From assembly GCA_951406725.2 (NCBI GenBank), contig OX597819.1, positions 23,870,001 to 23,934,000 on the forward strand: a stretch of 64,000 nt of DNA. The letters are read 5' to 3'. Shown here piece after piece: positions 1 to 64,000 of the stretch (position 1 is the stretch's first letter; each line of letters begins with the position of its first letter). The stretch comes from Octopus vulgaris (lineage: Eukaryota). A program made the translations under genes and the position numbers. The notes beneath the pieces were generated by a model that ran no database searches, had not been told where the DNA came from, and was given only the letters and a program-made list of their open reading frames with translations.

Positions 1-431
1 ATATATTATCTTGTACTTAGTGAATCACAAACACAAACAGCTCACCCGAACAAACAAGCAAACACACACACTCACAAAACTCTCTCTCTCTCACTCTCTC
101 TACACACACATACATGTATGAACAGACGCCTACATATATGCATATATGTTTGTGTTTATACAGATGTATGCTAATAGATAAATGGATGGCTAGCTAGGTA
201 GATATATAGATATGCAAGCAGGTTGTAAGTTAAAAAGGAAATCAATGAGTTTTCTGTGGGGAAACCCCTTAAATGCATGGCGGGCAGCGTACTCTGAACA
301 CGATACCCTTATCACAAAGACCCAAAACAAGGGTTAGAAGTAATCTAATCGGTAGACATACATGTCAGAAAAGCATATCTCAACGTCTAAACTATTTAAA
401 TACAGCAGAAGGGACGTCACATTGCCAGAGC

Positions 432-433
<2 letters not shown>

Positions 434-481
<48 letters not shown>

Positions 482-884
482 ATATTTCGGAATGGTCATA
501 TATATATATGTGTAAGTACGTAGATATGCTTGTATGTATGAACATGTATGTGTGTAAGTATGTATGCGTGTGCGTGTATGTATATGTTTCTTTGGTTCAC
601 TGGTTCTCGACAACGGTTATATTTATCGGGTAATCGGGGAAGTCAGAGAAGGGTAATATATTATATTAATGGTTCAAACTAGTACTTATATGTCTCATGC
701 ATGTCTTATAAAATATATGCATGAATGTGTGTGTGTGTGTGTGTTTGTGTGTGTGCCTCGCGTGTTCAGTCCTATGCAGATATCTGTTTTAATATCAGAG
801 ACGTGTGGACAGCAACCTGGATTTACTCGCCTTTATATACAAAGCTCTAAGCACCCCGACGAATACATTATCTTTCTCTCTTTC

Positions 885-936
<52 letters not shown>

Positions 937-968
937 TATAAATGTTTGTGTGTATATATATGTATATA

Positions 969-1037
<69 letters not shown>

Positions 1038-1140
1038 ATACATATATATATGTGCGTGTGTGTGCGTGTGTATGTTTGTATGAATGTATGGGGAGAGAGA
1101 GAGAGAAAGACAGCGATAAAGAGAAAGAGAGAGAGGAAGA
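434..1140. repeat. Cluster of (TA)n, (TG)n and (GA)n microsatellites
   Basis: Dinucleotide runs are directly visible; they explain the [12 protein letters not shown] ORFs. Confidence 0.9.
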
Positions 1141-2153
1141 AGGAAAGTAAGAGAGTGATTATGAGAGTAGTAAATAAATGGACTTCCATCGGTTTGTAGG
1201 TTGATCAGTCAAGTTAGTGTTTTAGTGGTTGAGAGTTCAACATTCACGTTTATCATAAACGTCACGCTCAGTCAGAAACCGTTTGATAGTGTGCCAAGCC
1301 TGGGTCTTTGGCTAACATGTACAAGCTATCTGACGGCCATCCGCACAGTTTTTGTCAACATAACTTTGGTAGCGTGAATTGAGTCGATCTGGGACAATAA
1401 GAGCTTTGTGCAAGTTACCACGCTGTGGGATCGAACCTGCGACTTGTAATCGCAAGGCAAAGATAGCAGCCATTTGAACATGTTGCACACATGTTATGCA
1501 CATATACATATACCCACATCCGTACACACACACTCAGAGACACACACATATATATATGTATATAGGTACACACACACAGATATATATATATGTGTGTGTG
1601 TGTGTAAACATGCGAGTATCTAAGGATATGTACACAGCTATTAAAAATTTAAGCTAGATGAAAATCAATGTAGCAATTCATTGAGCTATATGCAAATACG
1701 TGGCTATAACATGCATATATGTTTGGATATATGAATGACTACATATATGTATGCATGCTTATATACATACACACACACATATTGTCCAACTGATCTATCA
1801 TGCGTATATATAGTCCTCGAAAATCTGCATCTACCAAGCAATGGAATAACCATAGGCTTATTTCTAACAAAGTATAAACTCTACAATATGTATTGAGTAC
1901 TCCTTCTTCTTTCATTTGTAAATATAAGCGTACTTGAGCGAGAGAAGGAGAGGGAGGAAGAAGAAGGAATGAAAGGTAAGAAAGGGGGCTCCAAGACAGA
2001 CAGATAAATAAAGCAAAATGTGGGGGGAGAAAGAGGCAACTTTTATAGATAAACAGGATAAAATCCGAGACAGGTAGATATCGTCGGACAAATGTATAGC
2101 GTCAACTAAAGTAAAAAAAAAGAAAAAAAAAAGATATATATATATATAGACGC

Positions 2154-2191
<38 letters not shown>

Positions 2192-2498
2192 ATATAAGAA
2201 ATAAACGTAAAAAATCGCAATTTGAAGGTTAAAAGGTCAATCATATTCATATGCCATCTATTTCATTGTTAAGGCAATGAAAGCAATATGGAAACATCGT
2301 TGTTCCGTAGCAATAAACTTTGTCAAAACTACAAGATTACATTCTTTTAATATACATTCATTCCCCCCACCCCGTCACCCGCCTCCCACTTCACCATTTA
2401 TTCCTTCTCTATTCGTTTCTTCTGTGTTTGTGCCACTATGACAACCTGTTGACAATCGTTTTCTAAAGAGATGTCACCACATTTCAAGTGTTTACAAT

Positions 2499-2499
<1 letters not shown>

Positions 2500-2585
<86 letters not shown>

Positions 2586-2642
2586 CTCTTTCTTTCTTTC
2601 CTTCTTTCCTTCTTTCTTCCTTCCTTTCTTTTTTTCCGTCCT

Positions 2643-2714
<72 letters not shown>

Positions 2715-3020
2715 TCCTTCTTTCTTTCTTTCTTTCTTTCTTTCTTTCCTTCTTTCCTTCTTTCTTCCTTCCTTTCTTTTTTTCCGTCCTTCTTTCTTTC
2801 TTTCCTACTTCCTTCCTTTCTTTCCTTCTTTCTTTCTTTCTTTCTTTCTTCCTTTCTTTCTTTCTTTCTTTCTTTCCTTCTTTCTTTCCTTCTTTCTTCC
2901 TTCCTTCCTTCCTTCCTTCCTTCCTTCCTTTCTTCCTTCCTTCCTTCCTTCCTTCCTTCCTTTCTTTCTTTCTTTCTTTCTTTCCTTCTTTCTTTCCTTC
3001 TTTCTTTCTTTCTTTCTTTC
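2500..3020. repeat. (CTTT)n/(CCTT)n polypyrimidine tetranucleotide microsatellite
   Basis: About 520 bp of CTTT/CCTT units with an internal re-duplicated variant block (ttttttccgtccttct occurs twice). Confidence 0.95.
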
Positions 3021-3513
3021 AGTGTAAACTATTGTTCGTGTACCTTTCTGATTGCAAAGCTTCACATATTTTAACATAATGGCGGCTTGTTAAACATATC
3101 TAAACTCTAATCCAAAGCCTGTCAATCAAAAGTAACGCTATCAATAAAAAAATAAAAAACTGACATTTTGGTTTTTATTGTCGTCGATGTTACTGTTGTA
3201 GTAAAGTAGTTGGCGATGCTTTTGTTTTTACGGCTTTTGTTATTTGTTGCATTTTAATATCTCAGCATTTTTTTTAATGGCGATACTTTCTAAGCAACTT
3301 TTCTCCTCATTTATTTCCCCCACCTTCTTTTTCCTCACCTTTTACACCTTAATTCAAAGTATGACACACGGCAATGATTTCTCTGTTGTCTGCTCAAAGC
3401 TCATCATAAAATTTGAGTTCATCGCTGTTAGCTAACGACCAAGCTTCTCTACTGAATTGCTCTGTTTAAAACGCTGATTTCACGCTATCATCTTTGAACA
3501 GGAGCGATTCGTT

Positions 3514-4012
3514 TATTCTCCTTTTATTCTTTTACTTGTTTCAGTCATTTGACTGCGGCCATGCTGGAGCACCGCCTTACAGGGCTTTAGTCGCAGAAAT
3601 CGACCCTAGGACTCATTCTTTGTAAGCCTAGTACTTATTCTTATCGGTCACTTTTGTCGACCCGCTATGTTACGGGGACGTAAATACGCCGACATCTGTT
3701 GTCAGGCGATGGTGGGAAGACAAACACATACACAAAGGCACAAACACACACATACACACACAGACAGACACGCACACACACTCACACACACACACACATA
3801 CACACACACACACACACGCACGCACACACACATACACACACAGACAGACACGCACACACACTCACACATAAAGATACATATATACATTTACGACGGGATT
3901 CTTTCAGTTTCTAACAAGTCCACTCACAAGGTTTTGGTTGGCCCGAGGCTATTGTAGAAGTCATTCACACAAGGTACTACGCATTGGGTCTGAATCCGGA
4001 ACCATATGGTTC
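3514..4012 (-). mobile_element. SINE family A copy (tRNA-like head, internal CA/TG microsatellite)
   Basis: Shares acttgtttcagtcatttgactgcggccatgctggagcaccgcc and ccactcacaagg with the copies at 32252, 48902 and 60860. Confidence 0.85.
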
Positions 4013-4269
4013 GCAAAACACAAGGCGCCGGAACAGCTACCACAATTAAAAATCATTTCAGTTAACCTGCTACTCTGAATTGGTACCTTCTTTATGGAAA
4101 CCTTAAAAACTAGGGTTAATGTAATCGACTAGCTCCTATCCCAAAAGAATTGACCCCCACCCAAAAGAAAGACCTTAAGCCTATTGTAGAAAGAATTTTA
4201 AACTATTGAATTTTGTCAATGTAGACCATCACTTAATATCTAGCGATTATAACTAGTGATTATAAACAG

Positions 4270-4990
4270 TGATAGTCCTTGATGACGAGAGCTGGTGCTA
4301 CGGCTACGACCCCGAAACGAAGCAGCAATCAAGTCAGTGGAAACATTCAATGTCACCAGGCCCCGCAAAAGTGCATCAAGTGAAGTCCAATGTCAGGACG
4401 ATGCTGATTTGTTTCATCGATATGAAAGGAATTCTCCACACAGTATTTGTTCCTCCAGGTCACACTGTTAACCAGACATTTTACTTGGTAGTTCTTTCTG
4501 AAGCATTTGCAAGACACGGTGAAACGAAAATGCCCCGACCTGTGGCAAAGTGGAGATTGGTGGCTTCATCTCGACAATGCGCCTGCGCACACTACCTTGA
4601 GTGTGGAGACAGCTTTAGCCAAAAATGGCATGACCTCGCTTATCCACCCTCCCTATTCGCCCGATCTTGCTCGCTGCGACTTTTTTCTATTTCCCTGAAT
4701 AAAAAACTCCTTAAAGGAAAACGTTTTGCAGTTATGGAAGTGGTGACCTCACCCCGCCAAAAAACAAAAAACAAAAAACAAAAACAAAAAACGATGGAGG
4801 CGTTACAAGGCATCACTTCGTAAGAGTTCTAGGGCTGCTTCGAGCAGTGGAAAATGCGCCGGGACCGATGCATTGCTTCAAATAGAGAAAACTTTGAAGG
4901 CGATAAAAGTGTAAACATGTAAAACTAAGTGAATAAAATAATATTGCAAAATTCCGTTTATTTGGGCGGCGCGGGGGTTACCCCCACCTA
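4270..4990 (+). pseudogene. Mariner (DD34D) transposase, 3' fragment, frameshifted
   Basis: Motifs DESWCYGYD, HLDNAPAH and PPYSPDLARCDFFLF are split across frames; the C-terminal WKMRRDRCIASNRENFEG-like segment is present. Confidence 0.9.
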
Positions 4991-6310
4991 CATAAACAAA
5001 TATTACATGTCTCGTTGTTATGAGACACCATATGCAGCGAAATTCTCGAATTTCAACTCAGTTTCTATGAGCTGGTGTCCCATTCACTTGGCCACATCTG
5101 TTCCACTCAGTTGCTCGACTTCCTAGAAAGGCCATCAAAATTTCTCTCATATAGAACTGTATTGCGTCTTAAAAAAAGAATACATTGGATAGTGTGGTCC
5201 GTGATAGACAGTGTCTGAATGAATAATGGGAAGGTCATAGTTAGCAGTTCTCTTTTTGAAGGCTTGTTTGATTGAAGCTGACTTAAGGTTGAACAGCAAC
5301 AATCATCAAACAAAAGTGGTATTAAATGTAACAACAGTGATAGAAGCAACAGTAACACGGTTTACAAGAGAACAAAGGAACCTTTACATGGTTAACTTAG
5401 CTGCTAGAAACAGTAGTCAAATCACCATCAGACCATACCTTATTATCTTTTTTTTTTTGTAGAAATAAATAAACAAATAAGGACCATTGGTTAATATAGT
5501 TTGCAGTGAAAATACACGCAATAAGAATGACTTGTACGACTCTGGTTATAAATTTGCTGCACCAGGACTGACCTAGGGTTAAACAAAAACAGCCACATTA
5601 ACGTTAGTTGCTGCAATAAGAGCTACAGTAATAGTAAGAACAGCTGCAGTAATAATAACAACATGTGCAGAATAGCGTCAATAACAGCTGTAATGTCAAT
5701 ACCAATGGCAGCACCAAAAGCAGCAGCCATGGTAGTATTGTTGGTGTAGGCGGTGGTGTTGGTGGTGGTGTTGGTGGTGGTGTTGGTTGTGGTGTTGGTG
5801 GTGGTGTTGGTGGTAGTGGCGGCAATACTAAAATGTTGTTGTTGTCTGGGCGTCTCTTACATAGTCAAATTATTTCAATTTTCCCTACTTCCGTTTCTTT
5901 CAATAACAAATACATTCCAACGGGTACATTATATATATCGGGTACATTTTAATCTCATTACATTCTGGTGGATTCTGGGCACTTTATCAGGTTTTGTAAA
6001 ATGATGTAGATGCTTTTTTTTTTGTTTTTTTCATTCAGATTTCAGAGGAGCCGCAAAACAGTAACACCAGCGCCATCAATTAAGACAATGCGCTCCAACG
6101 TTTTAAAAATGGCGGTAGATCTTCGTAGCGCAAAAAAAAAAGATAAAGCACATTACAAATATACAAATTTACATTTTCTAAAAAGAAACAAAATTTAATT
6201 TTTTTCTTATTTTTAAATGGTTAAATCTAGGGTGGTGGTGAACAGTGCTTATAGGAGTTGTAGGGGGAACTAGGTACGGATAATACCTTTGATATCTAGT
6301 GCGCTAATAT

Positions 6311-7350
6311 CGTGACATCCGCCTTGCGAACGACACACCGGTCTCACGCCATTTCCGCTCCACCGGTCACTCCTTGAAACACCTGTCTGTGTTCGGTTTG
6401 TCCTTACACAGAGGCCATCCGGATTCCCGTTTGCGCCGTGAACAGGAATTAATCTTCTCTCTTCGCTCTTATACGCTATTTGGTCTCAACTCTCCCCCTC
6501 CTCATCTAACCCACCCTCTCCCCCCTCCTCATCTAACCTCCCCCCGACCCCTACTTCTCTTCAGTCCTTCATCCTTTCACCCCTACTCGTCTTCCCTTCT
6601 TCCCTCTTTCTCCCTCCCTCCTTCTTCCCTCTTCCCCTTCCCTCTTTCTCTCTGCTCCCTCACTCCCCTTCTCTCTCTCTCCCCCTCTCCCTCTATCCTC
6701 CCTCCTCCTCTCCCATCCTCTTCTCCTCTCCTTCCTTCTCCCCCTTCTCTCCCATCCTCTTCTCCTCTCCTTCCTTCTCCCCCTCCCCCTCCTCTTCTCC
6801 CCTTTCCTTCTCCCCTCTTCTCCCCTTTCTTTCTCCCCCTTCAACCCCCCTCCTCTCCCCCTACCTCCCCCTCTTCCCTCATCTCCTCTCTCTACACTAC
6901 ACCATACGACTTTACACATCACATCATATACACAGACACACGTCCAGACCTCTCATACGCACTAATACTCTCTCATACACACACACACTCTCTTCTCACA
7001 CACACACACAGACACTCTTATGTTGGAGCAAGGTCATTTAACCCTATTATCTCCCCTAATTTCGCTCTTGCGTCTCACGTTTGATCTTTGACTTCTGGCC
7101 GAAATCAGATCGCCATGTTGATTCGCTAGCCTCTGTACGCAATTTTTTTCTCTCCTTCTTTCTGTGTTTTTTTTTCTCTGTGTATCTTTCTGTTGAAGAG
7201 CGTAGGCTCGAAACGTTAAAGACTTGTTTTATTTATATTTCCTGAGCGCCATACTAATACAATTGTTTGTTTGTATTCCACCTGCCGTCGTCTTTTGTTT
7301 ATTTCCGTAAACCTGCCTTCGTCTTTTGTCTATTTTCATAAAGCTTCCCG
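6311..7350 (+). mobile_element. Penelope-like retroelement 3' fragment (GIY-YIG endonuclease C-terminus, pyrimidine tract, pseudo-LTR with hammerhead)
   Basis: 6311-6493 translates RDIRLANDTPVSRHFRSTGHSLKHLSVFGL...RLRREQELIFSLRSYTLFGLNS, matching the PLE GIY-YIG C-terminal pattern (PV.RHF...H; RE...I..L.....GLN). A minimal HHR follows at 7185-7222. Confidence 0.75.
7185..7222 (+). ncRNA. Minimal hammerhead ribozyme motif (one core substitution)
   Basis: tcttt-CTGTTGA-a-gagc(gtag)gctc-GAAA-CG-TT-aaaga: stem I tcttt/aaaga, stem II gagc/gctc, minimal stem III; the core has A6>U. Confidence 0.7.
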
Positions 7351-7392
<42 letters not shown>

Positions 7393-7477
7393 ACATATTT
7401 TCAATATGTGACCGCGTGTGTATCGTTGGCGATTTTCTTTCTTCGTCTTCTCTTCATTGGACTTTTCCTTTTTCTAT

Positions 7478-7512
7478 GTTTCTGGCGAAGAGCTCCGCTC
7501 GAAATGTTAAAT
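7478..7512 (+). ncRNA. Degenerate minimal hammerhead motif in a second PLE pseudo-LTR-like segment (about 7408-7592)
   Basis: ttt-CTGGCGA-a-gagc(tcc)gctc-GAAA-TG-TT-aaa; the downstream ctgagcg..caata resembles the first pLTR. Confidence 0.55.
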
Positions 7513-7601
7513 CCTCCTTTCTTCTTTCCTTTTCTGAGCGTCCAATAACACTATACTTGTTCCACGTCCTCGCGTTGTTGTGTTTTCTCTTTACATATAT
7601 A

Positions 7602-7762
7602 CGACGGGCTTCTTTCAATTTCCGTCTACCAAATTCACTCACGAGGCTTTGGTCGGTCCGAGGCTATAGTAGAAGACATTTGCCCAAGGTGCCACGCAGT
7701 GGGACTGAATCCGGAACCATGTAGTTGGTAAACAAGCTACTTACCACACAGCAACTCCTACG

Positions 7763-7765
<3 letters not shown>
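7602..7765 (-). mobile_element. SINE family A, 5' half
   Basis: Reverse complement of the family A head (taggagttgctgtgtggtaagtagcttg...ggttccggattcagtcccactgcgtggc). Confidence 0.8.
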
Positions 7766-7815
<50 letters not shown>

Positions 7816-7816
<1 letters not shown>

Positions 7817-8042
7817 TTTATTTAATGCAGCAGAAAATTCAACAAAACCTGTTAATCTGAGTTTCCCGTTGCCGTTCATCGGACAGTTTTTGCTAGCAAA
7901 AACTGTCCGATGAACGGCAACGGGAAACTCAGAGTAACAGGTTTTGTTGAATTTTCTGCTCCTTTAAATAAAGCATATTACTCTACCACTGGTATTTGAG
8001 TACTCTTTTTCCCACCTTGTTTCACATTTATGTGTTTACTCC

Positions 8043-8045
<3 letters not shown>
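7816..8045 (+). mobile_element. (TA)n-embedded palindromic cassette with back-to-back hammerhead-like motifs
   Basis: Near-perfect palindrome 7816-7973 centred on gctagc (7892-7897), then about 70 bp of unique tail, flanked by (TA)n. HHR-like ctgt-CCGATGA-acggcaacgg-GAAA-CTC-A-GAG-TA-acag at 7903-7940. Confidence 0.7.
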
Positions 8046-8096
<51 letters not shown>

Positions 8097-8331
8097 TATA
8101 GTTATATAGATATATAGATATATAACTCTAGCTCTTTAACTTGCTTCAGTTTTAAAGCTTCGGTCATGCTGGGGCACCAAGCATGGGCTGTGTTACACCT
8201 TCATTATTTGAAACCTCCTCTGATATGTGGCATTTGATGAATGAGCGATGAGGGAGTTGAATGCTGCTACCCTCATTTACGTATCCTGCCGTGAGGTACG
8301 CTCATCTGGAACCCTTGACAGGAGGAGATCC

Positions 8332-8487
8332 AGGCTGTGTGATAACAATTTTGTTTCCCAACCACGTGGTTCCAGGTTCAGTCCCACTACGTGGCAGCTT
8401 GGCCTAATGTCTCCTACTATAGCCTCGGGCGGACCAAATCCTTGTGAGTGGATTTGGTAGATGACAACTGAAAGAAGCACGTCGTAT

Positions 8488-8546
<59 letters not shown>

Positions 8547-8747
8547 GTATATGCATATATATCTATGTGTATGTGTCTCTCTGTGTGTGTTTGTCCCAAA
8601 CCAAGACAACCGGTGCTGGTGCGTTTACGTCTCTGTAACTTAGCAATTTGGCAAAGAGACTGATAAAATAAGTACTAGGATAAAAAACAACCCTTGGGAT
8701 CGATTTGTTCGACTAAAACTTCTCAAGGCGGTGCCTAACAGTGGCCG

Positions 8748-8748
<1 letters not shown>
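8332..8748 (+). mobile_element. SINE family A copy (diverged)
   Basis: ggttcagtcccact head, gtgagtggatttggtaga body, internal CA/TA run and aaggcggtgc tail. Confidence 0.75.
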
Positions 8749-8805
<57 letters not shown>

Positions 8806-8809
<4 letters not shown>

Positions 8810-10078
8810 CTGGTAACTAAGTTTCCGCCGTTTTTTAAATTTAATTCTTTTTAAAGGTTTAATAAAAAAGAACAACTAATTAATCAACAATGTATTCACC
8901 CTCGTTGTTTACAACTTCCCAACGTTCAACAATATTTTCAATACCTCGTTAGTAGAAATCACCCGATTTCGACTCGAAAAATTGATCCAGCCAAGCTCTC
9001 AATTCTGCATCAGTATTGAACGAAACTCCGCGCATAGCATTTGAAAGAGATCGAAAGGGGTGGAAATCGGTTGGTACCAAATCAGGAGAGTATGGCGTCT
9101 GTATGGCTTCCTTGGTCATATTGGCGATATGGGGGCGGGCGTTGTCGTGCAGCAGAAGAACTCCATGCTGCCGATTAGGTCTTTTCTCTTGAATAGCCGT
9201 GTTGTGTCGTTCCATCTGTTGAACATTGAGTTCCGCGTCGACCGTTTGGTTCCGTTCAAGTAATTCGTAATGGATACTCCCTTCTCAGTCCCACCATACG
9301 CACAAGATCATTTTACGCGGATGAAGATCTTATTTCATGCGCGGTGTTGCTTGTTTGCCGGGGCTAAGCCATTCCTTACGCTGCTTCATATTAATGTAGA
9401 GGCACCATTTTTCGTCGCCAATAACGATTCGGTAAAGAAATCGTTGTTTGTGTCCATGAGTTGAGTGGTGACGCGCAAGCAAACCATCGGAGATTGTGGC
9501 TCGTTGCTTTTTGTTGCTGTCACTTAAAGCATACGGAACCCATGCTCCGTACTTCTGAACCTTTCCCATCGAGTGAAGATGCTTCTCCACAGCAATGTGG
9601 GAGCATTCCTTTTTTTCTGTCAGTTCCCATGTCGTTTGGCGAGAATTTTCATGCAAAAGTTGGTTTAATCGCTCTTTATCGAAATCAACTGGATGGCCAG
9701 AACGAGGTGCGTCTTTGAGGTCAAATTTCCCATTTTTGAACTTGGCATACCAATCACGAGCGGTTCTTTCAGCTATGGCACCCCCTCCACACACAGCACA
9801 AATGTCGCGAGCAGCTTTTGCGGGCTTAGAGCCTTGATTAAAAGCAAAAAGAAGGAAGTGTCGAAAATGGTCGTTTTTCTTGACATTCCATTTTAATGAT
9901 CTGAAAAATAAACAAAAATTAACGAAAATTAACTAGAAAAAACAAACAAACAAACAAAACTAGATTCCAAAATGATTCAAAAATAGAATTCTCGAAAAAC
10001 ATCGATTCCAAAATTTAAAAACGCTATAAATTCCAAAATAAAAAAAAAAAAAACGGTGGGGACTTAGTTGTCAACCCA

Positions 10079-10079
<1 letters not shown>
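8806..10079 (-). mobile_element. Near full-length mariner element with decayed transposase (about 9891 to 8880)
   Basis: Imperfect TIRs (aggctggtaactaagtttccgccgtttt / aaaacggtggggacttagttgtcaaccca) lie in (TA)n. Motifs include WYAKFKNG.FDLKD.PRSG, GAWVPYAL, IGDEKW, LHDNARPH and YSPDL.PTDFH, with stops and deletions. Confidence 0.93.
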
Positions 10080-10125
<46 letters not shown>

Positions 10126-10357
10126 CAGTTGAGTTACAGGTTAAAATAACCGTCTAAGGGATAAAAGTATCCCAAATACTACCGGTATATTACCTATATT
10201 TAAACATGGGCAAAAATGTTATGCTCATAAATCATAGGTAAAGCCAAGGACAAACAGGAGTTTATCAGGAATCAAAATTTAAGAAAAAAAAAAACAGAAA
10301 ATGGCGATAACATTGATGAACAACAATTGATTTGCATCAATTATTATTTTTTAATAT

Positions 10358-10394
<37 letters not shown>

Positions 10395-10496
10395 TTGAAA
10401 TAAATAATTAGTAAACTATTAATCAATAATAATTGATACAAACCAATTGTTGTTCATCAATGTTATCTCCGTTTTCTTTAAATTTTATATGTATGC

Positions 10497-10571
<75 letters not shown>

Positions 10572-10579
10572 TTATATAC

Positions 10580-10614
<35 letters not shown>

Positions 10615-11126
10615 GGGAGAGAGAGCGAGAGAGGAGGGGGTATACATTCGACGGTGTTGTCCCTCATACACTAATAGAGTGATGGACATAGGTGGAGCGC
10701 CTTCGATCATAGGTACCAAGAGCAAAAACAACAAACACAATAACACCCACATCAGCACAAACAAAACAACAAAGTGACTCGATAGGTAGGGAAAAGTTCC
10801 ATAGTTTACTTTTTACTAAATACAAAGATAAAGGAAAACACCCTGAAGAATCAAAGATGAAAAAGGAAAATGAGAAAAAAAAAAAAAAACGGGAAAGCAG
10901 AATCTTGTTCTTATCTAATCAGAAATGAAAGTGAAACAATAATCAACTGAAGGTTGATAAGGCTAACAGCTGCCTTGGAGAGTTCTAATATTTTAATTCT
11001 ATTTATCTTGTTCTTATCAGCGCTTAAAAGGATTTTGTCCACAAATTCACAAGGAACAAGTTGCATTATAAAATTAGGGATGGCAGTAAACACACACGCA
11101 AAGCCAACCCTACACACACACACACA

Positions 11127-11179
<53 letters not shown>

Positions 11180-11673
11180 ACATACACACACACGTATGTA
11201 CGTAGTTATGTATGTGAGTATATGGACAGACGTTTGTAGAGATGTATTGTATGTATTTTTTTTTTGGTGGGGTTTTTAATCTCTGAAGAAGAAATGAAAA
11301 AAAAAGTAAAAACAAAACAAAAAAAAGACAAAGACAAAACAGAGAACAAAAAGAAAACAATGTAAAGTTTCGAGGAAACAAACATTAACGAAGAGGTTTT
11401 ACTCGTTTTTACACGCACGTACACAAACATGCAAGCGCGCGCGCACTCACACATTTACATATACACGCATTCATGCACGTAGTATATACAGTAAGTAAAC
11501 TTATACATACATGCATACGGACATGCATGTAAGTAAACTTATACATACATGCATACGGACATGCATGCATACACATATACATATATACAGGCATATATAT
11601 ATTTCTACACACACACACCCATGTGTGTATATATATATATGTGTGTGTGTATATATATATATATATATGTATG

Positions 11674-11743
<70 letters not shown>

Positions 11744-13335
11744 CATGTATGTATATATATATATGTATGTATGTATACATATATATATATGTGTATATAT
11801 ATGTACACACACATACATACACTTATAATATGTATCCATATACAATATGTATGTGTGTGTGCAAAGACACAGAAGCATAAACACTGATGTATTTTGAAAC
11901 AAAGGCGGACATTTTGAAGTACACAAGTAGACGTTAAAACAACAACAAAAAAGAGAAATACTTTGTTTTGAATAAAAATTTAAGCAATAAAAGACATGAA
12001 AATTTGAAAGATTTCAGATTAAATCTGTGCCAAAGAATTGAATTCAATTATTTTTAGTGGAATATAAGATCTAACCACTTAAGGTATTTGCTAGTTGAGA
12101 TGTGTATCGAGAGATCAAACTAGGATTGATTGAAATGAGAACGACAGGCGCTATAGAGTTGTCGTTGCCATCTGTAAGGATCATAATGAAATTATTAATA
12201 TACTGCGTTTAAATCTCGGGGGGTCTTAGCGAAGAATTAGAAATCTTTTAGGCGTGATGTGTTCTACTAAATGGAATTCGGATCAAGTGAAATATGGATC
12301 AAATAAATTCGGATTAAATAGATTTCAGATAAGAGGCGTAATGCTATTTCATTTGTGAGACGGATTAATGTTATACAAAGTCAGAAAAGAGCGAACGATT
12401 TCATAGATTTAGAATGACGTGTTTTTGTTGCTGTTGTTTAGCCCCTGTTCCACCCCGACTAAGAACACCTATTATCAAAAATATCCCTGCTAGGATCATC
12501 TATTTTATTCCCAGGCATCGTGTATCTGATATATTATCCACTTATAATCTTTGATAACCGCTTTTGCTTTTTCTCTTAAAGACAGAAGGTGTGCTTTAAG
12601 GCAGTTATTTTTCTCATAGGGGTGGCGGTGGCCTATGAGGATTAAAACATGAGCAGAGACAATTCAGGGTTTAAGGAGATTAAAATAAACTTTTGAAACT
12701 TGTCCAGAGCAAAGATAGAAAAATTATATGGTGGCAAAATGTTATTTTGTCTGTTCCATAAATAGGAGGGAAGGAAGAAATATGTTTTTTACAAAAAAAT
12801 CTTTCTTGTTTGTATTTAACAGTTTGGGACTCGTTAAATATGTGTGGATAATATATCAGATATACGATACCTAGAAATAATGATGGGATAATCCTGTATG
12901 ATGTGTCTCTGATCGTTGGTTTTCATAATTCACCCACTTCCAGCAGCAACATGCCGGCATGAATTTGGTACACGATTCTTTTATCTTAGTAGGACGCTTA
13001 GCCCTCTCCAGTGAAACAGCATTAACGCTCCTTATATCACGCATCAACGTCGTATGTTTTGTTACCAGATGACCAGATGTATAAGGTATCAGACCCTCGC
13101 GTCCATTTTATTCTTTCTCATTTTTTATTCCGTGTCTTTCAGTAACAAACCTAATTTTGCTCGCGTAAGTATTCCCGAAAGCATAAAATGTCGGCATTCC
13201 GTTCATAGTTCATTCATATACGTTCTTTATGAATCGATAATCTGAGATGAGAAAACAATGATCTGCTTTGGCACGTAAAGCATACTAACAAGAGCTTTCT
13301 TGTCTTGTGAACTTCTGAACAGAAATACAGTTTGG

Positions 13336-13520
13336 TGATGTAACTACTATTAGTCCATATTCACATTTACCCACCAGTAAATTCAAATGAATATTTAATA
13401 TTTCAATTCATAATTAATGCATACTAGTAATTAAGAAACTTGTATGTAGTAGCTCGATTCGTTTGATATAGCAGCCAAGTCTCTTAGAAATTACATTCTA
13501 CCGTTTTATAAAAAGGGACA
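13336..13520. repeat. Left arm of a local inverted duplication (partner 15432-16016, interrupted by a SINE)
   Basis: The reverse complement matches 15432-15585 plus 15974-16016 nearly exactly. Confidence 0.85.
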
Positions 13521-15129
13521 CAGAGAAATACATGTTCAATCTTGAACTCTTACTTAGTGACACGGTCATATTGCTTCAACGACTACAGTGAAGGATGTGT
13601 TGTTTAGCTGATGACGTCAAAATAAATCTGAAACATGCTCAGTGTTGTCTCCTATACTTGTCAGAAAAATACAATTATTATTAGTAATTTATTAGCATTA
13701 ATATCACGTGTTTCTCCTCCAGGTATATATTTCTTGGTTGATTTTTAACGCATCATGTCATAAATATGTTATCATTAATTTGGTAATTCAAGTATAGACA
13801 TAATAAAATATTAAAAAGGCAATAAATTTGTATCATTTTTCTTTTGACATGCTGAAAAAGCTTCCTCAGCATTTCCAGAGCTTGTCTCTCAGCCGAGAAA
13901 ATATTTATGCAAACTAATTAGCAGTTTTTTTTTTTTTTATCACAATGTGAAACATTTCAACACATCGAAACACACTGTAATTGTGTACATGTTTTAATCT
14001 GTGTTTATGTGTGCCCAGGAGACAGATAAATAGAGAGATAGAGATAGAGACAGACAGACAGGCAGAGACAGGGAGAAGTAGTGGTGAGAGAGGGGAAGAG
14101 AGGGAATAAGAGAGTGAAGAGGCAGCGTTTTTAATTCTTTTGACGACAAGGTTTTTGAGCTTATTCTTCGTTTAGTTAAGAAAGAAAAAAAGAAGAAAAA
14201 ACCGGGTACCGAGATTGAAATAAATCAGTAGTAGAGTAAGATAGACGCCGAGTACGTAAACGATTTATAAACTCGCTTACTAAATTGTCGCTGGTTTTAA
14301 CTGAATGAAATGTTGGTAGTATACACTGTTAATCAGAAAATTGCTAAAAATTCTGTTAATGTTGGCGGTTTCTATTGCGAGATGTCTGGTATATTCATGT
14401 ATTTAGAACATAAATATATATATGTATCAGCTTCCGTCATTCACAAGGGAAAGTATAGTATCGTGGATCTTAAACAGGGACTTTTAAGTTGATGTATTTA
14501 GCAGTTGACATCCGAGAGATTATTATCTATAATGGATTTCTGATTTATGGTCTGTCTATATATGCAGCTGAATCGGAAGAGTTTCCAGTATGAGTTTTGT
14601 TGCTCTTCAAATTTCCTGTCTATTTTGTGGATGGAATTTTATAGAGTTAACTACTTGGCATGTTTCTTTTTGTCGCTTTGGCAGTAAGAACGGTGGTGCC
14701 CATGACCATTTAAAGGGACTTCCCGAACTGGTGGAAAGCCAAACCGGAGACTAATGTTCTCCACAGAGTAGACACCGCTACAGGCATTCAAGGACCTGGT
14801 GGTGTTTCTCAACGGGGCGATGAATTACGACTTTTGGTTTATTAGTAAGTTCAAATATGCTTAATTTGAGACTTAATATTTGTTGTCGTTGCTGTTGTTT
14901 AACATCAAGTCAGCAATGATCAACCGGTCACATGATAAGAAGCGTTCCTCTCATGACCATACTGACTTTTTGTGTATATTTGATAACGTTGTCCAATGCA
15001 TTCTTCATTTTGATAGTACAACACGGGGAAGAAATTAAGGAGATTTAGCTGCTTTTTCCAGCAAATTGGACGACTGCGAAGAGGCTCTGCCGAATTTGAT
15101 TTTGATTGTTATCATTGTTGATGTTGTAT

Positions 15130-15325
15130 GAGGTGGCGACCTGGTAGAACCGTTAGCACGCCGGGCAAAATGCTTAGCAGCATTTCGTCCGTCCTTACGT
15201 TCCGAGTTCAAATTCTGGCGAGGTCGACTTTGCCTTTCACCCTTTCGGGGTCGATAAAATAAGTACTAGTTGAGCACTGGAGTCTATTTGTAATCGACTA
15301 TTCCTCTACCCCAAATTTCAGGCTA
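15130..15325 (+). mobile_element. SINE family B copy (type-2 tail)
   Basis: ggtggcgacctggtagaaccgttagcacgccggg head, gagttcaaat B box and gcctttcaccctttcggggtcgataaaataagtact central domain. Confidence 0.8.
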
Positions 15326-15585
15326 GGCTCAGCTCAGTGTTGATTGAACAAATATATGATTAAGGACTTCCAGAGATGATTATAATGACTTTTCTCCAGA
15401 CACGATGTACCTAGAATTACGTTATTCAATCTGTCCCTTTTTATAAAACGGTAGAATGTAATTTCTAAGAGACTTGGCTGCTATATCAAACGAATCGAGC
15501 GACTACATACAAGTTTCTTAATTACTAGTATGTATTAATTATGAATTGAAATATTAAATATTCATTTGAATTTACTGGTGGGTAA

Positions 15586-15973
15586 GGGAGGAAGCACTCC
15601 GTCTGTTACGACGACGAGGGTTCCGGTTGGTTCGAATCAACGGAACAGCCTGCTCGTGAAATTAACGTGTAAGTGGCTGAGCACTCCACAGACACGTGTA
15701 CCCTTAACGTAGTTCTCGGGGATATTCAGCGTGACACAGAGAGTGACAAGGCCGGCCCTTTGAAATACAGGTACGTCAGAAACAGGAAGTAAGAGTGAGA
15801 GAAAGTTGTGGTGAAAGAGTACAGCAGGGATCACCACCATCCCCTGCCGGAGCCTCGTGGAGATTTTGGTGTTTTCGCTCAATAAACACTCACAACGCCC
15901 GATCTGGGAATCGAAACCGCGATCCTATGACCGCGAGTCCGCTGCCCTAACCACTGGGCCATTGCGCCTCCAC
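15586..15973 (-). mobile_element. SINE family C (tRNA-Arg-like head), full length, 12-bp TSD
   Basis: Head gtggaggcgcaatggcccagtggttagggcagcggactcgcggtc..ggtttcgattccc; TSD actggtgggtaa at 15574-15585 and 15974-15985. Confidence 0.92.
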
Positions 15974-17318
15974 ACTGGTGGGTAAATGTGAATATGGAAT
16001 AATAATAGTTACATCAACAAGCATATCTTCATCTGAGGAGGAAGAATAGAAGGGAGGAAGAAAGTTGTTTTTAGTCCGGAAACAAGAACTGAATGTTTGC
16101 TACAAAATAATATTTGCTAAAGATACACTGAAAGCAGTTTGTTGGTATTAAAATAAGTGGAGGATTGAGTACAATACCCCCTCATAAATAATGGTCCCTT
16201 CGACGAATTTTCACGCAGTTTATGTCTCCCAAACTTTACTTAAAGGTTTTAATCATCTCAAGCCACCGTGATACAAATTTAACTAAACTGTCAAGAACTG
16301 GGCTCGAAGCGTGTACTTGTGAGTGCGACTTCTCAACTGCATAGCCATGGCTGGCAAAGAACAAAAGAAACATCCTCCAGAAAACGTTTCTTTCTATACA
16401 ACAGCTTCCGATGAAGACAAAATAAGGTTGCAATGAGATACAAAGGAAAGAAAAATAACTGAAATATTATGACATAAAGAATTTTAGGGCAATATTAATG
16501 AATGTAGCGTCTGACGTTTCGAGTCTTCGTCCTTTGTCGAGAGTGAAGAAAGGATGAAAAGCATTGGTATCATTTGAGTTAAAGACATGAGAACGAGAAA
16601 GAAATTGAAGTTGTTGGAGGGTTGTGAGAAGGGATGATATTGGCGGTGATGGTGAATTGAGATGTGAAAGAGAAATGGCCAAGAGAAGACAATAGAAGGT
16701 CAGAGATCTGGGATGCGAGTTGAAAGAAGGATTTCTAATGTAGACACAAGGTCTCAAATTTGGTTGTGAGGTTGGTAGGAGGAAAATAATCGATCATAAT
16801 CGACTGAGTTCTAGATTGGTACATTATTTTCCCGACCGAGAGAAGATGGGAGACAGATCGACCTTCATATGATGTGAACCAAGAAGGTGAAGTGCAGAGC
16901 AGTTTTAACTGGGCTTTGTAGTATAGTTACATAACTTTTGAGTTAAAGAAAAATATAGAAGGAGTCAATTTAAAGCAAGAAAGATTTGAAGGAAACATGG
17001 AATGTCTGTTAATGCTGTTGTATTTCATTATGTTTTACAAAAAACTATCAACTCAACAGACGTTTGTAACCCAATACATTCCGTTTCAGCGCCTCCTAGC
17101 CGTACAAATTGTAACTATAATCCTTCTGAACCTATACAATTAGATTCAAGTGAGACAGTGAGCCTAGGTTTGGGCTGTAAAAGAAGTGTAAACAACTTAA
17201 GCGCGAAAACCCTTTGAGTTTATGTATGTATGTCTGCATATATGTATGTATGTATGTATTTTTATATATGCTTATGTATGTACATACGCAGATAACATAC
17301 ACAGAAGTATTGTGTGCT

Positions 17319-17416
<98 letters not shown>

Positions 17417-17519
17417 ATCTATGTATATCTATCTATCTATCTATCTATCTTTCTATATATATACATACATACATACACATATACAGATATTATAATGTAT
17501 ATGCATGTGTATATCTATA

Positions 17520-17578
<59 letters not shown>

Positions 17579-19032
17579 GTGTGCGTGCGCGTGTGTGTGT
17601 ATTTACATATGCGTATGTGTGCTTAAATGGAAGACGAATAGGGAGAAAGTATGACAAAATTACGATATGGTAAAGATAATGTTACGTCACCCAGACATGA
17701 TTTAAGGGAAAAGATAATCTGAAAATGTCGATTTGTCAACGAGTAAGCAGCAAGTAAAACGAACAGCGCCCTACCCCGACTCAAATTAGATACCGCAACT
17801 AATCTCTTTCCCGCCATATTTTTCTATCCCTTTCTCTCTCTTCCTTTGTTGCCTTCCCCCCCCCCGCCATTTCTTCTTAAAACCCTAAGCTCTTTCTTCA
17901 ATGATTACCATATGGGATGGTTTTTATTCTGTTTCTATGTTGTAAAAGGATATTCGGAGATATCAGGAGAAACAGCATGAGATACAAGACGAATTCGTGA
18001 CCAACTTTCACAGTACCATAATTGTATTTTTTTTCCTCGTGACTCTAAAATATGTGCGAGAATGTCAAACAAATATCTAACAACCTTAAAACATTAAAAA
18101 ACATTTCTAACAGACGATAAAATATAACCGGAGAATTAGTTTTCAAACGAAAATGAATGCGCGATCTTAATACGTTATGATGTTACAAAGAAATGGTGAG
18201 GTGTTAGGGTGGCAGAGATTTTAAAGTTTGAAAGAAAATGATAAAATAATGACTGCTATTTTCATATTCAAACTACCATTAATGTTAGGAATTTCTTCGA
18301 AACAACTTTGCTGTAATATAAATGCTGTTGTTATTAGTGTTATGGTGAAAATTTGCTGTTGTCATTGCGTGCTCCAGTTCAGCTCTAATTAAGGAGTCTC
18401 ACACGGTTGTTCGACTTACTATAAACGGCAGCCAAACTTACTTCGAATAGTATACTACAGCTTACAAAAATGGATAAATAAAATTGATATAGTAGTTCTG
18501 AAACGAAAATGTACAAAAAAAAAGAGATGGAATAAAAATAAGGCGAGACAGTCATGCTTGGAATGCCGGTCAAACAATGTTAACTTTGTTATAGAACTGA
18601 CGAACTGTTGAATTTATTGGTGACACATTTCTGCCAATGATATTTATCTTTTTCCCCTTATATGCCATTTTAACAGAAGTTCAGGCTTTTGTTAAATCTA
18701 AAGTTTCATTTTACTACCTAAATTTAAAAACTACGTAGGAAGTGAGACATATCAACTGTCGCAACTTCAAATGACAATTATAAACAGGAAAAGATGTTCA
18801 AATTATCCAATGATATCGCTGAAATGAAACTTAATGGTGGAGCCGTTGGTTTTAATGGTGGTAGACGCGTAGGGTATCAAATACCTTATGTATAATCTAT
18901 ATTATGTTGCTGTACAGTAAACAGATTAGAGGCATATGATAGCTACGTTATTGACAATGAAGCATATGAAAGCTATTTTGCTGCACAATGAAACATATAA
19001 TATCTATGTTCTTCATTATTATTACCTCTGTT

Positions 19033-19580
19033 AAGGTGGCGAGCTGACAGAAATGTTAGCACGTCGGGCGAAATGCGTAGCCATATTTCGTCTGCCGTTA
19101 CGTTGTGAGTTCAAATTCCGCCGAGGTCGACTTTGCCTTTCATCCTTTCGGGATCGATAAATTAGGAACCAGTTACGCACTGTGGTCGATGTAATCGACT
19201 TAATCCCTTTGTTTGTCCTCTCTGTGTTTTTAACCACTTGTGGGCAATAAAGAAATAGGTACTTCGTCTGTCGTTACGTTCTGAGTTCAAATTCCGCCGA
19301 GATCGACTTTGCCTTTCATCCTTTCGGGGTCGATAAATAAAGTACCAGTTACGCACTGGGATCGATATAATCAACTTAATCCGTCTGTCTGTCCTTGTTT
19401 GTCTCCTCTGTGTTTAACCCCTTGTGGGTAGTAAAGAAATAAGAATCATTAGCACGCCAGACAAAATGCTTAGCTGCACTCCGTCCGTTTTTACGTTCTG
19501 AGATTGTCTTTACTTTTCTTCTTTCGAGGTCGATAAAAAATGTACTAGTCTTGTTAAATTATGGGGTCGATGTAGAAAGG
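19033..19580 (+). mobile_element. Tandem array of about three SINE family B units
   Basis: The block gagttcaaattccgccgaggtcgactttgcctttcatcctttcggggtcgataa...aataaagaaata is repeated. Confidence 0.85.
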
Positions 19581-20096
19581 ATTACTACCGCTGTTGAAAT
19601 GTTACTTAATAACGGTATAAAACAAAATGCTTTTAGACTGGTTCAGTAGTCTCAATCCAATATTGAAAATGGTCAATATTTACAACGGCCAAACAAGAAT
19701 TATATCTTTCTTATAACAACAGACATAGAGGACAACGTGATATAATATTTATACATCTTGCCCTTCTCTAAACTGTACTGATAATCTATTCATGAGTGTG
19801 TATATATATATATAGACTTACTGTTAACAAAAGTCGAGATGCGTGGCTTTCAGTTACTCAATAACTGAAAAATGCATTAACTGCTACAAAACGTACCCGT
19901 AGGATAGACACGGAAGTTCTATAACTCTTCATCAGTTATTAACAGAAGAATACTAGTGAAGAATTACCATCCTTCTGTGTCTGTCCTACGTGAACGTTTT
20001 GTAGTATTTAATGCAGTTTTCGTTTATATATATATATATATATGTATGTAAATATATATATATATGTGTGTGTGTGTATGTATATATGTATATATG

Positions 20097-20184
<88 letters not shown>

Positions 20185-20187
<3 letters not shown>

Positions 20188-20353
20188 GGTCCCGGGTTGA
20201 TTCGGGGTTAACCACAGTAAATAAGGTACTCAATACATAGCAGAGTAAAATTAATTTATTATATAGAAGGAGCTTCTACAGGACTAGAACTGTTTCATTG
20301 ATGATTTCTCTTGAATGAAACAGTTCTAGTCCTGTAGAAGCTCCTTCTATATA

Positions 20354-20360
<7 letters not shown>
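20185..20360 (-). mobile_element. Palindromic hammerhead cassette (family E), centre deleted
   Basis: Near-identical to 43095-43283 and to the reverse complement of 52185-52388; both flanks are (TA)n. Confidence 0.85.
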
Positions 20361-20414
<54 letters not shown>

Positions 20415-20536
20415 TAGGGTAGCGAATATTCGTTATAAATATCACCACCAATGGCCTAGCATGTATGAATAGTCAATAGCCAACATATTCATATTTTAAA
20501 ATAGTGTACATTTAAACACAAAAGAAAACTACCCTT

Positions 20537-20624
<88 letters not shown>

Positions 20625-21699
20625 GGAGGCGCAATGGGTTTTAAAACAGAAAAGGTGTAGTTACAAGTAAAATGACAATGATAAAAAAGAGAATGCAAAA
20701 GAAATATGTAAACTGGTTTCATTGCCTGAATTGCTTTAAAGATGGGACGATTTGTGCCTAAGGAAGACGATGGACCGGGAAGGAGAGGATTACTGTTTGG
20801 AAGGAGATTCTCCTTGCATTAAGACTTCAGGAAGAACAATTTCTGGCGTTTTCTCTCTCACTTCGCTTAATTTAGGTTTTTTGGACACATTTTCTTCACC
20901 TTTTACACTTGCAGGTAAATATATCAAGATGCTTTTTCCTGCCTTTCAAAATGTTACGAAAATTCGGCAGAGCAGAGTCATTAAATTAAACAGTTGCGCG
21001 ACCTGTAGCTACTTTTTCAGGATGAAATTTTTCTACAAATTCAGAAACACTGCCACTTTGCCAGCACTGCCTTTACGTCACTCGTAGAGATAGCATTCTC
21101 TGCTACCCTGTCTTCCTATTTCTTTAATACAACCTGTGTCAGTGGGGTAGAAAGGGCTCCTTAGCCGTAGTGAAGGCAATCTATCTAGGGAGATAACCTT
21201 ACAATAAATCACTCTGTCCGTAGCTTAGAAATACTGGGTTGACGTCCAGCGGGAACAGCTTTGTTTCATGGAAGAGGAAAGATCTTCTTTAGTACTTGGT
21301 TGTACAATGCTTTCCAATGTGTGTAGTAGTGGCGCGCGCACACATTATTAGCCATTTGAAAAGACTATGGAATTCCATTGTCTCGACCACGGTCGAACAA
21401 TGATGATGATGATTTCTTTAATACCCACAAGGGGTTAAACATAGAGGAGACAAACAAAGACAGACAAGCGGATTAAGTTTCTGCCAGATCGTCGCCTTAT
21501 GTACCAACGTCTTCCACCGCATCCAAATTCTGCCGCTCCTGAAGCTGCAAGGGCACATCTGTCTTCAGCTCCCCTGAGTGTTCCTCGACGAGATCTTTAA
21601 TGTCCTATCATCAATCTCGATGCCCATGGACTTGCCTCGATTACAGGTGTCTCAAACTCAAACCCCTCGAAGCTAGGCCACAGCTTCTTCCAAGCAGAA

Positions 21700-21935
21700 T
21701 ATGCTTGTGTATGTGTGTGTGAGTGTGTGTGTGTGAGACTGTGTGTATGTATTCGTGTTTGTTCCCCACCACCGCTTGACTACCGACGTCGGTTTGCTTA
21801 TGCCCTCGTAGTCTAGCGGTTCGGCAGTAGAGAACGATAGATTAGGTACCAAACCTAAAATCAAGTGCTGGGATCGAATTGTTCAAATACATCCTTCAAG
21901 ACCGCAGTCCAATGATCAAAATAAGTAAAAGATGA
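21700..21935 (+). mobile_element. SINE family A, 3' half
   Basis: tagcggttcggca..gagaacgatagattaggtacc and ccgcagtccaatga..aaataagtaaaaga. Confidence 0.65.
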
Positions 21936-21958
21936 AAAAAAATCAAAAATATAATTAA

Positions 21959-22228
21959 CTAGTGGTATAGCCCGGCGTTGCTCGGGTTTGTTTTTTAGTT
22001 GCGCTTGAAACGGCAGTCTTTGATGTTGCGTTAACAAGGTTTTGACATAGTTTCAATGTTTTTTGAAAAGTAAAAATGTTGCATTATGTAGCTGTTATTC
22101 TCTTTAAATGAACATTTTTCTGGTTGAAATACACCTAAAAATGGCGACACAGCAGTCAAAAAATCGTAAAAAAATAGAGATTTTCATAGAGAAAAAGCAC
22201 CTTTTTGATGTAAATAATTTTTGGTCTT
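21959..22228 (-). mobile_element. Non-autonomous Helitron, 3' end fragment
   Basis: On the minus strand the hairpin cccgagcaacgccggg is followed by CTAG|T; the end is shared with the 24389 element. Confidence 0.65.
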
Positions 22229-22231
22229 AAT

Positions 22232-22630
22232 TTTTGTTTCAGTAATTGGACCGCGGCCATGCTGGGGCATCATTTTGCCAGGTTTTAGTCAAACAAATCG
22301 ATCTCAGTACTTGCTTTTTAAATCTTGAACTTATCCTGTCGATCTCTTTTATTGAACTTCTAGCATAAGGGGACGCAAGCAAACCATCACCAGTTGTCAA
22401 GCGGGAACAGACATCTACACACACACACATGCAAGCACGCACACACTATGCACACACACACACACACACACACACGACGGGTCTCCATACCGTTTCGTCT
22501 ACCAAATTCACTCACGAGACGATGGGCTAATGACGCTTTCTCAAGTAGGATCGAATCCTAACCCACATGGTCCCAAAGTGAGCTTCATAGCTACAAAGAC
22601 GTTTCTTCACTGACACAGCTATGCCTGCAT
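22232..22630 (-). mobile_element. SINE family A copy (old)
   Basis: tgtttcagtaattggaccgcggccatgctggggca...cgtctaccaaattcactcac. Confidence 0.7.
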
Positions 22631-22729
22631 GTGAATAATTACTTTTCCTGGTCCAGTTTTATGAAGGAATACAGAAAAGTGAAAAATACTTCGGCTAATT
22701 TTATTGAAATTAATTTACTAATTTCCTTA

Positions 22730-23097
22730 TCTTTTATCCTTTACTTGTTTCTGTCATGAGACTGCGATCATGCTGGAGCACCGACTCGAAGAATTTTTTT
22801 AAAGCCTGGTTCTTATTTTATCGGTCTCTTATGCCGAACCGCTGGGGTATGGGGACGTAAACACACCAACACCGATTGCCAAGCGGTGGTGGTAGGGAGA
22901 CAACACAGACAGAAGCACACACACACATACACACACGACGCGCTTCTTTCAGTTTCCGTCTATCAAATCCACTCACAAGGCTTTGGTCGGCCCAAGGCTA
23001 TTGTAGAAGACACATACCTAATGTGCCACGCCGTGGAACTGAACCAGGAACTATGTGGTTGGGAAGCTAGTTCCTTACCATACAGCCATACTTGCGA
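22730..23097 (-). mobile_element. SINE family A copy
   Basis: Family A tail, CA run and head (gccacgccgtggaactgaacc). Confidence 0.8.
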
Positions 23098-23352
23098 CTT
23101 ATGATGAAAAAAAAGGAACTAGAATTTGAACTCCGAAACTTGACATACCTACTACAACAGTGAAATACATAATGACCATGGGATTGCACCTAGAAAGTTA
23201 CCCCCCGATGCACAAGTCTGGGCAAGGTTGTTTATGAAAGACCAGCAGTCGCCTATGCATACTGGCTTCCCCTCTCCACGCCACCGATGTTATCCAAGGG
23301 AAAGGCAAAGGCCGATACAGCTTGGCACCAGTGACGTCGCAGCTCATTTATC

Positions 23353-23662
23353 AACGTGCAAGTGGCTGAGCATTCCACAGACACGTGTACCCTTAACGTA
23401 TTTCTCGGGGAGATTTAGCGTGACACACAGTGTGACAAGGCAGGCCCTTTGAAATACAGGTACAACAGAAACAGGAAGAAAGAGTGAGAGAATGCTGTGG
23501 TGAAAGATTACAGCAGGGTTCACCACCGCCCCCTGCCGGAGCCTTATGGATCTTTAGGTGTTTTCGCTCAATAAACACTCGCAATGCCCGGTCTGGGAAT
23601 CGAAACCGCGATCCTACGACCGCGAGTCCGCTGCCCTAACCACTGGGCCATTGCGCCTCCAC
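23353..23662 (-). mobile_element. SINE family C copy
   Basis: Ends ccgctgccctaaccactgggccattgcgcctccac, like the 15586 copy. Confidence 0.88.
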
Positions 23663-24388
23663 AATACACAATATAACAGGACGACTATTCTGATACTGTG
23701 CTATTTACCCTTATTTAATTAGTATATGCATTTATCAATGATCACTTTCCTATATACATTTCTCTGATACATATATAGCTGTAGTATACAGGCACGGACA
23801 CATTGTGTATTTGTGAATATATCTATGAAGTGTAAGAAGCAGATAAATACAACTGCTAAAGAGGTCTTTAAAAAAGTGCTTATATTGCTATAATTATTCA
23901 TTTTATTTTCAGTAAGTCTCCCCTTTTCTTCTTCATCCTTCTTTCCTTATAGAGGATGGTTTATATTACATTGGCTGGATACTGAGTCCATATTAGATCG
24001 CATTTCAAAATTAAATTACACATGGCATCCGGGTCTGAACTATATGTATTAAGTCGCAAGTAAAACTGTCACAATAGGAATTATATCATTTTTCAGGACT
24101 ATACGCATCATGGGGTCATAAAACAATTTTTTTTGTGTCATATCTGTTGAACAAGAAACCATGAGAAAAGAGACTGGGAATTATAGATAAACATTCATAC
24201 TTGCTTCAAAGATGAAATGGTGGATCAATGTTATGAACGTTACACTAGCTTTTTCCATTTATTTATTTAGTTTTTAACTTCTAGATTGTAGGTCAGAAAT
24301 GAGTGATACTGCAACAGTAAGTACTTTAATTTTCGAAGTAGAAAAGAAAAATGAACAATCCGAGTGGTGGAAAGGATTGTTTGAATTA

Positions 24389-24781
24389 CTAGCAGTATCG
24401 CCCGGCGTTGCTCGGGTTTGTAAGGGAAATAACTATATAAGCATTTTTAGAGATGTAAAGTATAATAGCCATCTGAATATGGCTAACCACAAGGGGGGGT
24501 GTTACTGTAGCTTTTTACTTTCTGAGATTTAATAATATATTTTTAGAGAGTTACTTCCCTTATATATGCCAAAATGCATAAAAAATGGGAAAAATTGATG
24601 GTAATTTTTTTTTTAATCGTAGACTCATCGTAGACGCGCGCTAATACCCAGAAGGGCTCGATATGAATCACGACTATAAGATACCCGGTTTTGGTTAAAC
24701 TGCACCGCAAAATGTAGGAGTAGTTAGGAATCTAAATCGTAGGAGACAGACACCACACAACCTCTCTTTTATATATAAAGA
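24389..24781 (-). mobile_element. Complete non-autonomous Helitron (393 bp)
   Basis: The minus strand starts TC (tctttatatataaaag) and ends with hairpin cccgagcaacgccggg...CTAG. It is inserted between A and T with no TSD, which are the canonical Helitron termini. Confidence 0.85.
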
Positions 24782-24994
24782 TTTAATACGGGTAGATTGG
24801 TGAGGAAATTAAAAGAGGAAAGAGAGAAGAGACAAGCATGTGCTGTAAGATGGCGAACTGACCAAGATTTTTACAATGTTGACTAGATTGCCTTTCTGTG
24901 GGTATTCAGGTTCTCTGTGGACTGAGGTAAAATACTGCAGGGGTCAGCTTTGTCATTCATACTTTTATTACTTGCTATTAGTCATTTCAGCGAA

Positions 24995-25243
24995 GCTGCG
25001 CGGCTTAATGATTAAGGTGCTCGGCTCACGATCGCAAGGTCGCGAGTTCGATTCCCGGCAATGCGTTGTCCGTGAGCAAGACACTTTATTTCACGTTGTT
25101 CCTGGCAAAAATGAGTTGTACTTGTATTCAAAGGCCAAGCCTTGCTGCCACATTATGTGACACGCTGAATCCTTGAGAACAACGTTAAGGGTGCGCGTGT
25201 CTGTGGAGTGCTCAGCTGACTGCACGTTAATTTTACGAGCAAA
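24995..25243 (+). mobile_element. Diverged SINE related to family C
   Basis: tRNA-like head (gagttcgattccc) and tgtattcaaaggcc..cacgctgaat..gtctgtggagtgctcagc. Confidence 0.7.
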
Positions 25244-26284
25244 TGTCTTCCTAGTTCCTTGATGCTTTTCAACAATGCTTTCTGTAATAAAGCCTTGACG
25301 CCATTATTCTCTCAATAAAGTCTTGAATCCATTGTTCTTTCAATAAATGTGAGTCTTCCAACACCAGCAGCACTCGTGCATCCCCAAAGTATAACACTTC
25401 CGCAACCGTGTTTCACGATGCATTTGTCACTATTATCTTCACCTGGTCGTCGCCATACTCGTTTAATACCATCTGATCCAAACAAGTTGATTTCAGTCTC
25501 GTCAGAAAAAATAATTTTATTCCAAAACACCTTTCCCTTACTCACATAGGTTTCGGCAAAAGAAAGACGACTTGATTTATGCCTGGTAATGAGGAGAGGC
25601 TTCCTATGAGGAATGCGTCTATGAAGACCACACTGGTTAAAACTTTGGCAAACTGTTTGGACGGATACACTCTTTCCCCTAACAGAGACCGCACGACGCC
25701 TGTCGCCCATTACGTAACGTTGGATGCGGCGAATATCACGTGCGGTTAAAATGGGGAGACGACCTGGACGATGTTTATTGCTTAGTCGTCCAGTAGCTTT
25801 GTACTTCTGAAATACTTTGGCAATTGTGCTTACGCTAACATGTATTCATTTACTAATTAACTTGTATCCTAAGCCATTCTTATGTAAATTAAAAAGAAAT
25901 TTTCTTCAAATTTTGAGAAAATTATTTTCGTTTTGGTGCCATTTTAATCACAATGAAGAATATTTTCACCACAGTACACAAATCAGAATTCCTGCAGATG
26001 CAATAACAATGACCGGTGCAAAACTACCAGGAGAAATAATTTATTAAAATTGAAATTATCAGCAATATCTGAAATTAGTAAAAAAGGGGGATAAAATATT
26101 GATTATAGCAAATTTCTTTTAGGGTGTACATATTTTTGTAACATTTGAAAATTAATATTTCGTTTATGCCTTTGAAAATGTTTGCATGTATAATATATCT
26201 TATCCAGTATAAACTTCGTTTGATTTCTGTCGATATTATCAGAGTAATGGCAATTTTTTTAGGGGTATACATACTTCTGTGAGA

Positions 26285-26288
<4 letters not shown>
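25243..26288 (-). mobile_element. Tc1-family transposon, 5' part with decayed transposase (ATG about 25942)
   Basis: Motifs GRLPILT.RD.R.I, RKPLL, WNKIIFSDET.INLFGSDG and VKHGCGSVILWGC. Terminal repeat tagtatctcacagaagtatgtatacccc (minus strand) with an inner repeat near 26120. Confidence 0.9.
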
Positions 26289-26328
<40 letters not shown>

Positions 26329-27503
26329 CAAATATACCTGCTTCTTGTTTATACACCTGTCTCTGTTTTTGTTTTTCTGTAAATTTCAACTACACAGACA
26401 CACACAGACACACACATACACATATCTCTGTGTGTCTGCGTGTGTGCGTGCGGATGTGTAGGTGCGTTGCTTAGTGGTTTGCGTACTGCACTCATAATCA
26501 TAAGATAATGGTTTCGATTTCTGGACCGGTGATGCGTGGTATTCTTGAGCAAAACACTTGAGTTCACTATGCTCCAGGTCACTCAGCTGGCAAAAATGAG
26601 GAATCCTACGATTCCTTCAACATAAAAGGCTATCATAGTGAATTTCAGGCGACTGCGAAAAAATGTAACCGTTAGAAATATTTGTCATATCGATTAGCCT
26701 AAATGCTTGCAATATGAGCCCATTGATCGTAGCGGTAATCAATATTGCTTTGATTTATTAGAAATATTATTGCTGTTATTTTTTGCCATTTTATAAAACA
26801 TAATTTACAGGTAACAAGTGTTATTTCTTATTCATGCTTAATTTAATGCTAGTTACTTTGGCTGTACGTTTTTGAATGCTCATTTGTTTTGTAACTCGTT
26901 GCCAAATATCATAGATACACTAACTTCCTTTTACTTCTAACCCTCCTGTACCACACAGAAAACAAAACCCTGCTGTTACAGATCATATCAGTTCGTCACC
27001 ACCCTTGAATTTTGTCTGATAACTATATTATCTTATCGCTGCTTGTCGACTAAGGAAGTTAAAACAACAGAATACTTTGTATTTCTTCTGGGCACCTCCC
27101 ACAGGAAAACAAACAAACAAAGCGTTGACTTCTCATCGTGAACTATTTTCACATTTAAATTATTATACTATTAAAGTCAGTTTCCACCATATTTGGATTA
27201 CGATAGTGAATTTATATCTTGTTAAAATTTGTTGAAAGAAATGATATTTTATACTAAGACCAGCCTTAGGAAGCCATAAGAAATTCACGCTATATATCTC
27301 ACGCTCTTAATTATCTCTGTATATTATTTAGATCTCTTAACACGCCCAATTTCATAAACCTCTGCTCAGTGCAATTGTGCATTGTGGAAATATATTAAGC
27401 CAAGAGACAGCGTTGCTTTTGTAATTCCGTTTCTTGAAAGTATATTACGGTCCTTCTACTTTTTGAAGTTATGGCAAAAAAAAAAAAAATGCAAAATATT
27501 CAA

Positions 27504-27927
27504 CGCAGGAGTGGCTGCGTGGTAAGTAGCTTGCTAACCAACCACATGGTTCTGGGTCCAGTCCCACTGCGTGGCATCTTGGGCAAGTGTCTTCTGCTAT
27601 AGCCTCGGGCTGGCCAATGCCTTGTGAGTGGATTTGGTAGACGGAAACTGAAAGAAGTCTGTCGAATATATACATATATATATATATATGTATGTGTGTG
27701 CGTTTGTGTGTCTGTGTTTGTCCCCCTATCATTGCTTGACAACCGATGCTGGTGTGTTTACGTCCCCGTCACTTAGCGGTTCGGCAAAAAGATACCGATA
27801 GAATAAGTACTGGGCTTACAAAAGAATAAGTCCCGGGGTCGATTTGCTCAAACCAAAGGCGGTGCTCCAGCATGGCCGCAGTAAAAATGACTGAAACAAG
27901 TAAAAGAAAAGAAAAGAAAAGAAAGAA
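27504..27927 (+). mobile_element. SINE family A, full length
   Basis: Complete head, internal TA/TG run and a (aaaag)n tail. Confidence 0.9.
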
Positions 27928-28071
27928 ACTTCCCAAGAAGAAAACATAAAATTACTCAGGGTACTGGCGGAAACCGCTATTGTGGTGCCGGACTGGGTGT
28001 AATAATACTAACTTTAAACTTTCAAAAACATAATTGAACCAGAATAAAACTATCCAGAGCAAATGGAGATT

Positions 28072-28548
28072 GGATCTTTTCGATTTGAACGGCATTTTTT
28101 AACATAATTTCCAGGCAAGTAAAAAATTTTAAACTTCGTATACTGGTAGAATGTGTTTATAAAACATCTTTTTCTCTTGGCTTTATTGAGAAAATTCTAT
28201 AGTTTGTAAGATATTTGTTGCTTTTTTTTCTTCAATTTCTGCAATTTCAACTAATCACTGACGTCTACTGAGGTAAAAATCATTTTGTGCCGTATGAATA
28301 TGTCCCTCGTTTAAGAAACAGAATTGGTTTATTTACATTTGTGAAGAAAAAAAGATACCCTTCCTCCCACCCCTAACCCTAACCCTAACCCTAACTAACC
28401 CTAACTAACCCTAACCCTAACTAACCCTAACTAACCCTAACCCTAAAACAGATTGAAATGCAATAGATCGATACTAGGGTCATAATCATGGGTGACAATT
28501 TCATATGACACCGCTAGAAAAAAACTGCCGTTCAAACAGAAAAGATCC
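28072..28548 (-). mobile_element. MITE family D (GG-terminal TIRs, 8-bp TSD) with expanded CCCTAA repeats
   Basis: TIRs ggatcttttcgatttgaacggca / tgccgttcaaacagaaaagatcc; TSD tggagatt/tggggatt; telomere-like array at 28371-28446. Confidence 0.88.
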
Positions 28549-28869
28549 TGGGGATTTAACGTTTCTTCAATGTTCTCTGAATTTAGTATCATTTTAACCA
28601 ATAAGCTATGGCTCTATGCCCATATTCAAAATATTTAAAACGCCATCTTGCTTATTATTGTTTAGCTTCAGGCTAGGCGTCATCCAGCAGATCTCTGATC
28701 AAGGATGCTCTATTCATAACCAGCCTCTTTATTTGTACAGCTGTGGATTTACTACTAGTTTCGATGATGAGGAGTAAGATGTTTCATCAATAGAATCGCT
28801 CCACATCAAATTATTGAGTGGCAATGCAATTTTCAGGCAACATTAATGTGAAACTATGTGAGAAGCGGA

Positions 28870-29024
28870 GCAGGCGCTGGCGCGGCTGTGTAGTAAAAAC
28901 TTTCTTTCCCAACCACAAAATTCCGGGTTTAGTCCCACTTAGGCAAATGTCTTCTACTATAATCATGGCCGACCAAATCCTTGTGAGTGGATTTGGTAGA
29001 TAGAAACTGAAAGAAACCTATTGC

Positions 29025-29061
<37 letters not shown>

Positions 29062-29745
29062 TGTATGTATGTATGCATGTATGTATACTCTTTTCTCTTT
29101 ACTCTTTTACTTTTTTTACTTGTTTCAGTCATGTCGCTGTGGCCATTCTGGAGCATCGCCTTTAGTCGAGCAAATCGACCCCAGGACTTATTCTTTGTAA
29201 TGCTTAGTATTTATTCTCTCGGTCTCTTTTGCCGAACTGCTAAGTTACGGGAACGTAAACACACCAGCATCGGTTGTCAAGCGATGTTGGGGGGGGGGAG
29301 ACACACAAACACACACATATATATAGATACATACGACGGGTTACTTTCAGTTTCCATCTACCAAATCCACTCACAAGACTTTGGTCGGCCCGAGGCTATA
29401 GTAGAAGACACAAGTCCAAGATGCCACGTAGTGGAATTGAACCCGGAACAATGTGGTTCGTAAGCCAAGCTACTTACCACAAACCCACTACTACACCTGT
29501 GCATGTATTATGTATGTGTGTGTGTGTGTATGTTTGTGTAGGTCCTCCAACACTGCTTGAAAACGGTACTGGTGTGTTCACATCTACATAACATAGCGGT
29601 TCGGCAAAAGCGACTGCGATAGAATAAGAACCAGGTTTTAAAACAATGTAAGCACTGGGGGGGGGGGGGATTCTTTCGACTAAAATTCTTCTAAGTGGTG
29701 CCCCAGCATGGCCGCAGCCCGATGACTGAAACAAGTAAAAGATAA
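28870..29745. mobile_element. Nested SINE A: a minus-strand copy (about 29088-29500) inside a plus-strand copy
   Basis: The plus-strand head (28870-29030) and tail (29520-29745) flank an antisense full copy. Confidence 0.75.
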
Positions 29746-29959
29746 AGGCAAGCATGAATTTACGAATTGCAGAAACAACCTACAAAGAGAAGAATAAATG
29801 ACTGCAACCGAGGATAAAACGCGAAGCTGACTTCGGTGGTGATTCGAACTTAAAGCGCAGTGATTGAGAACGAATAAAGCAACGTATGCAAAGTACTGCT
29901 CTAACGACACTACTATTCGTAACATTTCTCTTTTTGTATAGAAGGGTCATTGTCCAATT

Positions 29960-30318
29960 GTGGAGGCGCAATGGCCCAGTGGTTAGGGCAGCGGACTCAC
30001 GGTCATAGGATCGCGGTTTCGATTCCCAGACCGGGCGTTGTGAGTGTTTATTGAGCGGAAACACCTAAAGCTCCACGAGTCTCCGGCAGAGGATGGTGGT
30101 GATCCCTGCTGTACTCTTTCACCACAACTTTCTCTCACTCTTACTTCCTGTTTCTGTTGTACCTGTATTTCAAAGGGCCGGCCTTGTCACTCTCTGTGTC
30201 ACGCTGAATATCCCCGAGAACTACGTTAAGGGTGCACGTTAATTTCACGAGCAGGCTGTTCCGTTGATTCGGATCAACCGGAACCCTCGTCGTCGTAACC
30301 GACGGAGTGCTTCCATTC
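29960..30318 (+). mobile_element. SINE family C, 12-bp TSD
   Basis: TSD cattgtccaatt at 29948-29959 and 30319-30330; A box tggcccagtgg and B-box-like ggtttcgattccc. Confidence 0.92.
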
Positions 30319-30459
30319 CATTGTCCAATTAGTCGACTAATTTTTATTTAGCCTATGTAAAACAGACCAGGAAAAATGTTCCAGCAATGACCATCCGATT
30401 TTTTTTCTAGACTTGGCATTCCTTTTTTAAGGAGATAAGTTATGAAAATGAGAGATTTA

Positions 30460-30882
30460 GGATATTTTCGGTTTGAATGGCAGTTTTTTCTAGCGGTGTC
30501 ATATGAAATTGTTACCCATAATTATGACCCTAGAATCGATCTATTGCATTTCAATCTGTTTTTGGGTTAGAGTTAGGGTTAGGGGTGGGTGGAAAGGTAT
30601 TTTTTTCTTCACAAATGTAAAAATAAACCCAATCTGTTTCTTAAACGAGGAACATATTCATACGGCACAGAATGTTTTTTACCTCAATAGACGTATTTGA
30701 TTGGTTGAAATTGCAGAAATTGAAGAAAAAAACAACAACAAATGTCTTACAAACTATAGAATTTTTTCAATAAAGCCAAGAGAAAAAGATGTTTTATAAA
30801 CACATTCTACCAGTATACGAAGTTTAAATTTTTTTAGTTACCTAGAAATTGTTAAAAACTGCCGTTCAAACAGAAAAGATCC
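30460..30882 (+). mobile_element. MITE family D
   Basis: TIRs ggatattttcggtttgaatggcagttttt / aaaaactgccgttcaaacagaaaagatcc; exact 8-bp TSD gagattta. Confidence 0.9.
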
Positions 30883-31689
30883 GAGATTTATAGAAAATTC
30901 CTCTTTGGTTTTGGGTCCTTTCAATTTTTAAGACGCAAGGTTTGACCCGAAAGAGATTTAGCTATTATTTTTAGCATATCGGTTGACCACGTAGAAACCT
31001 TCTTATCAGTGTGATGCTACAATTGCTAAAGTAAACAAACAAGAAAATAAAAACAAAACAAAAAATTATACATTTCACTAATCTCTCTCTCTATTTTGAT
31101 GTTAAACCTGAATAAACATTTGCAGAATGCAAGCAAATTTCATGAACTTTGACTTAAGAAAAAGCAAAAAAATTGAGGACGGTCAACAAGTGTGTAATTC
31201 TGGAGCTATGTTAAAGATGGAATATGTTGTCATGGGTTAATCTCGATAAGAATATTTCTGGTTTTACGCCATGCAAATCTTAGTTTTAAAGTGTAGAGGC
31301 TATGAAGGCATTGCCCTGTTGGATGATGTGATGACGTTATTTTAGCTGACATCAAAGGGCAATAGACATTGGCATAATTCTTCAGATTAGAAATGATCAG
31401 AATTTAAATTTTATCTTTTAGTTACACCAGCAGAACCGTTAGAGCGACCGTTAGGACGACAGAAAAAAAAAAAACTGCTTCGCAGTATTCATTACATTTA
31501 TATCGTAGGTTCAAATCCTGCGGAGGTCGAATTTGGCTTTCATCTTTCTGGGATCGATAAAAGTAAGTATCAATCAATATTCGCCTGTTCCTTATTCCAA
31601 GATCAGCGTGCAGCCTTGTGCCGATGTTAGAAATCAATACTTTTCTAATGGCTCCGAGGAAAGATATTTGATTCGCATCTTCGTTTATA

Positions 31690-31925
31690 TGGTAATCCCT
31701 CGCCATATCGCGGTTCACCTATCACGGTTCGCCTATCGCGGTTTATCATTTAAGCTTACGTCGATTCCTCTGTGGTGCTGTTATGTATTTACATTAAAAT
31801 AAATATATACAAACTATAAAAATAATAAAAGAAATATACCGTACAGTACTGTTTCCGCTTTGCAGATTTTCACCTATCGCGGGATGTTTAGGAACGTAAC
31901 ACCCGCGATAATTGAGGGATTACTG
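31690..31925. mobile_element. pogo/Tigger-like MITE
   Basis: TIRs (tg)gtaatccctcg..atatcgcgg / ccgcgataattgagggattactg flanked by TA; subterminal ctatcgcgg repeats. Confidence 0.7.
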
Positions 31926-32251
31926 TACGCTGTTCTTGTAAAAGCCTGAAGCTGTACAAAATTGTAAGAAACAATGATTACAAAGCTTTATTGATAGAGA
32001 CAAGACAACCCAGGACATATTGGCTACGCAATGAAGAAGTATACAGTTTCGGTTCTGACTTCAAATTCCGCTGAGCTCATCTTTGTGAGAGAGATGGAGG
32101 TGACGCGGTCGGGAGGGCCATATGCATAAACGTAATTGCTGTTAGGTGTGTATGCGTGTGTGTATCTACATTACATACTCCTAACAACAATTATGTTTAT
32201 GTGTACATACATATATATGAGATGGGTGTGTGTGTGTGTGTGTACATATAC

Positions 32252-32657
32252 TCTTTTACTCTTTTACTTGTTTCAGTCATTTGACTGCGGCCATGCTGGA
32301 GCACCGCCTTTAGTCGAGCAAATCGACCCCGGGACTTATTCTTTGTAAGCCCAGTACTTATTCTATCGGTCTATTTTGCCGAACCGCTAAGTGACGGGGA
32401 CGTAAACACACCAGCATCGGTTGTCAAGTAATGCTAGAGGGACAAACACAGACACACAAACACACACACATATTCATATATATACATATATACGACAGGC
32501 TTCTTTCAGTTTCCGTCTACCAAATCCACTCACAAGGCATTGGTCGGCCCGGGGCTGTAGCAGAAGACACTTGCCCAAGATGCCACGCAGTGGGACTGAA
32601 CCCGGAACCATGTGGTTGGTTAGCAAGCTGCTTACCACACAGCCACACCTGCGCCTA
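32252..32657 (-). mobile_element. SINE family A, full length (young)
   Basis: Near-identical to 48902-49318. Confidence 0.92.
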
Positions 32658-32696
32658 TAAAAACTATGAGGTGTGCGCGCGAGCGTTGAAATCTTT

Positions 32697-32907
32697 TATT
32701 TCTTCAACTTGTTTCAGTCATTAAACTGCGGCCATTCTGGGGCACTGCTCAGAAGGTTTTGGTCGAACAAATTTATCTTAATACTTCTTTCTGTGTTCTT
32801 TTAAAGCCCGGTACTTTTGTCGAACCGCTAAGTTACTGGGACATAAACAAACCAACTCCGGTTGTCAAGGGGTACGATGGTAGCAAAACACAAACACACA
32901 CGCACGC

Positions 32908-32955
<48 letters not shown>

Positions 32956-33120
32956 ACACACACACGTATAAATACTACGGCTTCTACACAGTTACCATCT
33001 ACCAAATTACTAGATCCACTCACAAGGCACTGGGTGGGAAGAGTGAGGCTATCTATCGTCGGTGACTAAATCCGAAACCACATGGATGCAAAGCTAGCTT
33101 CTTATCAACGGTCATGCTTA
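32697..33120 (-). mobile_element. SINE family A copy (old), tandem to the previous copy
   Basis: Family A tail, CA run and atccactcacaaggcactgg. Confidence 0.7.
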
Positions 33121-33828
33121 ACGCTTGTAAGATATAATTTCGAATTTCAGCAAATTAGCAAAACATTATTTTGTGTTTTCCTTACCTTCCAAATTATCCA
33201 AAAATAATAAATAAATTGTTTCATTGATTTGATCAGTTAACCAAAGTGTTTAGGTTAAGCTATCGTATTTGACGGTGGTGAATAAGTAGCTCGTTTCATC
33301 ACTTAAATTCCCATTTGGTGAAACATAATATGAAAGAAAACAAAACACAACCATGATTTGTTTTAGTCTGTGTGTCTGTGTAGAAACGCAAAATTGTCGC
33401 CAAAAATGATAAAATTTGACTGGTCATCTTTCTCCGGACATAATTTGCGGTCAAGATAATCTCAAATATTTTTCTTTATCTGCATATTCTAAAATGTAAT
33501 TAGATAGCTAAGTGTATGTTGTCTCTGGTCACGTAGTTTCCCGTGAAACGTAATTATACATACGGAAGCCAATCCATGGCAACGGAGAGATGGCTGGTTT
33601 ACTTCAGCAATATTAGTTTTTCTCGTGTCAGATCAGCTCGATTTGATAGCTACCGTTAATAGTTTTAGGTCACTTAGGACTATCCCAAGAGACTTGAGTG
33701 ATAAAGGAATACATTCCCTTTTTTACAAACCGTGTGATAACAATACATGTAAATGTTTTTTCTTATCATCATTCGCATTAGTTCATGCGTTGTTTCATGC
33801 TCGGAATAAGCATTACTTTGTTTCATTG

Positions 33829-33904
<76 letters not shown>

Positions 33905-33910
33905 TAATTA

Positions 33911-34450
33911 TATACATAATTATAACAAGGGCTTGGCTTGCGCCTCACCACGCATTGTAAAATAGACGTCGAAAGACACTATTACCACCATAAATTCTCC
34001 GAGAAAAACATACAACATAATAGGCTAATAGAAGAAAGAAAACGAATTAAAGCTTTGGTTAACCGCGTACATGATCGTGCTTCGGGGTTAAAGTAATAAA
34101 AAACATTACCTCTTTGCCTTCAACAGCGTCGGTAAAGCCAGACATATATATATACGAGTGGCCACGGATATAAGATAAGCGAAGACGCAGCTTGCTTGCA
34201 TATCCGTGGCCACTCCTATTTATATGCCTATTTATACCGACGTTGATGAAGGCAAAAAGGTATTAGTTTTTATTACTTTAAGCCCGAAACACGATTATGT
34301 ACGCGGTTAAACAAAGTTTTAATTCATTTTCTTTCTTCTGCTAGCCTATTATGTAATGTGTTTTTCTCGGACAATTTATGGTGTTCTTTTGACGTCTATT
34401 TTTCAGTGCGTGGCAAGGGGCAAGCCAAGCCCTTGTTATAATTATGTATA
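33911..34450. repeat. 540-bp imperfect palindrome; each arm holds a decayed hammerhead motif
   Basis: The arms run from tatacataattataacaagggcttggcttg to caagccaagcccttgttataattatgtata. HHR-like motifs lie at 34062-34133 (-) and 34236-34307 (+). Confidence 0.85.
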
Positions 34451-34536
34451 TACTTATAAAATATTTATAAAATTTACCTATGAGATTTTATTTCAGCGCT
34501 GGCCACTTGGTAAAAATCATTTATGTTTTTACTCTT

Positions 34537-34592
<56 letters not shown>

Positions 34593-34686
34593 TGGTAAAA
34601 ACGGTAAGATAACAAAAGAAAGAAAGAGACCTCAATATTATGTAAATAGAGGAAATTTATCTATAAAATAATATGTTACATTACTC

Positions 34687-34764
34687 GATAGTCAAGATAA
34701 AACTCTGAGTTTCAGATGCCGAAGTGGAAATCCACAACACCATCTCTTCGGTTATCTGGCTATC
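34687..34764 (-). ncRNA. Hammerhead-like motif with CCGAAGA core in a (TA)n-flanked insert (about 34592-34769)
   Basis: Minus strand: gatagccagataa-CCGAAGA-gatg..gtgga(tt)tccac..catct-GAAA-CTC-A-GAG-TT-ttatcttgactatc. Confidence 0.6.
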
Positions 34765-34766
34765 TA

Positions 34767-34806
<40 letters not shown>

Positions 34807-34947
34807 GGGGGGGGCGTGTGTGTGTGTGTGTATGCATACATTTACACACATTCATACACACACACATATACATATGCATACATTTATACACATTCATACA
34901 CACACATATACACATATATTTATTTATTTATTTTTAAGAAATAGTTA

Positions 34948-35180
34948 AGCGCGTGGCTTGAGCAAGACACTTTATCTCACTTTGTTTCAGTTCACTCATC
35001 TGGTAAAAACGAGTAGTACTTGCATTTCAAAGGAGCCAGCCACGACGCATTCTGTGTCACGCTGAATCTCCCCGAGAACTACGTTAAGGATACACGTGTC
35101 TGTGGAGTGCTCAGCCACTTGCACGTTAATTTCACGAGCAGGCAGTTCCGTTGATCAGATCAACCAGAACTCTTGTCGCC
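34948..35180 (+). mobile_element. SINE family C-related 3' portion
   Basis: tgtgtcacgctgaatctccccgagaactacgttaag...cacgttaatttcacgagcaggc. Confidence 0.75.
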
Positions 35181-35642
35181 ATTATTAGATAAATAGTTAA
35201 AAGAAGGTAAAATAATATTGAAATAAAGAAACATTGCACGGATCAAAATGCACGGTAGTTTTTAACGGTTTTTATTTCTATACACATCAATATACACAAC
35301 AAATCAGGGACAGGAAATTATGGTTATAGAACAACGTCTATGCATACAAAATTTTTGGTGAATTTAGCATTTTCATAGTTGGGATGTCTGTGAGATCTCT
35401 TATACACATTCTTCATTTATAGCACATTGTTCGGTAACAAAATTAATTTTAAAATGACTGTAAGAAAATAGTCATTCAAGTATTTTCTGAAATGATTAAA
35501 TGGAGGAAACTGAAGTGGATTATGCCTTGAGAGAACGAAATAGAAAAAGTGATAGACAGGTCGGTACTAGATTTGTAGATAAATAGATAGATAGACAAAT
35601 AGATGACTAGATAGATGACATTTTTTATTGTAAAGAAGTAAC

Positions 35643-36060
35643 GGATCTTTTCGGTTTGAACGGCAGTTTTTTCTAGCGGTGTCATATGAAATTGTCACCC
35701 ATTATTATAACCCTAGTATCGATCTATCGCATTTCAATCTGTTTTAGGGTTAGGGTTAGGGGTGGGGGGAAGGGTATATTTTTTTCTTCACAAATGTAAA
35801 TAAACCCAATATGTTTCTTAAACGAGGGACATATTCATACGGCACAGAATGCTTTTTAACTCAACAGAAGTCATTGATTGGTTGAAATTGCAGAAATTGA
35901 AGAAAAAAAAACAACAAATATCTTACAAACTATAGAATTTTCTCAATAAAGCCAAGAGAAAAAGATGTTTTATAAACACATTCTACCAGTATAGGAAGTT
36001 TAAAATTTTTTAGTTACCTAGAAATCATGTTAAAAACTGCCGTTCAAACCGAAAAGATCC
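35643..36060 (+). mobile_element. MITE family D (best-preserved copy)
   Basis: Perfect TIRs ggatcttttcggtttgaacggcagttttt / aaaaactgccgttcaaaccgaaaagatcc; exact TSD gaagtaac; (TTAGGG)3 at 35744. Confidence 0.93.
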
Positions 36061-36279
36061 GAAGTAACTTCTTAAAAAATTTAGTACAGAAAAAAACGAA
36101 ATTTATTCGTAAGATTTCAAACTTACTTTAAAAAGAAAATTTCTATTTTCGAAAATGGTTGTTTAATGTCTTTAACAACTGTATTGAGAAATATGTGTAT
36201 GTGTACATGCATACAAACATACATACATACATACATACATACATACATACATACATACATACATACATACATAATGTAG

Positions 36280-36328
<49 letters not shown>

Positions 36329-36709
36329 GAGTTGTGTGCGAAACCGGAAGTTATGTTATAAACAGTCAGATTTCACAAAAATAATTATTATGAAGTGAAA
36401 GAGCTGGCACAATTGCTAAGAAGTGTGGAAACATGCTTAGCAACATTTACCCCGTCTCTTTTCGTTCTGAGTTCAGATCCCACCTTTGCCTTTCGTCCTT
36501 TCAGGAGGAAAATTGACCTAGAAGGCATTGGTTAACTCAGGGCTGTAGTAGAAAACACTTAACCAAGGTGCCGTACAGCGGGACTGAACCTAAAATAACG
36601 TGGTGGCGAAATGAACTTCTTAACGACACATCCATTCTTGCATCTATTTGTACATATGAGATGGCATCAAAAGGTTCCCGTATTAGTTATCTATATATAT
36701 AAAAAAAGA

Positions 36710-36753
<44 letters not shown>

Positions 36754-36984
36754 CGTGTGTGTGCATGCGTGTAGTACGTATACATTTCTACAGTTTTCCA
36801 CCGTTTCGACCAAACTTTACACACACATTACTCATGTGCAAAGGATGGTCATGCACTATAACAGTTTTCCCAAGCTCCCGCGTAAAGCGAGAAACCGTGA
36901 AAAAACTGCGTTTTGCACGGGTTTTTCTCTTATCGATTGTATGGGGAGAATATGAATTTTTGAAGAGCCCAAGCCTTCTGAAGT

Positions 36985-37405
36985 TTCTTATTTCTTTACT
37001 GCTGACAAGGGGCTGAACATAGAGGGGACAAACAAGGACAGACAAACGGATTAAGTCTATTATATCAACCCCAGTGCGTAAATGGTACTTAATGTATCGA
37101 CCCCGAAAAGATGAAAGGCAAATTCGACCTCAGAGGAATTTGAACTCAGAACGTAAAGACAGACGAAATACCTATTTCTTTACTACCCACAAGGGGCTAA
37201 AGACAGAGAGGACAAACAAGGACAGACAAACGGATTAAGTCGATTATATCAACCCCAGTGCGTAACTGGTGCTAATTTAATCGACCCCGAAAGGATGAAA
37301 AGCAAAGTCGACCTCGGCGGAATTTGAACTCAGAACGTAAGGACGGACGAAATACGGCTACGCATTTCGCCCGGCGTGCTAACGATTCTGCCAGCTCGTC
37401 GCCTT
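36985..37405 (-). mobile_element. Tandem dimer of SINE family B (type-1 tail)
   Basis: Two units of tatttctttact...acaaggggct..gaggacaaacaaggacagac...cggaatttgaactcagaacgtaa. Confidence 0.88.
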
Positions 37406-38564
37406 AATGAAGTTTCTATGCAGATCATTTGTTATGTTGGAACATAGGAACATATGAAAATCTGGATGTAAGGGCTGTAAGTTTTTCATAAATTGCCCAA
37501 TTCACATCTACTAGGCAGCTGATCACTGCAACGATGCATGACGTTTTTCTCCCTGTCCCATACAACCATATCTCACTTAATACGCTATTGGTAATATGTA
37601 ACCAAATACTACTTGTTGCATGGTCAGGCCTTAGGCGACTAAAATGCAACCCCATCAAACCTGTTTGGTAAAGAAGATAGTTTTCATTAAATATATCCCG
37701 CAGGATGGAAAGAAAACCCATTAAAAGCTGAAGGAAGTCAGTAGAGTCAACAGCCCTCCAACAACTGGAAGTAAAGGATTCCCAGTCTTTGTTTCGACAT
37801 CTCTGTAGGTGAAGGAATCGACGACATCACACCTGTCTCATAGCGAAGATGGAGATCTTGATCTTGCTTGTTTCTGGTCTACTTAGCTTTGTATGTGATG
37901 GTCTTAGTGGTGTTGTACTGCAAGCCGTCATTGACAGCCATAGTCCTTAACAACTAGGACGAGATAATTTGCCAGCTATGGTCATATTTGTCTACGAGAT
38001 GATAGCCACCACGAACGTATATAACTGGTCATCATTAATAAATCACACAAATACCAACCACCGAACAAGTTCGAACGTTACAGTTCACTCGTTAATATAG
38101 GTAGGGAGGTCATGAACGTCACCACTTTTAGTTTCATAATAAGTCATGCATATGTAAGAAACAGTTATTAGAGTCAGAAAAATAATGGCCATAAAGGAGA
38201 GAAAGAACCAATTAGTCAGATAAATTGGTTCACATCGGGGTCTTTATAGACTGGAATTAAAGGTCCTTTATTGCTTCTATGAAAGTTACGCTGATTTAGA
38301 ATTAATTCAGTCGACATTTATATAGACTGTTATTATTTTGCTTCAAGGAGAGCGAAAATATGATGTTGCCAGAAACCAGTGTTTTATTTAAGAGCACCAA
38401 ATCAATCAAACAAAACAAATGTAGAATTTGCTTAAAATCCAATCGATCGCTTTCAATAAGTTAATGAAGAGCAGCAAAGTGCGGTAACAGAGCGATAACA
38501 CGTGATAACAAGTGTTCTCGGAAAGAAATTAAACTGCATGAATTATATTTAATGACATGGATCC

Positions 38565-38851
38565 TATGTATGTATGTATGTATGTATGTATGTATGTATG
38601 TATGTATGTATGTATGTATGTATGCATGCATGTATGTATGTATGTATGTATGTATGTATGTATGTATGTATGTGTGTATGTATGTATGTATGTGTGTATG
38701 TATGTATGTATGTATGTATATATATATATATATATATATATACGTATATGTATGTATATATATATATGAATATATATATATATAAACATATACATACATA
38801 CACACACGCACACACACACATATATATATGTGTGTGCATACGTGTGTGTGT

Positions 38852-38882
<31 letters not shown>

Positions 38883-39115
38883 CGTGCGTGTGTGTATGTA
38901 TGTATATGTTTATATATATATATATATATTCATATATATATACATACATATACGTATATATATATATACATATTACACATACATATATATAGCTAGCAAC
39001 TCATATACAAACATATATTCATTCATACATCCATTCATGCATTCATCCATACGTACATGTATACCTCATACACATATACCTCATCACACACACATACATA
39101 CGTACATACATATAT

Positions 39116-39147
<32 letters not shown>

Positions 39148-39257
39148 GCATACCTTATGCATACCTATCTCATACACACGTATATACATACATCATAGCA
39201 CATACATACATACGTACAAACATATACACATATCTCATGCATACATACTTCATACAC

Positions 39258-39306
<49 letters not shown>

Positions 39307-39550
39307 TTATAAATACATGCATAAAAACATACATGGATGCATACCTCATACATACATACCTCATACACATATACATACACCATACATATATGCATTCATG
39401 CATACATACATACATGCATTCATGCGTGCATACATACATGCATACCTCATACATACGTACCTCATACATATATACATGCATCATACATACGTCATGCATG
39501 CATAGGTACATACATGCATATACATACATACATGCATATACATACATACA
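38565..39550. repeat. (TATG)n/(TA)n/(CATA)n compound microsatellite
   Basis: Visible runs with partial internal duplication. Confidence 0.85.
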
Positions 39551-39551
39551 T

Positions 39552-39936
39552 GTTGTTGGCACTCCTTCGCTTACGACGACGAGGGTTCCAGTTGATCCGA
39601 TCAATGGAACAGCTTGTTCGTAAAATTAACATACAAGTGGCTGAGCACTCCACAGACACGTATACCCTTAACGTAGTTCTCGGGGAGATTCAGCATGACA
39701 CGGAGCGTGACAAGGCTGGCCCCTTCAAATACAGGTACAACAGAAACAGGAAGTAAGAGTGAGAGAAAGTTGTGGTGAAAGAGTACAGCAGGGTTCGCCA
39801 CCATCCCCTGCCGGAGCCTCGTGGAACTTTAGGTGTTTTCGCTCAATAAACACTTGCAACGCCCGGTCTGGGAATCGAAACTGCGATCCTACGACCGCGA
39901 GTCCGCTGCCCTAACCACTGGGCCATTGCGCCTCCA
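39552..39936 (-). mobile_element. SINE family C, full length
   Basis: Matches 15586-15973 along its length. Confidence 0.9.
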
Positions 39937-40009
39937 CAATACACAAACATACATGCATACATACATGCATACACGTACATACATGCATACATACATACAT
40001 GCATACAAA

Positions 40010-40040
<31 letters not shown>

Positions 40041-41304
40041 TGATTTTGATTCGATTAACTATTGCACGTATCTACGTGCTAACAAAAGCCTAATTACACT
40101 GTTTAACTATTTAACGAGGTAAACATCATATAGGAAAAAAATAAACAAAACAAAAGACAAAACAAAACAAGAAAAACAAACAAAAATAAGAAACAAAATA
40201 AAACAACACAAATAACAAAGGCAAAAAAAGCAAACAGTGCGGTCTTCATTTATGAATGACGGTGATATCCAAGTTTTATTTAATAAGAGAATGTTATTAA
40301 ATGTTTAAGAGATTATTGGAAAAAGAATAAAATGTAATTTTCATTCCCATTTACTATTTATTTTAGGTTGTGAATTTGGGAGGAATACTAAAATCCAGAA
40401 GATAGGTAATTTGATGCACACATACTATCAGTATCTAATTTCTATTGCTTGATACAAAACATACTGAACATTTTATGCGTTGTTCTAGAAAATGGAATGC
40501 TTCGTAGCCATAATTACGAGTAGAAGCTATCATTTAAATGGAAGGTCAATAATGTTAAGTTCATATTTCTATATTTCTGCTGGTTACGGAGGTGGAGGCA
40601 GTCGATATATTGAATGAAACGATAGAGTGGGGCTGCTTCGGCGTTGAAGATTGGGTACGTTTAACCTGTTTAACCTGGACGTTTAACTTGTTTAAGTGAT
40701 AGTGCTGTTTGGCACTGGAGGCTAACTCTCTCTCTCTCACACATACAAACACGCGCTTGCCAGTGAAGAAGTATATACTTACAGATAAAGAGGGAAATAG
40801 AAAGAAGGTGAAAGGGTCAGAACACATACATACAAACATAACTGGATACACATCACATAACAAGAGAGAGAGTGTGAGGAACGGAGAGAGAGAGAAAGGA
40901 AGGAAGGGAGAGAAAGAAAGAGAGCAAGAGAGCAAGAGGAAGAGAGCAACAAAACGAGAAGAAAGAGGTGAGGAGATGCAGAGTTAGAGAAAGGAAGTAG
41001 AAAGGGAGGCAGGGATAGATAAGAAGAGGGAGAAAGGAGGACAATATGAGAAACAGTAAAACATTTGATGCCAAATAAATCAGCGTCGAATCAATGACGT
41101 CAAATAAATGACGCTAAAACGGCAGAGCTGAAACTTATACTCGTCGATATATCAAAGTCACAATTTATATAACTAGGCCCTAGCCACAAAGGTGTTAGGG
41201 GCTATCATACATCATATGAACTTAAATGCAAACAATGAACGGAAAGAATATGAGGTGTTATGCATGTTTGTGTGCAGGGATAATCTCATGAAAGTGGTGT
41301 ATAT

Positions 41305-41680
41305 GTGGAAGCACTCCGTCGGTTACGACGACGAGGGTTCCGGTTGATCCTAATCAACGGAACAGCCTGTTCGTGAAATTAACGTGTAAGTGGCTGAGCA
41401 CTCCACAGACACGTGTACCCTTAACGTAATTCTTGGGGATATTCAGCGTGACACAGAGAGTGACAAGGCCGGCCCTTTGAAATACAGGTACAACAGAAAC
41501 AGGAAGTAAGAGTGAGAGAAAGTTGTGGTGAAAGAGTACAACAGGGATCAACACCATCCCCTGCCGGAGCCTCGTGGAACTTTAGGTGTTTTCGCTCAAT
41601 AAACACTCACAACGCCCGTTCTGGGAATTGAAACTGCGATCCTATGACCGCGAGTCCGCTGCCCTAACCACTGGGCCATT
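41305..41680 (-). mobile_element. SINE family C, slightly 5'-truncated
   Basis: Family C sequence; flanking repeat tggtgtatat at 41295 and 41680. Confidence 0.9.
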
Positions 41681-41982
41681 GGTGTATATATAGTCATAGT
41701 AAGTGAGAGTCCTTTGACTGAGAAAAGTCGAATGATTTTACTACCGGTATTAATCGTAACTACAGTTGGACTCTGTGTCTGAACACATACTAGCGATAGC
41801 CGTGTAATCGTGTAAAGCCATGCTCAATACGTTCCATTGCAAATGAACATGATAAGACCTATCACTGCCAGAATAATCCCGAGAGGTTAATTTCCACCTA
41901 GACTTGGAAATTTTCTCTCGTGACTATATTAGCAGCAATAAGTTTTTTATCACAACTATATTTTTTATTACATCCAAATATT

Positions 41983-42038
<56 letters not shown>

Positions 42039-42052
42039 TGCAGCACGGAGTT

Positions 42053-42101
42053 TTGTCAGTGAATAGGTCGCGGTCTGAGAGCGACGAAAATATTTTGACA
42101 A
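42053..42101 (+). ncRNA. Hammerhead-like fold with an atypical first core strand, in a (TA)n-flanked insert (about 42037-42241)
   Basis: ttgtca-GTGAATAG-gtcgc..gcgac-GAAA-ATAT-TT-tgacaa: stems I and II and a palindromic stem III are present, but the core deviates from CUGANGA. Confidence 0.45.
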
Positions 42102-43040
42102 GTTAAATTTAAATGTTGAAGTGAATCGAACGGTTTTTGTGTGTTTCTTAAATGGCTTATAAACACCTTCCACGCTGTAATTGTTTTCCTTCGAGCACAC
42201 GATCTCAGATCAAGTCACTTGCTATGCAAGTACATCTCCGTAATATATATATATATATATATATATGCAATCATTACATCAATTTAAATGCAGGGATATC
42301 ATCAGCTGCAAAAATAAATAGAATTTTAATCAGTCGGACACATTAATATAATTTTACTCAACTACTTTAACAGAGAAAGTAGATGGAAGAAATCCATGTT
42401 GTCGCTATTGTAGCTAAGAATATACAACACGTCCAAGAAATTGATATATATATATACACATTTTACCTATTTTGGTTATGATATAATTTTTGATAATCTT
42501 AAATTTTAACTTTATACAACATAACAATATTGTTTATAAACAATCACCTATAGAACCCCATGATAAAATTTCCTCTGTATTAGCATCATTGGTTTTATTA
42601 GCGTCTTGCTCATTTAACTGGTAATTAACATCATGATTTAGGGTCTTCCCCTACCCAGCCTCCTTTTATAGACAGTTACTCTATACCCAATTTACTACTT
42701 CTAATGTCTTGACAATATTTATGACCATACCTAGCCATGAGCTGTCAACTTTAACAGAGCAAGAAGATGGGAGAAGTCCATGGTGTCGCTATTGTATCTA
42801 AGACTATACTACATTTCCAATAAAAGCATGAAGCTTAATGGGGTCATATCTTGTAAAGGATTGTGGTTCATTTCTAATTTATTTCTTTTATCAACTACCA
42901 AATCTAAGACTAGAAGACTGTGTCTGTTTGGAATGAAGGGCAAGCGTGAGTTGACGGATCATGGCTAGGTATCGTCATAAATATATGTATATGTATATAT
43001 ATGTGTCTATGTATCGATGTGTACGTATGTGTGTGTGGTG

Positions 43041-43094
<54 letters not shown>

Positions 43095-43097
<3 letters not shown>

Positions 43098-43278
43098 TCC
43101 CGGGTTGAGTCGGGGTTAACCACAGTAAATAAGGTACTCAATACATAGCAGAGTAAATTAATTTATTTTGTAGAAGGAGCTTCTGCAGAACTAGGACTGT
43201 TTCATTCAAAAGAAATCATCAGGAAGCCCTGATGATTTCTTTTGAATGAAACAGTCCTAGTTCTGTAGAAGCTTCTTC

Positions 43279-43283
<5 letters not shown>
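43095..43283 (-). mobile_element. Palindromic hammerhead cassette (family E)
   Basis: Back-to-back tcatcag-gaagcc-ctgatga cores; (TA)n on both sides; the unique segment is nearly identical to the 20185 and 52185 copies. Confidence 0.88.
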
Positions 43284-43326
<43 letters not shown>

Positions 43327-43475
43327 ATTCACTACGCACACATGCGTACACGTCCATACATATACACATTTATACATATATACATATAGATTCAAAATAA
43401 CAAAGAACATCACAAATTCCCAAAACACCTTTCCAAAAATCAAGAAAACAAATTCAACTTCAGATTTTTCAACTA

Positions 43476-43542
<67 letters not shown>

Positions 43543-44359
43543 GTATGAATTCTCTATAAAAAAATCATTCATGATGAATCTCTGTAAGTTTTTATCCAAA
43601 TCCTGACCACTTTCTTTTTCTTAATGTATAAAATCTGTATACCACTTCAAGCAATATACATAGTTTACAGAATATTCTGAAATTAAAAAAATATATATTT
43701 TGTTTATAAAACTGAGCCTGGGTCCAGATTAAACATTGCCGCAAGCCGTGTGTTTGATATCGTGAACCTAGGATTACAGTTTGTTTTCATTCGTTTGGGA
43801 ATGATTAAGTACCAGTAACATATACCTACAACTCTTCCCTTTGCAGTCGGTGTCTTTCTGACCTAGTCAGAAGAAATTATTTTGATTTGTTTGCATCGTT
43901 TGAAGAATTTATTATTGATGAAAATTCTAATTATATTAGAAAAGTAAAAAAAAAAAAGAATTCCTATATAACCCTTGGAATCTTTGCAGATTGTGAATGA
44001 CGCAATGTTTAGAAAATATTGCTGGCATTCTTGGCAATTATAATAGTTGAAGAGATGATTATGCAGAGAATGTCATTGTTTAATCTCTTTCAATTAGAAA
44101 GGGTATGCCTTTAGCTCGTGGGATCTTTTCAGAAATGGAATTTTGTATAAATTAGATGAGAATTATTCTCATTCAACTGTATAACAACTTACTAACTAAA
44201 TAAATTTCAAAAGCTGTAACTTCTCTGAAAAGCTATGAGATACTAAGCGAATATTAACCATTCCCCAAGCGCGTGGAGGCGTGTGATCGGGTGGTTAAGT
44301 TATTGAGCTGAGGACTGAAAAGTCGCGGGTTCGATTTCTTCAGACATCTGATGACATCC

Positions 44360-44414
<55 letters not shown>

Positions 44415-44416
<2 letters not shown>

Positions 44417-47400
44417 CGTACAGAGGAACCAGAATGATCAGGTTGTTGCTTCGAATATTGGACGTTCTGTCATTTTCCCATCACCATACACTGGAGGCCT
44501 TGGGTACATGCATGAAAAATGCAGGATGCTCTCACTTTTGTCCGCCGCTGTGGCCGTCCAGATTTTTTCATCAACTTCACTTGTAATCCAAACTGGGTTG
44601 ACATCCAGTCTCACTTCATGACCCAAATCCTCCAAATAGGTATAACACCACATCTAGAGTGTTTCACCTGAAGCTAATGAAAATGAGAGACGCTATAAAA
44701 CACGGATATGTTTTTGGACCATTAAGATGCTTCATGTAGAATGGCAGAAGAGAAGACGCCCTGATGCCCATATCCTCTGGCTTCAAAACACTCATTTCAA
44801 CAGATATCGACTTCGTTATCAGTGCTGAACTGCCAAATCCCCAATCGTTTTTGAAATCATAAAATCCAGCATGATCCATGGCCCGTGTGGTCACCTAAAT
44901 CCAAGGTCTGCATGTATGGACAATGGGAGGTGTACAAAGCGTTACCTACACAAACTAATTCATGACACCCAGACTGGTGACGACGGCTATCCTTTATACC
45001 GTCGCAGGACACCATAGAGGGGTGGACATACGGCAACAATAAAAATGGTTGGTGGTCAAAAATTGAATGTCGACGACAGATGGGTGATACCACATAACAA
45101 GGTGCTTTGTAAAATGTCTTCGGTTCAAATTAACGTTGAATTCTGCAACTCCGGGAAATCAATTCAATACATCTGCAAGCATGTACATAAGGGAGCCGAT
45201 CAAGCAGTTATTGAGTTGGCTAAGCCCGGTGAACCTGATGCCGCCACAGATGAGGTCACATTTTCCGAAACTGGACTAATCAGGCATTTTGGCGCATATT
45301 CAGTTTTCCGATCCATCAACGTGAACCTGAAGTTATTCACCTTAGTGATCATCTGGAAAATTGGCAACGGGTGTATTTTAATCAAGAAAATATACTTGAG
45401 TGTGCAAACCAACCTCGAAGAACGACCCTGACCGGATTTTTTTAAATTTGCACTTCAGGCTCTTTTGCCAGAAGACTTCTTTATGCGGAGTTGCCTACCT
45501 TCTACACGTGTAATAAATCTTCCCGCTGTTGGCAAAAAAAAAAAGAAAGCGAGGACGCATTTCAGAAAGGAATGTTTCAATGCGTGAATATGATGCCCTC
45601 TCAGGAGTGTACACAGTTCACCCGCTTAACTCAGAATGCTTTCACCTGCGTCTTCTGTTGCACGTTGTCAAAGGTCCGATTTCCTTTCAAGACCTTCGTA
45701 CTGTTAATGGCCATATTTGTTCAACGTTCAAAGAAGCCTGCTCCAAATCAGGTCTTCTTGATAACGATGACCATTATGACCACGCCCTCTAAGAAGCATC
45801 AATGTTGCAGTCCCTCATTGCTTTTCGTAAACTTTTCGCCGTTATTCATGTTATACTGCAGTCTTGCGAATTCACAATCTTTCTAGAAGAAATATCGCAA
45901 CATGTGCTTGTACATCCTTATGCAATATCGCTACGCATCAACAGACATGATTTTACAGTTTATACCTGCAATGTACAACTGTGGCCTGATATTCCTAGAA
46001 GATACCATTTTGGAAATGGGTGGCCGTCCATTGAATAACTACTGTGTTGAATCCCCTTGCAGAGAAAATGAGGCGATTTGTAACCAGCACTTACTAAGGG
46101 AGACATGCTACGACGCTGCCAGGCTTCTATCCTACGTTGAAGAAAGAGAAGAATTTTTGAATCCCGAACAAGCTGTTGTCTATAATTTTATTTTGACAAT
46201 ACTTGAAGACACCACCTGTGGCATCCACTTCCTTGATACGCCAGGTGGCACAAGAGGACATTTCTCCTCAACCTCCTTGCCAAAGTGGACAGATTACCAT
46301 TGCAATGGTGTCTTCAGGAATAGCATCAACACTGCTAGACGGCGGTAGAAAAAGTCCAACATCAGCTATGTTGAAAATCCTACCACCAATATAAACAAGA
46401 ATTCTGATGAGGCATTTATCTTTCAAAAATGCCAACTGATTGTCTGGGACGAGGCAAAAATGCTTCACAAGAATGCACTTAATACAATCGACACAACGCT
46501 ACAAGACCTGCACTCCAACTCTAAACCGTTCGGAGGCGTCGTTATTTTTACTGGGGACTTTCGTCAAGCCCTTCCTATTATCCCAAAAGGCACACCAGCT
46601 GATGAATTAAACGCTTGCCTTAAAAAATCTCATCTTTGGCGCTCTATCCTGTCGAGAATGTTAACCATAAATGTGCGTTCCATTCTCCACCAACAAGATG
46701 ACAATTCCTTTGCTTCAAAGTTATTAGATGTCGTTAATGGCAGCTTACCGCTCGACGTAAACGGTTTGGCTGATATAAGTACCATCGGTAACTACGTCTC
46801 CGGCCCTGAGGAACTATGCACAACAGTTTACCCCCAGCTTCTTGAATGGATGTGTGAAAGAACCACCTTAACTCCAACAAATTCCACCGTCCAAGCCTTC
46901 AACATATGTCTGCTTCGTCAATTTCCTACCCAAGAGCGATGCTTTACTTCGGTTGATTCGGTTACTGATCCAACACAAATTACATTTTTCTCAACAGAGT
47001 TTTTAAACCCACAAGAACCATCGGGAATGCCACTGCATAAACTTTGCCTTAAACTTGGTTGTCCTATTATGCACTTGAGGAATTTGGAGCTTCCTCGGCT
47101 TTGCAATGGCACATGTTTGGCTGTTAAGCAAATGTTGGATAACGTTCTCGAAGCCACAATCATCACAGGAAAAGGCACTGGCGAGTCTGCTTTTATTCCC
47201 TGAGTTCCACTTATTTCGACAGACTGTGTCTTTGCGATGAAAAGAGTCCAGTTCCCCATTCGATTTAGCTTTGCTATGACCATTAACAAAGCCCAAGGTC
47301 AGTCACTAAAAGTGGTTGGGCTGGACCTCAATACACCGTGCTTTTCACACGGACAGCTGTACGTTGGAAACTGGACCAATCTCTTCTACCACGCCCCCGA

Positions 47401-47902
47401 AAGACTGACTAAAAAAAAATAACGTGGTTTACAAAGGAACCCTCCAATAGCTTTTCCGTTGAGTTGAAATCCTCTTTAGGTTGGCCCTTATTGCGTTTAT
47501 TTACTCCTCACAATAGGTTATGTTAATCTTCCAACAAATGCCCGTTCTTAAAGTCAAGCATCTTTTCATTTCAATGCACAGCTTCCCAGATGCCTCAGTT
47601 AATTTCATATTGCAATTAAACATATTTCTTACAGATTGCCTTCATGTCCATAAAAATGTCGTGTATGCTTTTCGCACTAATACTTCAGCCATCTAGTCAA
47701 TTAAACGGCATTCCGACCGACAATTTTCCATATTTTCACATTTTAATACCCGATATATTTGAATACAGCTTATTTTTGATTTAACGTCTCAACAATGTCA
47801 AATAATCCTCAATTTTAACCATAGACAGAAGTGGAATTACACTGTTTTAGGCTCTAGTTCTATCACGAACTTACACCGTCCAATGGACGAGGGGCGTTTT
47901 GC

Positions 47903-47905
<3 letters not shown>
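44415..47905 (+). pseudogene. Helitron Rep/PIF1-helicase relic with 3' end
   Basis: Rep motifs: PSPYTGG..YM, GRPDFFINFTCNPNW, EW/KR..PDAHILW (HUH), MIHGPCG, DGYPLYRRR, INVEFCNS.KSI.YICK. Helicase motifs: [68 protein letters not shown]. Many stops and frameshifts; terminal hairpin cgtccaatggacg at about 47877. Confidence 0.95.
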
Positions 47906-47944
<39 letters not shown>

Positions 47945-48073
47945 GCATGCGCGTGCGCGCACGTACACACACATATATATATAAATATATGTTGGTTGGT
48001 TGGCATCTTTTCTGTCTCGGGAGACAATGGAGTAGAATATATGTATGTATACATATTTACATACGCACACACG

Positions 48074-48112
<39 letters not shown>

Positions 48113-48115
<3 letters not shown>

Positions 48116-48508
48116 CGCAGTGTGGTAAGTAGCTTGCTAACCAACCACATGGTTCCGGGTTCAGTCCCACTGCGTGGCATCTTCTGCTATAGCCTCGGGC
48201 CGACCAAAGCCTTGTGAGTGGATTTGGTAGACGGAAACTGAAAGAAGCCTGTCGTATATATGTATATATATATATGTATGTGTGTATATATTTGTGTGTC
48301 TGTGTTTGTCCCTCTCGCATTGCTTGACAACCGATGCCGGTGTGTTTACGTCCCCGTCACTTAGCGGTTCGGCAAAAAGAGACCGATAGAATAAGTACTG
48401 GGCTTACAAAGCATAAGTCCCGGGGTCGATTTGCTCGACTAAAGGCGGTGCTCCAGCGTGGCCGCAGTCAAAATGACTGAAACAGGTAAAAGAGTAAATA
48501 AAAGAGTA
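48113..48508 (+). mobile_element. SINE family A (young)
   Basis: Full family A sequence with small head deletions. Confidence 0.9.
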
Positions 48509-48590
48509 TATATATTTATACACACACATATAAATATATATATGAAATCATTGATACGGAAGACAGAGTGTAACTAGAAGCTTTACTTAG

Positions 48591-48693
48591 CGCAACAATC
48601 GTTTCGACTGCCTTCTGCACTACTCCCTACTGGGCTGGGAACGATGTAATGACATCAAATGCGTCGCACAGTGCAAAGGAACTTCATCAGGCG
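48591..48693 (-). ncRNA. Hammerhead motif with a long (about 80 nt) stem II
   Basis: Minus strand: cgc-CTGATGA-agttcctttgcact...agtgcagaaggcagtc-GAAA-CGATTG-TT-gcg. Confidence 0.55.
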
Positions 48694-48822
48694 ATGTAAT
48701 AGACTTCAAAAGTTATTAGATTTACAATTCAACATTACCTGCCTGCGACTTACCCAAAACAAGGTTTGAATACTGCATTTTAATGTCTCCTATCTAACTA
48801 AACGTTAATTTCAACTTTAAAT

Positions 48823-48894
<72 letters not shown>

Positions 48895-48901
48895 ATATAT
48901 A

Positions 48902-49318
48902 CTCTTTTACTCTTTTACTCTTTTACTTGTTTCAGTCATTTGACTGCGGCCATGCTGGAGCACCGCCTTTAGTCGAGCAAATCGACCCCGGGACTTATTC
49001 TTTTGTAAGCCCAGTACTTATTCAATCGGTCTCTTTTGCCGAACCGCTAAGTGACGGGGACGTAAACACACCAGCATCGGTTGTCAAGCAATGCTAGAGG
49101 GACAAACACAGACACACAAACATATACATACACATACATATATATACATATATACGACAGGCTTCTTTCAGTTTCCGTCTACCAAATCCACTCACAAGGC
49201 ATTGGTTGGCCCGGGGCTATAGCAGAAGACACTTGCCCAAGATGCCACGCAGTGGGACTGAACCCAGAACCATGTGGTTGGTAGGCAAGCTACTTACCAC
49301 ACAGCCACTCCTGCGCCT
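48902..49318 (-). mobile_element. SINE family A (young), inverted relative to the 48113 copy
   Basis: Full family A sequence. Confidence 0.92.
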
Positions 49319-49699
49319 ATGTATATACATACATGCATACATACACATATATGTAAATATGTGTATATATGCAAACACACACAGATATACACGCAAAGAG
49401 ACAATAATTTCTTATCTAGGCAGACGATCTTTTTTTTTTATGTGAAAAGATATGCGTCAACTGGTTTGGATTGATTACCGAAGCGGTGCATAAATTAGGA
49501 GGGAAAGCGATCTTTAAAGGGTTAATGAAGCATCACAGGAGAGCTTAATGTAATGATATTGTCGTCAGTAAAGACAACAAACAGAACTATTAGTGGCAGC
49601 TGAATCAACAGATACAGGTGCAGCAAACAGCAGCCGACAACAGCCTTTGCAGACGACACCATTTCTGATCATGATAGTAGTGTGTCGTGATGCAAAAGA

Positions 49700-50497
49700 T
49701 AGTGACGATAATGATGATGGTGATGATGGTGATGGTGGTAGTGGTGGTGGTGGTGGTAGCGGTTATGGTGACGACGGTACTGATGATGATGATGTGGTGG
49801 TGGTGGTGGTGGTGGTGATGATGATGAAGATGAAGGCGATGATAAGAACGATGGTGATGACGATGGTAGTGGTGGGGATGATGGTGATGATGATGATGTT
49901 GATGAGTAGCGGTGACGATATTCATGGTGATGATGATGATGATGACGGTGATGGTGGTGGCGGTGGTGGTTATGTTGATAATGATGATGACAATGATGAT
50001 GATGATGATGATGATGACGAGGAAGATGACGACGACGACGACGATGATGATGATGATGACGATGATGATGATGATGACGACGACGATGACGATGATGATG
50101 ATGATGATGATGATGATGATAATGATGATCATGGAGATGACGACGACAGCGATGAAGAGGAGGGAAACCAAGGGAGGCGGAGGCAGTATAACAATGATAA
50201 TGCTGATGATGAAGATGATGATGTTGATGCTGATGATGTTAGTAATTACGATGATGGAAACACTAATAATTACGATGAGGGCATATAGTAGTGGGAGACC
50301 AGTATACGAGGGTGATGTCGATGCCACCGCCGCCGCGGCCGACGACAACAACAACGACGACAACGATGATGAAGATGACAATGATGAAGATGACGGCAAT
50401 GACGACGACGCTGATGTCGATGATGATGATAATGACAACGACGATGATGATGTTGATGATGATGAGGAGGATGAAGATGATGATGGCGGTGGTGGCG
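49700..50497. repeat. (GAT)n/(GAC)n/(GGT)n trinucleotide low-complexity tract
   Basis: Visible triplet runs; source of the poly-D/M/H ORFs. Confidence 0.9.
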
Positions 50498-50511
50498 GTA
50501 TCTAGTGATAA

Positions 50512-50750
50512 GGCGGCGAGCTGGCAGAAACGTTAGCACGCCGGGCGAAAGGGCGAAATGCTTAGCGGTATTTCGTCTGCCGTTACGTTGTGAGTTCAAA
50601 TTCCGCCGAGGTCAACTTAGCCTTTCATCCTTTCGGGGTCGATAAATTAAGTACCAGTTACGCACTGGGGTCGATGTAATCGACTTAATACCTATGTCTG
50701 TCCTTGTTTGTCCCCTCTGTGTTTAGCCCCTTGTGGGTAATAAAGAAATA
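50512..50750 (+). mobile_element. SINE family B, full length, with TSD
   Basis: Flanking repeat ggtatctagtgataag at 50497 and 50751. Confidence 0.92.
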
Positions 50751-50987
50751 GGTATCTAGTGATAAGATTGAGGAGAAGTAAACAAAAGCGGAGGTGATTG
50801 GCCGGCAGCCATCTTGCTGTAAAGTTTGCTGGTAAAGGTTTCAATTGCGCAGAAGTGAAACAAGCGTTTATTCTCGTGGGGACTGTCTTTGGTCAGGAAA
50901 GCGATATTCTTTAACGTACTTTGGTTTATTGTGTGCGTGTGTTGTGCGCATGCGCACGTGCGAGCGTGTGTGTATAGATTGTATATA

Positions 50988-51214
50988 TTTCTTTACTACC
51001 CACAAGGGGCTAAACACAGAGGGGACAAACAAGGACAGACAAAGGGATTAAGTCGATTACATTGATCCCCAGTGCGTAACTGGTACTTAATTTATCGACC
51101 CCGAAAGGATGAAAGGCAAAGTCAACCTCGGCGGAATTTGAACTCGGAACGTAACGACAGACGGAATACGGCTACGCATTTCGTCCGGCGTGCTAACGGT
51201 TCTGCCAGCTCGCC
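50988..51214 (-). mobile_element. SINE family B, full length, with TSD
   Basis: Flanking repeat gtgtgtatagattgtatat at about 50969 and 51215. Confidence 0.92.
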
Positions 51215-51438
51215 GTGTGTATAGATTGTATATGCGTGTGTGTGTGTGTGTGTGTGTGTGAGTGTGTGTGCGTGAGGACTGTATATGTGTGTGTGTGTAG
51301 TGAATGCATGATTTGCGTGACTAAGTGCATGAGTGTAAATGTGCGTATACGCGAATGGCGCATGCGCACGTGCGAACGTGTGTGTGTGTGGATTGTATGT
51401 GTGTGTATGTATGCGTGTGTGTGTATGTGTGTGGATTG

Positions 51439-51482
<44 letters not shown>

Positions 51483-51663
51483 GCGAATGCATGTATTGCG
51501 TGACTAAGTGTGTGAGTGTAAATGTGCGTATACGCGAATGCTTGCAAGTGTGTGTGTGTGTGTTTGTGTGCATATGTGCGTGTGTGAAGTGTACATTTGT
51601 GTGTGTATATGTAAATATATGTATATGTGAATGTGAATGTGAATGTGCATATACGTGAATATT

Positions 51664-51726
<63 letters not shown>

Positions 51727-52184
51727 GTGTTTGTGTGGATTTGTGCGTGTTAATTGTATATTTGTGTGTATATGTAAATGTATGTATACGTGAATGTGCG
51801 AGTGTGTCAGTGTAACTGTGTACATACGTGAATGTGTATATGTGTGTGTTGTTGAATGCGTATGTGCGAATGTGTGTGTTTGAGTGTGTGCTTGTGTGTG
51901 TAAGTATGGGTGTGTCTGTTTATTAATGCATATGTGTGTTTCTTTGTGTGTCTAGTTACGTGTGTGGTTGAGAGTTTATTCGTGTAAGTGTTAATGTGTG
52001 TTATGTGTCTATGTGTGTATATAATATGTAGTTGTACTATGTGTCTGCGCTTTCCTGAATATGTGTTTATGCATGTGGTGAGGTGTGTGTATGTGCGTGT
52101 TTCAATGCATTTGTTCATGTATGAGTGTGTGTGGTCTTATGTGTGTACGAATTGTTGAATGTTGAATGTCTATATATATATATA

Positions 52185-52387
52185 TATATTTATTATATAG
52201 AAGGAGCTTCTACAGGACTAGAACTGTTTCATTCAAGAGAAATCATCAGGAGCTTCCTGATGATTTCTCTTGAATGAAACAGTTCTAGTCCTGTAGAAGC
52301 TCCTTCTATATAATAAATTAATTTTACTCTGCTATGTATTGAGTACCTTATTTACTGTGGTTAACCCCGAATCAACCCGGGACCTAC

Positions 52388-52388
<1 letters not shown>
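52185..52388 (+). mobile_element. Palindromic hammerhead cassette (family E), best-preserved copy
   Basis: A palindrome of about 130 bp (tttattatatagaaggagcttc...gaagctccttctatataataaa) plus about 70 bp of unique tail ending gggacctac, within (TA)n. Confidence 0.9.
52248..52304 (+). ncRNA. Intact type I hammerhead ribozyme
   Basis: Stem I aggagcttc/gaagctcct (9 bp); core CTGATGA at 52257-52263; stem II ttc(tctt)gaa; GAAA at 52276-52279; stem III A-CAG/CTG-T with a CTAG-containing loop. The predicted GUA cleavage site is after 52295. Confidence 0.85.
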
Positions 52389-52418
<30 letters not shown>

Positions 52419-52479
52419 TGCGAGGGAGTATCTGTGTGTGTGTGTTTGGAGATGTATGCGTGTCATCGAGTGTGCATAT

Positions 52480-53350
52480 ATGCACATGTGTATGGGCGTG
52501 TATCTGTGAATGTATTTGTGTGCATGTGTGTGAGCGTGTATGTGTGTGTGCATGTGTGTAAGCATGTATGTGTGTGCATGTGTGTGAGCATGTATGTGTG
52601 TGTGCATGTGTATGAACGTGTATCCGTGTGTATGTGTGAGTATGCGAGTGTGTATCAGTGTATGTGTGTGTGTATGTGTGTGCGTATGTGTGTGTGCATA
52701 TGTCTGATCGTGCATCTGTGTGAGCGTGTATGTATGTGTATGTGCCTGTGTTAGCGTGTATGTGTGTGCGCATGTGTGTGAGCATGTAGCTGTGTGTGTG
52801 TGCATGTGTGTGAGCATGTATGTGTGTGCATGTGTGTGAGCATGTATGTGTGTGTGAATGTGTATGAACGTGTATCTGTGTGTGTGTGAGTATGTGAGTG
52901 TGTATCAGTGTATGTGTATGTGTATGTGTGTGTGCATATGTCTGATCGTGCATCTGTGTGAGCGTGTATGTATGTGTGTGTGCTTGTGTTAGCGTGTATG
53001 TGTGTTTACATGTGTGTGAGCATGTAGCTGTGTGCATGTGTGTGAGCATGTAGCTGTGTGTGTGCATGTGTATGAACGTGTATCCGTGTGTGTGTGTGAG
53101 TATGTGAGTGTGTATCAGTGTATGTGTGTGTGTATGTGTGTATGCATGCGTCTGATCGTGCATCTGTGTGTGCGTGTGTGTGTGTGCATATAAGCGTATA
53201 ACTGTGTGTGTGTGTGTACATATGAGTGCAAGTGTGTGAGCGTGTATCTCTCTTTATGTGTGTGCATGTGCGTAAGCATATAACTGTGTATGTGTGCTTG
53301 TGTGTCGGCGTGGTCCTGTCTATGTGTATATGTGAGTGCACATGTGTTTA
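52480..53350. repeat. TG-rich minisatellite with higher-order units of about 240-260 bp
   Basis: The landmarks tgtatgaacgtgtatc and tctgatcgtgcatctg recur three times. Confidence 0.75.
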
Positions 53351-53599
53351 AGTGCATGTGTGTGCGTATTTGTGTGCGTGTGTGTGTGTGTTTCTGTTTT
53401 GTGTGTGTGTGTGTGTGTGTGCGCGCGCGCGTGTGTGTGTGTACATTATCACCAAGAACAATTAGAGTGAGAGAAGAGTAATGTAGCAACATTCTTGGTG
53501 GGTGGGTCATGGGGGGAAGGGTAAACAGTGAGGAGGAAGCGGAGCAGATTGGTGCGGGGCAAGAAATTAATAACTATGTAACAGGGTGATATTACTGTT

Positions 53600-53780
53600 T
53601 AATAACGACGGCGACGACGGCGACGATGATGATGATGATGACGATGATGATGATGAGGATGTTGCTGCTGTTGCTGTAGCTGTTGCTGCTGCTGCTGTTG
53701 ATGATGATGATGAAGTGATGAAGGCGATTTCATTACAACACACAACCACAATCTTCATACTGGAACTATCACAATGGCAA

Positions 53781-53849
<69 letters not shown>

Positions 53850-53925
53850 ACCACTCCAACCGCCACCACCGCCACCACTGCCACCACCACCACCACCACC
53901 ACCACCACCACCACCACCACCACCA
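53600..53925. repeat. GAT/GCT/ACT/ACC trinucleotide runs
   Basis: Directly visible. Confidence 0.85.
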
Positions 53926-54206
53926 TTGCATTACATTCCTCCATCACCGTTGCCACCAACATCGCCGAAATAAATTTACCCGAACCAATGACGGACTTCC
54001 AACATAGTCGCTCGACCTACTAGAAATAGCAACCAAATTTCTCATGATTCGCATCCCTACCGTCTTAAAACAATGATAAGGTTACATAGGATATGATATG
54101 AGATTCACAATGCCAGAGGAGATAGGCATGGTGGTCATAGCTGGAACTCTTTTGATCTTAGTTCTGTTCTGTCAGGGTCTATCTAGGGCTAACCAGCCAC
54201 GACAAT

Positions 54207-54570
54207 AATCCTTTCTACTATTGGCAAAAGGCCTAAAATTTGGGGGAGGAGTAAGTCGATTACAGTACTTAACTTATCGACCCCAAAAAGATGAAGGGCA
54301 AAGTCGACCTCGGTAACGTAACGCCAGACGAAATAGCGCTAAGCATTTCGTGCGGTGCGCTAAAGATTCTTTTCTATTCTAGGTACAAGGCCCGAAATTT
54401 TGGGGAAGGGGGCCAGTCGATTAGATCGACCCCAGTATACAACTGATACTTAATTTATCGACTTCGAAAGGATGAAAGGCAAAGACAACCTCGGCGGAAT
54501 TTGAACTCAGACGAAAGAGCGCTAAGCATTTCACGCGACGCGCTAACGATTCTTCCAGCTCTCCGCCTTC
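54207..54570 (-). mobile_element. SINE family B tandem dimer (type-2 tail)
   Basis: The tails aatcctttctactattggcaaaaggcc and ttttctattctaggtacaaggcccgaaattt precede the central domain. Confidence 0.8.
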
Positions 54571-55220
54571 GGCCAAGACAATAAGATCAACAAGGACTGG
54601 AGCAATAACAACATCAACCAGTAGTCAACAAAGGGTCAACGACGATATTACTATGTCAATCGTGGGACTACTGCAGCCCATGGGATTTTCTGAATGGCAA
54701 GTCTAGCGAAAGGTTATCTTGAACACTTATAGTCGTGCTGCCCGTCTGATGTTGAGTTATGTACCATGCGGCCCGTCTCTCGAGAAAGGTTGCCTATGCC
54801 TGCCCTATGTTGTTACTTGTTCTGCTAGAAGCAGAAACCAAATCAAGATAGTGTAGCCACGTATAATCGAATAGATGGGTTGATCACAGCTGGAAAACAC
54901 TTATAGGATTTTTATACATATCCTTCCAGCCATGCCTACATACATACATACATACATACATACATACATACATAGGTACACAGACAGACAGACACACGAT
55001 TTTGATGAGAAGAACGGGACTTATTGTAAACTCTTCAAGTGACTAGTTATCGGTTACATACCTAAGGACCTTTCCATATTTCATTTGAAAATTATGATTA
55101 TTATTATTACGTAACAACAACCACAACATAAGCAACAACCACAACAAAGACACCACCACCACCAACAACAACAATTTAAATAGCAACAAGAGCCCTCAGA
55201 GAGAGAGCAAACCGCCACCA

Positions 55221-57300
55221 CTGTTTCTTTATTTTGCCACTACGGCCACAACACAGAGGGGGCACTACAAAGATAGACACAACACCTCAGTGGGGCCAAG
55301 AGATGTTCTATAAAAACGAAATGGCTGCATGGGCCCCACTCCCATGCACTATCATTTGAACGTTTATATAAACTACTTGCAATCGTTCGATTACCTTATT
55401 GTTTTTTTTTTTTAATCTCGTTGTTTCCTCTTTTTTTTTTGTAAATGAAACAATTATACTTTTTTCCTTTTTTCTTCAATAAAACAATTTCATTTACTTT
55501 TTCCTTTTTAATATCTCATAAAAGGTTCTAAATCCTTTCTACTATAGGCAAAAGGCCTGAAATTTGGGGAAGGGGTAAGTCGATTACAGTACTTAACTTA
55601 TCGACCCCAAAAAGATGAAGGGCAAAGTCGACCTCGGTGGAATTTGAACTCAGACGAAATAGCGCTAAGCATTTCGTGCGGTGCGCTTAAGATTCTTTTC
55701 TATTCTAGGTACAAGACCCGAAATTTTGGGGAAGGGGGCCAGTCGATTAGATCGACCCCAGTATACAACTGATACTTAATTTATCGACTTCGAAAGGATG
55801 AAAGGCAAAGTCGACCTCGGCGGAATTTGAACTTAGAACGTAACGCCAGACGAAAGAGCGCTAAGCACTACTGGTGGCAATTCATCGAACTCAACCATCA
55901 CTCCTGGCGGGTCAATCCCTTCTCCACACGTGTCTTCTAGTCTGCTGTAGGCGTCCTTGTCAACCACGATGGCCTTCACATTCTCGGAATACACATCCGT
56001 GGGCAACTTTACTCTTATGATATATTTAAACTTTAATACTTTCTTTTCAGTTTCTTTACTTTTTGCGTACGTCACAAAACTCTATCGAAATTTTCCTTTT
56101 CTTATTTGTTTTCTCTTTTCCTGCTCCGCTCCTGGTACCTTCTTTTCTTGCACCACTCTGAACAGTCTCTCCGGTTGTGTTTCTAAATTTTCTTCCTCCA
56201 CTGGAACAACCGGTGTCTTCACCAATGTCTCTTCCTTATGCAACTCCTTCTTGAACCCTTCTTCAAGTTCCCTTTCGCTTACTTTATCCATCACCATTAT
56301 GTCTTCCTTCTGGTCTCCCTTTCCATCTCTTTTTCTGCTGCTCTGGCCGAGAGATCACTCTCCCACTTCTCTTTCTTTTTTTTAAACCCCGTGAACCCCT
56401 CCTCCGTTGCTTTCTCCTTTATCTCTACCTGTACTACCTGGTCCGTGCTCTCCTGCCTCTCCGTCTGCTCTATCTGTTGTTCCTTCTGGGGACACCTCAC
56501 TTTCATTTGGCCCTTTTCCCCACATGTATAACATACAGGCGGCCTGCCCTCCACCACCACTCTCAATCTTACGTCATCGGGCAGCACTATCTCTTTGATA
56601 ATTCTGTTTAGGTCTTCCACTGTTGCTTGAACAGTTAACTCTATTCCATATCACCAGTAGTTAAATTTTTGGGTTCTTGTGGCCTTCAGTGTCTTGGCCT
56701 CCTCATTCATGTTATACATTATAGCTGTCATCAGTCATGCTTCTTTCAGCTCTGGAGGCAAGTTGTCAACTCGCACCCTGGCCACACGTTTGCCTCAGTA
56801 CGATGGCAAAAGTACCCATTCTTCCGATCTTATTGCCTCCGTGGAGTGCTTAACTACTTACTCTTCTGATGCAAAACGCACCCCCACAGTAGTGTACTTT
56901 CTCCCTCTTGCTATAAATGTGGTTAGTCTTTTAATATTCTTCAAACATTCTTCAATAGCCTCTATTGTCGCTATTTCTATATTCCTTGGTGTTGTCTTCA
57001 TTGTCTTATATATCACGGTTCTTTTCATTGAGACGGCGTGTATTTCCGTCTCTTTCCAGCAACTTTTCGCATTCTTAACTTTTCGAGGTTCAACCTTTAT
57101 TTCTCTTACCGCCAGCGTTTCCACGTCTATCCCTTTTCCAGTTGCAGCCGCATAACTGTGGTCATCTGCTAGCGTTTTCTCCATTTTCCCCACAATGGGG
57201 AAAAAACAACAATTCAAAATAACACTAGCAACAATTCGAACAGCAACAATCAATCAAACAAATATTTAACACTATGACTAACACAACTCAAACCTCCTCT
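55221..57300 (-). mobile_element. ORF1-only non-LTR-like retroelement (decayed zinc-knuckle ORF about 57184 to 55870), interrupted by a SINE B dimer
   Basis: Broken ORF MEKTLADDHSY...FIARGRKYTTVGVRF...VVVEGRPPVCYTCGEKGQMKVRCP (CCHC knuckle with H>Q, a pattern typical of L1/Tx1-type ORF1). The 3' end resembles the SINE B type-1 tail. No RT or EN is seen. Confidence 0.6.
55531..55868 (-). mobile_element. SINE family B tandem dimer, duplicate of 54207-54570
   Basis: Shares the diagnostic variants gtcgattacagtacttaactt, ccccaaaaagatgaagggc and cgacttcgaaagg. Confidence 0.85.
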
Positions 57301-57572
57301 CATTGATTAGCCAGATATGATTTTTTAAATGAGAATATCTGAAATAAATTCGACTGCTTTCACAAATGAGAATACTAAAAATGAACCCGACCACTCTCAG
57401 AAATTAAGTAAAAAAAAAAAAAAAAACCGGAAAAATAATCCAGATTTCTTGTCCGGTACCGGATCGATTCTAAAATCTAATCAGTTCGTGTCTGTCACGA
57501 GGCCAAACATCCCTGAAAGTTTCATCCGAACCAGCGGTTCTTGAGATATCTTGTCCACGGACAATCAGTCAG

Positions 57573-57658
<86 letters not shown>

Positions 57659-57754
57659 GTCAGTCAAACAAACAAACAAACCAATGCGACTAGTAACAAG
57701 ACTGACAATGGCGAAGACAACGGTAATAACTATTACTGCAACAAGTAACAACTG

Positions 57755-58022
57755 GTACTCCGTCGCTTACGACGATGAGGGTTCCAGTTGATCCGATCAA
57801 CTGAACACCCTGCTCGTGAAATTAACGTGCTGAGTACTCCACTACCTTAAGGTAGTTCTCGGAGATTCAATGTGACAGCGCTGGCACTTTGAAAAACACG
57901 TACGACTCATATTTGCCAGTTCAGTGGACTTGCAGCAACGTGAAATAAAGTGTCTTGCTCAAGAGCACATGACTTTATGATCTTGAGCCGGCTACCCTAA
58001 CCACAATGCCACGCGCCTTCAC
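57755..58022 (-). mobile_element. Diverged SINE family C-related copy
   Basis: actccgtcgcttacgacgatgagggttccagttgatccgatcaa...ccctaaccacaatgccacgcgcc. Confidence 0.7.
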
Positions 58023-58294
58023 TGACTGTAACAAGTCAACAACAACAAAAAAAACAAAGCAAAAACAAAAAACAAACAGAAAGCAAATAAACAGAAAAAA
58101 ACCCATCAACAACTAGAAGAAAATTAAAAGGAGCAAGAATGTCAGTGAGAAGAACAACATTAGTGCCGAAACAGCAGCAGCAGTAGCAGCAGCAGCAACA
58201 GCAACAACACAAACAACAACAACAATGATAAGAAGAACGGCAACAGCCATAACCGCAACAAAAACAACAACGACGACGATGATGACTATGACGA

Positions 58295-58845
<551 letters not shown>

Positions 58846-59066
58846 CTGGAAGAGAATTAAGAACAAGAATGTCAATGAGAACAATTATAACAACAACACC
58901 AACAACAACAACAACAATAAGAATAACTAAGAAGAGGACAACAACAACAACAGCAACAACAATATTATGACAGCAGTAGAATAACAGTGAATGAAAGTGA
59001 CACCGTCTTTTAAAAATAAATATACTAAGCAAAGCAATGTCAACAACAACGTTTCTCATTTTTCTG

Positions 59067-59129
<63 letters not shown>

Positions 59130-59130
<1 letters not shown>

Positions 59131-59232
59131 GTGTGTTTGTGTTTGTGTATATGTATGTTGGTGGAGAGTGAGGTGTGTGTATTTGTGTCATGTGTGTGTG
59201 TGTGTACGTGTATGTTTGCGGAGAGTGAAGTG

Positions 59233-59268
<36 letters not shown>

Positions 59269-60610
59269 TGTGTATATGTATGTTTGTGGAGAGTGAGGTG
59301 TGTGTATTTGTGTCATGTGTGTGTGTGTGTGTGTGTGTGCGTGCGTGTATGTTTGCGGAGATTGAGGTGTGTGTGTGTGTATGTGTGTATTTGTGTCATG
59401 TGTGTGTGTGTACGTGTATGTTTGCGGAGAGTGAGGTGTGTGTGTGTGTGTATGTGTGTATGTATGTGATGATTGTGACGAGTGTGTGTGTGTTTGCGTG
59501 TGTTTGTGTGTTTGTGTATATGTATGTTTGTGGAGAGTGAAGTGTGTGTATTTGTGTCATGCGTGTGAGTGTGTGTGTACGTGAATGTTTGCGGAGAGTG
59601 AGGTGTATGTGTGTGTGTATGTGATGATTGTGACGAGTCTGTGTGTGTGTGTTTGCGTGTGTGTGTTTGTGTATATGTATGTTTGTGGAGAGTGAAGTGT
59701 GTGTATTTGTGTCATGTGTGTGTGTGTACGTGTATGTTTGCGGAGAGTGAGAGTGTGGTGTGTGTGTGTATGTGTGTATGTATGTGATGATTGCGACGAG
59801 TGTGTGTGTGTGTGTTTGCGTGTGTGTGTGTGTTTGTGTATATGTATGTTTGTGGAGAGTGAGGTGTGTGTATTTGTGTCATGTGTGTGTGTGTGCGTAC
59901 GTGTATGTTTGCGGAGAGTGAGGTGTGTGTGTGTGTGTGTATGTGTGTGTGTGTATGTATGTGATGATTGTGACGAGTGTGTGTGTGTTTGCGTGTGTGT
60001 GTGTGTTTGTGTATATGTATGTTTGTGGAGAGTGAGGTGTGTGTATTTGTGTCATATGTGTGTCTGTGGGTACGTGTGTGTTTGCGGAGAGTGAGGTGTG
60101 TGTGTGTGTGTATGTGTGTATGTATGTGATGATTGTGACGAGTGTGTGTGTGTGTGTTTGCGTGTGTGTGTGTTTGTGTATATGTATGTTTATGGAGAGT
60201 GAAGTGTGTGTATTTGTGTCATGTGTGTGTGTGTGTGTACGTGTATGTTTGCGGAGAGTAAGGTGTGTCTGTGTATGTGTGTATGTGTGTATGTATGTGA
60301 TGATTGTGACGAGCGTGTGTGTGTGTGCGTGTGTGTGTGTTTGTGTATATGTATGTTGGTGGAGAGTGAGGTGTGTGTATTTGTGTCATGTGCGCGTGTG
60401 TGTACGTGTATGTTTGCGGAGAGTGAGGTGTGTGTGTGTATATGTGTGTGTATGTGATGATTGTGACGAGTGTATGTGTGTGTCTGTGTCTACGTGTGCG
60501 TGTGTGTGTACATGTATGTTTGCGGAGAGTGAGGTGTGTTCATGTGTCTCATGAGTGTGTGTGTGAGTGTGTATACGTGTATGTCTGCGGAGGGTGAGGT
60601 GTGTGTATGT
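59130..60610. repeat. Complex TG-rich minisatellite, unit about 150-180 bp
   Basis: Recurring landmarks tgtatatgtatgtttgtggagagtgag, tatttgtgtcatg, tttgcggagagtgagg and gatgattgtgacgag. Confidence 0.88.
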
Positions 60611-60859
60611 GTGTGTGAATGTGTATGTGTGTATGCGTGCATGGAGTGTTGCGTGTGTATGTAATGAGGTATGTTGTATAAGTGCGTGTTATCTGAGATT
60701 TGCGTGTGTGCATGTCTGTGTGCATGAGCGTACATGTGTACGTGTGTGTGCGCGTGTGCCTGTGTGTGTATGTGAGTGTGCATGTGCGGAGATGAGGTGT
60801 TAGTAGTTTGTAGTATGTAATATGTAAACATGCATGTATGTGTGTGAGTGTGTGTACGT

Positions 60860-61257
60860 GTAGGAGTGGCTGTGTGGTAAGTAGCTTGCTAACCAACCAC
60901 ATGGTTCTGGGTTCAGTCCCACTGCGTGGCATCTTGGGCAAGTGTCTTCTGCTATAGCCCCGGTCCGACCAATGCCTTGTGAGTGGATTTGGTAGACGGA
61001 AACTGAAAGAAGCCTGTCGTATATATGTACATATACATATATGTATGTGTGTGTGTGTGTTTGTGTGTCTGTGTTTGTCCCCCTAGCATTGCTTGACAAC
61101 CGATGCTGGTGTGTTTACGTCCTCGTCACTTAGCGGTTCGGCAAAAAAGAGACCGATAGACTGGGCTTACAAAGAATAAGTCCCGGGGGTCGATTTGCTC
61201 GACTAAAAGGCGGTGCTCCAGCATGGCCGCAGTCAAATGACTGAAACAGGTAAAGAG
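60860..61257 (+). mobile_element. SINE family A (young)
   Basis: Complete head taggagtggctgtgtggtaagtagcttgctaacc...gggttcagtccc and tail. Confidence 0.92.
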
Positions 61258-61372
61258 GTTACCCCCAAAGAAACAGGAATTTTGCAATATTATTTTATTT
61301 ACTCAGTTTTACATGTTTACATTTTTATCGCCTTCGAATTATTCCCCATTTGAAGCAATGCATCGGTCCAGA

Positions 61373-61400
61373 TAACAACAACAACAACAACAACAACAAC

Positions 61401-61464
<64 letters not shown>

Positions 61465-61713
61465 TCGAAAAATACCTTAGGAATAAGAACCCAGGTTCGA
61501 AAATTCTGCCGAGGTCGACTTTGCCTTTCATCCTTTCGGGGTCGATAAATAAAGTACCAGTTACGCACTGGGGTCGATATAATCAACTTAATCCGTTTGT
61601 CTGTCCTTGTTTGTCTCTTCTATGTTTAGCCCCTTGTGGGTAGTAAAGAAATAAGAAAACGTTCCCAGTTACTTTTGGGCACTCCCTCGTATAAGCTGTT
61701 TATATACAGACAA
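61373..61713 (+). repeat. Internally deleted duplicate of about 62400-63203
   Basis: (AAT)n plus aacatcgaaaaataccttaggaataagaacccaggttcga is fused to a SINE B 3' half, the mariner end and the flank ataagctgtttatatacagacaa. Confidence 0.8.
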
Positions 61714-62171
61714 GTGATGCCTTTTAACGCCTTCGTCGTCTTCTTTTTTTTCCTTCACCTCTTCCACATCTGAAAATTCCGCGGCACTAGACTTCGTCAC
61801 CAGTGATGACCTTCGTAAAAAAAACGTCCGGTTCAACTTCCAACTGTTCTTTCAGTCGTGACTGTTTTTTTGATCTTCCGTGAGCAAGTGAAGCACCAAT
61901 TTTATCTGTAACTCTTTTTATTCGCAATTCTTCGCTCAAATTTCGTTCCGAGGAGCTCCAGTACACACCAGTTATCAGTCATATCAACAAGCTCATCAGT
62001 TTTTCGGTGACGATCTTTCAGGATCAGTTCATGAATTTCATGAGGTCTTCGTTCGTTCGTGAGGTCAACGATCGCCCTGAACGAGGTTGGTCTTCAAGCG
62101 ACAAATGATCCTTCCTAAAGCGTGAAAACCGCTCGTAAACTTGTGTTTTGCTCATGGCAACATCCATGTAA

Positions 62172-62645
62172 GCTTATTTACATTATTTACATTTGGCCTC
62201 ATCTTGTTCGTTGTTAACACAACGTTCCGGCTGATATACCCTCCAACCTTCTTTACTACGCTATATGCGCACGGGCATATGGCGTAGTGGTTAAGAGCGC
62301 TGGCTACTAATCCCAAGATTCCGAGTTCGATTCCAAGCAGTGACCTGAACAACAACAACAACAACACTAATAATATTAATAACAACAACAATAATAATAA
62401 TAATAATAACAATAACAATAATAACAATAACAGCAATAATAATAATAATAACAATAACAATAATAATAATAATAACATCGAAAAATACCTTAGGAATAAG
62501 AACCCAGGTTCGAAATTTCCCCTGAAGAAGGATGGAAGGTATATCAGCCGAAACGTTGTGTTAACAACAAAGATGACAAATATCCCTCGAATGTAAATAA
62601 TGTAAATAATGTACATAATTCTTCATCTCTTAAATATAGAACTGT
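62172..62645 (+). mobile_element. tRNA-headed SINE-like element with a hammerhead-bearing PLE-like tail and an inverted 5' tail copy; 10-bp TSD
   Basis: TSD atccatgtaa at 62162-62171 and 62646-62655. A box tggcgtagtgg at 62280, B box gagttcgattcc at 62323, then (AAT)n and CTGAAGA..cagcc-GAAA-CG-TT at 62522-62557. An inverted tail copy lies at 62175-62253. Confidence 0.75.
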
Positions 62646-62908
62646 ATCCATGTAAACTGTCTGAAGCATGACAACTGTCTCGGCCGTCGTTTTTCCCCAT
62701 AGGAAACAGAATTTCTCAGAAGCACATTGTTCCTTCGTTTCAGCCATGGCAAAAGTCGACGAACAGGGGAGAAGCACTGCAAAACAAAGACGCACCAAGT
62801 GGTAGTACGACCCCACCGGACGACGACGCTCGGCAGAATTATGCCTGAGGGTCGCATCAAGTGTCTTCTAGCAACGGAAGCCTGAACTCACAGAAAACGT
62901 TTCCAGTT

Positions 62909-63143
62909 GAAAGGCAGCGAGCTGGCAGAAACGTTAGCACGCTGTGCGAAATGCTTAGCAGTATTTCGTCTGTCTTTACGTTCTGAGTTCAAATTCTGCC
63001 GAGGTCGACTTTGCCTTTCATCCTTTCGGGGTCGATAAATAAAGTACCAGTTACGCACTGGGGTCGATATAATCAGCTTAATCCGTTTGTCTGTCCTTGT
63101 TTGTCTCCTCTATGTTTAGCCCCTTGTGTGTAGTAAAGAAATA
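62909..63143 (+). mobile_element. SINE family B inserted near the mariner end, 17-bp TSD
   Basis: TSD agaaaacgtt(t/c)ccagtt at 62892-62908 and 63144-63160. Confidence 0.9.
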
Positions 63144-64000
63144 AGAAAACGTTCCCAGTTACTTTTGGGCACTCCCTCGTATAAGCTGTTTATATACAGA
63201 CAAATGAGTTGTTTCAAGGATGTTAAATGTAGTATATTTTCCTTGTTTAAGTTAGTAAGTGAAAGGGATGAGTAAGTGGGGGAGGGGCCGGATTAAGTGT
63301 TCCGTACATTAACATGTTCTCCCAGAATGATGTAATTAATGCGGTTAATGTTCAAGATGGCCAGCCCGTAAATCATTGGATATCTCAGTGGTCACTGTTT
63401 TGGAGAACAAAGGACTGGAGAAAGGCATAAATGTAGCGTCAAGAAAGTAAGACGGGTGTAACGGTTTGACTAGGGTGGTGAGGATATGGAGTCAACTGAA
63501 TCGGAAGAAGAGTCCATGAGATAGAGGAGGTAGGAGTTTGGTGATCATTAAATCTATAAGGATTAATACACGCACGCACATATAGGCCCACACACGCAGA
63601 GGGCCACACATAGACACACACACACACGCACACACACACACAGAGGCACACATATCCTCATGTGCACACACACACATACACACACACTCACATTCTTATA
63701 TATGTGTATGCATGTTTGTATACGTATGTATATATATATATATGTGTCTGTGTGTGTGTGTGTCTGTATATATATAGGTGAGAGAGTATGTGTGAATGTT
63801 CATACAACTATATGAATATATATATACATATACATACATACATGCATACATACACACACACACATATATGTGTGTGTGTGTGTGTGTGTGTGCGTAGGCA
63901 CGTATATATATTATAGAGCATCTTTAGAATTAAGCAGGTGATTCAAAGACGAAGATTTTAAAGATCTGTGTGTCTGCAATGCATCTGTTTGTGTGTGTGT

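What the first reader, a model, noticed from the sequence alone, without database searches (positions are those of the whole stretch)
52185..52388. Tiny (TA)n-targeting palindromic element carrying back-to-back hammerhead ribozymes (3 copies; one intact fold)
Seen: three near-identical elements of about 180-200 bp (20185-20360, 43095-43283, 52185-52388), each embedded in (TA)n. Each is a fold-back palindrome plus a unique segment of about 70 bp. The 52k copy contains a complete type I hammerhead (9-bp stem I, CUGAUGA, stem II, GAAA, stem III, GUA site after 52295) and a mirror core on the opposite strand. The palindrome centre differs among copies, while the arms of one copy share variants (loop III ttctagtc at 52k, tcctagtt at 43k), suggesting the inversion is created anew at each insertion. 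Known: Penelope-like elements carry HHRs in pseudo-LTRs and often insert with an inverted 5' pLTR. Inference: a high-copy, non-coding, ribozyme-bearing mini-retroelement (solo-pLTR or retrozyme-like) that targets TA microsatellites. If intronic, it could cleave host transcripts or form long hairpins.
Basis: partly seen in the sequence, partly recalled or inferred. Interest (0 to 1): 0.82.

Follow-up and report, generated by a model that had tools for sequence, protein, structure and literature searches.

The report
Folded-back ends of a Penelope-like retrotransposon
Three short mirror-image repeats sitting in TA runs are real, and are likely the clipped, folded-back tail ends of a known kind of jumping gene (a Penelope-like element, likely of the Hydra group), whose ribozyme motif is predicted to be locked in a hairpin here and so unlikely to cut host RNA.

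Summary
Three copies exist, each (TA)n / inverted arm / hammerhead arm / ~70-nt tail / (TA)n; only 52k has a full type I fold. Corrections: the native stem I is 6 bp, since contigs of other copies run into different upstream DNA, so three of the nine pairs come from the inversion junction. The 52k and 43k centres differ by one base; 20k is 52k minus 25 central bases. Read-through RNA is predicted to fold into a 62-64-bp hairpin (-107 versus -16 kcal/mol) that hides the ribozyme. The hammerhead matches published Hydra-clade Penelope-like elements (U.U at the stem II base, 4-bp stem III, (TA)n targets). Head-to-head palindromes, one-sided tails and solo pLTRs are described PLE traits. A second family at 7814-8045 has the same layout. 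No parent RT/endonuclease ORF was found, so clade membership is inferred. It is not a tandem retrozyme. Possibly new: a bulged hairpin shared by the tails, and a recurring 5' start 29 nt below a TATA-like box. The scan noted similar head-to-head PLE ends before in another genome (e1-7882047). Verdict: new family of a known kind.

The parts
52171..52187 (.). left (TA)n target tract of the 52k copy
   Evidence: sequence
52188..52251 (-). inverted (mirror) arm: hammerhead core, stems II and III and the stem I 3' strand, ending just after AATAAA; no stem I 5' strand
52252..52254 (.). 3-nt loop at the palindrome centre; one other genomic contig shows the same junction
   Evidence: table 7 (X7, place 52255)
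52251..52301 (+). type I hammerhead of Hydra-PLE architecture: native stem I 52251-52256 / 52296-52301, core 52257-52263, U52264.U52275, stem II 52265-52267 / 52272-52274, GAAA 52276-52279, stem III 52279-52282 / 52291-52294 with an 8-nt CTAG-centred loop, predicted cut after A52295
52312..52318 (+). AATAAA and the recurrent end point of the inverted arm (likely second reverse-transcription start or resolution site)
   Evidence: 12 contigs in X7 and 3 in X6 pass from 52318 into (AT)n
52319..52388 (+). 70-nt tail, present on one arm only
52325..52346 (+). bulged tail hairpin: lower stem TACTC/GAGTA (pair probabilities 0.79-0.92), weak upper stem (0.2-0.3), TT bulge; shared with family 2 and the 1878 hit
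52389..52414 (.). right (TA)n tract of the 52k copy
   Evidence: sequence
43095..43283 (-). second copy, different subfamily; main arm has GCA at the cut site, mirror arm has GUA but no stem I; centre one base shorter than in 52k
20185..20360 (-). third copy, identical to 52k including both outer ends, but lacking 25 central bases and so any complete core plus stem I
7814..8045 (+). second, unrelated family with the same layout: (TA)n, inverted arm ending after AATAAA, Hydra-type hammerhead (core has C at position 4 in both arms), bulged tail hairpin 7979-8003, tail, (TA)n

Best explanation
These are likely solo 3' ends (pseudo-LTR plus tail) of a Penelope-like retrotransposon, probably of the (TA)n-targeting Hydra clade, likely inserted as very short copies whose inverted arm would arise by fold-back during reverse transcription. 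Inferred cycle: the RT/GIY-YIG protein of an autonomous relative nicks (TA)n, primes on the RNA at the end of the tail (52388), copies about 140 nt back to about 52251, then snaps back or switches template onto its own cDNA, and copies it to just past AATAAA (52318), where it rejoins (TA)n. Shown: the layout, the two recurrent end points, the hammerhead motif and the TA flanks. Predicted: any read-through RNA forms a 62-64-bp hairpin, so these copies would give double-stranded RNA rather than self-cleavage; the ribozyme would matter only in copies without the inverted arm.
For: Hammerhead architecture: in File S2 of PMC8557442, 14 of 25 Hydra-clade families have U.U at the stem II base (my count), all 25 have a 3-4-bp stem III, and 4 of 25 have the same ACAG/CTGT stem. 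26 of 27 families in File S1 list (TA)n targets, and Penelope-13_HM carries an inverted 5' copy with an antisense hammerhead. The hammerhead window starts 104-183 nt from the 3' end in the six novel families and 157 nt here. Head-to-head palindromes at the inverted junction, a tail on one arm and solo pLTRs are described in PMC3846280; opposite-strand hammerhead pairs in PMC4209133; the tail as the stretch between two RT start sites in PMC11167929. Contigs show native upstream DNA beyond 52251 and a recurrent mirror end at 52318. A second family has the same layout, with tail similarity reached by 5 of 2000 shuffles. Hairpin -107.4 against hammerhead -15.7 kcal/mol.
Against: No Hydra or other PLE RT motif was found in the six frames of the window (1 chance-like hit for 10 motifs), and no longer copy linked to an ORF was seen. 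Loop III is 8 nt against 1-3 nt in all 25 listed Hydra families. The tail is 70 nt against the 30-40 nt described. The published octopus family Hydra-1_Obim has a different hammerhead, and five short motifs of this element are absent from that supplement. The 20k copy has a mirror arm 15 nt longer than its main arm, which simple snap-back cannot make; it needs a later deletion or an assembly error. PMC3846280 argues for self-priming on an antisense template instead. No covariation in the hammerhead stems was shown: the stems are invariant and the changes fall in loops.
Confidence: 0.8

Rival explanations
1. A fixed-length non-autonomous mini-element: a short RNA started at about A52251 from the pLTR's own promoter and running into (UA)n is retroposed in trans by a Hydra-type RT, SINE-fashion, so the short copies are products of their own RNA class and not random truncations. 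This refines the best explanation and does not exclude it.
For: 5' starts cluster at 52251-52252: 52k, 43k, one X7 contig with the same centre, and one X13 contig in which (TA)-rich DNA abuts 52251; X10 record 1 and X13 record 3 also end there. A TATAAA lies 29 nt upstream in the native flank. PMC2377424 reports that the Penelope 3' pseudo-LTR holds the sequences needed for transcription.
Against: Four copies only; 13 of 44 loose ends were displayed. Contig ends also mark graph forks. The D. virilis promoter is internal and TATA-less. The site may just favour snap-back through a small natural hairpin.
Confidence: 0.3
2. The whole palindrome-plus-tail unit is itself the mobile master, copied as one piece, so the inversion arose only once or a few times per subfamily.
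For: 52k and 20k have identical outer ends; the 52k centre recurs in another contig; the mirror end at 52318 recurs in 15 contigs of two runs.
Against: 43k has a different mirror end and subfamily variants in both arms; a copy without the mirror arm exists (X13 record 2); an unrelated family shows the same layout, which points to a shared insertion process.
Confidence: 0.1
3. Non-LTR retrozyme monomers that spread through ribozyme-made circular RNA.
For: A type I hammerhead in a short non-coding repeat; retrozymes are thought to derive from pLTRs and occur as monomers.
Against: No head-to-tail repeat in the window; the one joint listed is a 50-nt skip, not a go-back; copy ends do not coincide with the predicted cut at 52295/52296.
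Confidence: 0.06
4. A palindromic DNA transposon (MITE, foldback or Helitron-like) with an incidental hammerhead-like motif.
For: TA flanks and a long inverted repeat; a GC-rich hairpin near the 3' end.
Against: The inverted repeat is not terminal (70 nt lie outside it); the hammerhead descriptor has 0 hits in 100 shuffles; the motif follows Hydra-PLE hammerheads in detail.
Confidence: 0.04

Closest known systems
Hydra-clade Penelope-like elements (PMC8557442; e.g. Penelope-n_HM, Hydra-1_aMil, Hydra-2_aMil, Penelope-1_NV, Hydra-1_Obim)
   Same: (TA)n targets; hammerhead near the 3' end with U.U at the stem II base and a 4-bp ACAG/CTGT stem III; inverted 5'-truncated copy with an antisense hammerhead (Penelope-13_HM); a similar bulged-hairpin motif seen by eye in 3 of 5 novel consensus sequences whose ends I read
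   Different: 8-nt CTAG-centred loop III (1-3 nt there); 70-nt tail; no ORF linked here; sequence not in that supplement by motif search
Penelope elements of Adineta vaga and Drosophila virilis (PMC3846280, PMC2377424)
   Same: head-to-head inverted pLTR with a palindrome at the junction, shorter inverted arm, tail on one arm, solo pLTRs, TATA-like box in the pLTR (A. vaga)
   Different: copies here are reduced to about 140 nt plus mirror; no target-site duplication can be read in (TA)n; the inversion junction lies at stem I of the ribozyme
Minimal PLE hammerheads (PMC4209133)
   Same: type I motif in PLE terminal repeats, mostly dispersed singly, sometimes as opposite-strand pairs, palindromic loop III
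   Different: real 4-bp stem III; no G10.1-C11.1 pair; short stem II
Non-LTR retrozymes (PMC7229834; bioRxiv 10.64898/2026.07.22.740005)
   Same: short non-coding repeat with a type I hammerhead, pLTR-related; axolotl HHR_Amex2 also has U.U at the helix II base and cleaves weakly (22% in 1 h as monomer)
   Different: no tandem array, head-to-head and not head-to-tail, ends not at the cut site

Membership tests
EN+ Penelope-like element | ORF with PLE RT and GIY-YIG endonuclease | tested here: inconclusive
   None next to any of the 3 copies and no RT motifs in the window; no genome held, so a parent elsewhere could not be sought
EN+ Penelope-like element | type I hammerhead in the 3' pLTR | tested here: met
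EN+ Penelope-like element | inverted 5'-truncated pLTR, head-to-head, with a palindrome at the junction | tested here: met
   3 of 3 copies; described
EN+ Penelope-like element | tail extension on one end only | tested here: met
   70 nt, longer than the 30-40 nt described; mirror end recurs at 52318
EN+ Penelope-like element | partial tandem (direct) pLTRs flanking an ORF | not testable with these tools
   contigs carrying native upstream DNA were short (median 16-24 loose letters)
Hydra clade | protein motifs (RWK, DKT, CxCX5C linker, no CCHH) and RT phylogeny | not testable with these tools
   no ORF available
Hydra clade | (TA)n insertion preference | tested here: met
   6 of 6 ends in (TA)n; shared with Naiad and Neptune, so not diagnostic
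Hydra clade | canonical hammerhead with a 3-4-bp stem III, often U.U at the stem II base (descriptive trait) | tested here: met
   one search compared; loop III length differs (8 against 1-3 nt)
Naiad clade | lack of a canonical hammerhead | tested here: not met
   full type I motif present; Naiad trait
Non-LTR retrozyme | at least two consecutive head-to-tail units with complete hammerheads | tested here: not met
   none in the window, no go-back joint listed; not excluded elsewhere in the genome
Non-LTR retrozyme | abundant unit-length circular RNA | not testable with these tools
   only contigs were available
Hammerhead ribozyme (type I) | conserved core, three stems, NUH site | tested here: met
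   52k main arm only; position 7 varies U/A in other contigs
Hammerhead ribozyme (type I) | Rfam model score above gathering | tested here: not met
   best listed hammerhead score 14.5 bits against 48.5
Hammerhead ribozyme (type I) | Mg2+-dependent self-cleavage | not testable with these tools
   needs an assay
MITE / TIR DNA transposon | inverted repeats at both termini (recalled definition) | tested here: not met
   70-nt tail lies outside the inverted repeat

The most novel reading that the evidence does not exclude
Hydra-type PLEs in this genome spawn a fixed-length, SINE-like mini-RNA from their own pLTR promoter (start at about A52251, 29 nt below a TATA-like box). The RT recognises it through a conserved bulged hairpin in the tail, starts on either side of that hairpin, and snaps back at the RNA's 5' end, mass-producing perfect hairpins in TA microsatellites. 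This would define the cis signal and the two priming sites of Hydra-clade retrotransposition, explain the inverted pLTR, and supply a large pool of self-contained double-stranded RNA substrates for ADAR or small-RNA pathways.
Probability: 0.25. Interest if true: 0.6.

Novelty: new member of a known kind. Interest (0 to 1): 0.3.

Why it matters
As a class this is ordinary: PLE ends with hammerheads, inverted arms and TA targets are described. The value is mechanistic. These 200-bp inserts are the smallest complete record of a PLE insertion, with two recurrent end points around a tail hairpin and a recurrent fold-back point, so they make the unexplained origin of inverted pLTRs and tails testable by counting junctions in one genome. 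If the host is an octopus (inferred, not established), perfect hairpins are of interest as editing substrates: PMC5625713 reports exceptional hyper-editing and dsRNA potential in octopus, and heavy editing of lizard Penelope and of a palindromic frog repeat. They are unlikely to act as intronic cleavage switches.

Tried and rejected
No genome is held for this window, so there is no copy count and no search for a parent ORF. Exact-pattern scans of metagenome, viral and prokaryote collections found 0 matches each. Rfam over the window listed only microsatellite- and hairpin-driven miRNA-type matches below gathering among the 150 of 228 rows shown; local scans gave only weak Hammerhead_3 scores. 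Sequencing runs: no RNA holder listed; X13 is only guessed to be RNA, so expression is untested; summed contig depth is not a copy number. The GIY-YIG-like 61-aa piece at 6308 had no Pfam match and no homologue at E <= 0.001 among 33 candidates, so its identity rests on recall and it could not be tied to this family. The mariner search lists Octopus proteins among many animals, with best hits elsewhere, so it does not fix the host. Motif searches of two supplements found no copy of this family; the O. vulgaris repeat library, Repbase and Dfam could not be seen and may already hold it. Look-ups of earlier findings by sequence, by place and by Hydra words were blank. A splice-acceptor reading of the recurrent 5' start was dropped because copies begin at the AG itself, not after it. 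Two pair indices were mis-set and were redone. Whether the copies are intronic was not determined: of 154 ORFs of at least 90 aa, 9 were scanned with Pfam and gave only transposon domains or sub-threshold hits.

Full report
Observation. The three elements are there. blastn of 52185-52392 finds the 52k copy, a 43k copy (minus strand, 91.9% identity) and a 20k copy (minus strand) and no other match longer than 14 nt. Oriented tail-last, each reads (TA)n, inverted arm, hammerhead-bearing arm, 70-nt tail, (TA)n. All 6 of 6 ends touch (TA)n, which covers 2.9% of the window; the tracts may have grown at or after insertion. A generic type I hammerhead descriptor hits once in 64 kb on both strands, at core 52257 with N17 at 52295, against a mean of 0 in 100 dinucleotide shuffles. 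Rfam hammerhead models do not reach gathering, so the identification rests on the descriptor and on comparison with published PLE motifs.

What other copies show. No genome is held. A run search listed 20 holders of 52246-52388 among 24 rows, in 10 studies under 6 organism labels; leaving out the possible source samples, 8 studies and 5 labels remain. I laid 4 of these runs on 52248-52388: 1818 contigs from about 80% of X7, 489 from X6 (both possibly the source of this DNA), 1 from X10 and 3 from X13. X10, a 4.3-million-letter assembly under another organism label, holds the unit in one contig. This fits a high-copy repeat but gives no number. Among the 13 of 44 loose ends shown, 23 X7 contigs and 3 X6 contigs continue upstream of 52251 with a different AT-rich sequence, holding TATAAA 29 nt upstream. 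So the native stem I is 6 bp, and bases 52248-52250 of the 52k copy come from the inverted arm. Twelve X7 and three X6 contigs pass from 52318 straight into (AT)n, the same mirror end as in 52k and 20k. One X7 contig has the 52k centre with a variant at core position 7, and one X13 contig has TA-rich DNA directly before 52251 with no mirror arm. The only substitution listed above 2% is in loop III (52284).

Arms and centres. The two arms of a copy share four subfamily differences (one in loop II, two in loop III, one downstream), while the 43k arms differ from each other at two further sites. That needs at least two origins of the inversion, or conversion between arms. In 20k the mirror arm is 15 nt longer than the main arm, which a simple snap-back cannot make; a later deletion at the hairpin tip or an assembly error is the likely cause (inference).

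Can the ribozyme work? Only the 52k main arm has core, three stems and GUA. The 52k mirror has a 2-bp stem I, 43k main has GCA, and 43k mirror and both 20k arms lack stem I. In read-through RNA of either strand the element is predicted to fold into a perfect hairpin of 62-64 bp, about -107 kcal/mol, against -15.7 for the hammerhead fold in the same RNA. As the RNA grows, the first stem I pair has probability about 1e-44 or lower. Even the isolated unit forms native stem I only about a quarter of the time. Loop III keeps a CTAG centre in both subfamilies and can pair between two molecules (-13.4 kcal/mol), so dimer activity is plausible for arm-less copies. A U.U at the base of helix II goes with weak cleavage in axolotl HHR_Amex2 (PMC7229834, passages). 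In a Poseidon PLE the hammerhead needed protein and was dispensable for insertion in vitro (PMC11167929, parts 1-2 of 4).

Which family. File S2 of PMC8557442 lists Hydra-clade hammerheads (supplement part 2 of 59). By my count, 14 of 25 families have U.U at the stem II base, all 25 have a 3-4-bp stem III and 4 of 25 have ACAG/CTGT. 26 of 27 families in File S1 prefer (TA)n, and one carries an inverted 5' copy with an antisense hammerhead. The element fits this pattern except for its 8-nt loop III. Naiads share the (TA)n target but lack canonical hammerheads (passages; section 11 read whole). Hydra-1_Obim has a different hammerhead, and motif searches did not find this family in that supplement or in the supplement of PMC13282606 (passages and supplement search). 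No RT motif occurs in the window, so Hydra membership is inferred from RNA features, not shown.

The layout is known. PMC3846280 (passages and Discussion) describes head-to-head inverted pLTRs with palindromes at the junction, a shorter inverted arm, a tail on one arm and solo pLTRs, and reads them as self-priming. PMC4209133 (abstract, Results, Discussion) reports opposite-strand hammerhead pairs 100-700 bp apart among truncated PLEs. PMC11167929 equates the tail with the stretch between two RT start sites. Retrozymes are defined by tandem head-to-tail units (bioRxiv 10.64898/2026.07.22.740005, parts 1-2 of 5), which are absent here. The window itself shows the layout is common: a second family at 7814-8045 has an inverted arm ending after AATAAA, a Hydra-type hammerhead and a tail between TA tracts, and two older fold-backs lie at 19861-20027 and 33892-34469.

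What may be new. (1) A bulged hairpin at the start of the tail. A descriptor (ACTC or GCTC, a short stem, a 2-3-nt A/T bulge, GAGYRC) hits 5 places in the window, against a mean of 0.1 and a maximum of 2 in 100 block shuffles. It was built from these families and from published ends, so only the hit at 1878 is out of sample, and that one has no clear hammerhead. Family 1 and family 2 tails align at a score reached by 5 of 2000 shuffles. RNAalifold on 3 sequences predicts 9 pairs, only 1 with a two-sided change, which is weak. By eye, Hydra-2_Amil and Hydra-2_Ajap have the same shape near their 3' ends and Hydra-1_Ajap at its 5' end, with G-C in place of A-U in the lower stem; Hydra-1_Crog is partial and Hydra-1_Obim lacks it (not computed). 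The main text of PMC8557442 has no 'hairpin' or 'stem-loop', and searches listed nothing on it; subscription papers, Repbase and Dfam were not searched. (2) The recurring 5' start at 52251-52252 below a TATA-like box, which may be a transcription start. PMC2377424 (passages) shows the 3' pLTR of Penelope can drive transcription, but by an internal TATA-less promoter.

Mechanism and verdict. Shown: layout, TA flanks, hammerhead motif, recurrent ends at 52318 and 52388, native upstream flank. Inferred: endonuclease nicking of (TA)n, priming at the tail end, fold-back near 52251, resolution at 52318, supply of RT in trans. Predicted: double-stranded RNA and no self-cleavage from these copies. The host is likely an octopus, from repeat content (recall) and weakly; this is not established. 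PMC5625713 (passages) makes such hairpins plausible editing substrates. Overall this is a new family of a known kind, interest 0.3; the tail hairpin and fixed start are the parts worth following.

Noticed in passing
window 7814-8045: Second fold-back family with the same layout and a Hydra-type hammerhead (stem I CTGT/ACAG and a 4-bp stem III as in Hydra-2_aMil); the core has C at position 4 in both arms; perfect palindrome centre.
   Followed up: yes
window 1878-1901: Isolated match to the bulged tail hairpin in TA-rich DNA, with no clear hammerhead upstream; possibly an old end of a third family.
   Followed up: partly
window 33892-34469: Old 580-bp fold-back (81.6% arm identity) next to (TA)n, with a degenerate hammerhead-like core, long loop II and GATC-centred loop III.
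   Followed up: partly
window 19861-20027: Old fold-back (73%) between TA tracts with a CTGATGA core on the minus strand, directly beside the 20k copy.
   Followed up: partly
window 6308-7330: Frame resembling a PLE GIY-YIG C-terminus (recall; no Pfam or homologue hit), then a CT-rich stretch, a minimal-hammerhead-like end at about 7193 with an altered core, then (TA)n. A similar end follows at about 7485.
   Followed up: partly
window 62480-62645 and 61463-61500: Minimal hammerhead (core at 62522, GAAACGTT) in a repeat that follows (AAT)n tracts, with an inverted partial copy near 62180-62265; the same leader at 61463 runs into another repeat.
   Followed up: no
window 16500-16545 (minus) and 13600-13650 (plus): Further degenerate hammerhead-like cores.
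   Followed up: no
window 4266-4823, 8949-9932, 25312-25845: Tc1/mariner transposase remnants (Pfam Transposase_1, HTH_48, HTH_Tnp_Tc3_2).
   Followed up: partly
window 45018-47300: Broken Helitron-like PIF1 helicase region (PF05970, PF21530 on 46349-47200).
   Followed up: partly
window 55951-57253 (minus): Broken LINE ORF1-like frames with a sub-threshold zinc knuckle match (E 0.08).
   Followed up: partly
window 15694-15974, 23383-23665, 29957-30239, 39658-39940, 41411-41681: Interspersed repeat of about 280 bp, 92-96% identical between copies, SINE-like; a second repeat of about 213 bp has at least 6 copies.
   Followed up: no
run contigs laid on 52323-52325: A variant subfamily has a different sequence between hammerhead and tail (8 contigs of X7), and one contig skips 52273-52322.
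   Followed up: no
window 10296-10477: AT-rich fold-back centred on a TA tract (84% arm identity), with no hammerhead core found by the scans.
   Followed up: no
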